Source of the DNA: Candidatus Roizmanbacteria bacterium RIFCSPHIGHO2_02_FULL_37_13b
GTDB lineage: Bacteria; Patescibacteriota; Microgenomatia; UBA1406; HO2-37-13b
Length of the DNA stretch: 64,000 nt
Assembly: GCA_001789395.1 (NCBI GenBank)
Contig: MFZK01000014.1
Span: 47,130-111,129, forward strand
Direction of reading: 5' to 3'
Numbering within the stretch: position 1 is the stretch's first letter; each line of letters opens with the position of its first letter. The position numbers were made by a program, and so were the translations under genes. Under the pieces are notes generated by a model. That model was not told where the DNA came from and did no database searches. It saw only the letters and a program-made list of their open reading frames with translations. This document shows positions 1 to 64,000 of the stretch, one piece after another.

Positions 1-2230
1 GATTTTGACTCCTTAAGCCAATCATAAATGAAATTACGACAAACAAACTACCAATCAATCCAAATCCGATGATATAACGGAAATCACTGATGTTGATAAT
101 ACTCTCTGCATGATTCCATTTGAGTTTGGATTGATGTTTACTTTGCGGAGTGAAGGCCAAAGACAGGGCAGGCAAGCCATCAGTGACCAAATTAATATAC
201 AAAATTTGTAAGGCGGTTAAGATAGGCGGAATTCCAATAATCGCTGAGAAAATTACAGCAAATACTTCTGCGGTATTTGTGGTTAATAAATAAATGACGG
301 AGTTTTTTATGTGGTGATAAATTGATCTGCCTTCTTCAATCGCGCTTATTAGTGTTGCAAAATTATCATCGGTGAGGACGATATCGGCGACATCTTTGCT
401 GACATCGGTTCCGCTTAAGCCCATTGCAATACCGATATCAGCTTGTTTTAATGCTAAAGCATCATTTATTCCATCTCCGGTCACAGCAACAGATTCACCT
501 AAGCTTTGAAGTATTTTAACCAATCGATATTTGTGATACGGAGTCGTCCGGGCAAAAATTTTGACCTTTCCTATGATCTTTGAAAGTGCATCGTCAGAGT
601 AGCTATCAAGTTGTTCACCAGTTATAACATCTTCATTTTCTTTAATGATGCCAGCATCAATGCCTATTTTTGCTGCGGTAAATTCATTATCACCGGTTAT
701 CATCAAAACCTTGATGCCGGAATCAAGAGCCGCCTTGACAGCAAATTGAATTCCTGATCTAAGGGGGTCAGAAATAGCGACAAAACCTAAAAAAATTTGA
801 TCTTGGTGTATGTTGCCTTTAAGACTATTTTTATAGGAAAAAGCTAAAGTTCGATAGCCTGTTCTTGCAAGACTTTTTACCTGGTCGATAATTTGTTTAC
901 GATCCATAGTCTTTAATTTCATATTTCGTGAATTATTGAGCCAGTGAGTGCATGAGTTAATTACTGATTCCGGAGCGCCTTTGGTAAATACATAACCATC
1001 TTTATTATTTTTTACCATTACCGACATAGACTTTTTGACTGAATCAAATGCGGCTTCATCTATAATTTGCCAAGATTTTCGGACTTGATCGATATCCATC
1101 CCGTGTTCACGAGCATAAATAAGTAATGCGCCTTCAGTTGGATCACCGATCATATCGTAGCTCTTATCTGCCTTATAAATTAGTGACGAGGTTGAACACA
1201 TTATGCCATTGAGTACTAATAGACGAAAGGCAGGATTAGATTTGTCGATATTAACCTTGCTATCAGATATTTTGCCATCTATTGCTATTTTTTCAACAAC
1301 CATTCTATTGGTAGTTAGAGTTCCGGTCTTGTCTGTTGCAAGGACTGTGATTGATCCTAAGCCTTCGACAGCAGATATTTTTCGAACAATCGCCCCACGT
1401 TTTGCCATCCGTTCAACGCCAATTGCAAGACTAATAGTCATAACCGAAGGTAAACCTTCCGGTACTGCCGCAACAGCAAGACAAATTCCAAAGATAAAAC
1501 TTTCGAGAATATCTCTACTTCTTATGAAAGTTAAAAAAAAGACGACGAGTGATGCCAAGATTCCGGCAGCGCCCATTCTTCCAGTGAATATATCCAATTT
1601 TTTCTGGAGTGGAGTTTTTTGATCATTAATTTGATTGAGACTTTGAGCAATATGACCAAATCGTGTTTTATATCCTGTCTTTATGACCTCTCCAAAGACT
1701 CGTCCTTTTACAATAGTTGTCCCTAAATAAATAATGTTATTTTGATTGTCAGATTCATGTTTAATAACCGGTTGTGATTCGCCCGTCAATGCACTTTCAT
1801 TTACTTCAAAATGCCAAGATTTAAATATTTTTATATCGGCAGGGACGATTGTTCCTTGCTCTAAATGAACAATGTCTCCTTCGACTAAAAATCGATTATC
1901 TATTTCTTTTTCCAGGCCATCTCGAATCACTCTGACCTGTGTGATCGTCATTTTTTTCAATGACAGAAGAGACTGCTCTGTCTTATATTCCTGATATGTA
2001 CCTAGTGCAGCATTAAGAGCCAATATTAAAAAAATAAAGAATGAATCAAGTAAAGCCCCTGAAAAGTAGGAGATTATAGAAGCTCCAATTAAAAGCACAG
2101 ACAGAAAATTATAAAATTGATTGAAAAAGGAAGCAATAACGCGATAATTTCTTTTTTCAGGTATTTGGTTCAGACCATCCCGATTTAATCTTTTTTCTGC
2201 TTCATTTGTTGAAAGACCATTTTTGAGCAT
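1..2230 (-). CDS. P-type (E1-E2) cation-transporting ATPase, type II-like; about 743 N-terminal codons, C-terminus beyond window start
   Basis: The reverse-strand frame is uninterrupted from the ATG (complement of 2228-2230) to position 1. Hand translation gives MLKNGLSTNEAEKRLNRDGLNQIPEKR, PEGLP, the phosphorylation motif DKTGTLT (around 1290-1320) and the hinge motif TGDGINDA. It is absent from the ORF track because it has no stop inside the window. Confidence 0.88.
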   Translation of the reverse strand, partial: MLKNGLSTNEAEKRLNRDGLNQIPEKRNYRVIASFFNQFYNFLSVLLIGASIISYFSGALLDSFFIFLILALNAALGTYQEYKTEQSLLSLKKMTITQVRVIRDGLEKEIDNRFLVEGDIVHLEQGTIVPADIKIFKSWHFEVNESALTGESQPVIKHESDNQNNIIYLGTTIVKGRVFGEVIKTGYKTRFGHIAQSLNQINDQKTPLQKKLDIFTGRMGAAGILASLVVFFLTFIRSRDILESFIFGICLAVAAVPEGLPSVMTISLAIGVERMAKRGAIVRKISAVEGLGSITVLATDKTGTLTTNRMVVEKIAIDGKISDSKVNIDKSNPAFRLLVLNGIMCSTSSLIYKADKSYDMIGDPTEGALLIYAREHGMDIDQVRKSWQIIDEAAFDSVKKSMSVMVKNNKDGYVFTKGAPESVINSCTHWLNNSRNMKLKTMDRKQIIDQVKSLARTGYRTLAFSYKNSLKGNIHQDQIFLGFVAISDPLRSGIQFAVKAALDSGIKVLMITGDNEFTAAKIGIDAGIIKENEDVITGEQLDSYSDDALSKIIGKVKIFARTTPYHKYRLVKILQSLGESVAVTGDGINDALALKQADIGIAMGLSGTDVSKDVADIVLTDDNFATLISAIEEGRSIYHHIKNSVIYLLTTNTAEVFAVIFSAIIGIPPILTALQILYINLVTDGLPALSLAFTPQSKHQSKLKWNHAESIINISDFRYIIGFGLIGSLFVVISFMIGLRSQN

Positions 2231-2273
2231 GACAATATTGATTATAAACAATTTATCGATCTCTTTTTAGTTA

Positions 2274-2302
2274 TTGACGACATATGCTTCGTACTATATA
2301 AT
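2274..2302 (+). promoter_or_regulatory. sigma70-type promoter for the ribosomal protein cluster
   Basis: TTGACG at 2274-2279, a 17-nt spacer, then TATAAT at 2297-2302. It lies about 100 nt upstream of the rplC ATG. Confidence 0.6.
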
Positions 2303-2374
2303 TTACTCTAATGTTAAATAAGACGGCTCTAAACAGTTTTATTTAATTTGTCGGATTGATCGGGTTTTTAAAAA

Positions 2375-2400
2375 GGCCCCAATCTGGGGTTATTTTTTTT
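2375..2400 (+). promoter_or_regulatory. terminator-like hairpin plus U-tract inside the rplC leader (candidate attenuator)
   Basis: GGCCCCA-atc-TGGGGTT stem followed by T8 (2393-2400). It ends 3 nt before the rplC start codon. Confidence 0.4.
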
Positions 2401-2403
2401 ATT

Positions 2404-3081
2404 ATGGCATTTATTTTAGGTCAAAAAAGCAAATCAGAGCAAATGTTTGACGGCAATGGCAATCGCATTGTTGTTACTAATATCGATACTTATCCCTGTT
2501 ATATAGTTAATTTTAATGAAAATGAAACTAAAGGGCAGCTGATAATAAGGCTTGCTCAAGGAAAAATTACTAAAAATAGCAAGCCCTTACAAGGACAGCT
2601 AAAAAAAGCGGGGATTAAAACCCCGCTTCGTTTTTTAAAAGAGATGAAGATACCTATAACTTTCGTTGAAAAATTTGAAAAGAACGGCAAAAAAGCATTT
2701 AAGTTTAACGAAAAAGAAATTGAAGTAGGAATGGAAGTAAAACCAATAGATTTTTTTAAGAAAGATGATATTGTTTCTGTAACCGGTGTCTCCAAAGGAA
2801 AGGGGTTTCAGGGGGTAGTAAGAAGACATCGATTTTCTGGTGGTCCCCGAACACATGGTCAGTCAGATAGAGAAAGAGCTCCAGGGTCGATTGGTTCATC
2901 GACGACTCCGGGCAGGGTCTTAAAAGGTAAGAGAATGGCTGGAAAAATGGGAAAAGAAACAGTAACAGTTAAAAATCTTAAAATTGTCGAGGCTACTGAT
3001 AAACATTTGCTTATCAAAGGGTTAGTTCCAGGCGCTAAGGGATCGTTGATCGCGATTTACTCAATACGCGGTGATAAATAA
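2404..3081 (+). CDS. rplC: 50S ribosomal protein L3
   Basis: ORF 2356..3081. The L3-like N-terminus MAFILGQKSKSEQMFDGNGNRIVVT begins at ATG 2404. Conserved SKGKGFQGVVRRHRFSGGPRTHGQS is present. Confidence 0.95.
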   Translation: MAFILGQKSKSEQMFDGNGNRIVVTNIDTYPCYIVNFNENETKGQLIIRLAQGKITKNSKPLQGQLKKAGIKTPLRFLKEMKIPITFVEKFEKNGKKAFKFNEKEIEVGMEVKPIDFFKKDDIVSVTGVSKGKGFQGVVRRHRFSGGPRTHGQSDRERAPGSIGSSTTPGRVLKGKRMAGKMGKETVTVKNLKIVEATDKHLLIKGLVPGAKGSLIAIYSIRGDK

Positions 3082-3083
3082 AT

Positions 3084-3782
3084 ATGGAAAAAAAATTAAT
3101 TAAAGCGGAGCGTAAGGAGCTTAAAGAAAAAAAGCCTACGATTACAAAGGCAAACAAACTGACGGCCGATGTATATGATATTGAGGGAAAAAAAATTGAG
3201 GGAATAACCTTAGATGAACGAATCTTTAACGTTATTGTATCTGCACGATTAATGGCTCAATATGTTCGAGTATACAATGACAGAACACATCAAGGAACGA
3301 GAGAGACAAAGACAAGAGCCGATGTTATAGGTTCGACGGTTAAAATTTTTCGACAAAAAGGAACAGGAAGAGCGCGTCATGGTAGTAAAAAGGCCCCTAT
3401 CTTTGTTGGAGGTGGTGTAGCTCACGGTCCTCATGCAAAAACCGACTTTTTGACAATAAATAAAAAACAAAAAAGACTAGCACTTTATGGTGCTTTAACT
3501 GCACAATTCAAAAAAAGTAAATTCTTGTTTGTCAAGGGATTAAGAGAGATTGAACCAAAAACTAAGAAAATGATTGAATTTTTTAAAAAAATAAATCTGG
3601 AAAAAAGCAATAAATTACTAATTATCTATCCTATCGATAAATCTAAAAACATTATTCTGTCCGCCAGAAATATCGAGGGTATTAGTCTAATGAATGTAAC
3701 CAATCTAAATGCCATGGAAGTTCTCAAAGCGAAGCATATATTGATGTGTGTAGAAGCTTTAGATTTTTTCAATAAAAAATGA
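3084..3782 (+). CDS. rplD: 50S ribosomal protein L4
   Basis: FRQKGTGRARHGS and APIFVGGGVAHGP motifs. Position after rplC. Confidence 0.95.
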   Translation: MEKKLIKAERKELKEKKPTITKANKLTADVYDIEGKKIEGITLDERIFNVIVSARLMAQYVRVYNDRTHQGTRETKTRADVIGSTVKIFRQKGTGRARHGSKKAPIFVGGGVAHGPHAKTDFLTINKKQKRLALYGALTAQFKKSKFLFVKGLREIEPKTKKMIEFFKKINLEKSNKLLIIYPIDKSKNIILSARNIEGISLMNVTNLNAMEVLKAKHILMCVEALDFFNKK

Positions 3783-4066
3783 ATATAAATGAAATTATTA
3801 TAAAACCAGTAATTACAGAAAAAGGTCTGAACCAGATCAATTCCCAAGTTTATACCTTTGAGGTTTCCATAAAAGCTAATAAATTTCAGATAAAGAAAAC
3901 AGTTGAAGATATGTTTAAAGTCAAAGTGGAAAATGTAAAAACGATGATACGTAAAGGTAAGTCTCGTCGAGTCGGTAAAAAAATGAAGACGAAGAAATTA
4001 TCGCAGCGAAAATTTGCGTACGTAAAAGTCAGTTCAGGTAAAATCGATCTTTTCCCGCATAAATAA
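3779..4066 (+). CDS. rplW: 50S ribosomal protein L23
   Basis: IIKPVITEK N-terminus. ATGA overlap with rplD. Operon position. Confidence 0.93.
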   Translation: MNINEIIIKPVITEKGLNQINSQVYTFEVSIKANKFQIKKTVEDMFKVKVENVKTMIRKGKSRRVGKKMKTKKLSQRKFAYVKVSSGKIDLFPHK

Positions 4067-4067
4067 T

Positions 4068-4844
4068 ATGAATAAATCAACAAACGTTCCAAAGACATTG
4101 AATCCAGAAAAAGTTCTAACAAGGATTCTAAAAAAGAGATCGGGTAGAGACAATTCTGGACAGATTTCAGTTAGACATCAAGGTGGAAGGCAAAAACGAT
4201 ATTATCGTTTTATTGATTCCAGTCGTGATAAAAAAGATATGGAAGCTAAGATAATAGGAGTTGAATACGATCCTAACCGGACCGCAAATATTTCTTTGGT
4301 TGAATATAAAGATGGAGTTAGAAAGTATATTTTGCACGTTGAAGGTCAGATGATAGGCGACAAAATTATATCGTCATCAATAGTTGAGGTTAAAATCGGT
4401 AATGCCATGTTTTTAAAAAATATTCCATTAGGTACACAAATTCACAACGTTGAACTTTATCCTGGTCAGGGAGGGGCTCTTATAAAGAGCGCTGGGTCGA
4501 GTGGAGTAGTCATCGCTAAAGATGAGAAATACGCAGATATCAAATTGCCTTCAAAAGAAGTTCGTAAAATTCTATTGACTTGCATGGCGACAATAGGACA
4601 AATCAGTAACGTTGCTCATAAACTAGAAAAAATAGGCAAAGCCGGACGAAATAGACTAAAGGGGATTCGGCCGACCGTTCGAGGAGTGGCTCAAAACCCT
4701 CGCAGTCATTCGCATGGTGGTGGTGAAGGAAGATCCGGGATCGGTATGCATCCAAAGACTCCTTGGGGTAAATCAGCTATGGGAACGCGAACGAGAAATA
4801 AAAAAAAGTGGAGTAATAAATTAATAGTCAAACGTCGTAACTAG
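4068..4844 (+). CDS. rplB: 50S ribosomal protein L2
   Basis: RHQGGRQKRYYRFID and RGVAQNPRSHSHGGGEGR motifs. Confidence 0.96.
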   Translation: MNKSTNVPKTLNPEKVLTRILKKRSGRDNSGQISVRHQGGRQKRYYRFIDSSRDKKDMEAKIIGVEYDPNRTANISLVEYKDGVRKYILHVEGQMIGDKIISSSIVEVKIGNAMFLKNIPLGTQIHNVELYPGQGGALIKSAGSSGVVIAKDEKYADIKLPSKEVRKILLTCMATIGQISNVAHKLEKIGKAGRNRLKGIRPTVRGVAQNPRSHSHGGGEGRSGIGMHPKTPWGKSAMGTRTRNKKKWSNKLIVKRRN

Positions 4845-4855
4845 GCAATAAAAAC

Positions 4856-5308
4856 ATGGAAGTTAAAGCTTATATAAAGTATCTGAGAATTTCGCCAAAG
4901 AAGTTAAGATTGCTTGTAGATGATATAAAAAGACAGACGCCTAGAGTAGCACTTGAACTTCTTCCTTTAAGTTCAAAGCGAGGTTCTAAATTTCTTTTTA
5001 AAGCGATTAAATCAGCAGTTAATAATGCTAAAGTCAAGATTAGTGCTGACATCGATGATTTACGTTTTAAAGCCATTATAATTGAATCATGAGCAGTACT
5101 GAAGCGATTTCGAGCAGGTAGTAAAGGAAGAGCCAATCAATATAAGAGACGGAGCTCTCACATAAAGGTTATATTAGAAAGTCTAGAAAAAGAAAAAAAT
5201 AAAACTGATATTAAACCTATTGAAACCAACGAGACAAAAAAAATCAAAGTTACAAAAGTGAAAAAGATCCCTCCGCTAAATCAGCAGGGGAAAATAAAAA
5301 AAGAATAA
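4856..5308 (+). CDS. rplV: 50S ribosomal protein L22, interrupted by an in-frame TGA at 5090-5092
   Basis: The ORF track stops at 5092 (78 aa). The same frame continues to TAA at 5306-5308 and encodes AVLKRFRAGSKGRANQYKRRSSHIKVILES, which is the conserved L22 core. rpsC starts at 5310. Confidence 0.85.
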
Positions 5309-5309
5309 T

Positions 5310-5951
5310 ATGGGACAAAAAGTAAATCCAAAAGGATTAAGACTTGGAATTTTGACTACTTGGGATTCAAGATGGATGTTCTCTAACAAAGAATTATATC
5401 GAAAAAGTATTTTGGAAGACGTGAAAATTCGTGAAGGATTAATAAAAAAATTCCAGTTTGCCATAGTTACTCAAGTAGAGATAGAGCGAGCGATTAACAG
5501 GATTACGATAATTATCCATGCTGCCCGTCCGGGAATGATTATCGGTCGAGGTGGGAAAGGATTAGAGGACGTAAAGAAGTTTGTCATGTTAATTATGTCT
5601 TCAAGAAAAAGTGAGATTGATAAAATGAAGATCGAGTTAAAAGTCGAACCGGTAAAAAAACCATATCTTAATGCATATTTTGTGGCGAATGAAATAGCTG
5701 GTAAGTTAATTCGTGGTTTACCTCATCGCGTAGTGGTACATTTTGCCATGAATAAGGCTATGGAATCAGGGGCAAGAGGGATAAAAGTACAGTTAGGTGG
5801 CAGAATTAATGGTGCTGCAATTTCACGTCGAGAAAAATACTATGAAGGGACAGTTCCTGTGTCGACGATTCGTGAAGATATTGATTTTGCACGTTTCCCG
5901 GCCCTGACAAAATCAGGTTATATTGGGATAAAAATTTGGATCGCAAGATAA
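5310..5951 (+). CDS. rpsC: 30S ribosomal protein S3
   Basis: MGQKVNPKGLRLG N-terminus and the KH-domain motif GMIIGRGGKGLE. Confidence 0.96.
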   Translation: MGQKVNPKGLRLGILTTWDSRWMFSNKELYRKSILEDVKIREGLIKKFQFAIVTQVEIERAINRITIIIHAARPGMIIGRGGKGLEDVKKFVMLIMSSRKSEIDKMKIELKVEPVKKPYLNAYFVANEIAGKLIRGLPHRVVVHFAMNKAMESGARGIKVQLGGRINGAAISRREKYYEGTVPVSTIREDIDFARFPALTKSGYIGIKIWIAR

Positions 5952-5954
5952 ATT

Positions 5955-6362
5955 ATGTTAGCACCAAAAAGACAAAAATATCGAAAACAATTCAGAGGAG
6001 TTTGGCGGAAAATTGCAGTAAAAGGAAACGAATTAAACTTTGGTGCCTATGGGTTGAAAACATTGAATTCTGGATGGATATCAGATCGCCAAATTGAGGC
6101 ATCTCGAGTAGCTTTAGCTCGAGCAACGCGGAAAGTTGGCAAATTCTGGCTCAGAATTTTTCCTGATAAACCCTACACAAAAAAACCCCCAGAAGTGACA
6201 ATGGGATCAGGTAAAGGGGACGTTTCTCATTACGTTGCAAGTGTGGTTGCCGGAAAAATATTATTTGAGGTTGATGGATTATCGGAATCTGAAGCACGTG
6301 CAGTTTTTAAAACCATTAGCTCAAAATTACCAGTTAAGACACGGACAATCATTAAATTATGA
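5955..6362 (+). CDS. rplP: 50S ribosomal protein L16
   Basis: MLAPKRQKYRKQFRG N-terminus and MGSGKGDVSHYVA. Confidence 0.96.
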   Translation: MLAPKRQKYRKQFRGVWRKIAVKGNELNFGAYGLKTLNSGWISDRQIEASRVALARATRKVGKFWLRIFPDKPYTKKPPEVTMGSGKGDVSHYVASVVAGKILFEVDGLSESEARAVFKTISSKLPVKTRTIIKL

Positions 6363-6571
6363 AAAAATCTGAGCTACAACAATTGAAAGGTAAACAAAGT
6401 CAAGATTTAGATATAAAAGTTGAAGAATTGAGAAGAAAAATAAATATGTCTCAACTTGATAATAAAGTTAATCCACCAAAAGATTCAAACAGCCTGAGTA
6501 AATTAAAAAAAACACTAGCGCAAATTTTAACAATTAGAAGTGAAAAAGGACTTAAAAAGGGTCAAGTATAA
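6359..6571 (+). CDS. rpmC: 50S ribosomal protein L29
   Basis: Small helical protein in the L16/S17 slot. ATGA overlap with rplP. Confidence 0.85.
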
Positions 6572-6575
6572 TTTT

Positions 6576-6806
6576 ATGGCTAAAATTCTAAATGGGACAG
6601 TTGTATCAACGAAAATGAACAAAACAGTAGTTGTTGAAGTGGAAAGAATTTTTTCTCATGGAGTCTATAAAAAAACAGTGAGAAAGAATAAAAGATTTAA
6701 AGCTCACAATGAGAATTTGGATTTGCATCTCGGTGATAAAGTTATCATTTCTGAAACACGGCCAATTTCAAGAGATAAGCATTTTATTGTTAAAAGTAAG
6801 GAATAA
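6576..6806 (+). CDS. rpsQ: 30S ribosomal protein S17
   Basis: ORF 6540..6806. The S17-like sequence [24 protein letters not shown] starts at ATG 6576, just after the rpmC stop. Confidence 0.93.
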
Positions 6807-6818
6807 TATAAAAGAAAT

Positions 6819-7193
6819 ATGTTGCAGTTAAGATCAGTTATGAAGGTAGCCGATAATTCTGGTGCTAGAGAAGCATATATGATTGGTATTCCAAAAAAAG
6901 GTAACAAAAAAATAGCCTACATTGGGAATATTATTAACGTGGTTGTAAAAAAAGCTGATCCATACTCCCAAATAAAAAGAGGAGATAAATTAGCCGCGGT
7001 TATTGTTCGAACTAGAAAAGAAATGCGACGTAGGGATGGTAGTTATATACGCTTTGATGATAATGCCGTGGTAATTTTACAGGACAAAACATCTCAAGAT
7101 CCAAAAGGAACACGAGTTTTTGGACCGGTGGCACGAGAAATAAAAGATCTAGGATTTAATAAAATTGCTAGTTTGGCTACAGAAATATATTGA
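6819..7193 (+). CDS. rplN: 50S ribosomal protein L14
   Basis: KVADNSGAREAYMIG motif. Operon position. Confidence 0.96.
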   Translation: MLQLRSVMKVADNSGAREAYMIGIPKKGNKKIAYIGNIINVVVKKADPYSQIKRGDKLAAVIVRTRKEMRRRDGSYIRFDDNAVVILQDKTSQDPKGTRVFGPVAREIKDLGFNKIASLATEIY

Positions 7194-7195
7194 TT

Positions 7196-7501
7196 ATGAA
7201 ATTTAAAAAAGGAGACAAAATAAGAGTATTTGTAGGGAAGGATAAAGGACGCGAGGGCAAAATTGAAAAGGTTTATTCCAAAATGAGTAAAGTATTGATA
7301 GTTGGGATAAATATCTACAAAAAACACATAAAAAAGAATGAAAAAATGCCAAAAGGCGGGATAGTAGAATTACCCCGACCAATGGATGTCTCAAAACTTA
7401 TGTTTATTTGTCCAAAATGTAAAGCAGATGTTAAATTAGGATACAAATTTATCGGCCAAAAAAAACTTAGAATTTGCAGAAAATGCGCCGCAGAAGTATG
7501 A
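7196..7501 (+). CDS. rplX: 50S ribosomal protein L24 (KOW) with C-terminal CxxC...CxxC knuckle
   Basis: MKFKKGDKIRVFVGKDKGREGKI KOW motif. First ATG at 7196 (the track ORF begins at TTG 7190). The C-terminus is CPKC-x17-CRKC. Confidence 0.92.
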   Translation: MKFKKGDKIRVFVGKDKGREGKIEKVYSKMSKVLIVGINIYKKHIKKNEKMPKGGIVELPRPMDVSKLMFICPKCKADVKLGYKFIGQKKLRICRKCAAEV

Positions 7502-8034
7502 CAATAATGGATCTTTATCAAAACGAGGTTAGGGCAAAATTGGAGAAAGAATTTAAATTGAAAAATCCTATGCAATGCCCAAAGTTAGTAAAAGTGGTTT
7601 TAAATGTGGGAGCAGGAGAAGCTGTAACCAACAAAAAAGTGCTTGATGATATTGCCGCGGAGCTTGGTACGATTAGTGGTCAGAAACCGATTATTACCCA
7701 TGCGCATCAATCGATTTCCGCCTTCAAAATAAGAGCTGGTATGCCAATCGGCGTCAAAGTTACTCTTAGAGGAAAACGAATGTATGCATTTGTTGAAAAG
7801 CTAATCGGAATTGTACTGCCAAGATTCAGAGATTTTTCGGGTCTTGGAGAAACAGCAGTTGATAAATATGGAAATTTGAATTTAGGAATAACCGAGCAAA
7901 TAATTTTTCCCGAAATCGATTATGATAAAATAGGAAAACTTAGAGGACTGCAGGTTACCATCGTCACAACAGCGAGAAATAAAGAGATGGGGAAGAAGTT
8001 ATTCCAATTGTTAGGAATCCCATTTAAAAGTTGA
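7498..8034 (+). CDS. rplE: 50S ribosomal protein L5
   Basis: ORF 7474..8034. ATG 7498 overlaps the rplX stop. NLGITEQIIFPEIDYDK motif. Confidence 0.95.
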   Translation: MTIMDLYQNEVRAKLEKEFKLKNPMQCPKLVKVVLNVGAGEAVTNKKVLDDIAAELGTISGQKPIITHAHQSISAFKIRAGMPIGVKVTLRGKRMYAFVEKLIGIVLPRFRDFSGLGETAVDKYGNLNLGITEQIIFPEIDYDKIGKLRGLQVTIVTTARNKEMGKKLFQLLGIPFKS

Positions 8035-8050
8035 TTTTTTTCATATCTAA

Positions 8051-8236
8051 ATGGCTAAAAAGTCTAATGTAGTCAAGTTTTTAAAAAAGCAGAAGTTTAC
8101 GAGTAGAGATCACAATCGCTGTCCTTTATGTGGAAGAGCACGGGGGTTTTTAAGACGATTTGGACTTTGTCGAATATGTTTTCGGGAGAAGGCATTAAAA
8201 GGAGAAATTCCCGGTGTTACAAAAATTTCTTGGTAA
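8051..8236 (+). CDS. rpsN: 30S ribosomal protein S14, short zinc-ribbon (type Z) form
   Basis: 61 aa with [23 protein letters not shown]. Confidence 0.95.
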
Positions 8237-8267
8237 GACTTAAAGACTTATTAGTTAAATAAAAAAA

Positions 8268-8552
8268 ATGTCACGATCACTAAAAAAAGGAGCTTATATT
8301 GATCAAAAATTGTTAATAAAAGTTCTTAAACAAAAGGACAAGGGGATAAAAGAACCGATCAAAACCTGGTCACGTGCCTGTCAGATAGCACCAGATTTTG
8401 TTGGAAGTCGTTTTCTAGTCCATACAGGAAATAAATTTATTGAAATCTTTATTTCTGAATCAATGGTAGGACATCGTCTCGGAGAATTTGCACCGACACG
8501 TACTTTTAGAGGTCATGGGAAAGTTACCAAGAGAATTATTGAAAAAACCTAA
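8268..8552 (+). CDS. rpsS: 30S ribosomal protein S19 (in a non-canonical position)
   Basis: [12 protein letters not shown]...[19 protein letters not shown] is unmistakably S19. It lies between rpsN and rpsH instead of between rplB and rplV. Confidence 0.95.
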
Positions 8553-8561
8553 AAACGATTT

Positions 8562-8951
8562 ATGAATAATCCATTCGTTGATCTAATAATTAGAATTAAA
8601 AATGGTTATGGGGCAAGAAAAGATAGTATCGAAGTTAAATACTGCGAACTAAATTTATCAATTCTTGAGGTATTAAAACATAATAAATACATTCACGACT
8701 TTAAGTTAGAAGGCATGGGGCCCAGGAAAAGAATTTTAGTTAAATTAAGCTATATATCTGGAGAACCAATAGTCAAAGGCATAAAGTTAGCTTCTCGATC
8801 AGGAAGAAGAATCTATACTAAAGTTAAAGATTTAAAACAAGTCTTAGGAGGCTTGGGAATGGCAGTATTATCGACTCCTAAGGGCGTTGTAACTGATAAG
8901 CAAGCAAGGAAAATGAAAATTGGTGGTGAAGTACTATTTATAATTTGGTAA
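8562..8951 (+). CDS. rpsH: 30S ribosomal protein S8
   Basis: DLIIRIKNG and GMAVLSTPKGVVTDKQARKMKIGGEVL motifs. Confidence 0.95.
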   Translation: MNNPFVDLIIRIKNGYGARKDSIEVKYCELNLSILEVLKHNKYIHDFKLEGMGPRKRILVKLSYISGEPIVKGIKLASRSGRRIYTKVKDLKQVLGGLGMAVLSTPKGVVTDKQARKMKIGGEVLFIIW

Positions 8952-8958
8952 TGCAAAA

Positions 8959-9513
8959 ATGTCAAAAATAGGAGAAATGCCGATCTCAATAGAATCGGTG
9001 GAAATAAAGATTGATGACAATCAGGTTGAAGTGAAAGGTAGTGAAGGTGTTCTAACACTGACATTGTCTAAGGAGATTTCTGTGGAGAAAAAAGATCAAC
9101 AGTTAATTCTTAAACGTTTGAGTAAGGAAAAAAAAGCTAAAGCATTACATGGTTTATATCGTGCTCTTATTCAAAATGCCGTTTTAGGAGTTGTAAAACC
9201 TTGGGAAAAGAGACTCGAAGTTGTTGGTACAGGATATAAAGTAAAACTACAGGGTGAGGATTTAATCTTCGAAGTAGGCTTTTCTCATCCGGTAATATTC
9301 AAAAGCGTACCGGGTATTAAGTTTAGCGTTGAAGGGAGTAATAAAATAGCTGTTAAGGGGTGTGATAAGCAAATAGTTGGACAGGTAGCACAAAAAATCA
9401 GAGAAATCAAAGACCCTGATCCATATAAAGGTAAAGGTCTGAGGTATGATGGTGAAAAAATAAAATTAAAGCCCGGTAAGAAGGCTAAAACCGTAGGAGT
9501 CGGTGCAAAATAA
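8959..9513 (+). CDS. rplF: 50S ribosomal protein L6
   Basis: MSKIGEMPI start and DPYKGKGLRY motif. Confidence 0.95.
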   Translation: MSKIGEMPISIESVEIKIDDNQVEVKGSEGVLTLTLSKEISVEKKDQQLILKRLSKEKKAKALHGLYRALIQNAVLGVVKPWEKRLEVVGTGYKVKLQGEDLIFEVGFSHPVIFKSVPGIKFSVEGSNKIAVKGCDKQIVGQVAQKIREIKDPDPYKGKGLRYDGEKIKLKPGKKAKTVGVGAK

Positions 9514-9518
9514 ACCTT

Positions 9519-9872
9519 ATGAAAAACAAACTAATCTTGAAAAGAAATAAAAAAAAGTTAAAAGTCAGATCTAAAATAGCTAAAAATACTAAATTATTAC
9601 GAATCAGTGTTTTTCGATCTGATAAAAGGATATATGCTCAGGTAATTGATGATCGTGCTGGAGTTACAATAGCTAATTCATCTGATTATGTTTTGCAAGG
9701 CAATAAAAAAGTGACGAAAACTGAAAAAGCCAAATCAGTAGGCATTGAGCTCGGTAAAAAACTAATAGATTTGAAAAGACTTGAAGCAGTATTTGATCGT
9801 GGACATTATAAATATGAAGGAAGGGTTAAAGCTTTATGTGAAGGATTACGTGAAGCTGGTATTAAAATTTAA
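9519..9872 (+). CDS. rplR: 50S ribosomal protein L18
   Basis: LRISVFRSDKRIYAQVIDD and FDRGHYKYEGRVKAL motifs. Confidence 0.95.
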   Translation: MKNKLILKRNKKKLKVRSKIAKNTKLLRISVFRSDKRIYAQVIDDRAGVTIANSSDYVLQGNKKVTKTEKAKSVGIELGKKLIDLKRLEAVFDRGHYKYEGRVKALCEGLREAGIKI

Positions 9873-9892
9873 GTTTTATTGTTAATAAATAT

Positions 9893-10381
9893 ATGCAAAG
9901 TCAAGAAAAAAATAAAGGTCGTTTTGGTCAAAGACAAAGAGAAAATACTGATGGTATTGAAGAGAAAGTACTACAGATAAAACGAGTATCAAAAAAAACA
10001 CGGGGCGGTAATTATATTAGTTTTTCAGCACTAGTTGCAGTTGGTGATCATAAGGGTCAGGTAGGTATCGGACTTCAGAGAGGATTGGAAGTTCCACAAG
10101 CGATAAAAAAAGCGATTAGATATGCAAGAAAAAGAATGATTAGTGTGCCTCTCTATTCAGGGACACTACCCCATGATGTTAAAGTAAATTACAAATCAGC
10201 GGCTATTATTTTAAGACCTGCACCAAAAGGAGCAGGACTTAAAGCGGGAAGTGTCGTCCGATCAATTCTTAATTTAGTTGGTGTCACTGATGCATCTGCA
10301 AAAATAATTGGTTCAAGAAATCAACTTATCAATACATACGCAACGATTTTAGCCTTAAAAATGTTGAAAAAGCGCGAATAA
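9893..10381 (+). CDS. rpsE: 30S ribosomal protein S5
   Basis: IKRVSKKTRGGNYISFSALVAVGD and GAGLKAGSVVR motifs. Confidence 0.95.
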   Translation: MQSQEKNKGRFGQRQRENTDGIEEKVLQIKRVSKKTRGGNYISFSALVAVGDHKGQVGIGLQRGLEVPQAIKKAIRYARKRMISVPLYSGTLPHDVKVNYKSAAIILRPAPKGAGLKAGSVVRSILNLVGVTDASAKIIGSRNQLINTYATILALKMLKKRE

Positions 10382-10384
10382 ATT

Positions 10385-10825
10385 ATGATAACGCTAAATA
10401 ACTTACCAAAAATAAAGCAAAAAACAAAAAAAAGATTAGGTCGGGGAACGGGAAGTGGAGCGGGTGCAAAATCCGGACGAGGAACGACTCGACATCAGAA
10501 AGCTAGGGAGAAAATAGCTATCTGGTTTGAAGGTGGTCAGAATCGAGTTATTAAAAAATTCCCATTACTTAGGGGTAAAGAAAAAAATAAATCAAAGAGG
10601 TTAAAACCATATTTAATCAATTTTCAACATCTAAGATCTTTTCCGGAGAATGCTGAGGTTACGATTGAGACTTTAATAGAAAAGGAAATTGTGCCTTCTG
10701 ATGCGAAGCGAACAGGAATTAAATTAGTTAACGTTGGTCATGTCGAGAAAAAATTTTTAGTTAAAATTGCCGCTTCACGACAGGCGAAACTAAATATAAT
10801 AAAAGCCGGAGGAAAAATTATATGA
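10385..10825 (+). CDS. rplO: 50S ribosomal protein L15 (follows rpsE after only a 3-nt gap, no L30 gene)
   Basis: RLGRGTGSGAGAKSGRGTTRHQKAR motif. Confidence 0.95.
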   Translation: MITLNNLPKIKQKTKKRLGRGTGSGAGAKSGRGTTRHQKAREKIAIWFEGGQNRVIKKFPLLRGKEKNKSKRLKPYLINFQHLRSFPENAEVTIETLIEKEIVPSDAKRTGIKLVNVGHVEKKFLVKIAASRQAKLNIIKAGGKII

Positions 10826-12105
10826 AAAATGTCTTAGATAAATTAAGAAATGTTTTTCAAGATCCTGTGCTCAGGAAAAAAATTCTTTTTACTTTTGGTC
10901 TTTTTTTTGTTTTTCGAGTCTTTGCTTTTTTGCCAATTCCTGTTGTGGATTTAGTTCGACTTAGAAGTTTGTTTTCTCAAAATCAATTTTTGTCACTACT
11001 GGATATATTTTCCGGAGGTACCCTGATAAATTTTTCAGTGATGGCTTTAGGATTATCACCATTCATCAATGCTTCAATCATAATTCAACTTCTGACATCT
11101 GTTATTCCAAATTTGGAAGCACTTACTAAAGAAGGTGAGCATGGTCGAGCTAAGTTAAACCAATATACACGTTTTTTGACAGTACCCATAACTCTGGTTC
11201 AATCGATTGGCATATATGTTTTACTTCAGAACCAAAAAGTTATCTCGCCCTTGAATTTTATCCAATTTATATCGTTTATTGTCACAATGATGGCAGGGAC
11301 AATGATATTAGTATGGTTTGGAGAATTAATATCGGAATTTGGAATAGGTAATGGTATATCACTTTTGATTTTCACTGGTATAGTAGCAAGAATTCCGGTC
11401 GTTTTTACTCAAACCGCATTGACGATAACCCCTGAATTTATGATAAATTTTTTGATGGTAGCAATCTTAGGTGTCGTCGTCGTAGGTGGCGTTGTCTTTA
11501 TTAATGAAGCGGTCCGTAAGATACCAATCTATTATGCCAAACGTATAAAAGGCAATCGGATTTACCAGGGGGCATCAAATTTTCTGCCGTTGAAATTGAA
11601 CCAAACGGGAATGATTCCAATAATCTTTGCGATCTCTTTTGTATTATTTCCACAACTTGTTGGAAGTTTTTTGACTTATGTAAAAAATCCCGCACTGGCT
11701 TCAATAGGTAAATTTTTAACTTCAGTATTTAACCCCAATGGGTTTTTTTATAATTTTTTTTACTTTATATTAGTAGTCGGATTTACTTTTTTTTACACAA
11801 TGGTTGTATTTAATCCAGAGAAGATCTCAGAAGAAATTCAAAAACATGGTGGTTTTATCCCTGGTATTCGTCCGGGGAGCGCGACGAAAGAATATTTAGA
11901 AAAAATTTTATACAGGCTGACAGTAGTCGGAGCCTTTTTTTTAGGTTCAATAGCGATACTACCAGCAATTGTTTCCTCAGTTACCGGAATTAAAAATATC
12001 ATAATCGGTGGAGCAGGAATATTAATAGTCGTATCAGTAGTCCTTGAGACATTTAAGCAAATTGAAGCGCAAATGGTTATGAAAAGTTACGACAAATTTT
12101 TATAA
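10822..12105 (+). CDS. secY: preprotein translocase subunit SecY
   Basis: 427 aa, multi-pass membrane protein with GISPFINASIIIQLL-type and GGFIPGIRPG motifs. Canonical position after rplO. Confidence 0.96.
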   Translation: MKNVLDKLRNVFQDPVLRKKILFTFGLFFVFRVFAFLPIPVVDLVRLRSLFSQNQFLSLLDIFSGGTLINFSVMALGLSPFINASIIIQLLTSVIPNLEALTKEGEHGRAKLNQYTRFLTVPITLVQSIGIYVLLQNQKVISPLNFIQFISFIVTMMAGTMILVWFGELISEFGIGNGISLLIFTGIVARIPVVFTQTALTITPEFMINFLMVAILGVVVVGGVVFINEAVRKIPIYYAKRIKGNRIYQGASNFLPLKLNQTGMIPIIFAISFVLFPQLVGSFLTYVKNPALASIGKFLTSVFNPNGFFYNFFYFILVVGFTFFYTMVVFNPEKISEEIQKHGGFIPGIRPGSATKEYLEKILYRLTVVGAFFLGSIAILPAIVSSVTGIKNIIIGGAGILIVVSVVLETFKQIEAQMVMKSYDKFL

Positions 12106-12106
12106 T

Positions 12107-12280
12107 ATGGCAAAAAAAGGCAATCGAATAAAACTTGGTTTAACTTGCACGATCTGTAAAAGGCATAATTACGTTACTGAAAAAAGCAAAATCAACACAA
12201 CGGAATCGCTAAAATTCATGAAATATTGTTTGAAATGCCGAAAAAAAACCGAACATAAAGAAAAGAAAAAGTTGGATTAA
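12107..12280 (+). CDS. rpmG: 50S ribosomal protein L33 (Cys-containing form)
   Basis: Hand-translated 57 aa: MAKKGNRIKLGLTCTICKRHNYVTEKSKINTTESLKFMKYCLKCRKKTEHKEKKKLD. Too short for the ORF track. Confidence 0.88.
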   Translation: MAKKGNRIKLGLTCTICKRHNYVTEKSKINTTESLKFMKYCLKCRKKTEHKEKKKLD

Positions 12281-12306
12281 TAACATATAACATACCGCAT
12301 AATCTA

Positions 12307-12858
12307 ATGAAACTAATTTTAATTGGAATGCCCGGTTCGGGTAAATCAACCCAGGGTAATTTATTATCTAAAGAATTAAATATTCCATATCTTTCTACAG
12401 GCGACATTTTTCGTACACTTTCAAAAGAGCCCACCCCTACTGGACGATATATAAAGGAAATAATCGATAAAGGTAGTCTCATTCCGGATGACAAAACGAT
12501 TCAAATTGTGACTGAATATTTATCGCGTTCTGACTATAAAGATGGATACATACTCGATGGCTTTCCTCGAACGTCTATACAAGCGATGAATTTTAAAGAT
12601 AATATTGACTATGTACTATACCTCAGCATTGATGATGTAGAGTCTTTGAACAGGTTGTTAAAACGACAGGACAAACTTCGACAAGATGACACAGTAAACA
12701 CGATTAAAAAAAGAATCGAGATATTTCATAAGCAAACGCAACCCGTGCTTGATTTTTATAAGCCCAAGGGTTTGCTACAAATTGTTGATGGCAGCAAATC
12801 TATAGAAGGAATTCACCAAGTTATTATAGATATTCTAAAAAACATCCATGAAATCTAA
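12307..12858 (+). CDS. adk: adenylate kinase (short-lid form)
   Basis: P-loop GMPGSGKSTQ, plus ILDGFPRT and IKKRIEIFHKQTQPVLDFY. Confidence 0.92.
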   Translation: MKLILIGMPGSGKSTQGNLLSKELNIPYLSTGDIFRTLSKEPTPTGRYIKEIIDKGSLIPDDKTIQIVTEYLSRSDYKDGYILDGFPRTSIQAMNFKDNIDYVLYLSIDDVESLNRLLKRQDKLRQDDTVNTIKKRIEIFHKQTQPVLDFYKPKGLLQIVDGSKSIEGIHQVIIDILKNIHEI

Positions 12859-13420
12859 ACTGCTGCTTTGTATTGTCGGATTACCGGGAGCAGGTAAAAG
12901 CGAGGCGGCAAAGTTTTTTTTTGAGAAAAAAATACCGGTTGTCGCTTTTGGTAAATGGATAAATGATTTTGTCACGAAAAATAAGTTAACCCATACAGTT
13001 TCAGTCCATAAAAAAATAAGTGGCGATCTAAGAAAAAGACATGGTATGGAAGCAATGGCCAAACTTAATGAACAGAATATTCGTTCGCTATTTAAAAATA
13101 ACAATTTTATTGTGGTTGATGGCCTACGCTCTTTCGAGGAATATGTTTATTTAAAGCGGCATTTATCCGATGCGGAAATCATCATTTTAGCTATCTGGAC
13201 TGATAAGAAGAGCCGTTATATACGTATAAAAAATAGAGCTACAAGAAGTGAATTAGGAGGCGAGAAGCGGGATTTGGGTGAACTTGCAGAAACCAATTTA
13301 GGTCCAACCTTCACCTTTGCCGATTATATCGTGCTTAATCAAGGTTCTCTCCCTGATTTAAACTTAGGGTTGAGTAAGCTTTATGGTGAGATATTGAAAT
13401 CCGTAAAGAAAGCAAAATGA
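12848..13420 (+). CDS. second P-loop nucleotide/nucleoside-monophosphate kinase-like protein (dephospho-CoA kinase / UPF0200-like)
   Basis: P-loop GLPGAGKSE near the N-terminus, about 190 aa. Overlaps both adk and map. The family assignment is tentative. Confidence 0.5.
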   Translation: MKSKLLLCIVGLPGAGKSEAAKFFFEKKIPVVAFGKWINDFVTKNKLTHTVSVHKKISGDLRKRHGMEAMAKLNEQNIRSLFKNNNFIVVDGLRSFEEYVYLKRHLSDAEIIILAIWTDKKSRYIRIKNRATRSELGGEKRDLGELAETNLGPTFTFADYIVLNQGSLPDLNLGLSKLYGEILKSVKKAK

Positions 13421-14169
13421 TAAAACTTAAAAATGATAATGAGATAGATCTTATTAAACAAGGAGGGTTGATTTTAAAGGCGGTGTTTGAGGATATAAAA
13501 CCAGCTGTTATTGCAGGTAAAAGAACCAAAGATATTGATGATAAAATTGAATCTATAATTGTTAGCCATGGAGGAAGCCCTGGATTTAAAAAAGTCCCTA
13601 ACTATAACTTCGCTAGTTGTTTGTGTATTAACGATCAAGTGGTGCATACGCCTCCATCGGAGCAGGTCTTAGCAGAAGGAGATATATTTACTATTGATTG
13701 TGGAGTATATTTCAAAGGATTCCATACTGATGCAGCAGATACGTTTATTGTCGGTGATACGAAAGATAGGGCCAAACAAGTTTTTTTGAACGCAGGAAAA
13801 GAGACTTTAGATCATGCAATTGCACAGGCTCATGTAGGTAATAGAATTGGTCATATATCTCAAACAATAGATATTAAAATAAAACAAACAGGTTATAGTA
13901 TCATTAAGGAGTTGACAGGTCATGGAATTGGACGAGATTTACATGAGGATCCGATGATACCCGGTTTTTTGAATGAACCAATTGAAAATACACCTCAGAT
14001 TGTGCCCGGTATGGTCTTAGCGATAGAGGTAATTTATGCTGAAAAATCAGAAAGAATTAAGTCAGAAGAGGGGAGTCGGTGGTCACTTGTGACCGAAAAG
14101 AATGATATTTCGGCATGTTTTGAAGCTACAATAGCAGTGACTGAAACTAAGACCTTAATTTTAACGTGA
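13417..14169 (+). CDS. map: methionine aminopeptidase type I
   Basis: VVHTPP, FTIDCG, HTDAADTF, GHGIGRDLHEDP and LAIEV metal-ligand context. Canonical position. Confidence 0.94.
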   Translation: MIKLKNDNEIDLIKQGGLILKAVFEDIKPAVIAGKRTKDIDDKIESIIVSHGGSPGFKKVPNYNFASCLCINDQVVHTPPSEQVLAEGDIFTIDCGVYFKGFHTDAADTFIVGDTKDRAKQVFLNAGKETLDHAIAQAHVGNRIGHISQTIDIKIKQTGYSIIKELTGHGIGRDLHEDPMIPGFLNEPIENTPQIVPGMVLAIEVIYAEKSERIKSEEGSRWSLVTEKNDISACFEATIAVTETKTLILT

Positions 14170-14193
14170 ATTTATGGTAGAATATATGTTTTT

Positions 14194-14415
14194 ATGAAGG
14201 TAGATAATATTATTGTTGAAGGTCAAGTGTTAGAAAATTTACCAAACACACTATTTAGAGTCAAATTAGGCCATGAATGTGGTGAGAAAATGATTTTATG
14301 TTATCTCTCGGGCAAAATGAGAAAAAATTATATAAAAATCTTGCCTGGAGACAGAGTTAGAATTGAGATGACAAAGTACGATACGGAAAGAGGTCGCATT
14401 GTTTATAGAGTTTAA
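14194..14415 (+). CDS. infA: translation initiation factor IF-1
   Basis: [18 protein letters not shown]...[24 protein letters not shown]. Confidence 0.96.
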
Positions 14416-14420
14416 TAAAA

Positions 14421-14534
14421 ATGAAGGTAAAATCATCAGTTAGAAAAATTTGTCCCAAATGCAAAGTCATTAGTCGAAAAAAAAGAGTTTATATTATTTG
14501 TGACAATAAAAAGCATAAACAAAGACAGGGTTAA
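14421..14534 (+). CDS. rpmJ: 50S ribosomal protein L36
   Basis: Hand-translated 37 aa: [37 protein letters not shown]. Confidence 0.93.
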
Positions 14535-14557
14535 AATAAATTATTTATTAAATCAAA

Positions 14558-14968
14558 ATGGCAAGAATATTAGGAATAAATTTAAAAGATGATAAAAGAT
14601 TGGATTATTCTTTGACGCTTTTATATGGAGTGGGTAGATCAAATGTCAAGCAGATATTAGCTTCAGTAAATATTAAGGGTGAGAAAAAAATTAAAGAATT
14701 GTCAGAAGATGATTTAAGAAAAATCAGTAGTTTTATTGAAAAAAATGTAAAAGTTGAGGGTAATCTGAAAGAAGAAATCGGAGGTAACATAAAAAGACTT
14801 AGAGAAATAGGATCATTTAGGGGAATGAGACATTCACGGGGCTTGCCAGCACGAGGTCAGAGGACCAAATCTAATGCAAGGACGAAGCGAGGAAAAAGAA
14901 AAACAGTTGGTGCTTTGAAGAAGGAAGATATGGCCAAGATTCAGCAAAAAACAGTTCCTGCTAAATAA
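14558..14968 (+). CDS. rpsM: 30S ribosomal protein S13
   Basis: MARILGINL start and GSFRGMRHSRGLPARGQRTKSNART. Confidence 0.96.
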   Translation: MARILGINLKDDKRLDYSLTLLYGVGRSNVKQILASVNIKGEKKIKELSEDDLRKISSFIEKNVKVEGNLKEEIGGNIKRLREIGSFRGMRHSRGLPARGQRTKSNARTKRGKRKTVGALKKEDMAKIQQKTVPAK

Positions 14969-14990
14969 TTAATAATTAAATTATTATCTA

Positions 14991-15368
14991 ATGCAATCAA
15001 AAAAAAAGACTAAAAAAATTGTGGAGAAGGGTAGAATATATATTACCGCGACTTTTAACAATACTTTAATTACGTTAACTGATGAAAGAGGGGCGCCTTT
15101 TTTATTTGGAGGTTGTGGTATGTATGGTTTTGCTGGAACGAGAAAGTCGACCCCATATGCAGCTACAGTGACGGTAAAAGCAACAGTAAAGAAAGGGATT
15201 GATGAATCGGCTTTGCGGGAAGTTGATATATACATAAAAGGAATTGGTCCGGGAAGAGAAGCATCGCTTAAAGCTATTCGATCCATGGGACTCGATGTTG
15301 ATAAAATAATTGACATTACTCCGATTCCTCACAATGGAGTAAGACCACCTAAAATTAGACGAGGATAA
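14991..15368 (+). CDS. rpsK: 30S ribosomal protein S11
   Basis: IYITATFNNTLITLTDERG and TPIPHNGVRPPKIRR motifs. Confidence 0.96.
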   Translation: MQSKKKTKKIVEKGRIYITATFNNTLITLTDERGAPFLFGGCGMYGFAGTRKSTPYAATVTVKATVKKGIDESALREVDIYIKGIGPGREASLKAIRSMGLDVDKIIDITPIPHNGVRPPKIRRG

Positions 15369-15384
15369 TTATAAATTTACTATA

Positions 15385-15412
15385 ACGTGAAACGTGTTAC
15401 GTGATACGTGTT
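15385..15412 (+). repeat. four tandem heptads (ACGTGWW)x4 directly upstream of rpsD
   Basis: ACGTG starts at 15385, 15392, 15399 and 15406, an exact 7-nt period: ACGTGAA ACGTGTT ACGTGAT ACGTGTT. Confidence 0.85.
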
Positions 15413-15421
15413 AACGATTTT

Positions 15422-16039
15422 ATGAGATATACAGGTCCAAAAAACAGATTAGCCAGAAGAGAGGGAGCAGATCTAGGGTTAAAGACTCCCGGTTCAAAGA
15501 CACATAGCACATTACTTCGTAGGCTAAATATCGTACCGGGACAACATGGTACCTCAAGACGTAGAAAAACAACTGATTATGGTATACAGCTCAGAGCAAA
15601 ACAAAAATTAAAAAGAATTTTTGGGCTTTCTGAGAAACAACTAGCCATTTATTACGCTAAGTCAATAAAAGCCAAAGGTAACACAATAGAACTTCTTATT
15701 CAAAAATTGGAAAATAGACTGGATAATATAATTTTCCGTTTGGGTTTCTCACCGACAAGAGCAGCGGCCAGACAATTGGTAAATCATGGCAATGTCATGG
15801 TTAATGATAAAAAAATGACCATTCCGTCCTATCAAGGGAAAGTCGGTGACATAATTTCTCTATCGGAGACAGCCATAAAAATTCCTTATATTGCAAGCTT
15901 CCTGGAAAAAAAAGATCTAATTCTTCCTTCTTGGTTGAATCGCCAGGCAAATTCAGGCAAGATTATTTCGAAGATCAATCTTGATGAATTTAAAGAAGAT
16001 GTCCAGTTACAATTAGTAGTTGAGTTTTACTCAAGATAA
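15422..16039 (+). CDS. rpsD: 30S ribosomal protein S4
   Basis: ORF 15401..16039 begins at a GTG. The S4-like MRYTGPKNRLARREG starts at ATG 15422. Confidence 0.95.
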   Translation: MRYTGPKNRLARREGADLGLKTPGSKTHSTLLRRLNIVPGQHGTSRRRKTTDYGIQLRAKQKLKRIFGLSEKQLAIYYAKSIKAKGNTIELLIQKLENRLDNIIFRLGFSPTRAAARQLVNHGNVMVNDKKMTIPSYQGKVGDIISLSETAIKIPYIASFLEKKDLILPSWLNRQANSGKIISKINLDEFKEDVQLQLVVEFYSR

Positions 16040-16093
16040 TTAGATTAAAAATTTATCTCTCAAAAAAATAAAGGGAGAAATCAAAATTAAACT

Positions 16094-17038
16094 ATGTTAG
16101 AGCCAGAATTTATCACAGAAAAGTCAGAAGAGGATAAACAATATGGAAAGTTTATCTTAAATCCGTTGCCATCTGGATTTGGTCACACACTAGGCAATGC
16201 ATTGCGCCGGACCTTGCTTTCCACTATTCCCGGGGTGGCTGTTTGTTACGTTAAGATTAATGATGCTGTTCATCCTTTCAGCACAATTTCAGGAGTGAAA
16301 GAATCAGTATTGGACTTAATATTGAATCTTAAATTGCTAAGATTCAAAGTTGTTGGAGATGGTCCATATGAAGTGTCATTATCCACAAAAGGCATTGGTA
16401 AAATAACCGGATCCGATTTTAAAGGCAGCGATGTTAGCGTTGTCAATAAAGATCAATATATCGCAGAAATTACATCTGCCAAAACCAAACTCGATATTAC
16501 TTTATTTTTGGAAAAAGGACTTGGTTTTTCTTCATCTGAAGAAAAAGAAAATAAAGAATACGGCAAAATTGCAGTTGATTCAGTTTACTCCCCGGTACTA
16601 CGTGTCAACTACCAGGTGGAAGGGTCACGGGTAGGTAGAAAAACAAATTTTGATCGTTTAACCATGGAAATCTGGACTGATGAATCAATTACCCCATCAG
16701 AAAGCCTGAAAAAATGTGCTCAACAATTATCAGGGTTCTTTAGTCACATTCTCTCAGGTCGAGATATAAAACGAGCTGATTCGGATGAGAAGATGAATAA
16801 AGATCAACTTACCCCGAAGCTCGATAAAAAAGTCTATCAAACAATAATTGACGAGCTGGATCTGCCGACCAGAGTCATTAATGCACTTCTTCGCGAAGGC
16901 ATCGAGACGGTAGAAGACTTGTTAAAGCGCGGAAAAGAAGATTTAGTCAATCTTAAAGGGGTCGGTAAGAAATCGCTCGACTTAATAGAGAAAGAGTTAG
17001 AAAAGCTATCAATCCCATTTGAAGATACCCATGTATAA
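16094..17038 (+). CDS. rpoA: DNA-directed RNA polymerase subunit alpha
   Basis: GKFILNPLPSGFGHTLGNALRRTLLS in the N-terminal domain. C-terminal domain LDLPTRVINALLREGIETVEDL. Confidence 0.96.
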   Translation: MLEPEFITEKSEEDKQYGKFILNPLPSGFGHTLGNALRRTLLSTIPGVAVCYVKINDAVHPFSTISGVKESVLDLILNLKLLRFKVVGDGPYEVSLSTKGIGKITGSDFKGSDVSVVNKDQYIAEITSAKTKLDITLFLEKGLGFSSSEEKENKEYGKIAVDSVYSPVLRVNYQVEGSRVGRKTNFDRLTMEIWTDESITPSESLKKCAQQLSGFFSHILSGRDIKRADSDEKMNKDQLTPKLDKKVYQTIIDELDLPTRVINALLREGIETVEDLLKRGKEDLVNLKGVGKKSLDLIEKELEKLSIPFEDTHV

Positions 17039-17525
17039 AGGTGTAAAAAAAATAAAAATAAAAAAAGGCAAAGATTCCAATCGGTCAATCGTTAGGAAAC
17101 TAATTGTCAATTTTATCTTAAGAGGTAAAATAACAACAACTCTTAAAAGAGCCAAGATCATTCAAAGTCAAATTGATCGGTTGGTACATTATGCTATAAG
17201 AAACAGTGAGTCTGATAAAAATCAACTATTAAAAAAATTGAATGATAAGAATTCAATTTCTAAACTGATAAATCAGGCCGTACCAGTTTTAAAGGCGAGA
17301 TCATCCGGTTTTACAAGAATTAAAAAAATGGGCTATCGTTTAGGCGATGGAGCAAATATGGTTCTTTTGGAATGGGTCGAAAAAGTTGAACTTGAAAGAC
17401 CAAAAAAAGTAACTGATAAAAAAGCTACAGGTAAAGATATTAAAAAATTGGATAATCCAATAGAACCCGTGGAAAAAGTTGCAGAGAAAAAACAAGAAAA
17501 AAACGAGAGAGAACAAACCAAATAA
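17031..17525 (+). CDS. rplQ: 50S ribosomal protein L17 with K/E-rich C-terminal extension
   Basis: ORF 17019..17525. First ATG at 17031. RKLIVNFILRGKITTTLKRAK is L17-like. Confidence 0.88.
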   Translation: MYKGVKKIKIKKGKDSNRSIVRKLIVNFILRGKITTTLKRAKIIQSQIDRLVHYAIRNSESDKNQLLKKLNDKNSISKLINQAVPVLKARSSGFTRIKKMGYRLGDGANMVLLEWVEKVELERPKKVTDKKATGKDIKKLDNPIEPVEKVAEKKQEKNEREQTK

Positions 17526-17526
17526 T

Positions 17527-17976
17527 ATGACAAATCTTACTTTACAGACTAAACCAGTTAAGCAAAAAGATATAAAGAGAGCTTGGCATCTCATCGATGC
17601 AAAAAAAAAGATAGTCGGACGACTAGCAAGTGAAGTAGCCAAGCTTTTAATCGGGAAACACAAAGTTGATTATGTAGAGTATTTAGACATCGGTGATAAT
17701 GTTGTTGTCATCAACGCTTCAAAGATCGAACTTTCGGGAAAAAAAGAATTGACAAAAACTTATAGTCGTTATTCAGGTTATCCTGGTGGATTAAAGCGAG
17801 TAAGTTTTAAGGAGTTGAAAGATAAAAGACCTGAAGAGATTGTTCGTCATGCAGTATATGGCATGTTACCAAAAAACAAATTACGCGCCAGGCGTATAAT
17901 CAGATTGTTTACTTTTAGAGATAATAAGCACCCCTTTGAGGACAAGTTCAAATTACAAAATACTAAATCTAAATAA
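17527..17976 (+). CDS. rplM: 50S ribosomal protein L13
   Basis: ORF 17479..17976. ATG 17527 gives MTNLTLQTKPVKQKDIKRAWHLIDA, plus YSRYSGYPGG. Confidence 0.94.
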   Translation: MTNLTLQTKPVKQKDIKRAWHLIDAKKKIVGRLASEVAKLLIGKHKVDYVEYLDIGDNVVVINASKIELSGKKELTKTYSRYSGYPGGLKRVSFKELKDKRPEEIVRHAVYGMLPKNKLRARRIIRLFTFRDNKHPFEDKFKLQNTKSK

Positions 17977-17979
17977 AAT

Positions 17980-18435
17980 ATGCCTAAAAAAAGTACAGCA
18001 TTAAAATATTACCAAGCGATCGGTAGACGTAAATCTGCCACAGCAAGCATCAGGCTTCATCTGGCTACAAAAGAAAAAGAGATAACATTTGGTGATAAAA
18101 AGGTAAAAAAGGGCGAAATTTACGTAAACGGTCAACCGATTGATAAGTATTTTAGCGGCGAGTCCAACAAAGTAGAATATCTAACTCCATTGAAATTAAC
18201 GGATAATCTGGATCGATTTGCCATCACTGTTAAGGTCGTAGGCGGTGGCAAGGCCGGCCAACTTGACGCTATAGTCTTAGGTATCTCACGTGCTCTTGAG
18301 AAAGTAGATAAAGCTACCTATCGTCCTATTCTTAAAAAGCAAGGTCTTCTGACCCGCGATGCCCGAATCCGTGAGCGACGCAAAGTCGGCATGGGCGGGA
18401 AAGCGAGGAGGAAGAAACAGTCGCCTAAACGATAA
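17980..18435 (+). CDS. rpsI: 30S ribosomal protein S9
   Basis: GRRKSATASIRL and GLLTRDARIRERRKVG...ARRKKQSPKR motifs. Confidence 0.95.
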   Translation: MPKKSTALKYYQAIGRRKSATASIRLHLATKEKEITFGDKKVKKGEIYVNGQPIDKYFSGESNKVEYLTPLKLTDNLDRFAITVKVVGGGKAGQLDAIVLGISRALEKVDKATYRPILKKQGLLTRDARIRERRKVGMGGKARRKKQSPKR

Positions 18436-18561
18436 GCTTGTTCTTCCGACGATGTCCCGTCAAATCGCACCACGAGCCGTGTTCGAATAGAACTGAAAAG
18501 GCGAGTGGTAAGATCGTGTTGGGGCAAGACGCAAGAAACAATCTCCAAAGCGATAAAACCA

Positions 18562-18828
18562 TCAACTCATCATTTGTCTCAATATTCTATAAATATCCTT
18601 TCTATGAGAAATCAGGATAATATACACTATTTGCTTTTGTTGTCGATAGACGATCCGATAATCGCCGACTCTGATGCGAAAGACATCCCGATAGCCTTTG
18701 AGTTTCTCTTCATTTAGATGAATATTGCTATCACGAAGACTTCTTATTTTTTGAGCAATGGCAATTTGATCTATTTTAGTGAGATGACGGAGACTTTTTT
18801 CTGCTTGAGGAGAAAGAATGATCCTCAT
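18562..18828 (-). CDS. type II toxin, RelE/ParE superfamily
   Basis: 88 aa. KLKGYRDVFRIRVGDYRIVYRQQKQIVYIILISHRKDIY is the typical RelE/ParE C-terminal signature. 4-nt overlap with the upstream antitoxin. Confidence 0.85.
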   Translation of the reverse strand: MRIILSPQAEKSLRHLTKIDQIAIAQKIRSLRDSNIHLNEEKLKGYRDVFRIRVGDYRIVYRQQKQIVYIILISHRKDIYRILRQMMS

Positions 18829-19064
18829 ATTCCAAGTTCATTTGCTACATCTTCAAAATTTTTTCCCTTTTTAAAGTCTGCGGAGACTACCGCTTTGTTA
18901 TCAATATAATTCTCAATATAAGCCATAAGCTTTTCATAGAGATCTTTGCCGATAAGATAGGCTTTTACTTGATTTCTTTTTTCAACTGCAATCGGATAAT
19001 CGAATGCACGATCAATAATCTTTGCCGGTCTGGATTTTAGTTGTGAGATAGAAACTGTGTTCAT
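18825..19064 (-). CDS. type II antitoxin, Phd/YefM-like
   Basis: MNTVSISQLKSRPAKIIDRA...PIAVEKRNQVKAYLIGKDLYEKL. The track ORF extends to 19094, but ATG 19064 gives the family-typical N-terminus. Confidence 0.8.
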   Translation of the reverse strand: MNTVSISQLKSRPAKIIDRAFDYPIAVEKRNQVKAYLIGKDLYEKLMAYIENYIDNKAVVSADFKKGKNFEDVANELGI

Positions 19065-19100
19065 ATAGACATAATAATAAGATATTATTAACATATTGTC

Positions 19101-19133
19101 AAGACCTATTATAAGGTCTTATTAATAGACCTT
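19101..19133. promoter_or_regulatory. candidate antitoxin operator: AAGACCT-N6-AGGTCTT inverted repeat plus a third AGACCTT half-site
   Basis: AAGACCT at 19101-19107, AGGTCTT at 19114-19120, AGACCTT at 19127-19133. It sits in the divergent intergenic region just upstream of the TA operon. Confidence 0.5.
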
Positions 19134-19141
19134 ATATAATA

Positions 19142-19170
19142 TTGACTTATAGTTGTTATTATATTACAAT
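19142..19170 (+). promoter_or_regulatory. sigma70-type promoter for the 712-aa gene
   Basis: TTGACT at 19142-19147, a 17-nt spacer, then TACAAT at 19165-19170. Confidence 0.6.
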
Positions 19171-19204
19171 AATTAAACAGATTATAAATTAATAATAGCT
19201 TTTT

Positions 19205-21343
19205 ATGGACGAACATAGGCCTGTTGTTAATTCAACAACTTCTCCAGAACTACAATTATTTAAAGAACCTATAATAGAAGAACAATTACATGCTCTTGAA
19301 AAAGCGCTTCTCGAATATAAGCGACCTGATTCTTTAGATTCAGCATATACAGCCGTTCTACAAATTCCTGGTATCGAAGTATATGGTCTGTCGGTAGATA
19401 GATCAATAGACGAATCAGCAGATGATTTAAAACGAATGACTGATGATATCATGAATGGATCAGAACAGTTCGCTGCTCCACCGTTACTTGCAGGTTCAGC
19501 TCGTTGGACAGATTCAGAAACTGCTGAATTTATGGGTAAACATCCTGCATATAGACCTCAAATAGAATTACCAGAAAAGCCAGAAGAACGAATAAAAGTA
19601 TATTTACCAGTTTTAAACTTGTTGACTCATCGCATTCATCGCGTGGAAGAACAACTGCACGAATCACCGGATTCCACTGACTTGCAGAAGCTTCGAAGAG
19701 ACCTTCATAATCAGCGCAGTATGATGTATCTGGGGTTACTAGTTGAATTTGGAGGTCCGTTTAAACGAGCTGCCGAAGATCAATTATGGCTGTATGATCC
19801 TCGAGAGGATGAGGAAGCGGGATATATGAATCCACAAAAATCAAGGTTAATTGGTGATGTAGTAGAAAGTATTGCTACTGAAGAAGGAGTTGATATAGCA
19901 GAATTAAAACAGAAAGTCCTTGATGCTACATATGATGGCGATCTATCTTTAATTAATACTTTTTTATTTGGGAAACAGGGCGACCATGCGACTCGTCGAG
20001 CACTTGAGGAGATATTAGATCGAAGAGTATCAGATAGACAGTGGCAAGCAAGCGTTTTAAGATCGGCCTATGTGTTGGAATTATTTAGACAGAGATCTGG
20101 CCTCACTCTGGACGATATGATGATGTATAACGGACTTCCTTCCTTAGATGTTACTTTACAAGGATTACGTGATTTTGCTGCAAGCACTCAACTTCATAAT
20201 GATCTTAGTGCTCATATAGCTGTTGAAGCTAAACCAGAACAGGATGCAGCAGGTGAGCAACATAGGCCAATGCAGATGTATCGATTAATAGAGGAACGGG
20301 CGATTAGAAGAGGTTTTGCCGATCGTTTACCTAATAGAGAAAGAGCTACAGAGTATGCTAGAAGCTTGGAAGTCTTATGGAATAAATTATTTCCTTTAAA
20401 TACTAGATTAGCCGGAGATTACTCATGTCATTTATTGACTAGACGAGGCGCCAATCAACGCGCTGGTGCTAATACTTATTATACCGGTGATATGGAGCAT
20501 CCAGGAACCGTTCATGTTTTACATATTCCTACAATGGATACAGTGCAACTTCCCGCATATTTACCTCATGAAAAAGGTCATGAAAAGCATGCTCAAGTTG
20601 TCGCATTAGCAGGTGAGAAAGGTTTAGCAGAACCAAGAGCTTATGAATCTATCCCTGGTGGTGTTAGTGAAGCGATTGCTATGTTACTTGAAACATCATT
20701 TCCTCCAATTGCCGATGAAGAAGGTATTCGATACGTTGGTGATCCTTCTGAGACAAATAAAGATGTCCCACCAGTGGAAAAACCCGATGGCGTAACGACA
20801 AAAGATTTATATCAAACCGTTGTCATGCGAGCATTTCAAGCTATAAAAGGTTTTGCGGGAGGGGAGGCTCGACGTCAGTTGCAGGATTTTGTATCCAGAG
20901 GGACTCAATTTAAACAAAGTGAAGCAGATGATCTTGTTCCTCAAATAGATGCTGAGGTATTAAAACTTGCGAACTCAACCGGAGTGGATTTTGGTGCAAG
21001 AGGTTCCTCATTGGGTTATTTACTGCTTGAATTATGGAATCCTGGTGACGGTAGTATTTATATCGCTAGTAAATTACCGCAAGTAGATTATGGATTAGAA
21101 GAAGAGTCAGGATCAGACGAAGAAGGAGCTGAAGAGACCGATATAGACTTAGCTTATGAATTTACGTCTCGATATGGAGAAAAATGGCTAGATAGGACAG
21201 AAGCTCGACAACATTTAATTGCCTTAATGTATCGAACAGACTCTGAACGTAATTTAGCGAAATTAGCTGAATTTATAAGAACAGCAAAACCTGAGGAAGT
21301 TGAGCAGACCCTTGAAGAACTAGGTCTATCGGATTATATATAA
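19205..21343 (+). CDS. acidic 712-aa putative zinc metallopeptidase (gluzincin, M2/M3/M32-like signature), otherwise unrecognised
   Basis: PHEKGHEKH (HExxH, HExGHxxH as in M3) is followed 30 residues after the second His by GGVSEAIAMLLE. Compare the ACE motif HEAIGDVL and the thimet oligopeptidase motif EAPSQMLE. No signal peptide. D/E-rich and K-poor, unlike neighbouring proteins. Confidence 0.5.
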   Translation: MDEHRPVVNSTTSPELQLFKEPIIEEQLHALEKALLEYKRPDSLDSAYTAVLQIPGIEVYGLSVDRSIDESADDLKRMTDDIMNGSEQFAAPPLLAGSARWTDSETAEFMGKHPAYRPQIELPEKPEERIKVYLPVLNLLTHRIHRVEEQLHESPDSTDLQKLRRDLHNQRSMMYLGLLVEFGGPFKRAAEDQLWLYDPREDEEAGYMNPQKSRLIGDVVESIATEEGVDIAELKQKVLDATYDGDLSLINTFLFGKQGDHATRRALEEILDRRVSDRQWQASVLRSAYVLELFRQRSGLTLDDMMMYNGLPSLDVTLQGLRDFAASTQLHNDLSAHIAVEAKPEQDAAGEQHRPMQMYRLIEERAIRRGFADRLPNRERATEYARSLEVLWNKLFPLNTRLAGDYSCHLLTRRGANQRAGANTYYTGDMEHPGTVHVLHIPTMDTVQLPAYLPHEKGHEKHAQVVALAGEKGLAEPRAYESIPGGVSEAIAMLLETSFPPIADEEGIRYVGDPSETNKDVPPVEKPDGVTTKDLYQTVVMRAFQAIKGFAGGEARRQLQDFVSRGTQFKQSEADDLVPQIDAEVLKLANSTGVDFGARGSSLGYLLLELWNPGDGSIYIASKLPQVDYGLEEESGSDEEGAEETDIDLAYEFTSRYGEKWLDRTEARQHLIALMYRTDSERNLAKLAEFIRTAKPEEVEQTLEELGLSDYI

Positions 21344-21394
21344 ATTTTGAATGAATCTATATAATTAGACATTATTCTAATTTTTCTTCTTCTT

Positions 21395-21423
21395 TTGACT
21401 ACCTATAGTCTACATACTATAAT
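21395..21423 (+). promoter_or_regulatory. near-consensus sigma70 promoter in the island intergenic region
   Basis: TTGACT at 21395-21400, a 17-nt spacer, then TATAAT at 21418-21423. Confidence 0.6.
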
Positions 21424-21429
21424 GCAGTA

Positions 21430-21482
21430 TCCCAATATGAAGCACTGAAGATATATTGCTTATCTTAATGAGTGCTGTTTTT
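21430..21482 (+). ncRNA. candidate short transcript or leader ending in an intrinsic-terminator-like hairpin
   Basis: Starts about 7 nt after the -10 box. Hairpin AGCACT(21441-46)...AGTGCT(21471-76) has an inner AAGATA/TATCTT pairing, followed by GTTTTT. Confidence 0.3.
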
Positions 21483-21679
21483 ATGGGTCGAAGCTCTCTT
21501 TTATTAGAGGAGCGGAGATCCCTACCGAAGTCCCGACTTTGCGTCGGGACGAAGGGGGAATTTTTTTGCACTTTGGCACTTTGACCCAGCTAGAACTCTT
21601 ACTTCGGTCTGAGAGGCTTACAGCCTCCCACTCCCGAGGAGTGAGTCTACTGGGTTTGCAGTGCTACACACTTTTACAA

Positions 21680-21693
21680 CAAGTGAGTTATTT
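21680..21693. repeat. left copy of 14-bp inverted repeat CAAGTGAGTTATTT flanking the high-GC cassette
   Basis: Perfect reverse complement of 23585-23598. Confidence 0.7.
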
Positions 21694-21696
21694 GTA

Positions 21697-21741
21697 TATG
21701 TCATTGCGAGGATCCCGCTCAGCGGGGGACGAAGCAATCTA
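21697..21741 (+). repeat. TGTCAT...ATC hairpin repeat (TGTCATTGCGAG-GATCCCGCTCAGCGGGGGA-CGAAGCAATC)
   Basis: Shares the TGTCAT 5' end, a GC hairpin core (CCCGC/GCGGG) and an ATC 3' end with the two units at 46689-46745. Confidence 0.6.
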
Positions 21742-21756
21742 GTCACATCTTTAAAA

Positions 21757-21814
21757 TATCCAGCAAGGAGATTTGTATATATGTAAACATATATACAGTT
21801 CGACTTGCTGGATA
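21757..21814. repeat. 58-nt nested perfect hairpin
   Basis: Outer stem TATCCAGCAAG (21757-67) pairs with CTTGCTGGATA (21804-14). Inner stem TGTATATATG (21774-83) pairs with CATATATACA (21788-97), with loop TAAA. Confidence 0.85.
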
Positions 21815-21815
21815 A
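21803..21815 (+). repeat. left copy of direct repeat ACTTGCTG(G)ATAA at the low-GC/high-GC transition
   Basis: ACTTGCTGGATAA here and ACTTGCTGATAA at 23604-23615. Confidence 0.6.
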
Positions 21816-21929
21816 GCCAGCAATATAGAGAAAGGAGAGGACTAACCCGAGCCGGCGGTTCCGGCAAAAACCTCGTTTTCAGGCGAGGATCGTAGACTAC
21901 GAATAAATAAAGAAAGGTTTGTTAATCAC

Positions 21930-23432
21930 ATGGACATTCACGTCCACCATGGACCAATCCAGACGACAGCCGCAGACGCAATCGTCGTCAACCTCTTTCA
22001 AGGTGTCACTCACCTGGGTGGTGCCACCGGAGCCGTCGATGCCGCCTTGGGCGGCCAGATCAGCGCCGTGATCGGTAGCGGCGACTTTAAGGGCAAGCTT
22101 GGCGAGACGCTTGTCCTATACGGTCGTGGCGTCATCCCGGCCTCCCGTGTGATCGTGGTGGGTCTCGGCAAGGCCGAGGAATTCATCCTGGACACCGTAC
22201 GGTGTGCCGCGGCCGCGGCAGCCCTCGCTGCCCGCAAGCTGGGTGCCCGGAGTCTCGCCACGATCGTGCATCGGGCCCGCGGCGACCAGTTAGATCTCGC
22301 CGCTGAGGCTCAGGCGCTGGTGGAGGGCACACTGCTCGCACTCTACGAGTTCAAGATCTACAAGACACAGGGGGATGAGACACCTTCCCAGGTAGAGTAC
22401 CTGACGGTGGTCGAGACGGATAGCGACCGGCTCGAGGCCATTAGTTCAGGTATCGTGGCCGGCGAGGCTGTGGCAGCCGGGGTGATCCTTGCTCGCGACC
22501 TGGCCAACCATCCGGGCAACGTGGCCACGCCGACGTACTTGGCAAACCAGGCCGTGGCGTTGGCCGAGCGTCACGGAATGCGTGTCGAGGTCTGGGATGC
22601 CGATCGAATGCGTGCTGAGGGCATGGGCGCGTTCTTGTCGGTCTCGGCCGGCTCGGCCGAGCCGCCGAAGTTCATCATCGTGGAATACGCGCCGACCGGC
22701 GACGCGGTACTCTCCCCCCACGTGTTGGTCGGGAAGGGGGTTACCTTCGATACCGGCGGCATCAGCCTCAAGCCCGGAGCGAAGATGGGTGACATGAAGT
22801 TCGACATGGCTGGCGCCGCCGCCGTGCTGGGGACGATGGAGGCCGTCGGTCGACTCAGTCTTAACAGGCGGATCGTCGGTCTCATCGGAGCCACCGAGAA
22901 CATGCCCGGTGGTAAAGCGACCAAGCCTGGTGACATCGTGAGGACCTTGACCGGCGCCACGGTCGAGATCGTCAACACCGACGCCGAGGGGCGTATGGTG
23001 TTGGCCGATCTCCTCGGATTCGCCCGTCGTCTTCAGCCGGCGGCGGTGGTGGATCTGGCGACGCTGACGGGCGCCATCGTCGTCGCGTTGGGGAGTCAGT
23101 ATGCAGGCCTCTTCGCGAACGACGACGCTTTGGCCTCCGCCTTGCAGGTTGCAGGCGAAGCGACCGGTGAACCTCTCTGGCGCATGCCGTTGGGGAAGCG
23201 ATACGATGACATCGTCAAGAGCAAGGTCGCAGATATGGCCAACTTGGCCCCAGGAAGTCCGGTGCCGGCCGGAGCCGTAAACGGCGCCAAGTTCCTGGAG
23301 CGCTTCGTGCAGTACCCGTGGGCGCACCTCGACATCGCTGCCACCGCCTGGGATGCCAAGGATATCTCCTATATCCCCGAAGGAGCTACCGGATTCGGGG
23401 TGCGGCTGCTCGTCCAGTGGCTGCGTGCCTGA
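21930..23432 (+). CDS. pepA: leucyl aminopeptidase, peptidase family M17; strongly GC-rich relative to the rest of the window
   Basis: 500 aa with the M17 signature NTDAEGRMVLADLL and VGKGVTFDTGGISLKP. GC-rich codon usage produces long spurious antisense ORFs (for example 22446..23327). Confidence 0.93.
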   Translation: MDIHVHHGPIQTTAADAIVVNLFQGVTHLGGATGAVDAALGGQISAVIGSGDFKGKLGETLVLYGRGVIPASRVIVVGLGKAEEFILDTVRCAAAAAALAARKLGARSLATIVHRARGDQLDLAAEAQALVEGTLLALYEFKIYKTQGDETPSQVEYLTVVETDSDRLEAISSGIVAGEAVAAGVILARDLANHPGNVATPTYLANQAVALAERHGMRVEVWDADRMRAEGMGAFLSVSAGSAEPPKFIIVEYAPTGDAVLSPHVLVGKGVTFDTGGISLKPGAKMGDMKFDMAGAAAVLGTMEAVGRLSLNRRIVGLIGATENMPGGKATKPGDIVRTLTGATVEIVNTDAEGRMVLADLLGFARRLQPAAVVDLATLTGAIVVALGSQYAGLFANDDALASALQVAGEATGEPLWRMPLGKRYDDIVKSKVADMANLAPGSPVPAGAVNGAKFLERFVQYPWAHLDIAATAWDAKDISYIPEGATGFGVRLLVQWLRA

Positions 23433-23441
23433 GCCGTCGGT

Positions 23442-23496
23442 GAGGGGGGCGGCGGCAACGTCGCCCCCCTCGGCCGTCCTTCTTCAAAGAAGGACG
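23442..23496 (+). terminator. two GC-rich hairpins downstream of pepA
   Basis: GAGGGGGGCG (23442-51) pairs with CGCCCCCCTC (23462-71). CGTCCTTC (23475-82) pairs with GAAGGACG (23489-96). There is no clear U-tract. Confidence 0.45.
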
Positions 23497-23584
23497 AAAA
23501 AGTGAACCGGTAGGTTCAAAGATTGGAGGATCACAATTTGCATAGATCCATTTTTCCAGTCTAACCAACTTTACCCGGTCCATA

Positions 23585-23598
23585 AAATAACTCACTTG
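23585..23598. repeat. right copy of 14-bp inverted repeat (AAATAACTCACTTG)
   Basis: Perfect reverse complement of 21680-21693. Confidence 0.7.
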
Positions 23599-23603
23599 CT
23601 CAC

Positions 23604-23615
23604 ACTTGCTGATAA
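23604..23615 (+). repeat. right copy of direct repeat ACTTGCTGATAA
   Basis: Matches 21803-21815 except for one G indel. It is also the 5' arm of a local hairpin (23606-23631). Confidence 0.6.
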
Positions 23616-23699
23616 ATTGTTTTTATCGGCAGATGAGAGAAAAAGATAAAGACAAGAGGATTGAGCATGGAGAATAGAGATTAGTAGTTAGAGATTAGA

Positions 23700-24008
23700 T
23701 TATTTTATTAAATTACAACGATGAGTAAGTATATTTCCCCAAGTCATCATACTTTCAGCCCATTCTAGATTATCAGTTGGGCCGCTTAAACCTTTCTTTT
23801 TAAGTTTGGGATATTCGTTTATAAAATTTTGAATAGTTCTTTGAAGAATTATCGGTAAAATCTGTAGATTAATTTTATTTATATATTCTGTATTTTCTTC
23901 CAAAAAAATACCAATCCGTTTTTTTTTGGCATTATAATCATCCGCTGCCCAGTTACCGACGCGGTTCAAATTCATGGCGATGTCCAATATTAACGCTTTG
24001 TTATCCAT
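23700..24008 (-). CDS. hypothetical small helical protein (102 aa)
   Basis: ORF with host-like AT-rich codon usage. No family recognised. Confidence 0.5.
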   Translation of the reverse strand: MDNKALILDIAMNLNRVGNWAADDYNAKKKRIGIFLEENTEYINKINLQILPIILQRTIQNFINEYPKLKKKGLSGPTDNLEWAESMMTWGNILTHRCNLIK

Positions 24009-24013
24009 TTTTT

Positions 24014-24343
24014 CTAAAATAACAATTTATGAACGATAGTATCAAATTTTGCTCTTATTTCTTCACTTAATATGTCCCGACTCGGATTATTTTGTCGAGG
24101 ACGAAGATTGATAATAGAATTGTAATCTATCTCTTTTGTCTGCTTATCAATGCCGCCACCCCAAAGATTTTCTTGTTTAGATCCTTTGTTAAGTAATAAT
24201 TGTTCGCCTTCAACATGTCTTTTCCCCCCACCGGTCATGATTTCTTTGTCAACGTCAACTACCAATTTAATATACCCATCAAAATCTTCCACTATTTTAA
24301 TTATTTCTTCTTCTTTTATAGATTCTCTTATCAAAATAAGCAT
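24014..24343 (-). CDS. small conserved hypothetical protein, resembles the DUF5674 family
   Basis: IKLVVDVDKEIMTGGG..H..GEQLLLNKGSKQENLWGGGI...IINLRP. The pattern matches my recollection of DUF5674 proteins and was not verified. Confidence 0.45.
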   Translation of the reverse strand: MLILIRESIKEEEIIKIVEDFDGYIKLVVDVDKEIMTGGGKRHVEGEQLLLNKGSKQENLWGGGIDKQTKEIDYNSIINLRPRQNNPSRDILSEEIRAKFDTIVHKLLF

Positions 24344-24431
24344 AAGGCAAATTATAGCAATTAATAAGCGGTTTCTCTATGTATTGTATTTGAAGAGTTC
24401 AAGGTATGTTCTAATTATGATTTTTATTGTC

Positions 24432-24460
24432 TTGACAAGATAAAATAATTGATCTATACT
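24432..24460 (+). promoter_or_regulatory. sigma70-type promoter for the M29-like gene
   Basis: TTGACA at 24432-24437, a 17-nt spacer, then TATACT at 24455-24460. An AAGG-type SD precedes ATG 24481. Confidence 0.6.
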
Positions 24461-24480
24461 GGCAAAGGAAAAACAAGGTT

Positions 24481-25632
24481 ATGACAGCACAACCTGAAGC
24501 ACCAATTTCGCAAGAACTTCTCCAACAAGCCGCTGATAATTATTATCATTGTTTAAATTTACCAAGAGGAAGCAATGTCATCGTGGTATCAGAATCAATA
24601 CCAGAGGGTGGACGAAATGTTGATGCAAGTGTCCTGTTGAGAAATACATTAGCAGACCAGATTAGACAAAAAGCTGAAAGAGATGACCATTCGGTAGCTC
24701 ATTTATCATTTAACAATGAAACAACCGAAGATGAATTCCGCGATTCAACATCAAGAACGCTTTCAGAATATTGTTTAGAAGACGGCGATAAACCACCGGC
24801 GTCAACTACTATAGTATATTTGGGAGATTATTGGGCAAATAGAGGCGGTTTGTATCAGGCAGCAAACGAACATGGATTAAGGCATGATATTAGGATTGCC
24901 GGTTCAATCGGTCTAACTTCAGGAGATATCCGTGTTTTGAGCGCGCTCACAAGAGAAAAACAAAGAGAGATGTCGCAAGTATCAAATGTACTCGAAGCCA
25001 AATTTCAGAGGAATCCAAAGGGATTTATTCAGGTTAAGACTTTGTCAGCAGAAGGTCATGAGCATTTATTAAATCTTCCCTATGACTGTCATCAAGCTCC
25101 CTTCAAAACTGATCCCGGTCGAATTGATGATGAACATCCAATAAAAATGGGCGCCTTTCGATTTCATAATATTCCTGGCGGCCATTTTTTTGGAGCTCCC
25201 TATGAATTTAAACATACAAATGGTAAATTTGTAGCACAGGGCATTGTCTTTAATGTAGTAGATGGTTTGATTGCAGATATTACTGATGATATAGAGGGAT
25301 CGTATGAAAAATTAGATCCAGATCAGCGACGAGCATTAGATTATGTAAAGGGCGGTGGTGGATTACCCTTGTCAGAATTGGGAATCGGATTACATCGGCA
25401 GGTTAATGTCCCAAGTTTTTCAGATTGCTCAATGTTGACCCGGACTAAATCAGGAGTATATTTTGGATTAGGTGAAGCTCATAGCGACACTTCAGAGGCT
25501 GAGCAAATTAGAGGTCTACCAAGCGGCCGCGTTCATTATAATTTTATCCTTTCTGATCCTGAGCTTAGCTTATTAACGCCATCTTTAGATGATCCAATTC
25601 CTATCTATCAACATCAAGCAACGGCTGATTAA
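24481..25632 (+). CDS. divergent M29 (aminopeptidase T/PepS)-like protein
   Basis: FHNIPGGHFFGAPYE aligns with the M29 motif N-[IL]-P-x-x-E-[VI]-F-T-A-P. ELGIGLH and YFGLGEAH resemble later M29 blocks. Acidic and K-poor, like the 712-aa protein. Confidence 0.4.
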   Translation: MTAQPEAPISQELLQQAADNYYHCLNLPRGSNVIVVSESIPEGGRNVDASVLLRNTLADQIRQKAERDDHSVAHLSFNNETTEDEFRDSTSRTLSEYCLEDGDKPPASTTIVYLGDYWANRGGLYQAANEHGLRHDIRIAGSIGLTSGDIRVLSALTREKQREMSQVSNVLEAKFQRNPKGFIQVKTLSAEGHEHLLNLPYDCHQAPFKTDPGRIDDEHPIKMGAFRFHNIPGGHFFGAPYEFKHTNGKFVAQGIVFNVVDGLIADITDDIEGSYEKLDPDQRRALDYVKGGGGLPLSELGIGLHRQVNVPSFSDCSMLTRTKSGVYFGLGEAHSDTSEAEQIRGLPSGRVHYNFILSDPELSLLTPSLDDPIPIYQHQATAD

Positions 25633-25638
25633 TTCGTT

Positions 25639-27147
25639 TTAACCAATAATCTGTTTTATTTCTTTGTCTAAAAGCAAAGTCGCTGCAAGTAAGGATGCAT
25701 GTTTGTTTTTCAGCCAAAGTTGTTGATTTGTGTGTTTTAGAATAACTGCCTTTATGGTACTATTCATTGCTCGCTTTCCAGGACTACCCGCCGATAGATA
25801 TTTATTTAAGATATTTAATGGATCCTGCCAGCTAGTTATTTGCTCTTTTGTCACAGTCACATTTATTTTTTCTTCATTTGTAGCTTTTTTAAATCCTTCA
25901 AAGTCAATTTTATCTTTGTTTTGGCTATATTTAATAGCCTTTTCGATTACGATTTTCCCGCTTCTAAAGGGTATATTATATTCTTGACAAAAAATTTCAA
26001 GCAGTGATGTTGCGCCGATAAAGCCCTTATTGGCTAATTCCATCATTCTTTGTTCATTAACTTTTAATTCACTGATAATACCAGCCATGATATTTGGCGC
26101 CAGAGTCGTTTCATTGATGATATCCATGATAATGTACTTCGTCCACTGTGAATCGCGGTTGTAGCCGATGAAAGCGCCCTTGCCTGACATGAGAAGACTC
26201 TGTAGCAGTCCTTGTGCATAAGCGGTTTTCCCTTTAATGACTTCCAATGTATCCGGATTTTTCTTTTGAGGCATGATTGAGCTGCCGGTTGAATAAAGAT
26301 CGGATATTTCTAACATACCAAATTCCTTCATCGAAAGAACAATTAACGTTTCACTCATTATTGATAAATGAGTCATAAGGCTGGTTATACAATAGGCGAC
26401 GTCAGCCTCCGGTTCATATCGGCAGGTGATAGCGTCAAGACTGTTTTCATCAGTTTCGGCAAAACCTAATAGTTGAGTTGTCAGATTACGATCAATATTA
26501 AAGCTTGTGCCATAAGAAGCTGCGTTGCCAAGAGGATTTTTATCAATTATTTGATAAAAGGCCATAAATTTTTCAATATCACGAAGTATCATCGATGAAA
26601 AACCCAAAAGAATATGGCCAAATGTAGTTATCATCGCATGTTGATGGTGAGTAAAGCCAGGCATAACTGTAGTTTGATACTGTTTAGCTTTCTGATTAAG
26701 CATTTCGACTAATTTCAAACAGCTAAAAACATAATTTAAAACCTGATCTTTCAAATAAAGCCTTACATCACAAACAACTTGGTCATTTCTGCTTCTTGCG
26801 GTATGGAGTTTTCCTACCTTTTCAATGCCATCATTATCAATGAGCCATGATTCGATATTGGTATGTACATCTTCTTTTTCCTTATGAAGAATAAATTGAC
26901 CATTGTTTGCCAGTTTTTCAATCTCACAAAGCCCTTTTAAAATTATCTTCACATCATCTTTGCCTATGATTTTTTGCTTAGAAAGCATGAGAGCATGAGC
27001 TTTATTCACCGCAATATCATAGGGAATTAAAGCATAATCGGCTGCTTTAACATCTTGGACGTCTCTACCGGCACAAAACTCAACAGCCTCCTCAAGAGGT
27101 GTTTTTTCGAATGCTGATCCCCAGAGCTGAGAGATTTTTTTTGCCAT
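25639..27147 (-). CDS. argH: argininosuccinate lyase (fumarate-lyase superfamily)
   Basis: GSSIMPQKKNPDTLE signature. N-terminal LWGSAF...YDIAVNKAHALML is ArgH-like. Confidence 0.8.
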   Translation of the reverse strand: MAKKISQLWGSAFEKTPLEEAVEFCAGRDVQDVKAADYALIPYDIAVNKAHALMLSKQKIIGKDDVKIILKGLCEIEKLANNGQFILHKEKEDVHTNIESWLIDNDGIEKVGKLHTARSRNDQVVCDVRLYLKDQVLNYVFSCLKLVEMLNQKAKQYQTTVMPGFTHHQHAMITTFGHILLGFSSMILRDIEKFMAFYQIIDKNPLGNAASYGTSFNIDRNLTTQLLGFAETDENSLDAITCRYEPEADVAYCITSLMTHLSIMSETLIVLSMKEFGMLEISDLYSTGSSIMPQKKNPDTLEVIKGKTAYAQGLLQSLLMSGKGAFIGYNRDSQWTKYIIMDIINETTLAPNIMAGIISELKVNEQRMMELANKGFIGATSLLEIFCQEYNIPFRSGKIVIEKAIKYSQNKDKIDFEGFKKATNEEKINVTVTKEQITSWQDPLNILNKYLSAGSPGKRAMNSTIKAVILKHTNQQLWLKNKHASLLAATLLLDKEIKQIIG

Positions 27148-27186
27148 TTATCCTATTATAAACAATTGATCAACCAAAACGATTAT

Positions 27187-27375
27187 TAAAATAAGCAGGT
27201 GTCGCGACCGGAGGGGGTCCCAGTCAGCGCGGAGTTTCGGCGCTTGATACCGCTTTTTTCCGCAAACTTCACCCCACGGGTGAACCCAAGTTATGCTTCA
27301 AAAAGGGTATCTGCGCTTGAAACTGATCAACGAGCACTGGCTGGGACGAGGGAGTGACAGAATCTGCTTATTTTA
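27187..27375. ncRNA. GC-rich ~189-nt structured element closed by a 12-bp inverted repeat (candidate ncRNA, 3'-UTR structure or MITE)
   Basis: TAAAATAAGCAG (27187-98) pairs with CTGCTTATTTTA (27364-75). An internal 9-bp helix CCCAGTCAG/CTGGCTGGG and several local hairpins are present. GC is well above the flanks. No class was identified. Confidence 0.35.
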
Positions 27376-28770
27376 TTCACCCGTTCCGACGAGGTATATT
27401 GCGCGCCACGGTTTGAAATTAGAAAAAAAGTCTTTATTTATCGCCTCTTTCCCGTCTTTTACTACCGTGTAGTTGAAGACTGTCTTTGCACCCCACGCTG
27501 CCCAATCGACTTGTTTGACTTCGCCTTTTTTTAAAGTTGGATCATCCTGATTAAGTGGCTCAGGTGGAGGAACTGAATCATAAAGCCTAGCTCCGGATAT
27601 CCGGGCGATCCGGCCATCTTTTTTTCCATAAAAAACAAACTTTAAATCCATCGTTGTTTTGTCTAATTCTCTTTGAATTAGAATATATGCCGGCGTATCA
27701 TTAGCAAATCTAAAATCAGTCGAGGGACTGAAAACCGTGGCATCAAAACCGGGTTTTGAATCATTTTCATAATAGTGGACCCTGTAAGCGTGAGCTGTCC
27801 TTTTCGTGATTGGTAAGCCTGAATTTAAAGCCGCGCGAAAAAGAGTCGTTGAAACTTGGCAGACTCCGCCACCGTCGCCCAAAATGGTTCGTCCGTCTTT
27901 AATAATGTAGGCTTGTAGATACCCTGTATCGGCAGAAATATCACCAATGGTATTATTGAATGAAAAATTCTCATCTTTAGGAATAAGTACCCCATCAAAT
28001 TTTGAAGATGCCAAAATCACGTTATGGATTCTGCCTGGAATTGAACCTTTATAATTCGATTTTCCCTCTCCAATCTTTTCGACAATTCCATAACTATTTA
28101 TGGAAGCAAGAGTAATTTTTGGGCTTATAATTTGATCTTTGATAATAATTTTAAAATATTGCTGTTTGTCCACTTTGCTTACAATATCTTTAAACTGTGC
28201 TATTGCGGCTTCTTTGTCTATCTGCAATCCATTCTGTTCAATTTTAAACGCCGTGACTTTTCCATTCTCAAAGCGAAATAGAGCATCTTGGGGTTTGACA
28301 TTATAGGTAACTTCAAGATCACTTAGACTGTCATACATTGGTTTTTCAGTGAAGCTTAATATGCTCTTAAAAGTAAATTTCCTTAAATTAAGTAGTGACT
28401 CTAACCGCTTCTGCCATTTGAGGATTAAATTTTGATCACGACCTATTCCGTAAGCCTGATTTGCTGTCTCGTCAATGTTTAAATCAAAATTAATGTCTTG
28501 TCCTGAAATCGTTGCAACTTGTAAATCATGATAATTAATTTCAAGTGTAATGTCTCTCAATCGTTTTTTTTTAGTAACTAAATATTTTTTTACGTCATTG
28601 ACATTTTTTCCACCAAAATTTACATTATCCACGACGACATTAGGGTAAATCTTGCCCTGTAAATTAGATACCTTATTTGATATAAAGACGATAAAAATTA
28701 GGGTGACAACAAAAAAGACAAAACTAGCCACAAAAAACGATTTTAAGACGAAGATAACAATTTTTTTCAT
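27373..28770 (-). CDS. VanW-domain protein with N-terminal membrane anchor
   Basis: GGGVCQVSTTLFRAALNSGLPITKRTAHAYRVHYY is the VanW core. Confidence 0.85.
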   Translation of the reverse strand: MKKIVIFVLKSFFVASFVFFVVTLIFIVFISNKVSNLQGKIYPNVVVDNVNFGGKNVNDVKKYLVTKKKRLRDITLEINYHDLQVATISGQDINFDLNIDETANQAYGIGRDQNLILKWQKRLESLLNLRKFTFKSILSFTEKPMYDSLSDLEVTYNVKPQDALFRFENGKVTAFKIEQNGLQIDKEAAIAQFKDIVSKVDKQQYFKIIIKDQIISPKITLASINSYGIVEKIGEGKSNYKGSIPGRIHNVILASSKFDGVLIPKDENFSFNNTIGDISADTGYLQAYIIKDGRTILGDGGGVCQVSTTLFRAALNSGLPITKRTAHAYRVHYYENDSKPGFDATVFSPSTDFRFANDTPAYILIQRELDKTTMDLKFVFYGKKDGRIARISGARLYDSVPPPEPLNQDDPTLKKGEVKQVDWAAWGAKTVFNYTVVKDGKEAINKDFFSNFKPWRAIYLVGTGE

Positions 28771-28797
28771 TCCTATAAATTATGCTAATATTATAGT

Positions 28798-30261
28798 ATG
28801 AGTGATGAAAATAAAAGCGAAAATAATACATCTGAATCGACACCGGTTTATTCCGTTGAGGAGGAGACGCCAAACGTGGAACAATCAGATAACTCAGTGC
28901 CTTTAGAAACCGTGTCGGAAGATATTACCCCCGAAGGGATTTCTGATGCACCTCCACCAATCTATGAAGAGAATCGAAGTAAATTAATATTTATTGTCGT
29001 TGGTGCAATTATTTTTTTAGTTATTTTTATCTTTGTTGTGAAATTTATTTTGAGTTTTGGAAAAGCATCAGGCTCTAAAGTGACTTTGAAATACTGGGGA
29101 CTTTGGGAAGACGCGGCGGTGCTACAACCTCTAATTGCTGACTACAAAAGGAAAAATCCCAACGTATCTATTATCTACACAAAAATGGACCCTAAAAGTT
29201 TACGGGAAAAAATTATTGCCCGTAATGAATCGGTGACGGATCGGCCAGATATCTTTAGATTTCATAATACATGGTTACCCCAGCTTAGTGGCGTCACATC
29301 CCCCATACCAAAGAATGTCATGACTAATGAGGAATTTGAGAAGACTTTCTATGAAGTGATTCAAAAGGATTTGAAGGTTTCAAATGATTATTATGGTATA
29401 CCACTTGAGATTGATGGTTTGGTTTTAGTCTGTAATGATGAATTATTTAAAGCGTCCGGTATAGAATCACCTCCAACAACTTGGGATCAGGTGATTTCAT
29501 ATGCTTCAAAGATGACAGTTAAAGATGGTGGGAAAATACTCACTTCCGGTATTGCCATTGGGACGGCAAATAACATTGAAAATTTTTCTGATATTTTGGG
29601 ATGGATGATTATGCAGAACGGCGGTCAATTAGATAATTTGACTTCAAATGAAGCAGTAGGTGCTCTTGAGCAGTATCGTGCTTTTGCCGATCCACCAAAG
29701 AATCTTTGGGACGAAACAATGGGTAATTCAGTACAAGCATTTGCAAAGAAGCAAGTGGCGATGATAATAGTTCCTTCCTGGCAAATTTTGACCATAAAGC
29801 AAATAAATCCCGATATTAAAATAAAAACCGTGTCATTGCCAATCGTTCCCGGAGGCAATCAACTTTCTCTAGCAACGTATTGGGTCGAAGGTGTATCTCG
29901 CTTTAGCAAGAATCAGCTTGAAGCCTGGAAATTTTTACGTTTTTTAGTGGAGAAAGACAATCTTACCAAATTATATCAGGAACAAACCAAAACCAGGCTT
30001 TTTGGAGAACCATATTCAAGAGTTGATCTTGGCAGCACTTTAGTACAAAATGAATATATTGGACCTGTAGTCGCCCAAGCGAAAAATATGAAAAGTATGC
30101 CACTTTCATCAAGAACTTATGATAATGGGTTAAATGATGAGATAATAAAATATTTAGAAGATGCCATTAATTCAACAGGAAAAGGTGTTTCATATATTGA
30201 AGCTTTTGCCACGGCCGACAAAGGCGTTAAACAAGTTTTTACCAAATATAAAATTCAGTAG
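28798..30261 (+). CDS. membrane-anchored extracellular solute-binding protein (ABC family 1-like)
   Basis: TM helix around aa 62-85, then KVTLKYWGLWEDAAVLQPLIADYKRKNPNV, typical of SBP_bac_1 proteins. Confidence 0.65.
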   Translation: MSDENKSENNTSESTPVYSVEEETPNVEQSDNSVPLETVSEDITPEGISDAPPPIYEENRSKLIFIVVGAIIFLVIFIFVVKFILSFGKASGSKVTLKYWGLWEDAAVLQPLIADYKRKNPNVSIIYTKMDPKSLREKIIARNESVTDRPDIFRFHNTWLPQLSGVTSPIPKNVMTNEEFEKTFYEVIQKDLKVSNDYYGIPLEIDGLVLVCNDELFKASGIESPPTTWDQVISYASKMTVKDGGKILTSGIAIGTANNIENFSDILGWMIMQNGGQLDNLTSNEAVGALEQYRAFADPPKNLWDETMGNSVQAFAKKQVAMIIVPSWQILTIKQINPDIKIKTVSLPIVPGGNQLSLATYWVEGVSRFSKNQLEAWKFLRFLVEKDNLTKLYQEQTKTRLFGEPYSRVDLGSTLVQNEYIGPVVAQAKNMKSMPLSSRTYDNGLNDEIIKYLEDAINSTGKGVSYIEAFATADKGVKQVFTKYKIQ

Positions 30262-30267
30262 ACACTT

Positions 30268-32361
30268 ATGTTTAATTTTTTAAAAAAAGACCAATTAAGC
30301 GAATCGGAAATATATTTCGGGTTAGTGTTAAAAGAAAATGAAGGGATTGGAATGATCTTGAAGGTTGATAAGAGATCAAAACGTCTTTCTGTTATAAAGG
30401 AACATAAAATAGCTTTCACTGATGGTTGGGAACGGCTGACAGAGGATGTTGACCAGACTTTGTATGAATTGGAAAAAGTGACTAAAACGCAAACAAAGAA
30501 AATAATCTTTTTTTTATATTCCCATCTTATCGATCAAAAATCCAAAAAAATAGAAAAACCCTATTTAGACAAGATTAAAAAAATAACAGAAAATTTAGAT
30601 TTAAAAGCAGTTGGTTTTATCGAATATCATGAAGCGATCGCTCTATATCTTGAAAAAAAAGAAGAAGCACCTTTAACCTCAATAATAATTGAGCTAGATA
30701 AACCGGTGATTACTCTTTTCGTCTATAAAGGAGGCGAGCTCTTTTTTTCTGAAAGTATTGCAAAGACAGAGAATCTAGTTTCCGACATGGAAATCTTAAT
30801 GTCAAAAATTAATGGTGAAATAATCTTACCCTCCAGGATTATTCTTTATGATTCAACTCGATTGATTTCAGAATCTGAAAAAATTATGGCTCATAAATGG
30901 GATGAGCGGTTGTTCATTCAAATTCCAAGAGTCGAAATTATGTCTGCAGATCACCTGCTGCAGGCATTGATTGAGGCATTTTCTGCACAAGTGTTTGATG
31001 ACGCTCAAATTGAAGAAGTATTGGAAAAAGATGATTCTGATTTGATGGGATTTATTGTTTCGCAAGATATTAATGATATAAAAAATGCCCCGCAAACAAA
31101 AACAATAGTGGAGCCAAGTAATCCCATGATTGCACCGCCAAATATAATCTTAGATTCAATCGCAAAAAGAATAAAAGGAGTTGTTATTAACTTAAAGTCA
31201 ATGAGTGGGCGTTTAGGGCAAAAAAAAATATATCTACTCATGTCCATTGCCGTTATAGGAATAATGATTGTGCTGTTTTGCAGCAGTTTATATTTCTTTC
31301 ATACGGGTTCAGTGACTTTGTTTTTTGATGAAGTAAGTGAGGCAAAAGAATTTCGAATCAAAGGACATTTGACTAATTCTGGGATTGTCGAAGGGATTTC
31401 GATAGAAGAACAAAGTAAAACAGTTGAAATATCGGATAACATAGATACAAGTGGCGAAAAAATTATTGGCGAAAAAGCCAGTGGAATCGTGGCGGTCTAT
31501 AACAAAGAGAAAAATGAAAAAACTCTTAAAAAAGGTTCCGTATTAGTTTCGACAAACGGCATAAAGTTTGCATTAGATGACGACATAAAAGTTGCTTCCG
31601 CATCTGAAAGTCTGACAAGCGAAGGGAACATTTTGACCGTGACGGGAAAAAACAAGGTACAAATTACCGCCGCAGATATCGGGTCTAAAGCTAACCTAAA
31701 GAAAGGTGAAAAATTAAAAATTGAAGATTTCTCTGAAAATATTGTATTTGCCTTAGTGGAAACGGATTTGACCGGTGGTAGCGAAAAGAGTATCAAGACA
31801 GTATCTAAAGATGATATAGCCAAGCTAAAAGAAAAAATTAATAAAAAGGCAGTTACGGAAAATAAAATATCTACACCTCAGGATGTTAATAAAAAAATAA
31901 TTAATTCTTTGACATCGGTGACGAGCATACTCGACACCTATTCACATGAAGTTGGTGAAGAAGCCAATAGCATTAGTCTTAAAACAAAGGTAAAATTGGT
32001 TTTCTATGTATTTAACGAAGAGGATTTGAAGAAAGTCATTGTTAATAGTTTGAAAAGCAGTATAAGTGATGATTATGAAATTATTTCAACAAATTTGGCT
32101 TATTCAATAACTTCTGCAAAAAAAGAGGAAGGTAGATTTACGTTTTATTTAAAGACGACTGCGAAACTTGCAAAAAAAATTGATAAAGAAAGATTAATCG
32201 AATCTCTTCTTGGAACGTCCGTCGAAGAAAGTAAGTCACGTTTAAAAGAAAATCAAAAAATTAAGAAAATTGATATTAATATTCAAAGTCCGATTCCAAT
32301 CTTACAATCTCGTATGCCTTTTTTTAAAGAACATATTAAGATTTCAGTGAAGTCGATCTGA
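30268..32361 (+). CDS. 697-aa bitopic membrane protein of unknown function
   Basis: Cytoplasmic N-terminal ~330 aa, one TM (IYLLMSIAVIGIMIVLFCSSLYFF), and an extracytoplasmic beta-rich C-terminal half. No family recognised with confidence. Confidence 0.5.
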   Translation: MFNFLKKDQLSESEIYFGLVLKENEGIGMILKVDKRSKRLSVIKEHKIAFTDGWERLTEDVDQTLYELEKVTKTQTKKIIFFLYSHLIDQKSKKIEKPYLDKIKKITENLDLKAVGFIEYHEAIALYLEKKEEAPLTSIIIELDKPVITLFVYKGGELFFSESIAKTENLVSDMEILMSKINGEIILPSRIILYDSTRLISESEKIMAHKWDERLFIQIPRVEIMSADHLLQALIEAFSAQVFDDAQIEEVLEKDDSDLMGFIVSQDINDIKNAPQTKTIVEPSNPMIAPPNIILDSIAKRIKGVVINLKSMSGRLGQKKIYLLMSIAVIGIMIVLFCSSLYFFHTGSVTLFFDEVSEAKEFRIKGHLTNSGIVEGISIEEQSKTVEISDNIDTSGEKIIGEKASGIVAVYNKEKNEKTLKKGSVLVSTNGIKFALDDDIKVASASESLTSEGNILTVTGKNKVQITAADIGSKANLKKGEKLKIEDFSENIVFALVETDLTGGSEKSIKTVSKDDIAKLKEKINKKAVTENKISTPQDVNKKIINSLTSVTSILDTYSHEVGEEANSISLKTKVKLVFYVFNEEDLKKVIVNSLKSSISDDYEIISTNLAYSITSAKKEEGRFTFYLKTTAKLAKKIDKERLIESLLGTSVEESKSRLKENQKIKKIDINIQSPIPILQSRMPFFKEHIKISVKSI

Positions 32362-32370
32362 GAAACCGTT

Positions 32371-33105
32371 ATGGCACTTTACGTCTATAAGAAAAAAAAA
32401 GAGAACCCTCATCGACGCTTAATTACCGGTATTTCTTATAGTTCGATGATAATAGGTTCATTGTTTCTTTTTTGGTCTCTCTATCCAATTCTTTTTTTTG
32501 AGATGTACTCATTTATCAATTTTAGAACAAAACCAACTAGCCCATTGCCGGAATATAGCTCGTCTTTTATAAATACTTATAATTCAGTGCTCGGTGTTTC
32601 AAGTATCTTATCGACAAATTTATCCGATTATACAAAAGCCGGGGTTTGGTTTCCTTCTGTAGCTCAGAAGGTAAGCCAAGATCTTAAAGTCAAAGAATAT
32701 ACCTTATCTATACCTCGTTTGAATATAACAAATGCCAAAGTGATCGTTGGCGGTGACGATTTACTGAAAGGATTAGTTCATTATGCACCAAAATCTTTAC
32801 CCGGGATGATCGGCAACGTCGCTATTTTTGGTCACTCACTCTTACCTCAACTAGCCAAACGAGGAAATGACTATCGGTCTATTTTTACATATCTGCCATC
32901 AATGGAGCGGGGAGATGAGATATATTCGACTGTAGATGGTGTCGCTTATGAATATAAAGTAGTCGATATTTTTGTAGTTAATCCGAATGAGATTTCAGTA
33001 TTAAATCAAACTGACGACGATGTTTATATGAGTCTAATTACATGCGTCCCTCCGGGAACTCTCAACCAAAGGTTGGTTGTTAAGGCAAAGATGGATAAGC
33101 TTTAA
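32371..33105 (+). CDS. sortase-family transpeptidase
   Basis: N-terminal TM. IFGHS and SLITCVPPGT (catalytic TLxTC-type Cys). Confidence 0.8.
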   Translation: MALYVYKKKKENPHRRLITGISYSSMIIGSLFLFWSLYPILFFEMYSFINFRTKPTSPLPEYSSSFINTYNSVLGVSSILSTNLSDYTKAGVWFPSVAQKVSQDLKVKEYTLSIPRLNITNAKVIVGGDDLLKGLVHYAPKSLPGMIGNVAIFGHSLLPQLAKRGNDYRSIFTYLPSMERGDEIYSTVDGVAYEYKVVDIFVVNPNEISVLNQTDDDVYMSLITCVPPGTLNQRLVVKAKMDKL

Positions 33106-33156
33106 TTTAGACGGTTGATTAAGCCTATAAAATATGGTAAAATTACGTTTACAGCC

Positions 33157-35388
33157 ATGGCTAAATCTACCGCTAAATTTAATAATTTAGACTATATAAT
33201 TAAAGTATTTATCTACCAAATACTGCTTTTTTTTATCAATTTTTTGATCTTCACAGGAGACCTCATTATCTTATCTATAAGATATATACTAAGGCTAGTT
33301 ATTATCTTACCGATAAATCAGCTAAAAAAGCTAATTCTGAAGCTATCAAGAAAGGTAAAACAAATATTTTCGCTGGTTATTAAACCTAAACTTCCATTAA
33401 TAGATTTTTTCAAGATAAAATATTTTGTTATCGGTTTCTTAATTGCTTTTATATTCATACTATTATTTATAGGCATTGGTTTTATAAAGTCTTTACCTGA
33501 TCCCAAATTGATTGGAAAAGTAAATTTTGCCGTCTCGACACAAATTCTGGATCGAAAAGGAAGATTATTGTACGAAGTCTATGGGAATGAAAATCGTATC
33601 CCAATAAAAATTGACACGTTACCTAAATATGTAATTTCTGCAACTATTGCCATTGAAGATAAGGATTTTTATAAGCACAATGGCGTTTCTATTTGGGGTG
33701 GGATATTAAGAGCATTGAAAGACAGTATTATAAAAAAAGATTTACAAGGAGGTTCGACTATAACTCAACAATTGGTTAAAGCTTCTCTTCTTACTCCGGA
33801 AAGAACCATCCAACGCAAAATTAAAGAAATGATTATTGCGCTTCAAGTCGAAAAAATTTACTCGAAAAGTCAAATAATGGAAATGTATTTAAATCAAGTT
33901 CCTTATGGAGGCACTGCCTATGGTATTCAACAAGCAGCTAAAGTCTATTTTGATAAAAATGCTAAAGATCTGACCTTGAGCGAGATAGCATATTTAGCCG
34001 GATTACCCAAGGCACCTAGTATCTATTCTTACTACGCAAATCCGGAATATGCCAAATCAAGAAGAAATGAAGTTTTGACAAAGATGCTCCAGCTTAAATT
34101 CATTACAAGAAGCGAGTTTGATAGAGAGTCGCCTCTTCCATTAAAGATCGTTCCTTTAAAACAATTAATTAGAGCGCCTCATTTTGTATTTTACGTAAAA
34201 AATATTCTAGAGCAAAAATATGGTATTAGATCGGTTGAAACAAGAGGTTTTCGAGTTCGAACAAGTTTAGATCTGGATATCCAAGATGAAGCCGAACTTA
34301 TTTTATCAGAAGAACTCAAAAAAATTGAAAATCTAAAGGTTAATAATGGTGCGATTTTGATCACTCATCCTTCAACAGGTGAAGTCTTAGCGATGGTAGG
34401 ATCCAAAAATTATTATGAGGACGGTGTCGGAGCATTCAATGTCACCACGTCCCAAAGGCAACCAGGATCATCTATAAAGCCGTTAATGTATTCGTTGGCG
34501 TTGACTAAGGGGTTTACAGCTGTATCTATGGTTGATGATTCTCCAATAATATTTAAGATTCCTGGTTCAAAGCCCTATCGACCAATCAATTACGATGGTA
34601 CTTTTCACGGACTGATAACGCTACGATCTGCCTTGGCTAATTCTTATAATGTTCCGGCTGTTAAAATGTTGAATACTCTGGGTGTCAAGAATTTCATATA
34701 TCATGCACGACAAATGGGAATAACCACTTGGGAAGACGAAAGTCGATATGGATTGTCTTTAACGCTCGGAGGGGGAGAAGTGAAAATGACTGATATGGCT
34801 GTTGCCTACGGCGTATTTGCCAATTCAGGTAATAAAGTAAATCTAAATCCTATTCTAGATATTTATGACTATCAAGGGTATCCAATAGAAGTGAATACAA
34901 AAGTCGATCGGACTCATGTTCTTGATGAAGGAGTTAGTTATATTATCTATGATATTTTGTCTGATGCAAAAGCTCGACTGGCTGCATTTGGTAATAATTC
35001 ACCACTTAATATTCAACAGTTTAAGGTTGCCGTGAAGACGGGGACAACAAATGAAAAAAAAGATAACTGGACTATCGGTTTTACTCCAAAATTTCTTGCA
35101 GCAGTTTGGGTTGGTAATAACGACAATACACCAATGAATCCATTGCTGACATCAGGTATCACAGGTGCTGCACCGATCTGGAGTCGTGTGATGGCAAGCT
35201 TGCTATCTAAGAGTATTTCATCTGAGTTTGACGAAAATCCGCTAGCTACAAATACTTATCAAATACCAACTAATATTGTTGAAAAAAAATGTGGTGGTAT
35301 CGCAGAATATTTCGTTAAGGGAACAGAAAAAGCCCCATGTCAGCCAGAATTTCTTTCACCTACACCCACAACAATACAACAGCAGTAA
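33157..35388 (+). CDS. class A penicillin-binding protein (PBP1A-type transglycosylase/transpeptidase), copy 1
   Basis: GT51 motifs EDKDFYKHNG, GGSTITQQLVK and RKIKE. TPase motifs SSIKP and KTGTT. The track ORF starts at TTG 33115 and the first ATG is 33157. Confidence 0.92.
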   Translation: MAKSTAKFNNLDYIIKVFIYQILLFFINFLIFTGDLIILSIRYILRLVIILPINQLKKLILKLSRKVKQIFSLVIKPKLPLIDFFKIKYFVIGFLIAFIFILLFIGIGFIKSLPDPKLIGKVNFAVSTQILDRKGRLLYEVYGNENRIPIKIDTLPKYVISATIAIEDKDFYKHNGVSIWGGILRALKDSIIKKDLQGGSTITQQLVKASLLTPERTIQRKIKEMIIALQVEKIYSKSQIMEMYLNQVPYGGTAYGIQQAAKVYFDKNAKDLTLSEIAYLAGLPKAPSIYSYYANPEYAKSRRNEVLTKMLQLKFITRSEFDRESPLPLKIVPLKQLIRAPHFVFYVKNILEQKYGIRSVETRGFRVRTSLDLDIQDEAELILSEELKKIENLKVNNGAILITHPSTGEVLAMVGSKNYYEDGVGAFNVTTSQRQPGSSIKPLMYSLALTKGFTAVSMVDDSPIIFKIPGSKPYRPINYDGTFHGLITLRSALANSYNVPAVKMLNTLGVKNFIYHARQMGITTWEDESRYGLSLTLGGGEVKMTDMAVAYGVFANSGNKVNLNPILDIYDYQGYPIEVNTKVDRTHVLDEGVSYIIYDILSDAKARLAAFGNNSPLNIQQFKVAVKTGTTNEKKDNWTIGFTPKFLAAVWVGNNDNTPMNPLLTSGITGAAPIWSRVMASLLSKSISSEFDENPLATNTYQIPTNIVEKKCGGIAEYFVKGTEKAPCQPEFLSPTPTTIQQQ

Positions 35389-35424
35389 CTGAGAATATAA
35401 GTTCCCTTCAATAGATTTACGATT

Positions 35425-36180
35425 TTACTTAGTATTAAAAAATTCTTGAGGTACTAAGAGAAGTCGAATTGCTTTGTTTCGACCAGTCTTCTCGTCTTTT
35501 AATCTCATGGCTACAAAATGCAGTGTATCGCCGACTTTAATTTTGCTAAATCCTCCTTTTTGAGAATCAAGAGTTTTGACATTCAGAATTGCTTGTTTCG
35601 TCTTTGTTTCTACATCTAAAATATATTGTTCTTTATCGGTTGTTAAAACACCGATGGTCTTATCATCCGTGTTGACTTCTATAATTTTTCCCGAAGCAAC
35701 AAAATATTGTTTGTCGACATAAATAATGTTAGCACTAATGCTATCATCAATTTTTGTACCCGAAATGATTAAATAGCTGCTATTAATGAGGTCTTTTAAT
35801 TTTATTTCTTTTTGGGCATTTCCAGTGATGGTATAAATTTTAGTAAGATCCGAGTCAACGGTTATTTTATATTCTATTTCCTTTTCATCTTTCACGAGGA
35901 GTGTATTATTATCGTTTTTCTGCAGATATCCTATGATTATCGTTCTATTTTTTTCTCGAAGTTCTGCGACTTTAGTAGCAATTTTATCTTTCAAAGTTTG
36001 AATATTTTCGTCTTCCTTAGTCGTCGGTGTAGGTTTAAGAGTGGTCTTTGGTGACTCACTTGGAGAAATTGATGTTATCTTTTCAGTTGGGCTTAAATTT
36101 TGAGCATATGTAAACGCATTTACTTTTATAAGTAATAAGGTGATGATAATACCGATAAGTAAATATTGATTCTTTTTCAT
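35425..36180 (-). CDS. secreted hypothetical protein
   Basis: Signal-peptide-like N-terminus MKKNQYLLIGIIITLLLIKVNAFTYA. No family recognised. Confidence 0.5.
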   Translation of the reverse strand: MKKNQYLLIGIIITLLLIKVNAFTYAQNLSPTEKITSISPSESPKTTLKPTPTTKEDENIQTLKDKIATKVAELREKNRTIIIGYLQKNDNNTLLVKDEKEIEYKITVDSDLTKIYTITGNAQKEIKLKDLINSSYLIISGTKIDDSISANIIYVDKQYFVASGKIIEVNTDDKTIGVLTTDKEQYILDVETKTKQAILNVKTLDSQKGGFSKIKVGDTLHFVAMRLKDEKTGRNKAIRLLLVPQEFFNTK

Positions 36181-36596
36181 ATCTGTTCTTTTATTTGGTA
36201 AATATTGATAGTTTTAGTTGTCGGAATGTTTTGAAAATATGATGTGATATTAATTATATTTTCTCCCAAGGACAATGGAAATTTGATATCGAATAATTTC
36301 TCTTTTGATTTAAATACTTTCTCATCAAGAGGGGACTGGATGATGATAACTGAATTTACTGCTGTTTCGCCTTTGATATTTACAGAATCCGTCGCCACTT
36401 GGGCTTGATTTTCAGGTTCAATTATTTTGAAGCCAGTTGCTTCTTCTTTTTGAACGACGATAGTCTTTATCGGGGTAGGAATTAAGACTTTTTTTTGCTG
36501 TAACGATCTATTTTTTGTGAAAACAACAAGACTTGTGGCGACGATCGCTCCAAAGGCAATTCCCAAAATCACTGCCACAATAGTCTCTTTTTTCAT
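36177..36596 (-). CDS. membrane-anchored hypothetical protein
   Basis: Single N-terminal TM. ATGA overlap with the downstream gene. Confidence 0.5.
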   Translation of the reverse strand: MKKETIVAVILGIAFGAIVATSLVVFTKNRSLQQKKVLIPTPIKTIVVQKEEATGFKIIEPENQAQVATDSVNIKGETAVNSVIIIQSPLDEKVFKSKEKLFDIKFPLSLGENIINITSYFQNIPTTKTINIYQIKEQI

Positions 36597-36615
36597 ATCG
36601 TTATCATATCAAAAT

Positions 36616-37542
36616 TTACTTAAAAGTCAATTTTTGTGAAATCATGGAGGAAAAAACTCTAGGTATGGTATTTATCAAATTGCTAGTGTTATACCAATAT
36701 TTGTCTACCTTAAATAACTCATCGGCTGTTTTATTTAAGGTATAAGAGGCGACAATTGATGCAGTGATCTGATCATTTTTAGTGTTTAATGATGCGATAA
36801 GTCCTGCTAAGGCATCGCCAGTTCCTCCTTTGGTAAGGCCTGCATTGCCACCTGTGATTTGATAAAGCGAGTGTCCATCAGACACTATATCTTCAACCAT
36901 TTTTAGTACAATGATACAGTTAAATTCTTTAGCTGTTTCTTTGACAATTTTCGTTATATCTTCCCAAGATCGATTATGGAGCGATATACCAAACAAACTC
37001 TTAAATTCTTTTTCATGTGGTGTTACAATAGCCTTTGTTTTCATTGTTGTCAACCATTTTTTCTCCATTGTTTGAAGAGCTCCCGCATCAATAACAAATT
37101 TTTTTTCAGGGAATTTATTTAATAAATAACCGGTTAATTCATAGGTATATTGTTCCTCCTTTTCAATATTAATAATAATTTCAAAATCTAACGGCAAATT
37201 TTTTTTATCTATTTTTCCTCTCGTCATCCCCGGACCAAGTAAAATACAATCATCTTCCGTCACATAATCAAGCAAATTTTTCTTATTGATGAAAATACCG
37301 TCCCGAAATTTTGTCTTAAGATTAATAAAGATTTTTTGATTTTCCTGCGTGGACGAGTAGTGCACCATATCTACAAAATGTGATGCAATTTCGGCAGACC
37401 ATAAAGAAGCAGCATGAAATAATGACGATCCGCCAATGATAAGAAGCTTTCCATTTTGACCTTTATGTGTTTTTTTTTGAGGAATATATAACTTATCAAT
37501 AAATGGTTCAATGTCGGACGAAGATGCGGTCTTGATTAACAT
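36616..37542 (-). CDS. nnrD: ADP-dependent NAD(P)H-hydrate dehydratase (YjeF C-terminal domain family)
   Basis: HKGQNGKLLIIGGS and TKGGTGDALAGLIASL motifs. Confidence 0.8.
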   Translation of the reverse strand: MLIKTASSSDIEPFIDKLYIPQKKTHKGQNGKLLIIGGSSLFHAASLWSAEIASHFVDMVHYSSTQENQKIFINLKTKFRDGIFINKKNLLDYVTEDDCILLGPGMTRGKIDKKNLPLDFEIIINIEKEEQYTYELTGYLLNKFPEKKFVIDAGALQTMEKKWLTTMKTKAIVTPHEKEFKSLFGISLHNRSWEDITKIVKETAKEFNCIIVLKMVEDIVSDGHSLYQITGGNAGLTKGGTGDALAGLIASLNTKNDQITASIVASYTLNKTADELFKVDKYWYNTSNLINTIPRVFSSMISQKLTFK

Positions 37543-37562
37543 ATATGCTATACTATTTTACC

Positions 37563-39407
37563 ATGATTAATGCAAATGATCTAAGGCGAAAGTTTGCTGA
37601 TTATTGGTCTTCCAAAAAACTGGGACATCGGGAAATTCCACCAGCCCCGCTAGTCTTAAAAGAAGATCCGACGACGCTATTTACCTCTTCAGGGATGCAG
37701 CAGTTGGTCCCAAATTTGACAGGTTCTCCTCATCCATTGGGTAAGCGATTGTATAATATTCAACCCTGTTTTCGCGCTACCGATATAGATGAAGTAGGCG
37801 ATAATCGCCATACCTGCTTTTTTGAAATGATGGGAAACTGGTCACTCGGTGATTATTTTAAAGAAGAACAAATTCCTTGGATGTGGGATTTTTTTGTCAA
37901 AGAACTTGAACTTTCTAAAAGTAAGTTATATATATCTGTTTTTTCAGGTACAAAGGAAGTTCCAAAAGATCTTGAATCTGAATTGATTTGGAAGAAATTG
38001 GGAATTTCGGATGATCACATATTTTTTTATGACGCTACTAAAAACTGGTGGTCAAGATCAGGTCCACCGGAAAAAATGCCCGATGGTGAAATCGGAGGTC
38101 CAGACGCGGAGGTATTTTATGAGTTTACTGACGTTCCCCATGATAAAAAATTTGGAGAAAATTGTCATCCCAATTGTGATTGTGGCAGATTCTTAGAAAT
38201 CGGCAATTCGGTATTTATTCAATATCAAAAAAATAATGGAAAAATTATTGAAATGGAACAAAAAAATGTGGATTATGGAGGGGGATTCGAGAGGATTTTA
38301 TCCGCTATAAATGATCAACCTGACATGTTCAAGACAGAGTTATTCATTGATATAGTTAAGGAAATAGAAGAAAATACTAGTAAAAAATACACGGATCCTT
38401 TATCTATTCAAGCTATTAGAATTATTGCAGATCATCTTAAAGTTGCAGTTTTTTTAATTATAGAGGGCATAGTCCCATCAAATAAGGAACATGGTTATAT
38501 ATTAAGACGTTATTTAAGGAGAGCAGCTGTAAAAATGCATCAACTTACGGGAGGTTTAACACCAAGTTTTGATCAGATATTAGACAGAGGAGTACTGAGA
38601 GTTTACGATGGCATACAAGGAATTGATAGACATAAACAAAGGTCTTTGATTTTTCAAGTTGTTAATAGAGAGATGGAGCGTTTCAGTGAAAGTTTAGATA
38701 GAGGTTTAAAACATTTTACAAAACTTTCAGATAATCAGATGGAAGCAGAAGCATTTAATTTATTTGCCAGTTATGGATTCCCATTTGAAATAACGGCAGA
38801 ACTTGCAAAACAAAGAGGAGTGATGATAAATAAAATAACATTTGATGAAATGTATAAAACACATCAAAAACTCTCGAGGAAGGTTTCTTCTGGTATGTTC
38901 AAAGGAGGTTTGGCTGATCACTCCGAGCAGGTAATCAGATATCATACTGCGACCCATTTACTTCATCAGTCACTTCGTGATGTTTTGGGTGATGAAGTCC
39001 GTCAGGAAGGGTCAAATATAACCGGAGAAAGATTACGGTTTGATTTTAGTTTGTCTAGAAAACCGTCGGATGAAGAGATAAAAAAAGTGGAGGAAATCAT
39101 CAATCAAAAAATAAAAGAAGCATTGCCGGCTCGTTTTGAAATCATGCCTAAAGAAAAAGCCGATCAAATCGGTGCTCTATCTTTTTTTAAAGAAAAATAC
39201 GGTGATAAAGTGAAAGTATATTTTATCGGTGGAAGCTCAGACAATCCCGGATTGTCATACTCAAAAGAATTCTGTGGAGGACCTCATATCGCAAATACGT
39301 CAGAAATAGGTCCGATTAAAATCACCAAAATCAAAAAAATCGGAGCCAATTTAATCCGTATTTATCTAATTCAACACCCGACGTCCACACCCGACGTTGA
39401 ATTCTAA
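37563..39407 (+). CDS. alaS: alanine--tRNA ligase, short form lacking the C-Ala domain
   Basis: FTSSGMQQ, FFEMMGNWSLGDYFK, and the editing-domain HTATHLLH and CGGPH motifs. The alternative ATG at 37545 is 6 codons upstream. The last ~13 codons are encoded by the REP hairpin. Confidence 0.9.
   Translation: MINANDLRRKFADYWSSKKLGHREIPPAPLVLKEDPTTLFTSSGMQQLVPNLTGSPHPLGKRLYNIQPCFRATDIDEVGDNRHTCFFEMMGNWSLGDYFKEEQIPWMWDFFVKELELSKSKLYISVFSGTKEVPKDLESELIWKKLGISDDHIFFYDATKNWWSRSGPPEKMPDGEIGGPDAEVFYEFTDVPHDKKFGENCHPNCDCGRFLEIGNSVFIQYQKNNGKIIEMEQKNVDYGGGFERILSAINDQPDMFKTELFIDIVKEIEENTSKKYTDPLSIQAIRIIADHLKVAVFLIIEGIVPSNKEHGYILRRYLRRAAVKMHQLTGGLTPSFDQILDRGVLRVYDGIQGIDRHKQRSLIFQVVNREMERFSESLDRGLKHFTKLSDNQMEAEAFNLFASYGFPFEITAELAKQRGVMINKITFDEMYKTHQKLSRKVSSGMFKGGLADHSEQVIRYHTATHLLHQSLRDVLGDEVRQEGSNITGERLRFDFSLSRKPSDEEIKKVEEIINQKIKEALPARFEIMPKEKADQIGALSFFKEKYGDKVKVYFIGGSSDNPGLSYSKEFCGGPHIANTSEIGPIKITKIKKIGANLIRIYLIQHPTSTPDVEF
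39368..39403 (+). repeat. REP-like hairpin (left), AATTCAAC-loop-GTTGAATT with a duplicated loop
   Basis: AATTCAAC at 39368-75 and GTTGAATT at 39396-403. The loop is ACCCGAC-GTCCAC-ACCCGAC. Confidence 0.8.
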
Positions 39408-39409
39408 AT

Positions 39410-40075
39410 TTATTCTAAAAGTAGGTTTTTTATATCTTGCAATTGACGTTGATAATCTGCGTTGTTATAAACAAATTGTTTATACGTCTCCGTTTTTTTA
39501 AAATAACTTAAAATCATCTCGGTATTTATGAATGGGTGTATGATTTTACCCATATACGTTGTAAACGATGTACAAGGATAGTCAATAAGATCATTAATCT
39601 CAATCAGACGATCTGAAACCGGATTTAATTCAACATATCGGATTACATGAAGCAATTGTGCTTCAGATTCTATAATAACTGCCTTGAATCTGTTTGTAAA
39701 AACAGAGCCATGACGCTCAAATTTAATGTTATAGTATTTTGCATATGCGTTTTGAAAGTTAGTTAAAAAAGTAATTATTCCATCATCAATCAATTGCCGT
39801 AGGACAAAATGAAAATGTGTAGGCATCAGAGAAAAAGCCAAGAATTCAACACGTTTAGGACTGTTATAGATTTGATTCAATCGCACAGCTCTAATCTCAG
39901 GAGCTAATTGAGAAAGGTGTGAGAAACCTATATCTGATTCATGTTTATAGAAATTAATTAATTCTAAAGCGCGGGTCAATGACAATGGATTAAGAAATAT
40001 TTTTTCTGATCCGACCGACCGGTTACAAATATGATAATAAACATTTTCTGTGAATTTTATACGACGATAAGGCAT
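39410..40075 (-). mobile_element. REP-associated tyrosine transposase (RAYT; IS200/IS605 Y1/HUH family)
   Basis: HUH motif in PTHFHFVL and catalytic Tyr context IRYVELNPV. MPYRRIKF starts at ATG 40075 (the track ORF extends to 40159). Flanked by two copies of the same palindrome. Confidence 0.8.
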
Positions 40076-40089
40076 AACTAATTTTACTA

Positions 40090-40112
40090 AATTCAACACC
40101 CGACGTTGAATT
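40090..40112 (+). repeat. REP-like hairpin (right), AATTCAAC-ACCCGAC-GTTGAATT
   Basis: Same unit and orientation as 39368-39403. It abuts the stop codon of the cvpA/CAP gene. Confidence 0.8.
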
Positions 40113-41102
40113 CTAATCGGTGAATTCCTGAACGTATATTTTTCCGTAGATACCACCATCTATGACTCCAATACCTATTTTATTGAATGCACCGGAGAGT
40201 ATATTAGCACGATGGCCAGGAGAGCGCATCAAGCCTGTATGGGCGATTTGAAGATTTGGAGCAAAGGCTAGATTCTCACCGGTGGTTTGGTATCGTATAC
40301 CTTGTTTTTCTAATCTTTCTGCCGGCGTTGACTGATCTACCTGAGAGGTATGAGAAAAAAAGCCATAGTTGAACATTTCTTTACCATAAGCTCGTGCGGT
40401 TTCTTTTAGTTTGTCATCAGTTGTAAGTGAAGATAATCCATTTTGTCGTCGTTCTCTGTTTATTAAAATAAGCATGTTGTTATCATCAATGCTGTCAATT
40501 TTTAAATTATTAGAGGATAATTTAATACCCAGATTTACGGTTTCACTTGATTGGGGTTTGATCGTAAGAAAATTTAGACTCTCAGCGATTGCATCATTGA
40601 ATATCCCTTTGAATTGATTTTCAAGCTCGCTTGATAATTGAAGTAAAATAGGACCGGATTTTGAAGAAAGAATATTTTTTTTAACCTGAGCTCTTATAGG
40701 TAGCGCTATTGCCAGACTTAATACGATAGCAGAGAGAATTAGAGCGTCAACGGCTGCGGGAATAGCACCAAGTATTTTATCGATATTTTTTGGTACTTTA
40801 GGTAGCTTTTTTGCAATTAAAGTTAAAAAAAGATAGAGAAACATTTCGCATATAACCCAGGCGGTGAAGAATCCGACGACTTTACTGAGTCCATATGAAA
40901 CGCCCATATTATGCACAAAAAAAGTGGCAAAAAATCTATACGAGTAAACTGAAAAAATGAAAGCAATGACAAAGCTAATCAAGTTATACAGTGAGATAAT
41001 TATTCCACCGTTTGTAAGTGAAAAAAGAGCGACAAGCGAAATTATTATTGCATCAATCAGATTATAATTGGTTGTTATATATTGATATAGATTGTCGATC
41101 AT
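40113..41102 (-). CDS. CvpA-like membrane domain fused to a CAP/SCP (YkwD-like) domain
   Basis: N-terminal multi-TM region. C-terminal FFSHTS...GENLAF...MRSPGHRANIL...IGIGV is CAP-domain-like. Confidence 0.7.
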   Translation of the reverse strand: MIDNLYQYITTNYNLIDAIIISLVALFSLTNGGIIISLYNLISFVIAFIFSVYSYRFFATFFVHNMGVSYGLSKVVGFFTAWVICEMFLYLFLTLIAKKLPKVPKNIDKILGAIPAAVDALILSAIVLSLAIALPIRAQVKKNILSSKSGPILLQLSSELENQFKGIFNDAIAESLNFLTIKPQSSETVNLGIKLSSNNLKIDSIDDNNMLILINRERRQNGLSSLTTDDKLKETARAYGKEMFNYGFFSHTSQVDQSTPAERLEKQGIRYQTTGENLAFAPNLQIAHTGLMRSPGHRANILSGAFNKIGIGVIDGGIYGKIYVQEFTD

Positions 41103-41123
41103 TTTTTTGTTAAAATAGACGAC

Positions 41124-43382
41124 ATGTACAAGTTAAAAAAGCTTATTGGAATAATCAAATCATCTCCAAAAGCTCTGCTATTTCATCCAAAGATTATATC
41201 ACTGATTTTAATCATCCTGGTGGTTTTTGGCCTTTCATCATTTTATGTCGTAATTTTAAAGGACCTGCCTAATCCACAAGGCTTGAAGAATTATAAAGTA
41301 ATTCCTGTTTCTTCAGAGATAATGGATCGAAATGGCAAATTGCTCTATGATATCTTTGATAAAGAAAACAGAATTCCGATAAGAATTAAGGATTTGCCTG
41401 AATATGTAAAACAAGCGACAATTGCCATTGAAGATAAAGAATTTTATAAACATGGAGGGATTTCACTTGTCGGGGGGATGATTAGAGCTTTAAAAGATAC
41501 AATTATTTTAAGAAAAGGCTTGCAAGGTGGATCTACAATTACTCAACAATTAGTAAAATCTGCTCTTCTGTCACCGGAGCGGACCGTCACAAGAAAGATC
41601 AAGGAAGTAATTTTAGCACTGTGGACTGAACAAATTCTCAAAAAAGATGAGATTTTGGAGCTATATCTAAATCAGGTGCCCTACGGAGGCTCTGCTTATG
41701 GAATAGAGCAAGCATCAAGAATCTATTTTAATAAAAGCGCAAAGGCGTTGACATTGCCTCAAGCAGCTCTACTGGCGGGATTGCCTCGAGCGCCGAGCCG
41801 TTATTCTCCTTATTCTGATCCAGAGGTTGCAAAAAGGAGAAGAAACGATGTATTGGCGGAAATGGCAAAGTTGAAATTTATTACTAATGAGCAAAAAGAT
41901 AACGCAATAAGAGAAGATCTCGAAATAGAAACTTTTAAAACTAAAATAAATGCACCGCATTTTGTTTTCTACGTAAGATCAATCCTTGAGAAAGAATATG
42001 GTGCTTCTATTGTTGAAGAAGGAGGGCTAAAAGTCACAACAAGCCTGGATTTGGATTTACAAAAACAGGCGGAAGCGACTTTATCTGCAGAACTTGAAAA
42101 AATAAAAAAATTAAATGTTGGGAATGGTGCTGCATTGGTGACGCGTCCTACGACTGGAGAAATATTAGCTATGATTGGGTCCCGTGATTATTTTTCTTCA
42201 CCTTCAGGCACCTTTAATGTGACGACAGCGTTGAGACAACCAGGTTCTTCAATAAAACCGATAAATTACGCCATTGGTATTGATCGAAAGTTGGTCACAC
42301 CAGCATCTGTGTTTCTGGACGTAAAATCATGTTTTACAGCTCCAGGTCAGCCAAAAGCATATTGTCCCGTCAATTATGACGGCAACTACCATGGTTTAGT
42401 GCAACTTAGATTCGCACTGGGTAATTCATACAATATTCCGGCGGTTAAGATGCTGCAGTTAAATGGCGTCGAGAATTTTGTCGCTTCTTCATCCAGTTTC
42501 TTATTTACTAGCTTTAAAGATCCAACCCGCTATGGATTGTCTCTGACTTTAGGTGGAGGGGAAGTAACAATGGTTGATATGGCTCAAGCGTTTTCCAGCT
42601 TTGCCAATGAGGGGATACCAAAAAAATTAGTTGCGGTTCTAAAAGTTGAAGATAAAAATGGTAATGTACTGTATGAATATAAAGATAATAATCTTGTTAA
42701 AAATATAAGAGAGCCAATAAATTATCCAAATTACTTAAATATCACTGGTAATCGGGCAATTTCACGGGACACAGCTTTTATAATTTCTCATATTTTGCTT
42801 GATAATAATGCCAGATCTGCTGCTTTTGGAGCAAGAAGTCAATTGAATATTCCCAAACACGTCGCTGTTTCGGTCAAAACTGGTACAACCAACGATCTAC
42901 GAGACAACTGGACAATTGGCTATACCCCAAACTTTTTGGTGGCTATTTGGGTAGGTAACAATGATAATAAACCTATGTCGCGAGTAGTCTCAGGAGTGAC
43001 TGGAGCAGCGCCAATCTGGAATGGAATCATGAGTTTTGTCATAAAAGATCAACCTGATTTATGGCCAAGGAAACCGGATAGTGTTGTTGGTCGGCAGGTA
43101 TGCAGTGATAGTGGACTACTTATGGCTAGATCTCCCGAAGGAGTCGAAAGCTGTCACTCTAGATTTGAATATTTTATAAAAGGATTTGAATCGGTTTCAT
43201 CGAGTGTTAAGTCAACAAAGGAATTTATTCCTGTAAGTAAAGATACCGGCAAGATGACGACTGTGGAAGATCCGTCTCACGAGATGCAGGAAAAAACAGT
43301 AATTAAAGATGGTATTTCTACTTATTGCGTTGATTGTGTCAATGATTTCGGTCCGAGCCCAACCCTGACGCCGACACCGTGA
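41124..43382 (+). CDS. class A penicillin-binding protein (PBP1A-type), copy 2
   Basis: EDKEFYKHGG, GGSTITQQLVK, SSIKP and KTGTT motifs. Paralogue of 33157..35388. Confidence 0.92.
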   Translation: MYKLKKLIGIIKSSPKALLFHPKIISLILIILVVFGLSSFYVVILKDLPNPQGLKNYKVIPVSSEIMDRNGKLLYDIFDKENRIPIRIKDLPEYVKQATIAIEDKEFYKHGGISLVGGMIRALKDTIILRKGLQGGSTITQQLVKSALLSPERTVTRKIKEVILALWTEQILKKDEILELYLNQVPYGGSAYGIEQASRIYFNKSAKALTLPQAALLAGLPRAPSRYSPYSDPEVAKRRRNDVLAEMAKLKFITNEQKDNAIREDLEIETFKTKINAPHFVFYVRSILEKEYGASIVEEGGLKVTTSLDLDLQKQAEATLSAELEKIKKLNVGNGAALVTRPTTGEILAMIGSRDYFSSPSGTFNVTTALRQPGSSIKPINYAIGIDRKLVTPASVFLDVKSCFTAPGQPKAYCPVNYDGNYHGLVQLRFALGNSYNIPAVKMLQLNGVENFVASSSSFLFTSFKDPTRYGLSLTLGGGEVTMVDMAQAFSSFANEGIPKKLVAVLKVEDKNGNVLYEYKDNNLVKNIREPINYPNYLNITGNRAISRDTAFIISHILLDNNARSAAFGARSQLNIPKHVAVSVKTGTTNDLRDNWTIGYTPNFLVAIWVGNNDNKPMSRVVSGVTGAAPIWNGIMSFVIKDQPDLWPRKPDSVVGRQVCSDSGLLMARSPEGVESCHSRFEYFIKGFESVSSSVKSTKEFIPVSKDTGKMTTVEDPSHEMQEKTVIKDGISTYCVDCVNDFGPSPTLTPTP

Positions 43383-44568
43383 GGGCGTCAATCCCCGGGA
43401 GTGTGCCTTTTTCAATAAATTCTAGCATCGCTCCACCTCCGGTTGAAATATGGGTGATTTTATCATTACTTTTTTTATCTGAAATGGCAACAAGCGTATC
43501 ACCACCACCTATAATTGTCACTGCATTTTCTGTCGAAATAATACTATCATAGATAGTATCAGTACAATGTCGATATAATTGATTTTCAAAGAGTCCTACT
43601 GGTCCATTCCAGACTATAGTTTTTCCCTGTTTAATAACTTTATCAAATTCTATTTCTGTCGCTGGTCCGAGATCATAAATAGCCAAATTGGAAGGAATTT
43701 CGGCAATAGGATGAACTTCAGGTTTAATATTTGGATCTTGTAAATTTCCACAGACTGCATCTAATGGGAGAATTAGCTTACACGGTGAATTTTCAACACT
43801 TGCCAATACTTGTTTAGCAGCTTCATTAGCTGTACTTTCTACTAAGCTTTTTCCAACTTGGTATCCTTGGACTTGGAGTAACGTATTGGCAATTCCACCA
43901 CCCAGCAATATATAATCAGCAATTTTCATAAAACGGGAAATTAAACCAATTTTAGTAGAAATTTTTGCTCCGGCCAAAATTGCGATTAACGGGCGTTGTG
44001 GATTTTTAGTTATTTTGGAGAGCATTTCAATCTCTTTTTGCAGAAGTAATCCCGCATAACCTGGAATATAGTTCGCAATACCTACGATCGAAGCGTGCGA
44101 TCGATGTACAGAACCAAATGCATCATCAACGTAAATATCAGCCATACGTGCTAATTTTTTTGCAAACCCGCTGTCATTTTCCTTTTCGCCTTTAAAAAAA
44201 CGAATATTTTCAAGAAGTATTATTTCATTTTTTTTTTGATCAGCAATTATATGCTGTTTATTATCAGACTCAAAGTCAGTCATCAATTTTACGGTATAAC
44301 CCGACACAAATGAGGTAAGGCGATCAATTATAGGTCTTAGCGAATATTTTGGGTCTATACCTTTTGGACGCCCAAGATGGGAGATTAAAATGAGTTTATT
44401 TTGCTGTTGAAGCAATTTTTTTATTGTTGGAATTGCCTGACGTATTCGTGTGTCATCTGTAATTTGTCCCTCATTAGATAAACTGACATTGAAATCGACG
44501 CGAATAATGACGCGTTTATTTTGTATTACTGCATCATCAATAGTTTTTATATTAAATCCCGCGATCAT
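43339..44568 (-). CDS. pgk: phosphoglycerate kinase
   Basis: RVDFNV, ISHLGRPKG and STGGGAMLEF motifs. The 3' end overlaps the convergent PBP gene by 44 nt. Confidence 0.94.
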   Translation of the reverse strand: MIAGFNIKTIDDAVIQNKRVIIRVDFNVSLSNEGQITDDTRIRQAIPTIKKLLQQQNKLILISHLGRPKGIDPKYSLRPIIDRLTSFVSGYTVKLMTDFESDNKQHIIADQKKNEIILLENIRFFKGEKENDSGFAKKLARMADIYVDDAFGSVHRSHASIVGIANYIPGYAGLLLQKEIEMLSKITKNPQRPLIAILAGAKISTKIGLISRFMKIADYILLGGGIANTLLQVQGYQVGKSLVESTANEAAKQVLASVENSPCKLILPLDAVCGNLQDPNIKPEVHPIAEIPSNLAIYDLGPATEIEFDKVIKQGKTIVWNGPVGLFENQLYRHCTDTIYDSIISTENAVTIIGGGDTLVAISDKKSNDKITHISTGGGAMLEFIEKGTLPGIDALTVSASGLGSDRNH

Positions 44569-45548
44569 TTTAAAAAACTCAAAAATTCACTAACCATTTT
44601 TTTGCTACCTAAGACTATCGGTGTTCTTTCATCAAGACTCTTTGGTTGAATTTCAAGAGGATTATTGTCTTGGCTGGTAGCCGAACCTGATGCTTGGGTG
44701 ACAATATATGACATCGGGTTGACTTCATACATCAGCCTTAATTTTCCATTTGGAGACTTGGAGTTTTCCGGATATAAAAATATACCACCTTTAATTAAGA
44801 CACGATGAATATCAGCTATCATAGCTGAAGCATAGCGTAGGGTATATGGTTTGCCGGTTTCTTCGTCTTCCTTCTTTATAAAATCCAAGTATTTTTGGAT
44901 ATACTCCGGATATCGGTGATAATAACTCTCATTTATTGCGTAGCTTTTTCCGGTCTCTGGTACTTTCATATCAGGATGAGACAATAAAAAACTGCCAATT
45001 GATGGATCAAGAGTAAAACCATTGACTCCATTGCCACACGTATAGATAAACATAACGCTTGGTCCATAGACGACATATCCGGCTGCTACCTGATCAGAGC
45101 CTTTAAGAAGTAAATCAGCGTCACTTTTGATATTGTCCGGTTTTCGGTGAATAGAAAAGATGGTGCCGACATTTAAATTAACATCGATGTTTGATGATCC
45201 ATCGAGAGGGTCTATATAGACGACATATTCACCATAATCGGTTTTAATAAGCTCTGGCTTTTCCAATTCTTCAGTGACGATAGCTGAGACATGACCTGTC
45301 TTAGTCAAAGTTTCGACTAAAATGTCATTTGAGAATTTATCCAGCTTTTGAACTTCCTCATCATATATATTAGTTGTTCCGGCAGAGCCTAAGATATCGA
45401 CTAATCCTGATTTCTTGACATGGGAAGCGATGATTTTGACTGCATTTTCTATAGCAGTTAAAAGCAGTGTAAAATTTCCAGTGGCTTTTTTGAATCTTCT
45501 CTCATCTTGTAAAAGAAATTCGGTTAATGTAGTGGTTTTGTTTAACAT
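44565..45548 (-). CDS. fbp: fructose-1,6-bisphosphatase class I
   Basis: TLTEFLLQ N-terminus, IDPLDGSSNID metal site and GKLRLMYE motif. Confidence 0.9.
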   Translation of the reverse strand: MLNKTTTLTEFLLQDERRFKKATGNFTLLLTAIENAVKIIASHVKKSGLVDILGSAGTTNIYDEEVQKLDKFSNDILVETLTKTGHVSAIVTEELEKPELIKTDYGEYVVYIDPLDGSSNIDVNLNVGTIFSIHRKPDNIKSDADLLLKGSDQVAAGYVVYGPSVMFIYTCGNGVNGFTLDPSIGSFLLSHPDMKVPETGKSYAINESYYHRYPEYIQKYLDFIKKEDEETGKPYTLRYASAMIADIHRVLIKGGIFLYPENSKSPNGKLRLMYEVNPMSYIVTQASGSATSQDNNPLEIQPKSLDERTPIVLGSKKMVSEFLSFLK

Positions 45549-45673
45549 AATTGATACTATTGGATAATATCAAAATATTAACATAATTACATTTTTTTTC
45601 AAACATCATTAAAACTACTAAAAAATTATGATTATTTATTATAATTATTGATTGTTAGCATTTAAAAAAACAT

Positions 45674-46684
45674 ATGAACAAAGATGAATTAATGAAAACC
45701 GCCAAGGCAATGGTTGCTCCCGGCAAGGGCATATTAGCTGCTGATGAATCTTCAGGCACAATAAAAAAAAGATTCGATACGATCTCAGTCGAATCAACAG
45801 AAGAAAATAGACGAGCATATCGGGAACTTCTATTTACCACTCCTGGAATGGAAGAATTTATTTCCGGTGTTATCCTTTTTGATGAAACAATAAGACAGAA
45901 AGCAAAAGATGGTACGCCGCTTCCGGCAGTCTTATCAAAAAAAGGCGTCATCCCTGGCATTAAAGTTGACAAAGGTGCACAAATGCTAGCCGGTTCAGAA
46001 AATGAAAAAGCGACAGAAGGACTTGACGGATTGCGTGACCGGTTTGCAGAATACTACACGCTTGGAGCTCGATTTTCTAAATGGCGAGCAGTAATTACTA
46101 TCGGGCAAGGAATACCGACCGATTATTGTATCAGCGTCAACGCTCATACACTTGCTCGATTTGCAGCACTTTCTCAGGAAGCCAATATTGTTCCTATTGT
46201 CGAACCGGAAGTCTTAATGGATGCTGATAATACTATCGAGGTTTGTGAGCAAGTGACCGAGAAGACACTTTTAGCCGTATTTGACGAACTAAAAAAACAG
46301 AAGATATTTATTGAAGGTATGATTTTGAAACCTAATATGGTCATTGCCGGTAAAAAATGCCCGACTCAGGCTACCAAAGAACAAATTGCAGAAAGTACGA
46401 TAAGATGTTTCAAAAAAGTCCTGCTCAAAGAATTAGCCGGGGTTGTCTTCTTATCCGGTGGACAAAGTGAAGTAGAGGCAACGGTCAATTTAAACGAAAT
46501 GAATCAGACCGCGCCTCACCCATGGGAATTATCTTTTTCCTATGGCCGAGCGCTTCAACAATCAGCGCTTAAAGCCTGGGGTGGAAAGCCGGGAAACACA
46601 AAAGCAGCCCAAGACGTTTTTTATAAAAGAGCCAAGTTGAATGGAGCAGCAAGGTATGGGAAATATACTAGTGATATGGAATAA
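45674..46684 (+). CDS. fructose-bisphosphate aldolase class I
   Basis: GKGILAADESSGTIKKRF, ILFDETI, and LKPNMV with the Schiff-base Lys context. 336 aa. Confidence 0.9.
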   Translation: MNKDELMKTAKAMVAPGKGILAADESSGTIKKRFDTISVESTEENRRAYRELLFTTPGMEEFISGVILFDETIRQKAKDGTPLPAVLSKKGVIPGIKVDKGAQMLAGSENEKATEGLDGLRDRFAEYYTLGARFSKWRAVITIGQGIPTDYCISVNAHTLARFAALSQEANIVPIVEPEVLMDADNTIEVCEQVTEKTLLAVFDELKKQKIFIEGMILKPNMVIAGKKCPTQATKEQIAESTIRCFKKVLLKELAGVVFLSGGQSEVEATVNLNEMNQTAPHPWELSFSYGRALQQSALKAWGGKPGNTKAAQDVFYKRAKLNGAARYGKYTSDME

Positions 46685-46688
46685 TACG

Positions 46689-46745
46689 ATGTCATCCTGA
46701 ATTCATTTCAGGATCCATATATGTCATTCCCGCGAAAGCGGGAAT
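46689..46745 (+). repeat. two tandem TGTCAT-hairpin-ATC repeat units downstream of the aldolase gene
   Basis: TGTCATCCTGAAttcatTTCAGGATC and TGTCATTCCCGCgaaaGCGGGAATC. Each has a perfect 8-bp stem. Confidence 0.8.
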
Positions 46746-46825
46746 CTATAGAATTGTATAGATCTCCGATCAGGCTGGGGCTGATAAGAGATGCTTAAAC
46801 AAGTTCAGCATGATATAAAATAGCT

Positions 46826-47257
46826 ATGATTTCAGTGATCCAACGTGTTTCTTCAGCGTCAATCTTAATTAACGGCGACTTATATTCATCCATAAACCAG
46901 GGGTTACTGATTCTTCTTGGAATATGTTCAGATGATGATGAACTGGTCATAAGAAAAAATGCGGAAAAAATCGCATATCTTCGAATCTTCGCAGATAAAA
47001 AAAATAAAATGAATTTGTCAGTCAAAGATGTAAAGGGAGAAATATTAGTTGTATCTCAGTTTACTCTTTGTGCTGATACAAAAAAAGGTAATCGTCCATC
47101 GTTTATCTCTGCCATGGAGCCTAAAAAAGCAGAAGAGTTTTATGAGCTTTTTATTTCAGAATTTAAAGATCACCAAATCCCTGTTAAATCAGGTGTCTTT
47201 GGTGCAATGATGGATGTTGAACTTGTAAACGATGGTCCAGTGACAATAATAATTTAA
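46826..47257 (+). CDS. dtd: D-aminoacyl-tRNA deacylase
   Basis: VVSQFTLCADTKKGNRPSF and NDGPVT motifs. Confidence 0.92.
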   Translation: MISVIQRVSSASILINGDLYSSINQGLLILLGICSDDDELVIRKNAEKIAYLRIFADKKNKMNLSVKDVKGEILVVSQFTLCADTKKGNRPSFISAMEPKKAEEFYELFISEFKDHQIPVKSGVFGAMMDVELVNDGPVTIII

Positions 47258-47261
47258 CTAA

Positions 47262-47966
47262 ATGTTAGATAAATTAATTTACGATATACGCATCCTAAAA
47301 AATCCTCAAAAAGCTACTCTTTTGCAGCGTTATTTTAAGACAGGCAAAGGTGAATATGCCGAAGGGGATAAATTTCTAGGTCTGACAGTACCCATATGCC
47401 GGCAGATTTCTAAAAAAAATAAGGATTTATCACTTTCTGACTTAAAAGAACTTCTTAAATCTAGATATCATGAAGAAAGATTAATCGCGTTGTTGATTTT
47501 GGTTAGTCAATTTGGAAAAAATCAAAAAAAAATATTTGATTTCTATTTATCATCCACTAAATATATTAACAACTGGGATTTGGTGGATTTGACAGCGCCA
47601 AAGATTGTTGGTCAGTATTTGTATCATCTAAAGGATGCAGATATTCGTTCTAAACAATTAAAAAAACTAGCTACATCAAATAATTTATGGCAACGTCGTA
47701 TTGCAGTTTTAGCAACCTTTTATTTTATCCATGAAAATCATTTCGATGAATCATTGCAGATTGCCAAAATGTTGCTTCAAGACAGACATGATTTAATTCA
47801 TAAGGCGATCGGTTGGATGCTTAGAGAGGTTGGTAAACGCGATCAAAACGTCGAAGAAATATTTTTAAGAAAGTATTATCAAAAAATGCCTCGTACCATG
47901 CTCCGTTATGCTATCGAAAAATTTCCCGATAGTTTGAGACGATTTTACCTTGCACGATCGACTTGA
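47262..47966 (+). CDS. DNA alkylation repair protein (AlkD/HEAT-like family)
   Basis: RYFKTGKGEYAEGDKFLGLTVP and WMLREVGKRD motifs. Confidence 0.75.
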   Translation: MLDKLIYDIRILKNPQKATLLQRYFKTGKGEYAEGDKFLGLTVPICRQISKKNKDLSLSDLKELLKSRYHEERLIALLILVSQFGKNQKKIFDFYLSSTKYINNWDLVDLTAPKIVGQYLYHLKDADIRSKQLKKLATSNNLWQRRIAVLATFYFIHENHFDESLQIAKMLLQDRHDLIHKAIGWMLREVGKRDQNVEEIFLRKYYQKMPRTMLRYAIEKFPDSLRRFYLARST

Positions 47967-48010
47967 CAAGTAAGATAAGTTTATTATAGATTTATTGAAT
48001 CACAAAAATT

Positions 48011-48445
48011 ATGGATGACAAAAATAAAGACGCAAAAGAGGAAAAAACACCGGAAAAAGTTAAGGAGATTTTGGATCTAGAGCAATCAATTAAAAACTAT
48101 TTTGACGCGATTCAGGCAAAAAAGCTTGAGATGACAAAGCAAAAAGACATGGTTAAAGATGCGCTTTTGAATGATCAAACTTACTTTAATCATGAAGAAA
48201 AGATCAAGGAAGCAAAAAAAATTGCAGAAAAAACCAAATCGCAGATTGAAAGCACTCCAGCCGTAATTACCGCAAAAAATGAGGCAAAAGATTTAACTGC
48301 AGAAATTAAAGAAATGCAAAAGAATCTCTCAAATTATTTACTGAAATATCATCAACTTAGTGGTCAAAATCGTATCGCGGTTCATGAAGGCGAAGAGTAT
48401 GATATTGTCGAGGAAGCAAAATTAGTCAAAAGTAAAAGAAGATAA
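48011..48445 (+). CDS. hypothetical coiled-coil protein (144 aa)
   Basis: K/E-rich heptad-like sequence. No family recognised. Confidence 0.45.
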   Translation: MDDKNKDAKEEKTPEKVKEILDLEQSIKNYFDAIQAKKLEMTKQKDMVKDALLNDQTYFNHEEKIKEAKKIAEKTKSQIESTPAVITAKNEAKDLTAEIKEMQKNLSNYLLKYHQLSGQNRIAVHEGEEYDIVEEAKLVKSKRR

Positions 48446-48524
48446 TCACCTTCAATAATCTTACTGAGTTTATAATCTCATCTTAAGAAACAAATATCTG
48501 ACGAACTGATATAATATTGTCTCT

Positions 48525-49415
48525 ATGACAAAAACTGGTACTTTTAAACTTAAATCAGGATTAGCCCAAATGCTAAAAGGTGGCGTCATTATGGATGTCG
48601 TTAATGCGCAACAAGCAAAAATCGCCGAAGACGCGGGAGCTGTAGCAGTCATGGCGCTTGAGCGAGTGCCATCTGATATAAGAAGTGCTGGAGGAGTTGC
48701 TAGAATGGCCGATCCGAAAATTATCAAAGAAATCCAAAAAGCAGTGACGATTCCTGTCATGGCCAAGTGCAGAATCGGCCATTTTGCCGAAGCTCAGGTA
48801 TTGCAGGCATTGGAGGTTGATTTTATTGATGAGAGTGAAGTTCTAACTCCTGCTGATGAAGAGTTTCATATTGATAAGACACCATTTACGATCCCATTTG
48901 TATGCGGAGCTCGGGATTTAGGCGAAGCGTTGCGAAGAATAAATGAGGGAGCTGCAATGGTAAGGACAAAGGGAGAAGCAGGAAGTGGTAATATCGTCGA
49001 AGCTGTCAAACATATTCGAAAAGTGACTGCAGGTATAGATGAAATTAAAAAACTTCTGATCAGTAAAAAAATGAAACAACTTAATGATGTGGCTATAAAA
49101 TACTCTGTTCCGGTTGAGTTGGTTATCAACACGGCTAAGTTAGGTCGTTTGCCGGTTGTCAATTTTGCCGCCGGAGGAATAGCTACTCCAGCTGATGCTG
49201 CACTTTGTATGCAACTTGGAGTTGATGGTGTCTTTGTTGGATCAGGAATCTTCAAAAGTCAAAATCCAGCTAAAACTGCTAGGGCTATTGTTGATGCAAC
49301 TGCTCATTTCACAGATGCTTCTAAAATCGCTAAAGTCAGTGAGAATCTTGGTGATCCGATGAAAGGGCAGGAAATATCTGATCTTGTGCAAAAGATGTCT
49401 GATCGCGGAATTTAA
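48525..49415 (+). CDS. pdxS: pyridoxal 5'-phosphate synthase lyase subunit PdxS
   Basis: [42 protein letters not shown]. Confidence 0.96.
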
Positions 49416-49428
49416 CTCCAGTAAATTT

Positions 49429-50022
49429 ATGAAATTGAAAAACATAGGAGTCTTAGGTTTTCAGGGTGATTTTGTCGAGCATATTGAAACGACAAAAAAA
49501 GCACTGAATAAACTAAGTTTTGAAGGAAACATCATAATGGTTAAAACCAAAGACAAGTTACAAAATCTTGACGGTCTGATAATTCCCGGAGGAGAAAGTA
49601 CCACATTGCAGACTTTGTGCATAAAAAACGGGCTGTGGGAAGATATGAAACGAATTAAATATATCTATGGTACCTGTGCTGGTGCAATTCTTTTAGCAAA
49701 AAAAGTTCTTCATAAAACCAAAAATCAGCAGACACTGGAGCTCATGGATATCGAGATAGATCGAAATGCATACGGTGGTCAGATTAGCTCTTTTGAAAAG
49801 AAAATTAAAACAAAATTAGGTAATTTTGATGCCGTCTTTATCCGCTCCCCAAGAATTACTAAGACGGGTAAGAATATTGTTATTATCGCAAAAGAAAGGA
49901 ATGAAGTATTAGCCTGTGAACAAAGAGATAAAGATAAATATTATTTGGTATCGTGTTTTCATCCGGAATTGACGACAACGATCTTCCACGAATATTTTCT
50001 CAAAAAAATCTATTCACAATAA
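49429..50022 (+). CDS. pdxT: pyridoxal 5'-phosphate synthase glutaminase subunit PdxT
   Basis: ORF 49384..50022. ATG 49429 gives MKLKNIGVLGFQGDFVEH. GTCAG catalytic Cys and FHPEL are present. Confidence 0.92.
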   Translation: MKLKNIGVLGFQGDFVEHIETTKKALNKLSFEGNIIMVKTKDKLQNLDGLIIPGGESTTLQTLCIKNGLWEDMKRIKYIYGTCAGAILLAKKVLHKTKNQQTLELMDIEIDRNAYGGQISSFEKKIKTKLGNFDAVFIRSPRITKTGKNIVIIAKERNEVLACEQRDKDKYYLVSCFHPELTTTIFHEYFLKKIYSQ

Positions 50023-50331
50023 TTATTTATTCTTTAATACTGTTTGATATCCGCCGCAACCTTTGAATAACCAATGAGCGACACGAGTGACAGTGGTAGT
50101 TGATGCACCGACTTTCTTAGCAATCAGTTCATAAGAACCTCCTTCTGTGAGTAATCGAGCGATCTCTAATCGATTGGAGAATTCTTCAATTTCAGGTAAA
50201 GTCATCAAATCGCGTATAAAATTGGTCATATCCGTTTCAGATTTTAAAGAGAGTAGAGCGTAGATTAATGCTTTTTCTTTACTATTTTTTGGTGAATATG
50301 TTTCTGTTTTAGTAAAACGGTTTGTTTTCAT
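50023..50331 (-). CDS. TrpR-like transcriptional regulator of the YerC/YecD family, divergent from the his operon
   Basis: LSLKSETDMTNFIRDLMTLPEIEEFSNRLEIARLL...GASTTTVTRVAHWLFKGCGGY closely follows the YerC/YecD pattern. Confidence 0.8.
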   Translation of the reverse strand: MKTNRFTKTETYSPKNSKEKALIYALLSLKSETDMTNFIRDLMTLPEIEEFSNRLEIARLLTEGGSYELIAKKVGASTTTVTRVAHWLFKGCGGYQTVLKNK

Positions 50332-50359
50332 ATGCTAATTATAAAGTATTGAATATCTC

Positions 50360-50400
50360 TTGACAATAATATAGTATCATGTTATCATATTAACATGATA
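50360..50400 (+). promoter_or_regulatory. his promoter (TTGACA-17-TATCAT with TGn extension) overlapped by a perfect 10-bp inverted repeat operator
   Basis: TTGACA at 50360-65 and TATCAT at 50383-88. TATCATGTTA (50375-84) pairs with TAACATGATA (50391-400), with a 6-nt spacer. Confidence 0.6.
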
Positions 50401-50457
50401 GAAAATAAGGTTAGTAACTTTGAAGTAAATCATCATTACCCTGCTTCGGCGGGGTGA
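50395..50457 (+). CDS. candidate his leader peptide (20 aa, MIENKVSNFEVNHHYPASAG) with tandem His codons
   Basis: ATG 50395 lies about 7 nt after the -10 box, implying a leaderless transcript. CAT CAT falls at 50431-36, immediately 5' of attenuator segment 1. The TGA stop at 50455-57 lies just after segment 2. Confidence 0.45.
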   Translation: MIENKVSNFEVNHHYPASAG

Positions 50458-50505
50458 TATTGGCGTTTTATTTTTTGTAACCCCGCCTAACCAGCGGGTT
50501 TTTTT
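50439..50505 (+). promoter_or_regulatory. three-structure transcription attenuator (1:2 anti-antiterminator, 2:3 antiterminator, 3:4 terminator + U7)
   Basis: 1:2 is CCCTGC-TTCG-GCGGGG (50439-54). 2:3 is GGCGGGG (50448-54) with CCCCGCC (50481-87). 3:4 is CCCGC (50482-86) with GCGGG (50494-98), followed by T7 (50499-505). Confidence 0.55.
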
Positions 50506-50630
50506 ATGTAGCTGTTTCTGCTTTCATAATAAAACGCAGAAATACAGCTACATAACCCCGTAGGATCGCTCCTCGGAGGCAAGGATGTAACCCTTGCGAC
50601 GAGGTAAGATTCCTTCGGGGTAAAGAAATT

Positions 50631-51509
50631 ATGCAGAAACTTAATAATGGAAATATAAAATTAGCGATTCAAAAGAAAGGTCGATTGAGTGAGGATTCGA
50701 TTGAATTTTTGCGAAAAGCTGGTCTTGAGTTTGAATCCTACAGTAAAAGCTTATTTGCCTCTTGTCGCAATTTCCCACTAGAGATTCTTTTTGTGCGTGA
50801 TGATGATATTCCCGATTACGTTGAGACGGGGGTAGTTGATCTTGGGATTGTTGGTCAAAATCTGCTTAATGAACTGCAACCAAAGGTAAAAAAGCTTTTA
50901 AACTTACGATTTTGCTTCTGCTCTCTTTGTCTTTGCGTGCCTAAAGACTCTTCAATTTCAGACTTTTACGATTTAAACGATGCGAAAGTGGCTACCTCAT
51001 ATCCAAACTCGACTAAATATTTTTTGCTAAAAAACAATATTAAAGCCAAAGTAATTACGATAAACGGTTCAGTTGAAGCAACTCCAGTTTTGGGAATTGC
51101 CAATGCCATAGTCGATCTTGTCTCAACCGGAAGTACTCTTTCAGCCAACGATCTAAAAATAATCTCCAAATTATATGATTCTGAGGCGATTTTAATATCA
51201 AATATTAATTTATTGACTAATAAAAAAAAGAATGCACTTGTTAATAAACTACTTACTCGATTCAAGGGAGTATTAGTGGCTAAAAACTATAAATATGTAA
51301 TGATGAATGCACCGGAAAAAATACTTCCGAAAATTAATAAAACTATTCCTGGATTGAAATCGCCAACGATTTCTCCACTTAATTCAAAAGGGTGGATTTC
51401 TATTCAATCAGTGATCAAAGAGGACGTATTTTGGGAAACCATTGAAAAGCTTAAAAAAATTGGCGCGACGGGAATTTTGGTATTGCCAGTTGAAAAATTG
51501 ATTCTATGA
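50631..51509 (+). CDS. hisG: ATP phosphoribosyltransferase, long form
   Basis: IKLAIQKKGRLSE, DIPDYVETGVVDLGIVG and LVSTGSTL motifs. At 292 aa it includes a C-terminal regulatory domain. Confidence 0.93.
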   Translation: MQKLNNGNIKLAIQKKGRLSEDSIEFLRKAGLEFESYSKSLFASCRNFPLEILFVRDDDIPDYVETGVVDLGIVGQNLLNELQPKVKKLLNLRFCFCSLCLCVPKDSSISDFYDLNDAKVATSYPNSTKYFLLKNNIKAKVITINGSVEATPVLGIANAIVDLVSTGSTLSANDLKIISKLYDSEAILISNINLLTNKKKNALVNKLLTRFKGVLVAKNYKYVMMNAPEKILPKINKTIPGLKSPTISPLNSKGWISIQSVIKEDVFWETIEKLKKIGATGILVLPVEKLIL

Positions 51510-52795
51510 AAGTCACAAAACTCTCTGATTTATCAAAAAAAGATTATGAACGAATAGTAAGACGATCATTTGGTACTAATCTATCTATTATGCCTAATGT
51601 TAAAAAGATTATCCGAGATGTTAAGACGAACGGAGATAGTGTAATTATCAATAATTGTCAAAAAAATTATGGTATTCAAAATCTTGACAATCTTCAGGTA
51701 ACGCAAAGTGAAGTGAAGAATGCATATTCCCAAGTAGATAAAACAACAATACAAGCATTGAGACAAATGATAAAAAATATTACCTTAGTTCACAAGGCAC
51801 AGCTTCCTCGCAAAAAAGATACAATTGTGCAAACGGAAAAAGGTATTCGTGTTTGGCGCGAATGGAGAGCGATTGAGAAGGTTGGATTATACGTTCCGGG
51901 AGGAAAGGCAATATATCCTTCATCAATATTGATGAGTGCTATACCGGCACAAATTGCGGGGTGCCGCGATATTATTCTTTGTTCTCCAGCAAAACAAGAC
52001 GGAAACATGTCTGCGGCAACCATTATTGCTGCTGATCTAATTGGGTTACGGAAACTATATAAAGTTGGAGGCATTGAAGCAATCGCGGCAATGGCTTATG
52101 GTACAGAAACGATTCCCTGTGTTTATAAAATTTTTGGGGCAGGCAATGCGTATGTTACTGCTGCAAAAATGTATGTGTTTGGAGACGTTGCCATCGATAT
52201 GCCTGCTGGTCCTTCGGAAATATTTATTATTGCTGATAAAGAGGCAAATCCTAAGTTTATAGCTGCAGATTTACTTGCCGATGGCGAACATGGAACAGAT
52301 TCAGCATGTGTGCTTATCACTACGTCGCAACAAATTGCTAAAGAGTCAATCAAGCAAATTGAAAAACAATTACAAAGCTTGAGAACCAGAGACCGTATAG
52401 AGGAATCTATTAAAAGATATGGATTGTTTGCGATAGTTAATTCACTTGATGAAGCCGTTTCATTTGCTAATGAATATGCGCCGGAGCACTTAGAAATTAT
52501 GACAAAAAATCCTGAAAAATTGGTTGAAAAGATAACTAATGCCGGATCAATTTTTCTCGGCGATTGGACATCAAAAGCTACGGGAGATTATGCAACAGGC
52601 GCCAATCACGTGTTACCAACTGGGGGTACAGCCAAAATGTATTCACCACTTGGAGTTGATGCATATGGAAAATGGATGCAAGTACAAGAATGCACGAAAG
52701 ACGGTCTAATGGCGATAAAAAAAACAATAGAAACTATTGCTGAAGTTGAGCAATTACCAGCTCACAAAAATTCAATATCAGTTCGATTTGCATAG
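51506..52795 (+). CDS. hisD: histidinol dehydrogenase
   Basis: VGLYVPGG, AGPSE, EHGTDS and APEHLE motifs. Confidence 0.95.
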   Translation: MKVTKLSDLSKKDYERIVRRSFGTNLSIMPNVKKIIRDVKTNGDSVIINNCQKNYGIQNLDNLQVTQSEVKNAYSQVDKTTIQALRQMIKNITLVHKAQLPRKKDTIVQTEKGIRVWREWRAIEKVGLYVPGGKAIYPSSILMSAIPAQIAGCRDIILCSPAKQDGNMSAATIIAADLIGLRKLYKVGGIEAIAAMAYGTETIPCVYKIFGAGNAYVTAAKMYVFGDVAIDMPAGPSEIFIIADKEANPKFIAADLLADGEHGTDSACVLITTSQQIAKESIKQIEKQLQSLRTRDRIEESIKRYGLFAIVNSLDEAVSFANEYAPEHLEIMTKNPEKLVEKITNAGSIFLGDWTSKATGDYATGANHVLPTGGTAKMYSPLGVDAYGKWMQVQECTKDGLMAIKKTIETIAEVEQLPAHKNSISVRFA

Positions 52796-52796
52796 T

Positions 52797-53864
52797 ATGA
52801 AAAATAATAAATACTTTTCAAAAATAGCAGAAAAAATTGTTCCTTATCAATGGGAAGAGAGTTTGTCTGATGAAGTATTACGATTTGACACAAATACAGT
52901 TCCATTTCCGCCACCAAATTTGCAACGATTTTTTAAATCACTTGGCAATAATTGTCCTATCAATGAATATAAAGATCCGTCATATAAAAAACTGGAAACT
53001 CTTATTGCGCAATATGAAAAAGTCCAATCAGACATGATTACGGTGACAAATAGTGGCGATGAAGCGCTTGACATCTTAGCTAAGACATTTTTGGACGATG
53101 ACGATACATTCTTGGTAACGCCGCCGACTTACGAAATTTTTTCAATTCAGTGCGAACTTAATAAAGGACGAAAAGTTGAAGTCCCGCTTTCAGGCAAATT
53201 ATTTAACGTTAATACCAATAAAATTATTACCACAACAAACGAACAAAAAGTTAAACTTATTTTTCTGTGCAATCCTAATAATCCAACAGGCACAATTATT
53301 TCTCAAAGTGATATCGAAAAAGTGGTTCGATGCTGTTCAACTATAGTAGTTGTGGATGAAGCATACCGTGAATTCTATGGCAATAGTTCGGTTACACTTC
53401 TTAAAAAATACGATAATTTGGTAATTCTACGTAGTTTTTCAAAATTTGCTGGTATTGCCGGTGCGAGAGTAGGATATCTTATTGCTAATTCTTTTTTGTC
53501 ATCTAAATTTCACAGCATTCGTTTCCCGATGGGAGTGAGCTATTTTTCGTACAAACTTGCTGAATGGGTACTTGAGAATGATCAACAATGGATGAATCAA
53601 CAAATTGAAATGATTAAAACCGAAAGAGAAAGGCTTTCAAACAAATTATTAGTAATGGGTTTTTATGTCTTGCCATCAAAGGCAAATTTTTTGCTGGTAA
53701 ATATTGGAGCTCGTGTTAAGGAAATACAAGACAAGCTTAAAAAGAAGGGCATATTAATTCGTGACCGTAGTTCAAAAAAATATTTGACAGGATGTGTACG
53801 GATTACAGTTAGGAGTCGCAAAGAAAATGATGTATTAATAAATGCACTAAAAAAAATTGTATGA
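52797..53864 (+). CDS. hisC: histidinol-phosphate aminotransferase
   Basis: ORF 52737..53864. ATG 52797 follows the hisD stop. NPNNPTG, and SFSKFAGIAGARVGY with the PLP Lys. Confidence 0.9.
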   Translation: MKNNKYFSKIAEKIVPYQWEESLSDEVLRFDTNTVPFPPPNLQRFFKSLGNNCPINEYKDPSYKKLETLIAQYEKVQSDMITVTNSGDEALDILAKTFLDDDDTFLVTPPTYEIFSIQCELNKGRKVEVPLSGKLFNVNTNKIITTTNEQKVKLIFLCNPNNPTGTIISQSDIEKVVRCCSTIVVVDEAYREFYGNSSVTLLKKYDNLVILRSFSKFAGIAGARVGYLIANSFLSSKFHSIRFPMGVSYFSYKLAEWVLENDQQWMNQQIEMIKTERERLSNKLLVMGFYVLPSKANFLLVNIGARVKEIQDKLKKKGILIRDRSSKKYLTGCVRITVRSRKENDVLINALKKIV

Positions 53865-54502
53865 AACTGAATTATGATGGATTAATTTTTGATATGGATG
53901 GAGTATTAGTTGATGTATCACGATCTTATCGTGAAGCAATTCGACAAACCGCGAGTTATTTTCTGAACCGAAATGTGTCGATGAATGAGGTAACTGAAAT
54001 AAAGAATAAAACCGGTATGAACAATGACTGGGATGCGACAATCGCATTAATAAATAACAAAAAAATTTCATTCAAATCTGTAAAAAAATATTTTCAATCA
54101 CTCTATTTGGGTAATAAAAATACGAGTGGACTTATCGATAATGAAAAATTATTAATCTCAAAAATGATGCTCGTAAAGTTAAAAAAGAAATATAAAAAAA
54201 TAGCAATCGCTACGGGAAGGCCGCGAAAAGAAGCAGAATATGTTATGAAAAAAAATATGCTTCAGAGAGTATTTGATTGCTTGATTGCAAGGGAAAACGT
54301 AAAGAGAGACAAACCGGCACCGGAATCGATCATAAAAGTCATAGAAATTCTTGGGCTTAATAATACGGTTTATATCGGCGATAGCCCAAGTGATGTATCT
54401 GCGGCAAAAAATGCCGGGATACCAAGTATATATGTAGGTGATCAAAATATTGGAACAATGCGTTTTCCAACAATATTACAAGTTATTAAATATCTATTAT
54501 GA
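53861..54502 (+). CDS. HAD-superfamily (subfamily IA-like) phosphatase embedded in the his operon; candidate histidinol-phosphatase
   Basis: DMDGVLVD motif I, ATGRP motif II region and GDSPSDVSAAKNAG motif III. ATGA overlaps with both hisC and hisB. Confidence 0.6.
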   Translation: MKLNYDGLIFDMDGVLVDVSRSYREAIRQTASYFLNRNVSMNEVTEIKNKTGMNNDWDATIALINNKKISFKSVKKYFQSLYLGNKNTSGLIDNEKLLISKMMLVKLKKKYKKIAIATGRPRKEAEYVMKKNMLQRVFDCLIARENVKRDKPAPESIIKVIEILGLNNTVYIGDSPSDVSAAKNAGIPSIYVGDQNIGTMRFPTILQVIKYLL

Positions 54503-55089
54503 AAAGAGCTAGTCAATTAAATAGAAAAACAAATGAGACGGAAATTTCCATAGATTTAAACATTGAGGGAACCGGAAAAAGAAATATCGATACCCCTATT
54601 GGTTTTTTGAATCATATGCTTGATTTATTTGCAAAGCATGGCTTGTTTAATCTGAATATAAAAGCAAGCGGAGATACATTTATAGATGATCATCATACAG
54701 TTGAAGATTTGGGAATTGTTTTAGGGAGTGCATTTGGTAAAGCGCTTGGTGATAAAGCAGGAATTAATCGATATGGTTTTTTTATATTACCGATGGATGA
54801 AGCGGTGGCCACGGTCGCAATCGATTTTTCAGGACGATATGCATTTTCATTTGACTGTAATTTTAAGCGGGAAAAAGTCGGCAATTTATCAACGGAGCTA
54901 ATTTATGATTTTTGGGATGCGTTTGCCCAAAATGCCAAAGTTAACCTATATATAAAAGTTGAAAATGGTCGAAACGATCACCACAAAATTGAGGCTATAT
55001 TTAAGGCATCGGCTAGAGCAATTCGGTCGGCATGCGAGTTAGATAAACGAGCTATATTTGAAATTCCGTCAACGAAAGGAATTTTATGA
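54499..55089 (+). CDS. hisB: imidazoleglycerol-phosphate dehydratase (monofunctional)
   Basis: RKTNETEISIDLNIEG, DDHHTVEDLGI and NDHHKIEAIFKA motifs. Confidence 0.95.
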   Translation: MKRASQLNRKTNETEISIDLNIEGTGKRNIDTPIGFLNHMLDLFAKHGLFNLNIKASGDTFIDDHHTVEDLGIVLGSAFGKALGDKAGINRYGFFILPMDEAVATVAIDFSGRYAFSFDCNFKREKVGNLSTELIYDFWDAFAQNAKVNLYIKVENGRNDHHKIEAIFKASARAIRSACELDKRAIFEIPSTKGIL

Positions 55090-55706
55090 TCACAATTGTT
55101 GATTATGGCTTAGGGAATTTGGGAAGTATTAAAAATGCTTTTGACAAGCTGAACATTAATTCTGTGATTTCAAGTTCGGCAAAAGAAATAGAGAAAGCCA
55201 CAGGGATTATTTTCCCGGGTGTTGGGGCAGCTGGTGCTGGCATGAAAAATTTAAGGGAAATGGGATTAGATGAAATAATTGAATCATTGATTCGAGTAGA
55301 AAAACCGTTACTTGGAATTTGCCTTGGTATGCAACTTTTCATGTCATTTAGCGAAGAGGGAAATGTTAACTGTCTCAATTTGATCAATGGGAATGTTAGG
55401 CGATTTAATACAAAATTTAAAGTGCCGCAGACGGGTTGGAATCAAGTTAAAAAAAATAGAGCATCAAAATTACTAAAAGGAATCAATAACAATTCTAATT
55501 TTTATTTTGTTAATTCATATTATTGTGATCCATTTGACAAAAAAATTGTAAAAGGAGTTACAGAATATGGACAAACATTTTGTAGCGTTTTTGAAAAGAA
55601 AAATATTTTTGGTGTTCAGTTTCACCCAGAAAAAAGTGGAGAAAATGGATCGCAGTTATTAAAAAATTTTACCGACATAGTCTATGAAAATACTACCTGC
55701 AGTTGA
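55086..55706 (+). CDS. hisH: imidazole glycerol phosphate synthase, glutaminase subunit
   Basis: IVDYGLGNLGS, GICLGMQ and GVQFHPEKS motifs. Confidence 0.95.
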   Translation: MITIVDYGLGNLGSIKNAFDKLNINSVISSSAKEIEKATGIIFPGVGAAGAGMKNLREMGLDEIIESLIRVEKPLLGICLGMQLFMSFSEEGNVNCLNLINGNVRRFNTKFKVPQTGWNQVKKNRASKLLKGINNNSNFYFVNSYYCDPFDKKIVKGVTEYGQTFCSVFEKKNIFGVQFHPEKSGENGSQLLKNFTDIVYENTTCS

Positions 55707-56397
55707 TATAAAAAACGGTAAATGTGTAAGGCTGACACAAGGTGATTATAGTCGAGAAACGATCTATGAAAATGATCCAGTCATAATTGCAAAAAAATGG
55801 CAATCTCAGGGTGCCAAAGATCTTCACATTATTGATCTTGATGGCGCCAGAGAAGGAAAAACAATTAATCTAAAAGTCATTGCTGACATTATCGAAGACA
55901 CAGGTCTTACGGTGCAGGTTGGAGGCGGTATTCGCACCATCAAATCTGCACAGAAATATTTTGAAATTGGAATGTCAAGATTAATTTTAGGAACTGTGGC
56001 AATAGATAACCAAGAATTGTTGAAAGAATTTATCGATAAGTTTGGAGAAAAGATAATTGTATCGCTTGACGTGAAAAATAAAAAATTAGCCAAAAAAGGT
56101 TGGATTAATTTAAGTAACGATGAATTAATTCCAAAAGCTAAAGAAATTGAACAATTGGGTGTTAATACGATTATTTATACCGATACAAATAGAGATGGAA
56201 TGTTAACAGAACCTAACTATAGAAATATTGTCGGGTTAAAGAAAGCCGTAAAAATTAATGTGGTAATTGCAGGCGGTGTTACAAATATAGATCAAGTAGC
56301 AATACTAAAGCGATTGAAAGTTGATGGAATTATTATCGGAAAAGCCTTGTATGAGGGTTCTATAAATTTAGAGGAGGTACTAAAATATGCTGACTAA
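55684..56397 (+). CDS. hisA: ProFAR isomerase
   Basis: [24 protein letters not shown] and VGGGIR motifs. Confidence 0.94.
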
Positions 56398-57145
56398 ACG
56401 AATTATTCCGTGCTTGGATGTTGATGATGGACGCGTTGTTAAAGGAGTCAATTTTGTAAATATTGTGGATGCTGGTGATCCAGTTGAACTGGCTAAAATA
56501 TATAACAATGAAGGAGCTGATGAGCTCGTTTTTTTAGATATCACAGCATCAAGCGATAACAGAAAAATCATGATAGATATTGTAAAAAAAGTCGCCAAAA
56601 AAGTGTTCATTCCCTTTACTGTTGGTGGAGGAATTAGAACCATTGAAGATATTAAAAACAATCTTATCGCTGGAGCAGACAAAATCGCAATTAATACATC
56701 TGCAGTAAAAAACCCACAATTAATTAAACGAGGAGCGAGTATGTTTGGTAGTCAATGCATAGTTGTTGCAATTGATGCAAAAAAACAGGGCAATAGCTGG
56801 GAAGTATTCATTAATGGAGGACGAACGGCAACAAGAATAAATGTTTATGACTGGGTACAAAAAGTAGTTCAACTTGGAGCAGGTGAGATTCTTTTAACCA
56901 GTATGGATCGAGATGGAACCAAAGACGGGTATGATATCGAGTTAACTAAAAAAATATCAGAAAATGTGTCGGTTCCAGTTATTGCTTCAGGTGGTGCAGG
57001 AAGCCTTCAAGATTTTGCACAAATATTTAATGATGGAAAAGCTGACGGCGCACTTGCTGCATCATTATTTCACTATGATGAATTAAAAATTGCTGACTTG
57101 AAACAATATTTATTACAAAGTCAAATTCCAATGCGAATAACATGA
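56387..57145 (+). CDS. hisF: imidazole glycerol phosphate synthase, cyclase subunit
   Basis: [22 protein letters not shown] and [12 protein letters not shown] motifs. Confidence 0.96.
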
Positions 57146-57146
57146 C

Positions 57147-57452
57147 ATGGAAAAAAAATTGATACCAACGATTATTCAAGATTATAAAACCAATGATGTG
57201 TATATGTTGGGGTTTAGTACTACAGAGTCATTAAAGAAAACAAAAAAAACAGGTCTGGTTCACTTTTGGAGTCGTAGTAGAAAGAAATTGTGGAGGAAAG
57301 GTGAAGAATCAGGTAATTCATTACAAATAAAAGAAATATTTTTTGACTGTGATAACGATTCACTATTATTTAAAGTTAAACTTATAGGAAAATATACTTG
57401 TCATAAGAATCGGACAAGTTGTTTCTTTAATAAATATGATGACATTAAATAA
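57147..57452 (+). CDS. hisI: phosphoribosyl-AMP cyclohydrolase
   Basis: SRSRKKLWRKGEESGNSLQI...DCDNDSLLFKV...CH motifs. Confidence 0.92.
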   Translation: MEKKLIPTIIQDYKTNDVYMLGFSTTESLKKTKKTGLVHFWSRSRKKLWRKGEESGNSLQIKEIFFDCDNDSLLFKVKLIGKYTCHKNRTSCFFNKYDDIK

Positions 57453-57717
57453 ACTTTATTCAGTAATCAATAGTCGCAAAAAAAAATTACCTGCTAAATC
57501 ATATACTGCCTCATTGATTAGAGGAGGTAGTGATTCTATTCTCAAAAAAGTAGCAGAGGAATCAGCTGAAGTTGTAATTGCATGTAAAAACAATCAACAG
57601 AGAGAAATGATTAATGAAATCGCCGATTTATGGTATCACGTTTTAGTTCTTCTTGCCGTCAAGAATATTAATTTAAAAGATATATTTTATGAATTGGAAA
57701 AAAGATCTAAGAAATAA
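57436..57717 (+). CDS. hisE: phosphoribosyl-ATP pyrophosphatase
   Basis: SYTASLI...KKVAEESAEVVIA...EIADLWYHVLVLL motifs. Confidence 0.9.
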   Translation: MMTLNKLYSVINSRKKKLPAKSYTASLIRGGSDSILKKVAEESAEVVIACKNNQQREMINEIADLWYHVLVLLAVKNINLKDIFYELEKRSKK

Positions 57718-57738
57718 GGGATAAAGTATAATTACGTT

Positions 57739-58425
57739 GTGCAAACAAAACAGTGCTATTATGATGATCCATACAAAAATGAGCTGGAATGCAAAGTTAT
57801 CTCTTCCGAACAAAACGGAAAATATTTTAATGTAATTTTAGATCAAACAATTTTTTATCCTCAAGGCGGTGGACAGCCGTCAGACCAAGGAGTGATCAAT
57901 GATTTTAAGGTTGAATTGGTATCAATTATCAATGGTGAAATTATCCATCAGGTAAAGGGAGAGATTCAAAAGGATCACTTAGTTAAAACGATGCTTAATT
58001 GGGACAGGCGATATAAATTCATGCGATATCATACAGCAGGACATGTCATTCATGATGTCTTGACAGGTTTGATCAAAGGTTTAGTTCCTATAAAAGCAAA
58101 TCATAGCAGTAATGCCTATATTCAATATCATGGTGTCATTGATCCATCAAAAAAAGACGAAATTGAAAAAGCAGTCAATGAAGCAGTGGCTGCTGATTAT
58201 CCTGTTGCGACAAAGTCAGCTAACTACGAGGAATTGGTTAAAGAATGTCCTGATTTAGCATCGACATTACCAAAAAATAAGCCTCTCCGTGCGATAAAAA
58301 TCGGAGACTTCCCGGTGATGGCCGATGGAGGAGTACATGTTAAATCAACAAAAGAAATCGGTACTATAAAAATTACTGAAATCAAGAGTGAAAATGATAC
58401 TTCGATAGTTTACTATCAACTATAG
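57739..58425 (+). CDS. alaX: free-standing AlaX-type alanyl-tRNA editing protein
   Basis: GTG start. FYPQGGGQPSDQG, HTAGHVIH and GGVHV motifs. Confidence 0.8.
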   Translation: MQTKQCYYDDPYKNELECKVISSEQNGKYFNVILDQTIFYPQGGGQPSDQGVINDFKVELVSIINGEIIHQVKGEIQKDHLVKTMLNWDRRYKFMRYHTAGHVIHDVLTGLIKGLVPIKANHSSNAYIQYHGVIDPSKKDEIEKAVNEAVAADYPVATKSANYEELVKECPDLASTLPKNKPLRAIKIGDFPVMADGGVHVKSTKEIGTIKITEIKSENDTSIVYYQL

Positions 58426-59177
58426 TCTTTGATTCTTAACCCGCACATAAATTCATAAAAAGGCCCGACAGCAAGGCCTGTGAAGAATGCGAACAGTAGT
58501 TCCTCAATTGGAATTCCTAATAATAGTATTCCTGATAAATTTTCAAGTAGCCAAAATCTAGAAACCGCTTGCGGATACATTTCCAAAATAATTAAAAAAG
58601 CCAAAAAATAAAAGATCCCAAAGAAAATCGCACTCAATAAAGCATCACGAAGAAGATCGTGACGATAAAATAAGACGATTAAAGACCACGAAGCAAGAAT
58701 TACAATTAGGGCGTATACGGAATTAATATTGAATCCAAGATTAATAATTACCATCGATGGTAGTAAAATGAAAAAACTAATTACAGTTATCAATATCCAA
58801 TGATGAATACGATTTCTAACACGTGAAAAATGTTTTCCTAGACATATTTCATAAAACGTAGCCGCAATTCCGGCAATAATAAAACCAAATAAAATATCTT
58901 CAATTCCACCGGTGTTAAAGGGTAACTGAAGCATTATTGGTGGTCGCCAATAGTCTCGAAAAGACAAAATTTCCGATACCGGCGCAAGAATTGCTCCAAA
59001 AATCCCGGTAACAATAATTTCGCGTCGAAGATCCTTTCTCCATAAAAAAAAGATTAGCCAGATAGGAAAAAAAGCAACAAGAGTTCCAATTAAGTATGCA
59101 TTTTGATAGTTGAGCATAAAATAATAGTAACAATAAAACCGAGGGTCAACAAGATTTGATTTCTTCAGTAGTTTCAA
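58416..59177 (-). CDS. polytopic membrane protein with two PxEE/IED-type repeats reminiscent of lycopene-cyclase-domain proteins
   Basis: About 7 TM segments. GIEDILFGF and IPIEELLFAF repeats. The start is ambiguous (ATG 59177 or 59117). The family call is tentative. Confidence 0.4.
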   Translation of the reverse strand: MKLLKKSNLVDPRFYCYYYFMLNYQNAYLIGTLVAFFPIWLIFFLWRKDLRREIIVTGIFGAILAPVSEILSFRDYWRPPIMLQLPFNTGGIEDILFGFIIAGIAATFYEICLGKHFSRVRNRIHHWILITVISFFILLPSMVIINLGFNINSVYALIVILASWSLIVLFYRHDLLRDALLSAIFFGIFYFLAFLIILEMYPQAVSRFWLLENLSGILLLGIPIEELLFAFFTGLAVGPFYEFMCGLRIKDYS

Positions 59178-59200
59178 CTAAACTATTAGTTATCAAGTAT

Positions 59201-59599
59201 ATGTTTGCCTTATCAAATAAGACTGATTATGCTTTTCTATTTCTTGAATATTTAAGTCGTCAAGACGCTGCGGTTCCTTTGTCTAAATTTGTCAGTGATG
59301 AAGGGATTCCACGACGGTTTATGGCCCAAATCGCTTCAAAACTGGCTCAGGCTAATATTGTTACAAGTAAAGAAGGTATCAAAGGTGGTTATAAGTTGTT
59401 GAAACCACCGCAAAAAATTCCCATATATGATGTGATTCGTTTATTTGAAGGTGACTTGACAGTAGTTAAATGTAATAAAAAAGATTTTCGATGTCGCTAT
59501 AAGATAATTTGCTGTCATGGTGATTTTTTTAAAAACAAACTTTCAAAAAAAATAATCAAATCTTTGCAGGGATTTACTTTAAAAGATGTAGTTGCTTAA
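59201..59599 (+). CDS. Rrf2-family transcriptional regulator upstream of the suf genes
   Basis: ORF 59156..59599. ATG 59201 gives MFALSNKTDYAFLFLEYL. Winged-helix region SKEGIKGGYKL. Confidence 0.8.
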   Translation: MFALSNKTDYAFLFLEYLSRQDAAVPLSKFVSDEGIPRRFMAQIASKLAQANIVTSKEGIKGGYKLLKPPQKIPIYDVIRLFEGDLTVVKCNKKDFRCRYKIICCHGDFFKNKLSKKIIKSLQGFTLKDVVA

Positions 59600-59624
59600 T
59601 AAAGCATAAACAATCCTAAAATCT

Positions 59625-60386
59625 ATGTTGAAAATTTCAAATTTATCTGTATTTATCGACAAAAAAAAGGTTTTAGATCGCATAAATTACAATTTTGAAG
59701 AGAATAAAGTCTATTGTATTATGGGGCCAAACGGCTCAGGTAAGTCAACATTGGCAGCGGTTATAATGGGTCATCCGGCTTACTCACTGGGTAAATCTTC
59801 CAGAATTGAATTTGAAGGGAAAAATATTACTGATATTGCAACTTATAAAAGGGCAAATAAAGGTATTTTTTTAACATTTCAGACGCCAATGTCTTTATCT
59901 GGCGTGAATATTTTTCAACTTGCGCGTTTTGCCAAAAATAATAAATTAGATCCAAGATTAGCTCGACAAAAAATTGTTAGCGATGCTTCAAAATTGAAAA
60001 TAAACGAAGAGCTTTTATCTCGTTCATTAAATGATAATTTTTCCGGTGGTGAGAAGAAAAAAATGGAAGTATTACAAGCATCAATGCTTAATCCAAAGTT
60101 TATCATCTTTGATGAGATAGATACTGGGGTGGATGTTGATTCAATGCGAACTATAGCTAAGTTCATTGACAATACTCTTAATAAAAAAGGAAAAACTATT
60201 GTTTTAATTACTCACTACAATCGTATCTTACGGTTTTTAAAACCGGATCGAGTACTGATTTTAGTTTCCGGTCGATTGGTAAAGATCGGTGATCACAAGC
60301 TTGCAGAAAGAATTGAAAAGGAAGGGTATGATAAGATAAACTCAAATGTCAAAATTCAAAACTCAAAAAAAATTAGTAAAAATTGA
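59625..60386 (+). CDS. sufC: Fe-S cluster assembly ATPase SufC
   Basis: GPNGSGKSTL, NDNFSGGEKKKMEVLQ and FDEIDTGVDVD motifs. Confidence 0.94.
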   Translation: MLKISNLSVFIDKKKVLDRINYNFEENKVYCIMGPNGSGKSTLAAVIMGHPAYSLGKSSRIEFEGKNITDIATYKRANKGIFLTFQTPMSLSGVNIFQLARFAKNNKLDPRLARQKIVSDASKLKINEELLSRSLNDNFSGGEKKKMEVLQASMLNPKFIIFDEIDTGVDVDSMRTIAKFIDNTLNKKGKTIVLITHYNRILRFLKPDRVLILVSGRLVKIGDHKLAERIEKEGYDKINSNVKIQNSKKISKN

Positions 60387-60410
60387 AACGTATTATTAAA
60401 ACTTTGAAAT

Positions 60411-61802
60411 ATGTCAGATCCATTAAATTTTGATTATAAATACGGATTTTCTATGCCTGATCTTGCAGTATTTAAAGCTAAAAAAGGCCTGAGTAAACAA
60501 ATTGTTTATCAAATATCCAAAATTAAAAATGAGCCGGAATGGATGACTGAAATGAGATTAAAAGCTTATGATATTTTTCTAGAAAAGAAATTGCCGACGT
60601 GGGGTGCGGATTTATCTAAAATTAATTTTGAAAACATGGTTTATTTTTCTAAATCAACGGATAAGGTTAAAACATCTTGGGAGGATTTGCCCGCTGAAAT
60701 TAAAGAGACTTATGATCGTATTGGCGTGCCTCAAGCAGAAAAAAAATATTTAGCCGGAGTATCAGCACAGTATGACAGCGAGGTTATTTATAAAAGTGTT
60801 CAGAAAGAGTTAGATAAAATTGGAGTAATTTTTTGTGACATGGATACTGGACTATCTAAATATCCGGAGATTGTGAAAGAATATTTCGCGTCACTTATCC
60901 CAACCCATGATAATAAATTTGCAGCTCTTAATACTGCCTTTTGGTCAGGTGGATCTTTTGTCTACGTGCCTAAAGGAGTGCATGTCAAAATGCCACTTCA
61001 GGCGTATTTTCGAATTAATTCTGAAAGATTTGGACAGTTTGAACGTACTCTAATAATTGCCGAAGAAGGAAGTCAAGTACATTATATAGAGGGTTGTACT
61101 GCTCCGATCTATACGACAGATTCACTTCATGCCGCTGTCGTGGAAATTTTTGTCAAAAAGGGTGCACGTGTAAGATATACCACGGTTCAAAATTGGAGTA
61201 ATAATGTTTACAATTTGGTGACAAAAAGAGCCAGAGCAGATGCTGATTCTATAATGGAATGGATTGATTGCAATATTGGTAGCCAGGTGACGATGAAATA
61301 TCCAAGTGTGTATTTGATGGGTGAAGGAGCCAAAGGTGAAGTGCTGTCAATTGCCTATGCCGGTAAAAATCAGCATCAAGATGCCGGTGCAAAAATGTTT
61401 CATTTCGCACCTCGGACATCAAGTAGAATTGTCTCAAAATCAATCTCAAGAGCTGGCGGTAGGACGTCTTATCGGGGTTTAGTCCAAGTTATGCCCGGAG
61501 CAACAGACTCTTCAGTTTATGTCTCATGTGATGCACTTCTCATGGATGAAAAGAGCCGTTCTGATACCTATCCATATATGAAAATTAAAGAAAATAACGT
61601 TATGGTGCAACATGAAGCTACGGTTGAAAAAATAGGTGAAGAGAAGTTATTCTATTTAACCTCCCGCGGTATTGACAGGGTCGCTGCCGAAGGAATTCTG
61701 GTCAACGGCTTTATCGAACCGGTGACAAGAGAAATACCTTTGGAGTATTCAGTTGAATTAAATAGATTAATGCAATTAGAAATGAGTGGCAGTGTCGGTT
61801 GA
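60411..61802 (+). CDS. sufB: Fe-S cluster assembly scaffold SufB
   Basis: 463 aa with SufB blocks YIEGCTAP, HEATVEKIGEEKLFYLTSRGI and AEGILVNGF. Confidence 0.95.
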   Translation: MSDPLNFDYKYGFSMPDLAVFKAKKGLSKQIVYQISKIKNEPEWMTEMRLKAYDIFLEKKLPTWGADLSKINFENMVYFSKSTDKVKTSWEDLPAEIKETYDRIGVPQAEKKYLAGVSAQYDSEVIYKSVQKELDKIGVIFCDMDTGLSKYPEIVKEYFASLIPTHDNKFAALNTAFWSGGSFVYVPKGVHVKMPLQAYFRINSERFGQFERTLIIAEEGSQVHYIEGCTAPIYTTDSLHAAVVEIFVKKGARVRYTTVQNWSNNVYNLVTKRARADADSIMEWIDCNIGSQVTMKYPSVYLMGEGAKGEVLSIAYAGKNQHQDAGAKMFHFAPRTSSRIVSKSISRAGGRTSYRGLVQVMPGATDSSVYVSCDALLMDEKSRSDTYPYMKIKENNVMVQHEATVEKIGEEKLFYLTSRGIDRVAAEGILVNGFIEPVTREIPLEYSVELNRLMQLEMSGSVG

Positions 61803-61812
61803 TGCAGAATTT

Positions 61813-62394
61813 ATGAATTTTATTGATGTTTCTAAAGAAAAAAAAGAGAAGTACCAGGTTGATAAGCCTGGTAAACACATTTTTTTTATCAGTAATTATT
61901 CAGGAACGGTAAATATAGAGATAGACAGTGTTAATGCGGAAGTGTTTATTTATGGTGTCTATATTGGTCGTAACAATGACAACTTTAAACTAAATACAAT
62001 TCAACATCATAAGTCAGGTAGCAATATCTCTGATCTTTTAGTTAAAGGTGTTTTTTTTGACCAGTCAAAATTTATTTATGAAGGCTTGATTAGAATCGAC
62101 GAAAACGCCCAAAAATCCAACGCCTATCAGAAAAACCAAAATCTTATCATGTCACCATTGGTTTTTATTGATTCAAGACCTTTTTTGGAAATATTAGCCA
62201 ATGATGTCCGTTGCACTCATGGATCGACCACCGGCAAATTAGACAGAGAACAATTATATTATTTGCAGACAAGAGGTTTGAGTGTTGACATTGCTCAAAA
62301 AGTATTGATTGACGGATTTATCAAGGACGTATTTGATCGAATGAGTCAACATGGTGTGAAGAACGACTTATATGTTAAATACAAAACAAATTAA
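61813..62394 (+). CDS. sufD: short SufD-like protein
   Basis: ORF 61786..62394 (GTG), with the first ATG at 61813. RCTHGSTTGKLDREQLYYLQTRGLS is the SufB/D C-terminal block. Confidence 0.8.
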   Translation: MNFIDVSKEKKEKYQVDKPGKHIFFISNYSGTVNIEIDSVNAEVFIYGVYIGRNNDNFKLNTIQHHKSGSNISDLLVKGVFFDQSKFIYEGLIRIDENAQKSNAYQKNQNLIMSPLVFIDSRPFLEILANDVRCTHGSTTGKLDREQLYYLQTRGLSVDIAQKVLIDGFIKDVFDRMSQHGVKNDLYVKYKTN

Positions 62395-63592
62395 AAAGGA
62401 TTTTCCGATCTTTAAGAATAAACCCAATCTTGTTTATCTTGATTCGACAGCTACTGCGTTAAAACCACAATCGGTGATAGATAAGACAATTGAGTATTAT
62501 AGTCAATACTGCGCAAATGTCACACGGGGCTTATATGATATATCACAAAAAGCTACAAGCGAGTTTGAAGAAACTCGGGAAGTTGTTGCAAAATTTATTA
62601 ACGCCCCGTCAAACTCGGAAATTATTTTTACAAGATCAACCACCGAGGCGCTAAACTTACTCGCCTACTCGCTTGGTCGACAATTAATAACGTCGGGTGA
62701 TGAGGTCGTCACTTCAATCATGGAGCATCATTCCAATTTTGTTCCGTGGCAACAACTAGCATTTGAAAAGAAAGCAAAGTTTAACATAATTGATATAACA
62801 GATGAAGGACACCTTATTGAATTAGACAATGTCGTCACTAAAAAGACAAAAATTTTGTCTTTAACCTACGTTTCTAATGTTTTGGGTACGATTAATCCGA
62901 TAAAAGAAATTATAAAAGCGGCAAGAATAATTAATCCGAAGATCGTTATCATCATTGACGCTGCACAAGCTGTTCCTCATATTCCAGTTGACGTTCAAGA
63001 TTTGGGAGCGGATTTTTTAGCATTCTCATCACATAAAATGTTGGGCCCAACGGGCGTGGGGGTATTATGGGGGAAACGTAAACTTCTTGATAATCTTCAC
63101 CCATTTAACTATGGTGGAGAGATGATTGAGGAAGTGTATATCGAAAGATCAACATTTAAACTACCCCCTCATAAATTTGAAGCGGGCACTCCGGACATTG
63201 CCGGAGTGATAGCTTTTAAAGAAGCTATTAAATATCTGTCTCAAATTGGTATGAAAAAAGTGCAAGAACACGAAATCTCAATGACAAAATACACATTAAA
63301 AAGGTTAAATCAAGAATTTGGTGGGGAAATTAAAGTTTTAGGCCCAAAAAATGCATCAGATAAAGATGGCGTTATTACATTTACTCTTAATAAAATCCAC
63401 GCCCATGATATTGCTGAGATATTAAATAATCATTATATTTGCATTCGAGCCGGACATCATTGTGCTATACCACTTCATTTTCGATTACAACTGAAAGCAA
63501 CTTCACGAGCAAGTTTTTATATTTATAATGACGAGGATGATGTTGAGAAGTTGATTGAGGGATTGAAGAAAGTAAAAAAAATATTGAGTTAA
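62372..63592 (+). CDS. sufS: cysteine desulfurase SufS (class V aminotransferase)
   Basis: YLDSTATALKP, SSHKMLGPTGVG with the PLP Lys, and RAGHHCA with the catalytic Cys. Confidence 0.94.
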   Translation: MLNTKQIKKDFPIFKNKPNLVYLDSTATALKPQSVIDKTIEYYSQYCANVTRGLYDISQKATSEFEETREVVAKFINAPSNSEIIFTRSTTEALNLLAYSLGRQLITSGDEVVTSIMEHHSNFVPWQQLAFEKKAKFNIIDITDEGHLIELDNVVTKKTKILSLTYVSNVLGTINPIKEIIKAARIINPKIVIIIDAAQAVPHIPVDVQDLGADFLAFSSHKMLGPTGVGVLWGKRKLLDNLHPFNYGGEMIEEVYIERSTFKLPPHKFEAGTPDIAGVIAFKEAIKYLSQIGMKKVQEHEISMTKYTLKRLNQEFGGEIKVLGPKNASDKDGVITFTLNKIHAHDIAEILNNHYICIRAGHHCAIPLHFRLQLKATSRASFYIYNDEDDVEKLIEGLKKVKKILS

Positions 63593-63655
63593 CTTTAATT
63601 GCTCGATTGTTCAATGGTTCGATTATTAGCAATCGAGTAATGGAGCAATTGAACA

Positions 63656-64000
63656 ATGAATATTTATCAAGAACAAATATTAGATCACTATAAAAGACCA
63701 CAAAATTACGGTCATCTTAAGAAAGCCGATCGGCAAATAGTATTAAACAATCCTCTCTGTGGTGATAAAATTTCAATGGACATCATCATAAAAAAGGGAA
63801 AAATCCAAGATGTAAGTTTCTTTGGGGAAACATGTGCCATTTCAACAGCTTCAGCCTCAATGTTAACCCAATATGTTAAAGGAAAAAAAATTACCGACTT
63901 GAAAAAATTGAGCAGTTCGTTTATTTTTAAATTATTAGGGATTGATTTAAGTCCCAGTCGAGTCAAATGCGCAGTGTTACCGTTAGAGGCATTACATAAA
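63656..64000 (+). CDS. sufU: SufU/IscU-like Fe-S scaffold, 3' end beyond window
   Basis: Hand translation gives MNIYQEQILDHYKRPQNYGHL...NPLCGDKISMDI...GETCAISTASASM...RVKCAVLPLEAL. It runs off the window, so it is absent from the ORF track. Confidence 0.88.
   Translation, partial: MNIYQEQILDHYKRPQNYGHLKKADRQIVLNNPLCGDKISMDIIIKKGKIQDVSFFGETCAISTASASMLTQYVKGKKITDLKKLSSSFIFKLLGIDLSPSRVKCAVLPLEALHK

Follow-up and report, generated by a model that had tools for sequence, protein, structure and literature searches.

A candidate two-layer histidine switch, combining a HisR-type repressor with a two-histidine leader-peptide attenuator, at the his operon of a Roizmanbacteria genome and its relatives

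The trp operon of Escherichia coli is controlled by the TrpR repressor together with the trpL attenuator, whose leader peptide carries two Trp codons. In the CPR/Patescibacteria, most of which are thought to be without amino-acid biosynthesis, little is known about gene regulation of any kind. Our literature searches found no description of either HisR or his-operon attenuators in Patescibacteria. For histidine, a regulator of the TrpR family named HisR, corresponding to the Bacillus subtilis YerC family, was predicted by comparative genomics and analysed in 492 genomes (Ashniev et al. 2022, PMC9413887); this is the literature on a YerC-family histidine repressor to which the initial annotation of the present locus had referred, and it describes a partly validated family. 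HisR recognizes 20-bp palindromic operators, with the consensus cacTTTAnnnnnnTAAAgtg outside the Proteobacteria; its targets are his operons, genes for histidine transport and, in many cases, its own gene. Binding of the purified R. gnavus protein to its site required histidine (PMC9413887). The phyla covered by that study were Firmicutes, Actinobacteria, Synergistetes and Proteobacteria, and Patescibacteria were not among them (PMC9413887). Two further observations of the same study concern RNA-level control: HisR occurs together with a T-box in Listeria spp. and Natranaerobius thermophilus, and the search for leader-peptide his attenuators, whose candidates have three to five His codons, was confined to genomes lacking HisR, the E. 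coli his leader having seven such codons (PMC9413887).

Here we describe, by computational analysis, a hisR-like gene that lies divergently upstream of a his operon in a 64,000-nucleotide stretch of DNA from a Candidatus Roizmanbacteria bacterium (the window, to which all coordinates refer; Table 1). The gap between hisR and hisG (50631) is 299 bp and contains the palindrome discussed below. We consider it likely that the operon is under a two-layer histidine switch in which a HisR-type repressor is combined with a leader-peptide attenuator, and dual control by histidine, at the DNA and the RNA level, is supported by the predicted elements and their conservation. Six contigs, obtained from separate ENA and JGI samples, carry the identical protein and the identical intergenic region, all in the context pdxS, pdxT, regulator gene and hisG-D-C-HAD-B-H-A-F-I-E. 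The locus is therefore no assembly artefact but a real one, in a CPR bacterium with a complete his operon. The operon was delineated from the open reading frames of the window and from the Pfam families of an identical locus (L001), from which the coordinates past 56397 were converted.

Table 1. Features of the hisR-his locus, in window coordinates
Feature	Position	Strand	Details
hisR-like gene	50023..50331	-	102 aa, ATG start; YerC/YecD branch of TrpR family
Predicted hisR promoter	50338..50366	-	TTGTCA (50366-50361), N17, TATAAT (50343-50338)
Predicted his promoter	50360..50388	+	TTGACA (50360-65), N17, TATCAT (50383-88), TG at 50380-81
Putative operator	50375..50400		TATCATGTTA-TCATAT-TAACATGATA; inverted repeat; family-conserved core is the inner 20-22 bp (50377-50398)
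Leader peptide ORF	50395..50457	+	MIENKVSNFEVNHHYPASAG*; 20 codons, stop TGA 50455-57; read from sequence
Tandem His codons	50431..50436	+	CAT CAT; proposed sensing site
Hairpin 1:2	50435..50458	+	10 bp; segment 1 50435-44, loop 50445-48, segment 2 50449-58; fold
Antiterminator 2:3	50448..50487	+	GGCGGGGT (50448-55) pairs with ACCCCGCC (50480-87)
Intrinsic terminator 3:4	50482..50505	+	CCCGC (50482-86), loop, GCGGG (50494-98), T7 (50499-505); terminator scan and fold
Inserted structured RNA	50505..50624	+	hairpin A (50505-50554) and motif B (50550-50624)
his operon	50631..57717	+	hisG (long form), hisD, hisC, HAD phosphatase, hisB, hisH, hisA, hisF, hisI, hisE

The initial annotation had assigned the minus-strand protein to the YerC/YecD branch of the Trp-repressor fold, and profile comparisons bear this assignment out. 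The 102-aa protein matched the Pfam family Trp_repressor (PF01371; E 1.3e-17, 64 bits) and the NCBIfam model TIGR02531, yecD_yerC ("YerC/YecD family TrpR-related protein"; 64.1 bits, cut-off 42.2), and it failed the model for true TrpR (TIGR01321; 24.5 bits, cut-off 67). Its best relatives in the PDB were the TrpR-like proteins of HisR type 3G1C, 3FRW and 3KOR (E 8e-12 to 4e-10), and no E. coli TrpR chain fell below E 0.01 in this comparison. Of these, 3G1C is the E. eligens protein called HisR in PMC9413887. The recognition helix of the window protein, GASTTTVTRV, aligns with GASTATISRV of E. eligens HisR; it reads T-T-T where Firmicutes HisR has T-A-T. Among the acidic helix-2 positions noted for HisR, D41, E47 and E50 are invariant and E49 is nearly so in the window protein and its relatives. 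The protein has 335 homologues, almost all of them from Candidatus Roizmanbacteria, Microgenomates and the Patescibacteria group. On sequence grounds, the regulator and its predicted operator are a phylum-level newcomer to the published HisR system.

The same annotation had reported a perfect 10-bp inverted repeat, TATCATGTTA-N6-TAACATGATA, placed over the -10 box and the predicted start of the his leader transcript. We recovered the repeat as described, with arms of 10 nt each (50375-50384 and 50391-50400) that are 100% complementary and separated by a 6-nt spacer, and a consensus scan located both divergent promoters such that the palindrome would cover the -10 box on the his side as well as the +1 predicted at about 50395. 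One point of the earlier description is corrected: the ATG of the leader ORF (50395-50397) sits within the right operator arm. Even with up to 3 mismatches allowed, the 64-kb window contains no second match to the pattern. Each predicted promoter agrees with the consensus at 11 of 12 positions, the his-side one with an upstream TG in addition, and their -35 hexamers overlap, back to back. The hisR ATG (50331) lies 7 nt downstream of its TATAAT -10 and the leader ATG lies 7 nt downstream of the his -10, and in relatives a TGnTATAAT stands 4-7 nt 5' of the yerC ATG. Judged by this spacing alone, the leader ORF and hisR are both probably translated from leaderless mRNAs.

The inner 20 bp of the operator, CATGTTA-N6-TAACATG, have the 7-N6-7 layout of HisR sites. 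As in the published regulon, a YerC-type protein of about 100 aa is found with a 7-N6-7 operator whose TTA-N6-TAA core lies in the his promoter, and hisR is often adjacent to the his operon; the co-repressor role of histidine has been shown in that regulon for R. gnavus only. The half-site matches 5 of 7 bases of the consensus cacTTTA-N6-TAAAgtg, which derives from phyla other than Patescibacteria. It counts against our reading that two of the seven half-site bases differ from those preferred in Firmicutes; the half-site is cacTTTA in the HisR regulon and yrTGTTA in the lineage of the window.

For comparison we used a single scan of species-representative genomes, which yielded 80 loci, nearly all from Roizmanbacteria or Microgenomates, with relatives 51-73% identical. 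The his operon is immediately and divergently upstream of the regulator gene, as in the window, in 22 of the 80 species loci; hisG-D-C is directly downstream also in L087 to L089. The same his arrangement is seen in the two closest metagenomic relatives, whose proteins are 72% and 67% identical to that of the window and which lie on long contigs. Regulator, palindrome and his genes, whose co-conservation the initial annotation had put forward as a check, thus occur together in 22 species-level loci and in both nearest metagenomic relatives, and the loss of co-conservation that it had named as evidence against its reading is not what the relatives display. In nearly every locus, whatever the downstream gene, the divergent gap contains TTGAC(A), 12 nt and yrTrTTA-wCATry-TAAyAyG, and the distance from the start of TTGACA to the palindrome centre is 28 nt, a register fixed in about 60 relatives. 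Information content peaks on both operator arms, the right one, which follows the -10, being conserved to the same degree as the left. The nearest relatives keep the arms (TATTATGTTA or TACTATGTTA, with TAACATGATA) while the spacer varies. Additional half-sites, shifted by 8 bp from the register, are present in many relatives.

A symmetrised weight matrix, built from the sites of 59 relatives with the window left out, gave the window operator 24.4 bits (training median 26.2) and found it as the sole match in the window. A site of at least 18 bits was present in 70 of the 78 loci having enough upstream sequence, and all 22 loci with an adjacent his operon carry the operator. Across 1.14 Mb of relatives' DNA the matrix matched 71 sites, every one at most 1.3 kb upstream of yerC, and mononucleotide shuffles of the same DNA gave 0 matches. 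We found no operator copy away from yerC/hisR, either in the window or in the 1.14 Mb of relatives' flanks. In the loci sampled, then, the operator stands only beside hisR and is combined with a leader-peptide attenuator, unlike in the published HisR regulon. Protein and putative operator always travel together, and in relatives the predicted control reaches genes other than his as well.

An operator that always adjoins yerC, some 55-75 nt ahead of its start, might serve the regulator gene itself, and one alternative is that the palindrome only autoregulates this gene, or is a bidirectional promoter element, with the his operon left to the attenuator alone. About half of Firmicutes HisR genes are autoregulated (PMC9413887), and in the window the palindrome also overlaps -10-like hexamers on the hisR strand (minus-strand matches ending at 50395 and 50366), so that hisR autoregulation is possible. 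As a full account of the palindrome we nevertheless regard it as unlikely, because the best yerC promoter, at 11/12 consensus matches, lies outside the repeat, which is positioned at about -44 to -69 of the predicted yerC transcription start but directly over the his -10 and +1. Moreover, the register is fixed to the his-side TTGACA in about 60 loci, whereas anything between about 40 and more than 700 nt separates the operator from yerC.

Downstream of the operator, the leader-peptide attenuator on which the initial annotation had layered the repressor proved to be real, with a His-frame ORF, alternative hairpins and a terminator that are kept in relatives, yet it has just two His codons. The pair stands immediately before a hairpin rich in G+C, after which come a second hairpin and a run of T. 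When the window RNA was cut before segment 4 and left unmasked, hairpin 1:2 formed and segment 3 was free; with segment 1 masked, the 2:3 pairing formed. We also compared the region with Rfam. No family reached its gathering score anywhere in the window, His_leader (RF00514) was not matched in 49000-52000 even at an E-value limit of 1, and the T-box riboswitch (RF00230) gave no match in the window or in the leader of one relative. With no match in the leader region or the window, T-box, His_leader and the other Rfam families were rejected as the identity of the leader. In the leader of one relative, only an embedded tRNA scored above threshold, and Trp_leader reached 24.5 bits (cut-off 41).

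The coding part of the attenuator is conserved as a reading frame. In 63 of 64 loci an ORF beginning with ATG extends to the His pair in the frame that encodes histidine; the other two frames have such an ORF in 2 and 0 of 64. The pair varies synonymously (CATCAT at 45 loci, CATCAC at 13, CACCAC at 2 and CACCAT at 1), and three loci have His-Gln (CATCAA) in its place. The leader peptides of the nearest relatives, taken from the alignment, are MILLEKPNEYDLNHHCPAKAG and MIVNKLSVKLEVNHHCPALAG. At 22 loci, the window included, the leader ATG lies inside the right operator arm, 7 nt past the -10. The stop codon follows the start of the His pair by 15-39 nt in 60 of 65 loci, and either coincides with the segment 2 end or lies 12-15 nt further on.

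The RNA structures are conserved as well. A covariance model of the terminated state (R2) found one attenuator per locus at 63 loci, including 50428-50504 of the window, which amounts to 63 matches across 83 sources, and none besides these single copies in 1.22 Mb. On the covariance-model alignment, helices 1:2 and 3:4 were 82% paired, as against 41-63% with a slid partner, and 22 cells had changed on both sides versus 7.7 in shuffles, a number reached in 0 of 500 shuffles. For the 2:3 helix, 89.6% of cells were paired over the 63 loci, versus 47-54% with a slid partner. This helix displays little covariation, as would be expected since each segment must pair with two partners, and its support is conserved complementarity; at L056 all four segments change together (CCTCTC/GGGAGG/CCTCCC/GGGAGG). 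The pair counts were made on this alignment and not on a MAFFT alignment (A2), which was dropped because its stem registers shift between rows.

With segment 1 or the ribosome footprint masked and the transcript truncated before segment 4, the 2:3 pairing formed in 56 of 60 loci. In full-length minimum-free-energy folds, by contrast, the terminator often persists despite a masked segment 1, 3:4 being the stabler local hairpin. The attenuation model thus relies on co-transcriptional kinetics; masking in full-length minimum-free-energy folds was judged unsuited to a kinetic mechanism and was replaced by the truncated transcript. Three his-adjacent loci (L072, L077 and L082) have the operator without an attenuator. 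Altogether, the double lock of repressor-operator and attenuator recurs in about 60-70 related genomes.

We propose that the two layers would act as follows. In the first, a dimer of the HisR-type protein, with histidine as co-repressor, would bind the palindrome, and because the bound site covers the his -10 and +1, initiation would be blocked. In the second, those transcripts that do start would carry the leader ORF, whose translation is probably leaderless. If His-tRNA runs short, a ribosome would pause at the tandem His codons and cover segment 1; segments 2 and 3 would then pair, no terminator would form, and RNA polymerase would continue into hisG. When His-tRNA is plentiful, the ribosome would reach the stop codon within segment 2, and 3:4 with its T7 tract would terminate transcription at 50505. 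The first layer would sense free histidine and the second charged tRNA-His. In this scheme, binding to DNA, the identity of the effector, both transcription starts and ribosome-dependent antitermination are predictions, whereas the sequence features, the family membership of the protein and the conservation and exclusive linkage in relatives were observed directly.

The proposed circuit resembles that of E. coli trp in several respects. Both have a regulator of the same repressor family with the operator over the -10 of a biosynthetic promoter, and both have a short leader with two adjacent regulatory codons, the 1:2/2:3/3:4 set of segments and a terminator before the first structural gene; in both, one layer reads (here by prediction) the amino acid in its free form, and the second reads tRNA charging. 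Unlike in E. coli trp, the amino acid is histidine and not tryptophan, the regulator gene adjoins its target, the leader ORF is probably leaderless, and the leaders have no sequence homology, as judged from the low Trp_leader score of a relative's attenuator. The TrpR/trpL "double lock" would therefore have a histidine counterpart built on the same protein family. With the enterobacterial his leader (hisL, RF00514) the locus shares a leader with His codons, alternative hairpins and a terminator upstream of hisG, but hisL has seven consecutive His codons and no repressor, and its Rfam model does not match the window.

Listeria and Natranaerobius likewise combine HisR at the DNA level with an RNA device that reports tRNA-His charging. 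Their device is a tRNA-binding T-box, whereas that of the window is a leader peptide, predicted to be translated, with no T-box detected. Candidate leader-peptide attenuators upstream of non-proteobacterial his operons, as here, have been described in the B. cereus group, Peptostreptococcaceae and Erysipelotrichales, with three to five His codons in a row and in genomes without HisR. The combination of HisR with a leader peptide is not reported in PMC9413887. For the his operon itself, our findings are an extension of the published HisR regulon and not a new principle; what is new is that HisR and its predicted operator are paired with a minimal, two-His attenuator and apparently used as a portable cassette. 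The locus also offers a concrete and testable CPR circuit, whose parts (a predicted repressor of 102 aa, a site of 26 bp and an attenuator some 110 nt long) are on a scale suited to work in vitro without culturing.

The other 58 species loci have no his genes next to the cassette, which is followed there by different gene sets. One of these consists of a hutH equivalog (TIGR01225; 554 bits, cut-off 539) with a threonine-synthase-like PLP enzyme. hutH is under the same predicted switch in 9 relatives and, being catabolic, is a poor fit to a simple "on when histidine is low" logic. Another target is a histidine-racemase-like domain fused to a GNAT domain and adjoining an M15 peptidase; the racemase-like domain scored 70-74 bits with the CntK/HisR-Fuso models, below their cut-offs. 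The remaining targets are an uncharacterised 256-aa protein paired with a deacylase of ArgE/DapE type, aminotransferases of class I/II, a cysteine-synthase-like PLP enzyme together with an alanine-racemase-type protein, and a polar amino-acid ABC transporter, a HisJ/ArgT-type binding protein being among the targets. The theme of histidine that recurs in these gene sets supports histidine as the signal, and it suggests that the cassette may mark histidine acquisition genes in auxotrophic CPR bacteria.

The heterogeneity of the targets in CPR relatives could also be taken to mean that the ligand of the regulator is not free histidine but some different amino acid or an intermediate of a pathway. 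Some HisR paralogues do have regulons unrelated to histidine, such as the HisR2 proteins, which control tyrosine decarboxylase genes. We find such a ligand improbable here, given that the operator is nearly always paired with a His-codon attenuator, that those targets which can be recognised (the his operon, hutH and the histidine-racemase-like proteins) stand for histidine enzymes, and that the acidic helix-2 positions of HisR are kept. There is also a wider reading, which we hold tentatively and with a little less than even confidence: that Microgenomates hisR, the operator and a two-His, probably leaderless attenuator form a self-contained, portable histidine-starvation switch wired to his and to at least seven other gene sets. 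If so, the cassette would flag previously unrecognised pathways of histidine salvage or acquisition in otherwise auxotrophic CPR bacteria, and the gene sets would make up the first cross-genome regulon for CPR, as far as literature searches reveal. Since the cassette is highly stereotyped, it could be used as a flag for histidine-related CPR genes, including operons of unknown function, and it may assist in predicting whether a given lineage makes its histidine or scavenges it. As a side observation, the other gene sets counted in the wider reading even include tRNA-His genes.

A further alternative concerns the leader, which might not be sensed by a ribosome at all; it could instead terminate or pause transcription constitutively, or bind tRNA-His or a protein in a T-box-like manner. 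The sensing tract of just two His codons is a point against a simple attenuation picture, no Shine-Dalgarno sequence is visible for the leader ORF, and in several relatives tRNA-His genes and tRNA-like elements lie directly 3' of the terminator. We consider this alternative very improbable in view of the asymmetry between the His frame and the other two frames, the synonymous variation of the His pair, the conserved position of the stop codon relative to segment 2, and the lack of a T-box or other Rfam match in the region. An AT-rich promoter, in a window of about 35% G+C, might contain such a repeat by chance, and the -10 hexamer itself forms part of the repeat. This explanation is effectively refuted by the absence of the pattern from all 100 dinucleotide shuffles, by the 0 versus 71 weight-matrix matches in shuffled and real DNA, and by the equal conservation of the right arm, downstream of the -10.

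A structured RNA (50505-50624) with a minimum free energy of -59.7 kcal/mol and a z-score of -8.2 separates the terminator from hisG. Its motif B is 75 nt long and has an apical 5-bp stem with a 7-nt loop, nYGUARn; compensatory changes were seen in 9 of 15 pairs among nine copies. A covariance model (R1) gave the window copy 74.6 bits and found ten strong copies among the loci studied, as well as a weak one at 21580-21660 on the minus strand of the window. A role for this RNA as a third, histidine-specific layer (such as a riboswitch or a tRNA-His sensor) was rejected as the leading reading, because it is absent from the nearest relatives and its copies lie in unrelated contexts. It is a dispersed structured CPR element that was inserted by happenstance and stands outside the histidine logic. 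A metagenome scan followed by R1 brought up 32 further copies, between tRNA genes and before leuA-like, purF-like and other genes; these copies were 99% paired, and 73 cells had changed on both sides versus 16 in shuffles.

The regulatory cassette upstream of the his operon, consisting of a hisR-like gene for a TrpR-family protein (also called yerC), a palindromic operator and a predicted two-His leader-peptide attenuator, was compared across relatives of the window genome; loci from Roizmanbacteria and Microgenomates genomes and from metagenome contigs carry L-numbers. In the window, the two predicted divergent promoters have in common overlapping -35 hexamers (TTGACA/TTGTCA, 50360-50366). 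Both divergent messages (ATGs at 50331 and 50395) appear to be leaderless, since only 7 nt separate the -10 box from the ATG in either direction, and in many loci of relatives TGnTATAAT stands 4-7 nt 5' of the regulator-gene ATG. Six genomes (L019, L024, L030, L035, L041, L057) carry an insertion of ~650-700 bp with opposite-strand ORFs between yerC and the operator/promoter, and despite this insertion the downstream cassette is undisturbed. At three further loci (L072, L077, L082), the his operon is adjacent and the operator lies within a gap of 66-84 bp in which the leader ORF and terminator are absent. Therefore, the repressor layer can exist without the attenuator layer.

The cassette also precedes non-biosynthetic genes. 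We found a hutH-like gene under it at nine loci (L011, L012, L021, L028, L040, L050, L057, L081, L086), a racemase-like GNAT fusion with an M15 peptidase at five (L022, L032, L043, L066, L068) and an ABC transporter at two (L027, L078), and other loci have further targets of this kind. The histidine ammonia-lyase among these targets scores above the cut-off for a hutH equivalog. For a switch expected to open on histidine starvation, a catabolic target is a paradox, and it hints at a pathway not yet recognised.

Several loci carry tRNA genes, remnants or tRNA-like elements 3' of the attenuator. At five loci a tRNA-His gene with anticodon GTG, an encoded G-1 and C73 is embedded in the his leader, 3' of the attenuator terminator and 5' of hisG, and truncated remnants can be seen in L042 and L054. 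Read by eye, position 33 of the embedded tRNA is G in four of the five and U in L047; U is almost universal at this position. In L026, L033 and L084, a tRNA-like minihelix (GTTGTCATAGCTTAAATGGTAGAGC...GGGTTCGAGTCCCATTGACAAC), composed of acceptor stem, D arm and T arm without an anticodon arm, lies ~10 nt 3' of the terminator and is followed by a GGAGG-led operon encoding a cysteine-synthase-like PLP enzyme and an alanine-racemase-type protein.

Coordinates of tRNA-His genes, structured RNA copies and TrpR-family paralogues
Feature	Sequence	Position	Strand	Remark
tRNA-His gene	L023	9574-9648	- (locus coordinates)	in his leader
tRNA-His gene	L035	9057-9130	- (locus coordinates)	in his leader
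tRNA-His gene	L036	9447-9521	- (locus coordinates)	in his leader
tRNA-His gene	L045	8309-8383	- (locus coordinates)	in his leader
tRNA-His gene	L047	7248-7322	- (locus coordinates)	in his leader
Structured RNA	window	50505-50624	+	hairpin A then motif B
Structured RNA, weak second copy (motif B)	window	21580-21660	-	
TrpR-family paralogue	L013	3297-3527		
TrpR-family paralogue	L034	20053-20268		
TrpR-family paralogue	L055	3242-3475		
TrpR-family paralogue	L066	17321-17551		
TrpR-family paralogue	L069	6916-7131		
TrpR-family paralogue	L080	12063-12281		
TrpR-family paralogue	L087	5809-6066		Pfam Trp_repressor match alone

A conserved structured RNA occupies the space between terminator and hisG in the window, and further copies were found in L014, L019, L023, L024, L031, L036 (two), L045 and L047, as well as in 32 metagenome loci among L091-L164. 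It comprises hairpin A (..CUGUUUC..GAwUACAG..) and, 3' of it, the 75-nt motif B, which has a 5-bp apical stem, a 7-nt loop (nYGUARn) resembling an anticodon arm, and a 3' strand conserved as GAC(C)GARGUAAG. Covariation across the copies is strong, and the RNA matched no family in Rfam. Copies lie 3' of attenuator terminators, immediately 5' of or between tRNA genes, and in the 5' UTRs of leuA-like, purF-like and hisG genes. The RNA appears to be an element dispersed in CPR genomes, mobile or serving in processing or stability.

In several genomes, a shorter second TrpR-family paralogue is encoded no more than a few kb away from the hisR-like one, with 37-40% identity to the window protein in L013, L034, L055, L066, L069 and L080.

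The window is unusually biosynthetic for a CPR genome, encoding the full his operon, PdxS/PdxT, a class I aldolase, FBPase and PGK. Across its 64 kb (1-64000), ARAGORN found no tRNA genes and Rfam no families at gathering score. A 500-aa ORF (21930-23432, +), which we take to be a putative leucyl aminopeptidase, sits in a 2-kb stretch of 57% G+C, against 32-41% in the rest of the window, and was likely acquired recently by horizontal transfer. The weak motif B copy lies in the gap just 5' of this ORF, on the opposite strand.

Follow-up and report, generated by a model that had tools for sequence, protein, structure and literature searches.

RESULTS

Organization of the hisR-hisG region

The window analyzed in this study is a 64-kb (64,000-nucleotide [nt]) stretch of DNA from Candidatus Roizmanbacteria in which a his operon, hisGDC-HAD-BHAFIE, lies next to a divergent gene for a TrpR-family repressor. 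The features of this region are as follows.

50023 to 50331, minus strand: hisR, divergent YerC/YecD (TrpR-family) repressor gene, 102 amino acids (Pfam and NCBIfam)
50338 to 50366, minus strand: hisR promoter, TTGTCA, 17 nt, TATAAT (11/12 consensus matches)
50360 to 50388, plus strand: his promoter, TTGACA (50360-65), 17 nt, TATCAT (50383-88), with an extended -10 TG (TG-n-TATCAT)
50375 to 50400, no strand assigned: likely HisR operator, a perfect 26-bp palindrome, TATCATGTTA-TCATAT-TAACATGATA, core TGTTA-N6-TAACA
50395 to 50457, plus strand: leader ORF (hisL-like), 20 codons, MIENKVSNFEVNHHYPASAG, UGA at 50455-57, predicted to be leaderless
50431 to 50436, plus strand: candidate regulatory His codons CAU CAU, 0 to 2 nt ahead of helix 1:2
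50437 to 50444, plus strand: segment 1, UACCCUGC, core CCCUGC (50439-44), pairs with segment 2
50448 to 50456, plus strand: segment 2, GGCGGGGUG, partner of segment 1 or segment 3; UGA 50455-57 overlaps its 3' end
50480 to 50487, plus strand: segment 3, ACCCCGCC, forms an antiterminator with segment 2 or a terminator with segment 4
50494 to 50505, plus strand: segment 4, GCGGG (50494-98), and the U-tract U7 (50499-505), 3' arm of the intrinsic terminator
50506 to 50553, plus strand: long hairpin, stem of 16 bp, forming the 5' portion of a 123-nt insertion
50553 to 50625, plus strand: irregular hairpin of ~70 nt with apical loop AUGUAAC and covariation, second part of the insertion
50631 to 57717, plus strand: regulated operon hisG, hisD, hisC, HAD hydrolase, hisB, hisH, hisA, hisF, hisI, hisE (Pfam)

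The his promoter matches 11 of 12 consensus positions and is identical in sequence in a close relative (L081), and no promoter-like site was found on the plus strand between position 50389 and hisG. Its -10 box ends 6 nt ahead of ATG 50395, which opens the leader ORF 174 nt upstream of hisG; the -10 box of the hisR promoter likewise ends 6 nt before the hisR ATG. The leader ORF is not preceded by a Shine-Dalgarno (SD) sequence, and this genome seldom uses such sequences (10 of 49 genes). The prediction of a leaderless start derives solely from the geometry of the promoter. When the gaps between -10 boxes and ATG codons were scanned across the genome, no clear leaderless signal appeared, and the presence of the ATG is by itself no proof of a start codon, because an ATG also lies within the operator consensus (TAACATG). 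An earlier inspection of this DNA (the sequence-only reading) had proposed the promoter, ATG 50395, the ORF MIENKVSNFEVNHHYPASAG, CAU-CAU at 50431-36, helices 1:2, 2:3, and 3:4, U7, and the stop codon at 50455-57, and we found each of these in place. An exact-protein look-up with HisR found 22 contigs, 10 of which, from several metagenomes, were read; the intergenic region was identical in 10 of 10, with no microdiversity, indicating that it is not an assembly artifact.

Three competing helices and a predicted intrinsic terminator

Segments 1 to 4 can form three helices. Helix 1:2 consists of CCCUGC (50439-44), a UUCG loop, and GCGGGG (50449-54) and can be extended to 8 bp (50437-44 with 50449-56); the hairpin has a predicted energy of -13.3 kcal/mol. 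In helix 2:3, GGCGGGGU (50448-55) is complementary to ACCCCGCC (50480-87), and the energy of this duplex (-14.4 kcal/mol) was better than that of 300 of 300 shuffles of the upstream region. The terminator, CCCGC-CUAACCA-GCGGG (50482-98) followed by U7, is the sole terminator-like site within 49800-51000 (50482-50505) and is weak: its 5-bp stem closes a 7-nt loop, and its energy is -7.4 to -8.4 kcal/mol. When the helices were compared, their stabilities in the window were -13.3 (1:2), -13.4 (2:3), and -8.4 (3:4) kcal/mol. The fold of the 116-nt leader beat 200 of 200 dinucleotide shuffles (z = -2.85), and the whole 246-nt leader had a z of -7.2 in a shuffle comparison.

Constrained folding, which had been suggested as a check on the sequence-only reading, gave the switch that it called for: in the window, hiding segment 1 made the antiterminator the minimum-energy fold, and hiding segment 2 made the terminator the minimum-energy fold. 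For several relatives, the terminator was still the minimum-energy fold when the full transcript was folded with segment 1 masked; because of this, the same switch in those relatives needs a kinetic argument, namely, that helix 2:3 forms first.

A family of related leaders in Microgenomates

We defined a family of related leaders with a covariance model, R1. This model matched the window once, at 68.6 bits, and matched 48 distinct sequences in Microgenomates loci, all of them shortly before hisG. No copies were found by R1 in Chloroflexi or Bacteroidota hisG loci. Bacteroidota hisG loci have leader ORFs of their own, with HH-HHHH, that are unrelated to those described here.

At least one His codon was present at the aligned position in all 48 leaders, and 42 of them had two to four consecutive His codons; the 6 without two adjacent His codons included leaders with a single His (L083, L096, and L020) or H-x-H (L135 and L103). 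Thus, the leader ORF and His codons that the sequence-only reading expected before hisG in relatives are there, and its attenuator interpretation, which depended on conservation, is supported in that both the His codons and the alternative pairings are kept in 48 distinct leaders. The -10 box is likewise followed by 6 nt and an ATG in 20 loci, whose in-frame ORFs fall into seven length classes (17 to 24 codons); in related leaders generally, the ORF has 15 to 28 codons or is fused to hisR. In 26 leaders, the stop codon overlaps segment 2 at its end; in 14, it precedes this end by 9 to 16 nt, and in 9, it follows by 10 to 14 nt, such that it falls inside the 1:2 hairpin or within about 14 nt after it. 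With the stop codon so placed, a terminating ribosome would cover segment 2. A ribosome covers about 12 nt beyond the stop codon (PMC4833913), and the observed positions fit this footprint. The peptide itself drifts freely among relatives: between the window and L081, whose HisG proteins are 95% identical, the peptides have diverged such that only HH and the hairpin-dictated residues (P-A-x-A-G) persist, and the HH codons and all four segments are identical.

The alternative pairings covary. For helices 1:2 and 3:4 together, 82% of alignment cells were paired, 12 of 15 pairs showed compensatory change, and 0 of 500 shuffles reached the observed values, with all 8 pairs of helix 1:2 showing compensatory changes; these counts are biased, because the covariance-model alignment (A3) was fitted to these two helices. 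A3 was not fitted to helix 2:3, for which 89.4% of cells were paired, compared with 35 to 51% in slid controls, 10 cells showed double changes, and 0 of 500 shuffles reached the score. Independent compensatory events are modest in number, because the sequence of most stems is conserved; stem classes (CCCCGCC, CACCGCC, CCCGCGC, CCAGCC, and CCCCACC) switch as whole sets. Very divergent members, e.g., L156, L138, and L007, are misaligned in A3, and the terminators of L020 and L017 were set by hand. Across the family, the three helices are about equally stable (medians of -10.9, -12.7, and -12.9 kcal/mol), every member has a GC hairpin with a U-tract of five to eight residues after it, and the spacer between segments 2 and 3 has no conserved columns. 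These comparisons directly establish the anatomy of the leader and its conservation, the covariation of its three helices, and the retention of His codons, reading frame, and stop position.

HisR and its likely operator

The product of the divergent gene matches Pfam Trp_repressor (PF01371; 1.3e-17) and NCBIfam TIGR02531 yecD_yerC (64.1 bits, against a cutoff of 42.2). The YerC/YecD family has been named HisR, and HisR was not reported for Patescibacteria in the same study (PMC9413887). The 26-bp palindrome spans the his -10 box and extends over both the predicted transcription start and the leader ATG. Its exact core occurs once in the 64-kb window and upstream of his leaders in 28 loci. Within it lies a 20-bp 7-6-7 form, CATGTTA-N6-TAACATG, the architecture of which matches published HisR motifs. 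The published consensus, cacTTTAnnnnnnTAAAgtg, is absent from the window, where matches within 2 mismatches occur at chance level. Comparison of loci associated the window-type recognition helix, STTTVTRVAxW, with the TGTTA-N6-TAACA box (25 loci) and the helix SSTTIARIxKW with exactly the published ACTTTA-N6-TAAAGT box (16 loci). Because the type of box covaries with the recognition helix of HisR, we regard the HisR/operator pair of the window as a specificity variant.

Since the leader ATG is part of this palindrome, which is the likely HisR operator, the operon is likely to be under dual control by HisR and the attenuator. The sequence-only reading proposed the attenuation, which our results support, and overlooked this second layer. 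HisR autoregulation is also likely, because the operator lies between the divergent promoters.

Sibling leaders and known RNA classes

At the same position, 41 distinct sibling leaders are T-box-like, with a UGGG bulge in 41 of 41 and a GUCACGA loop (CAC) in 38; they score 40.2 bits, compared with a gathering threshold of 93, with the T-box family (RF00230). These leaders appear to be specific for tRNA-His, which supports the attenuator reading independently. Sibling genomes with a T-box-like leader also carry the HisR box. In five loci (L034, L009, L114, L103, and L157), the His codons and segments 1 and 2 form the in-frame C-terminal tail of a Trp_repressor-domain gene. Together with the reading frame that is kept across relatives, these tails give indirect support for translation of the leader ORF.

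At gathering thresholds, Rfam gave no match in the whole window, and neither the His_leader (RF00514) nor the T-box (RF00230) model matched within 49800-51000 even at E values up to 10. Membership in Trp_leader (RF00513) was rejected, as its score of 17.9 bits (E = 1.3; gathering threshold, 41) reflects the general shape, and membership in RAGATH-19 was rejected at 24.6 bits, far below gathering.

A structured insertion between the terminator and hisG

Our results support the attenuator that the sequence-only reading placed at 50395-50505, but the leader does not end there: a structured 123-nt insertion (50506-50630), absent from the closest relative, separates the terminator from hisG. Its ~70-nt hairpin shows compensatory changes in 14 of 21 pairs and has a second copy at 21579-21657 on the minus strand. 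No Rfam family matches this hairpin, and a rebuilt model of the RNA element (R3) found no further members. The insertion was also considered as a MITE with a TA duplication and rejected, as its junction is ambiguous by just 1 nt and it lacks terminal inverted repeats. A tentative joint reading, which we consider possible though rather doubtful, is that the insertion may represent an undescribed class of structured RNA that acts in cis on Microgenomates his-regulon transcripts, as a further layer of regulation or processing that binds a ligand or a protein and supplements HisR and the attenuator, and that is present in hisG leaders and, in other genomes, in the 5' untranslated region of hisR; in the same clade, His-sensing codons would repeatedly have moved to the C-terminal tail of HisR, so that a full-length regulator gene doubles as the leader peptide.

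DISCUSSION

We conclude, with a probability of roughly 85%, that positions 50395-50505 are a histidine-responsive, ribosome-mediated transcription attenuator of hisGDC-HAD-BHAFIE that would act jointly with HisR, whose operator overlaps the same promoter. As about 50 relatives keep the leader ORF and the competing hairpins, the window leader is very probably a classical attenuator in which a ribosome is the predicted sensor.

In the predicted course of events, transcription would begin at the A of ATG 50395 or at a neighboring position, as the order of -10 box, 6 nt, and ATG suggests, and a ribosome would translate the 20-codon leader while RNA polymerase advances. When charged tRNA-His is plentiful, the ribosome would reach UGA 50455-57 and cover segment 2; if no ribosome is loaded, helix 1:2 would form. 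Either way, segment 3 would pair with segment 4, and the hairpin and U7 are predicted to end transcription at ~50505. When charged tRNA-His is scarce, the ribosome would stall at CAU-CAU (50431-36) and cover segment 1; segment 2 would then pair with segment 3 (8 bp) once the latter has been made, no terminator would form, and read-through into hisG is expected. Independently, at high histidine, HisR is predicted to bind the palindrome at 50375-50400 and block initiation.

Of the other explanations, the one that survives best, while still unlikely, is that the main effect of the leader ORF is on translation or on the fate of the mRNA, with a stalled or terminating ribosome altering exposure of the hisG start or Rho-dependent polarity. 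A leaderless translational attenuator has a precedent in the mycobacterial leaderless Cys short ORFs (10.1101/834739), the terminator hairpin of the window is weak, and in many relatives, including the closest (L081), the hisG ATG lies 2 to 4 nt after the U-tract, with the G-rich segment 4 9 to 14 nt before the ATG. However, the canonical GC hairpin and five to eight U residues of every family member are the signature of intrinsic termination, and this genome seldom uses SD sequences (10 of 49 genes). Moreover, start-site masking by helix 3:4 cannot operate in the window, because 125 nt of structured RNA intervene between segment 4 and the hisG ATG.

It is somewhat less probable that control is exerted by HisR at the palindrome and by nothing else, with the hairpins as incidental pause or terminator structures and the short ORF untranslated. 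That the palindrome is strong and specific, that the ATG belongs to the operator consensus, and that the window terminator is weak would all agree with control by a repressor only. Such control leaves unexplained why His codons occupy one fixed place in 48 of 48 leaders, and it gives no account of the in-frame ORFs of seven lengths, the placement of the stop codon, the conserved and covarying 2:3 complementarity, or the replacement of the leader by a T-box-like one in siblings that also bear the HisR box.

We give slightly less credence again to direct sensing of uncharged tRNA-His in the style of a reduced T-box, with CAUCAU serving, without translation, as a specifier for the GUG anticodon. 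The T-box-like leaders that siblings have at this position do carry a CAC specifier, and CAUCAU is single stranded or at the base of a helix. Against this, the Rfam T-box model found nothing in the window even at E values up to 10, the antiterminator has neither the conserved T-box sequence nor the UGGG bulge, the spacer between segments 2 and 3 is unconserved, and the start codon, frame, and stop codon are conserved, with the His codons lying within a real protein ORF in five loci; we therefore rejected a T-box-like reading of the window leader for want of a T-box sequence and on account of its conserved ORF. Finally, a functional micropeptide for which the hairpins are merely the terminator, an idea that conservation of the ORF's presence and the terminator that follows it might invite, can be dismissed, because the peptide is not conserved even at 95% HisG identity (only HH and P-A-x-A-G persist) and the terminator would separate the his operon from its only promoter.

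The ribosome-mediated attenuator that we favor resembles several known systems. The E. coli his leader has seven His codons in a row. Enterobacterial hisL (RF00514), like the window leader, has a short ORF whose tandem His codons directly precede the first pairing segment or lie inside it, a mutually exclusive antiterminator and intrinsic terminator ahead of hisG, and, as is predicted for the window, tRNA-His charging, read by the ribosome, as its sensor (background on hisL attenuators is from PMC9413887). In contrast, the window leader has no sequence or structure homology to RF00514, and it has two His codons, no SD sequence, a predicted leaderless start inside a repressor operator, and HisR in addition. 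With E. coli trpL (RF00513), it shares the four-segment logic of helices 1:2, 2:3, and 3:4, two regulatory codons placed directly before segment 1 or inside it, a stop codon placed such that the ribosome would cover segment 2, and the combination with a TrpR-family repressor at the promoter; the amino acid and the operon differ.

Candidate his attenuators have been predicted by comparative genomics in Firmicutes (the Bacillus cereus group, Peptostreptococcaceae, and Erysipelotrichales) (PMC9413887). These also have a His-rich leader peptide directly before attenuator, antiterminator, and terminator hairpins, but they have three to five His codons, whereas the window has two, and they were found only in lineages that have neither HisR nor a His T-box, whereas the window attenuator, in another phylum, coexists with HisR and its operator. 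In mycobacteria, a ribosome stalled on leaderless polycysteine short ORFs remodels the downstream RNA (10.1101/834739). In these and, by prediction, in the window, the first cistron is a leaderless short ORF that contains tandem codons for the amino acid under regulation. The mycobacterial ORFs free a sequestered ribosome binding site, which is translational control, whereas the window leader ends in a canonical intrinsic terminator, and leaderless status is experimental in mycobacteria but inferred in the window. Like the HisR regulon, the window has a TrpR-family protein of ~100 amino acids encoded beside his genes and a 20-bp 7-6-7 palindrome at the promoter, with a half-site, CATGTTA, that differs from the published cacTTTA. 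The T-box riboswitch (RF00230) occupies the same position in siblings and responds to the same signal, tRNA-His charging, but the window leader lacks a T-box sequence and uses an ORF that is predicted to be translated.

A literature search for attenuators in CPR/Patescibacteria gave no relevant earlier report, in line with the sequence-only reading, which was not aware of any described there; the phylum is one for which we found no earlier report of a leader-peptide attenuator. Since several phyla already have known or predicted His leader-peptide attenuators, the novelty is taxonomic and not mechanistic: the mechanism is a textbook one, and the finding extends its distribution rather than its concepts.

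CPR/Patescibacteria are uncultured and genome reduced, and very little is known of how they regulate their genes. A leader-peptide attenuator conserved in this group would testify, at the level of sequence, to two properties: a coupling of transcription to translation that is tight enough to serve as a sensor, and functional initiation at a short ORF that lacks an SD sequence and is probably leaderless. The clade constitutes a natural experiment: some of its orthologous his operons are preceded by a leader-peptide attenuator and others by a reduced T-box, both types being combined with one of two HisR/operator specificity classes, and in some members the sensor codons are fused to the repressor gene. 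The attenuator elements are compact (~110 nt), and about 50 attenuator and about 40 T-box sequences are available for studying how regulatory RNAs are swapped in evolution.

The his leader and its operon

The stretch between hisR and hisG in the window contains a promoter, a short open reading frame (ORF), and four segments of RNA that can pair as a hairpin (1:2), an antiterminator (2:3), or an intrinsic terminator (3:4).

Features of the his leader and operon in the window
50360-65 and 50383-88, + strand: near-consensus his promoter, TTGACA (50360-65), 17-nt spacer, TG-n-TATCAT (-10 box, 50383-88)
50395 to 50455-57, + strand: leader ORF of 20 codons, MIENKVSNFEVNHHYPASAG, from ATG 50395 (6 nt past the -10 box) to stop codon UGA 50455-57
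50431-36, + strand: regulatory His codons, CAU CAU
50437-44 with 50449-56, + strand: helix 1:2, segment 1 UACCCUGC with segment 2 GCGGGGUG, UUCG loop
50448-55 with 50480-87, + strand: 2:3 complementarity, GGCGGGGU with ACCCCGCC
50482-86 with 50494-98, + strand: terminator 3:4, CCCGC with GCGGG, then U7 at 50499-505
50631-57717, + strand: complete his operon, hisG, hisD, hisC, HAD hydrolase, hisB, hisH, hisA, hisF, hisI, hisE
53861-54502, within the his operon: HAD-family hydrolase gene between hisC and hisB

The sequence-only reading had placed a his attenuator at 50395-50505, with a leaderless 20-codon leader and tandem His codons, and we found its promoter, ATG, ORF, His codons, helices, U7, and stop codon each at the positions listed here. 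The fold of the 116-nt leader was better than those of 200/200 dinucleotide shuffles (z = -2.85), and the 2:3 duplex (-14.4 kcal/mol) outdid 300/300 shuffles. Helix energies were -13.3, -13.4, and -8.4 kcal/mol for 1:2, 2:3, and 3:4, respectively. The only terminator-like site within 49800-51000 was that at 50482-505, and apart from the his promoter there was no promoter-like site on the + strand between 50389 and hisG. Over 309 nt across the intergenic region, no differences were seen among the 10 contigs read (of 22 found, from several metagenomes), which excludes an assembly artefact at this locus; contigs sharing the region encode exactly the same HisR protein. The hisB of the window has the IGPD domain only, and the HAD gene is plausibly a stand-in for the absent histidinol-phosphate phosphatase.

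A family of related leaders with conserved His codons

The nearest HisG relatives in genome collections were nearly all from Patescibacteria/Microgenomates metagenome-assembled genomes (including Roizman-, Levy-, Davies-, Gottesman-, and Woesebacteria), followed by Chloroflexi and Bacteroidota, in support of the assignment to the candidate phyla radiation (CPR) made in the sequence-only reading. Our comparison set comprised Microgenomates hisG loci, 39 from genomes and 80 from metagenomes; individual loci are cited by L-numbers, L081 being the closest relative of the window locus. In about half of these loci, a short ORF with CAY CAY(CAY) and then the four-segment arrangement lie directly 5' of hisG. 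A covariance model on helices 1:2 and 3:4 (R1) matched the 64-kb window once, at the candidate attenuator itself (68.6 bits), and gave 48 distinct matches in the Microgenomates loci, every one within a hisG leader, and none in the Chloroflexi and Bacteroidota loci. At the aligned position, at least one His codon was present in 48/48 leaders and two to four were consecutive in 42/48; leaders lacking an adjacent pair show, for example, H-Y, H-R, Y-H, H-T-H, or H-S-H. In 26 leaders, the stop codon and the 3' end of segment 2 overlap; in 14, the stop codon precedes that end by 9 to 16 nt, and in 9, it lies 10 to 14 nt past it. Because a ribosome footprint reaches ~12 nt beyond the stop codon (PMC4833913), all or most of segment 2 would be masked whichever class a leader belongs to.

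A few leaders are aberrant. In L038 (3836-3990), HHH-N-stop leads directly into one long terminator without a 1:2 hairpin; L018 (3557-3690) combines four His codons with a tandem pair of terminators; and L007/L107 have a lone His codon in the HisR tail, with no evident 2:3 pairing. The next-nearest HisG relatives, outside CPR, carry short ORFs of their own that finish with HH to HHHH a little way 5' of hisG (e.g., MKAIAFILHSQFHHSK and ...FHFHHHHRS); these are Bacteroidota loci L070-L080, with the ORFs 66 to 99 nt from hisG, and Thermomicrobiales loci L065 and L069. R1 does not pick up these Bacteroidota and Thermomicrobiales ORFs.

Conservation of the three helices

On the R1-derived alignment of related leaders, 82% of cells in helices 1:2 and 3:4 were paired and 12/15 pairs changed on both sides, values reached by 0/500 shuffles; since the alignment was fitted to these two helices, their figures lean in favor. 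The antiterminator was left out of alignment building and fitting. For helix 2:3, 89.4% of cells were paired, compared with 35 to 51% when the partner was slid by 1 to 3 columns, and its score, with 10 double-change cells, was likewise reached by 0/500 shuffles. Stem classes change jointly across all segments: CCCCGCC/GGCGGGG, CACCGCC/GGCGGUG, CCCGCGC/GCGCGGG, CCAGCC/GGCUGG (L156, L138), and CCCCACC/GGUGGGG (L160). Both the alternative pairings and the His codons described in the sequence-only reading are therefore kept among relatives.

Helix stabilities are alike across the family (medians of -10.9, -12.7, and -12.9 kcal/mol for 1:2, 2:3, and 3:4). When a ribosome footprint was masked at the second His codon of the window leader, the minimum-energy fold was the antiterminator; when it was masked at the stop codon, or left unmasked, it was the terminator. 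For several relatives, masking segment 1 did not displace the terminator as the minimum-energy fold when the full transcript was used; in these, 2:3 would presumably have to form ahead of the synthesis of segment 4.

The leader ORF and its predicted start

HisG of L081 is 95% identical to that of the window, and the promoter, ATG, CAUCAU, four segments, stop codon, and U-tract are unchanged. Substitutions are heavy in the stretch that separates ATG-AUA from the His codons (MIENKVSNFEVNHH in the window versus MITEPGFNFDIVHH in L081). A functional peptide is disfavored by this divergence alongside identical regulatory parts, a pattern that fits a regulatory ORF.

In 20 loci, the promoter is kept together with its -10 box (TAnCAT) and an ATG after a gap of exactly 6 nt, and in these the reading frame running from that ATG to the His codons is uninterrupted at each of its seven lengths (17 to 24 codons). 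The predicted transcription start, 7 nt past the -10 box, is the A of ATG 50395, and divergent hisR shows matching geometry (TATAAT, 6 nt, ATG). Shine-Dalgarno-like motifs precede only 10/49 long ORFs in the window. A scan of -10-box-to-ATG gaps over 71 ORFs gave no clear peak that would point to genome-wide leaderless usage, and the leaderless start of the his leader is a prediction. Mycobacteria provide an experimental precedent for short sensory ORFs that are leaderless (10.1101/834739).

In five loci, hisR lies directly 5' on the same strand, and the His codons and segment 1/2 codons form the in-frame C-terminal tail of the Trp_repressor-domain ORF (L034, 3-290; L009, 3364-3684; L114, 1026-1346; L103, 1115-1432; L157, 951-1280). 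The tails are 10 to 18 residues long and bear HH or HHH codons (H-S-H in L103), placing the regulatory codons inside a real protein-coding ORF. There, hisR itself would take the role of leader-peptide gene for the hisG that follows it. In L013, L123, L134, L135, and L141, a separate leader ORF begins at most ~25 nt past the hisR stop codon.

A putative HisR operator over the his promoter

Features of the repressor layer
50023-50331, divergent from the his operon: hisR, 102-aa YerC/YecD TrpR-family gene (Pfam Trp_repressor, 1.3e-17; TIGR02531 above cut-off)
50375-50400: predicted HisR operator, perfect 10+6+10 palindrome, TATCATGTTA-TCATAT-TAACATGATA

The YerC/YecD family has been named HisR, a histidine-responsive repressor (PMC9413887). 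The palindrome overlaps the -10 box and predicted start, with ATG 50395 in its right arm, and has a 20-bp, 7-6-7 layout like that of the HisR operators already published, cacTTTAnnnnnnTAAAgtg (PMC9413887). The palindrome core, TGTTA-N6-TAACA, has a single exact occurrence in the window and recurs 5' of his leaders in 28 loci, of attenuator and T-box types alike. Across the promoter regions of ~45 loci, HisR falls into two specificity classes with no cross-combinations: the window-type helix STTTVTRVAxW goes with TGTTA-N6-TAACA (25 loci; other box, 0), and SSTTIARIxKW goes with exactly ACTTTA-N6-TAAAGT, the published Firmicutes-type consensus (16 loci; other box, 0). Relative to hisG, the former class is mostly divergent and the latter always codirectional. 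This protein-site covariation supports the palindrome as a predicted HisR operator. Candidate his attenuators were reported only from Firmicutes lineages without HisR and T-boxes (PMC9413887), whereas here HisR stands alongside an RNA sensor.

An inserted RNA between terminator and hisG

The window carries 123 nt (50506-50630) that are absent from L081; there, as in many other relatives, the hisG ATG lies only a few nucleotides past the U-tract. Terminal inverted repeats are absent, and the ambiguity at the junction is just 1 nt.

Parts of the insertion
50506-53, + strand: 16-bp hairpin
50553-50625, + strand: irregular four-stem hairpin, ~70 nt

The ~70-nt hairpin has an apical loop A(U/C)GUA(A/G)(A/C), usually with a long plain hairpin 5' of it. 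Related copies lie in hisG leaders (L002, 1811-1884; L020, 598-670; L089-93, with L089 at 1341-1416) and in hisR 5' untranslated regions (L109, 858-931, - strand; L096/L144, with L096 at 25-98, - strand). Among seven distinct copies, pairing was 86% (27 to 56% in slid controls), with compensatory changes in 14/21 pairs. No Rfam family matched the RNA, and a rebuilt model found no further members. A perfect 10-nt complementarity, GCGUUUUAUU with AAUAAAACGC (50463-50472 and 50528-50537), lies between the antiterminator-loop spacer and loop-and-stem sequence of the inserted hairpin; neither partner is present in L081, and the match may be chance or a long-range contact.

A second window copy (21579-21657, - strand) is antisense to its flanking genes. 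A segment of 57% GC at 21930-23432 (19205-25632 more broadly; rest of the genome, 33 to 37%) encodes an M17 leucyl aminopeptidase, neighbored by a 712-aa ORF without a Pfam match and a 586-nt hairpin-rich intergenic region in which this second, orphan copy lies; the segment has the look of acquired DNA.

T-box-like leaders in sibling genomes and placement of the probable attenuator

The remaining half or so of the relatives have a different leader at the same position 5' of hisG (L004-L006, L008, L010-L012, L015, L016, L019, L021-L026, L032, L039, and ~25 of L100-L155). The Rfam T-box model scored this reduced, T-box-like leader at 40.2 bits (local E = 1.5e-7), short of the gathering score (93), and it is therefore overlooked by standard annotation. 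A UGGG bulge in the T-box sequence is present in 41/41 distinct copies, and 38 have a 5-bp covarying stem with loop GUCACGA (CAC, His codon), to which Stem I is reduced; a second hairpin with a U-run has its 5' arm in common with the T-box terminator. Orthologous operons of sister genomes thus carry either of two sensors of tRNA-His charging, a swap that would be expected if the window element is a His attenuator.

In 12/39 genome loci, a tRNA-His (GUG) gene lies between the leader, attenuator or T-box type, and hisG, ~20 to 110 nt 5' of the latter (L001, L002, L006, L011, L018, L019, L022-L025, L027, and L032 by ARAGORN; L005 by Rfam only). It apparently shares the his operon transcript under His-dependent control. 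The 64-kb window itself has no tRNA genes and no Rfam families at gathering thresholds.

Taken together, the comparative data support the attenuator interpretation: among the features that define a classical leader-peptide attenuator, the window element shows all those that sequence can test, and it is very probably such an attenuator for his (probability, roughly 0.85), with the caveat that its own terminator is weak. Transcription start, translation, termination, and HisR binding are all predicted steps. Attenuators with a His leader peptide are an established feature of Proteobacteria, and predictions exist for several lineages of Firmicutes (PMC9413887). The element belongs to neither Rfam His_leader nor Trp_leader, and full-text literature searches turned up no attenuators described from CPR or Patescibacteria; on these grounds, it would extend a known kind of attenuator by a new sequence family and to a new phylum.
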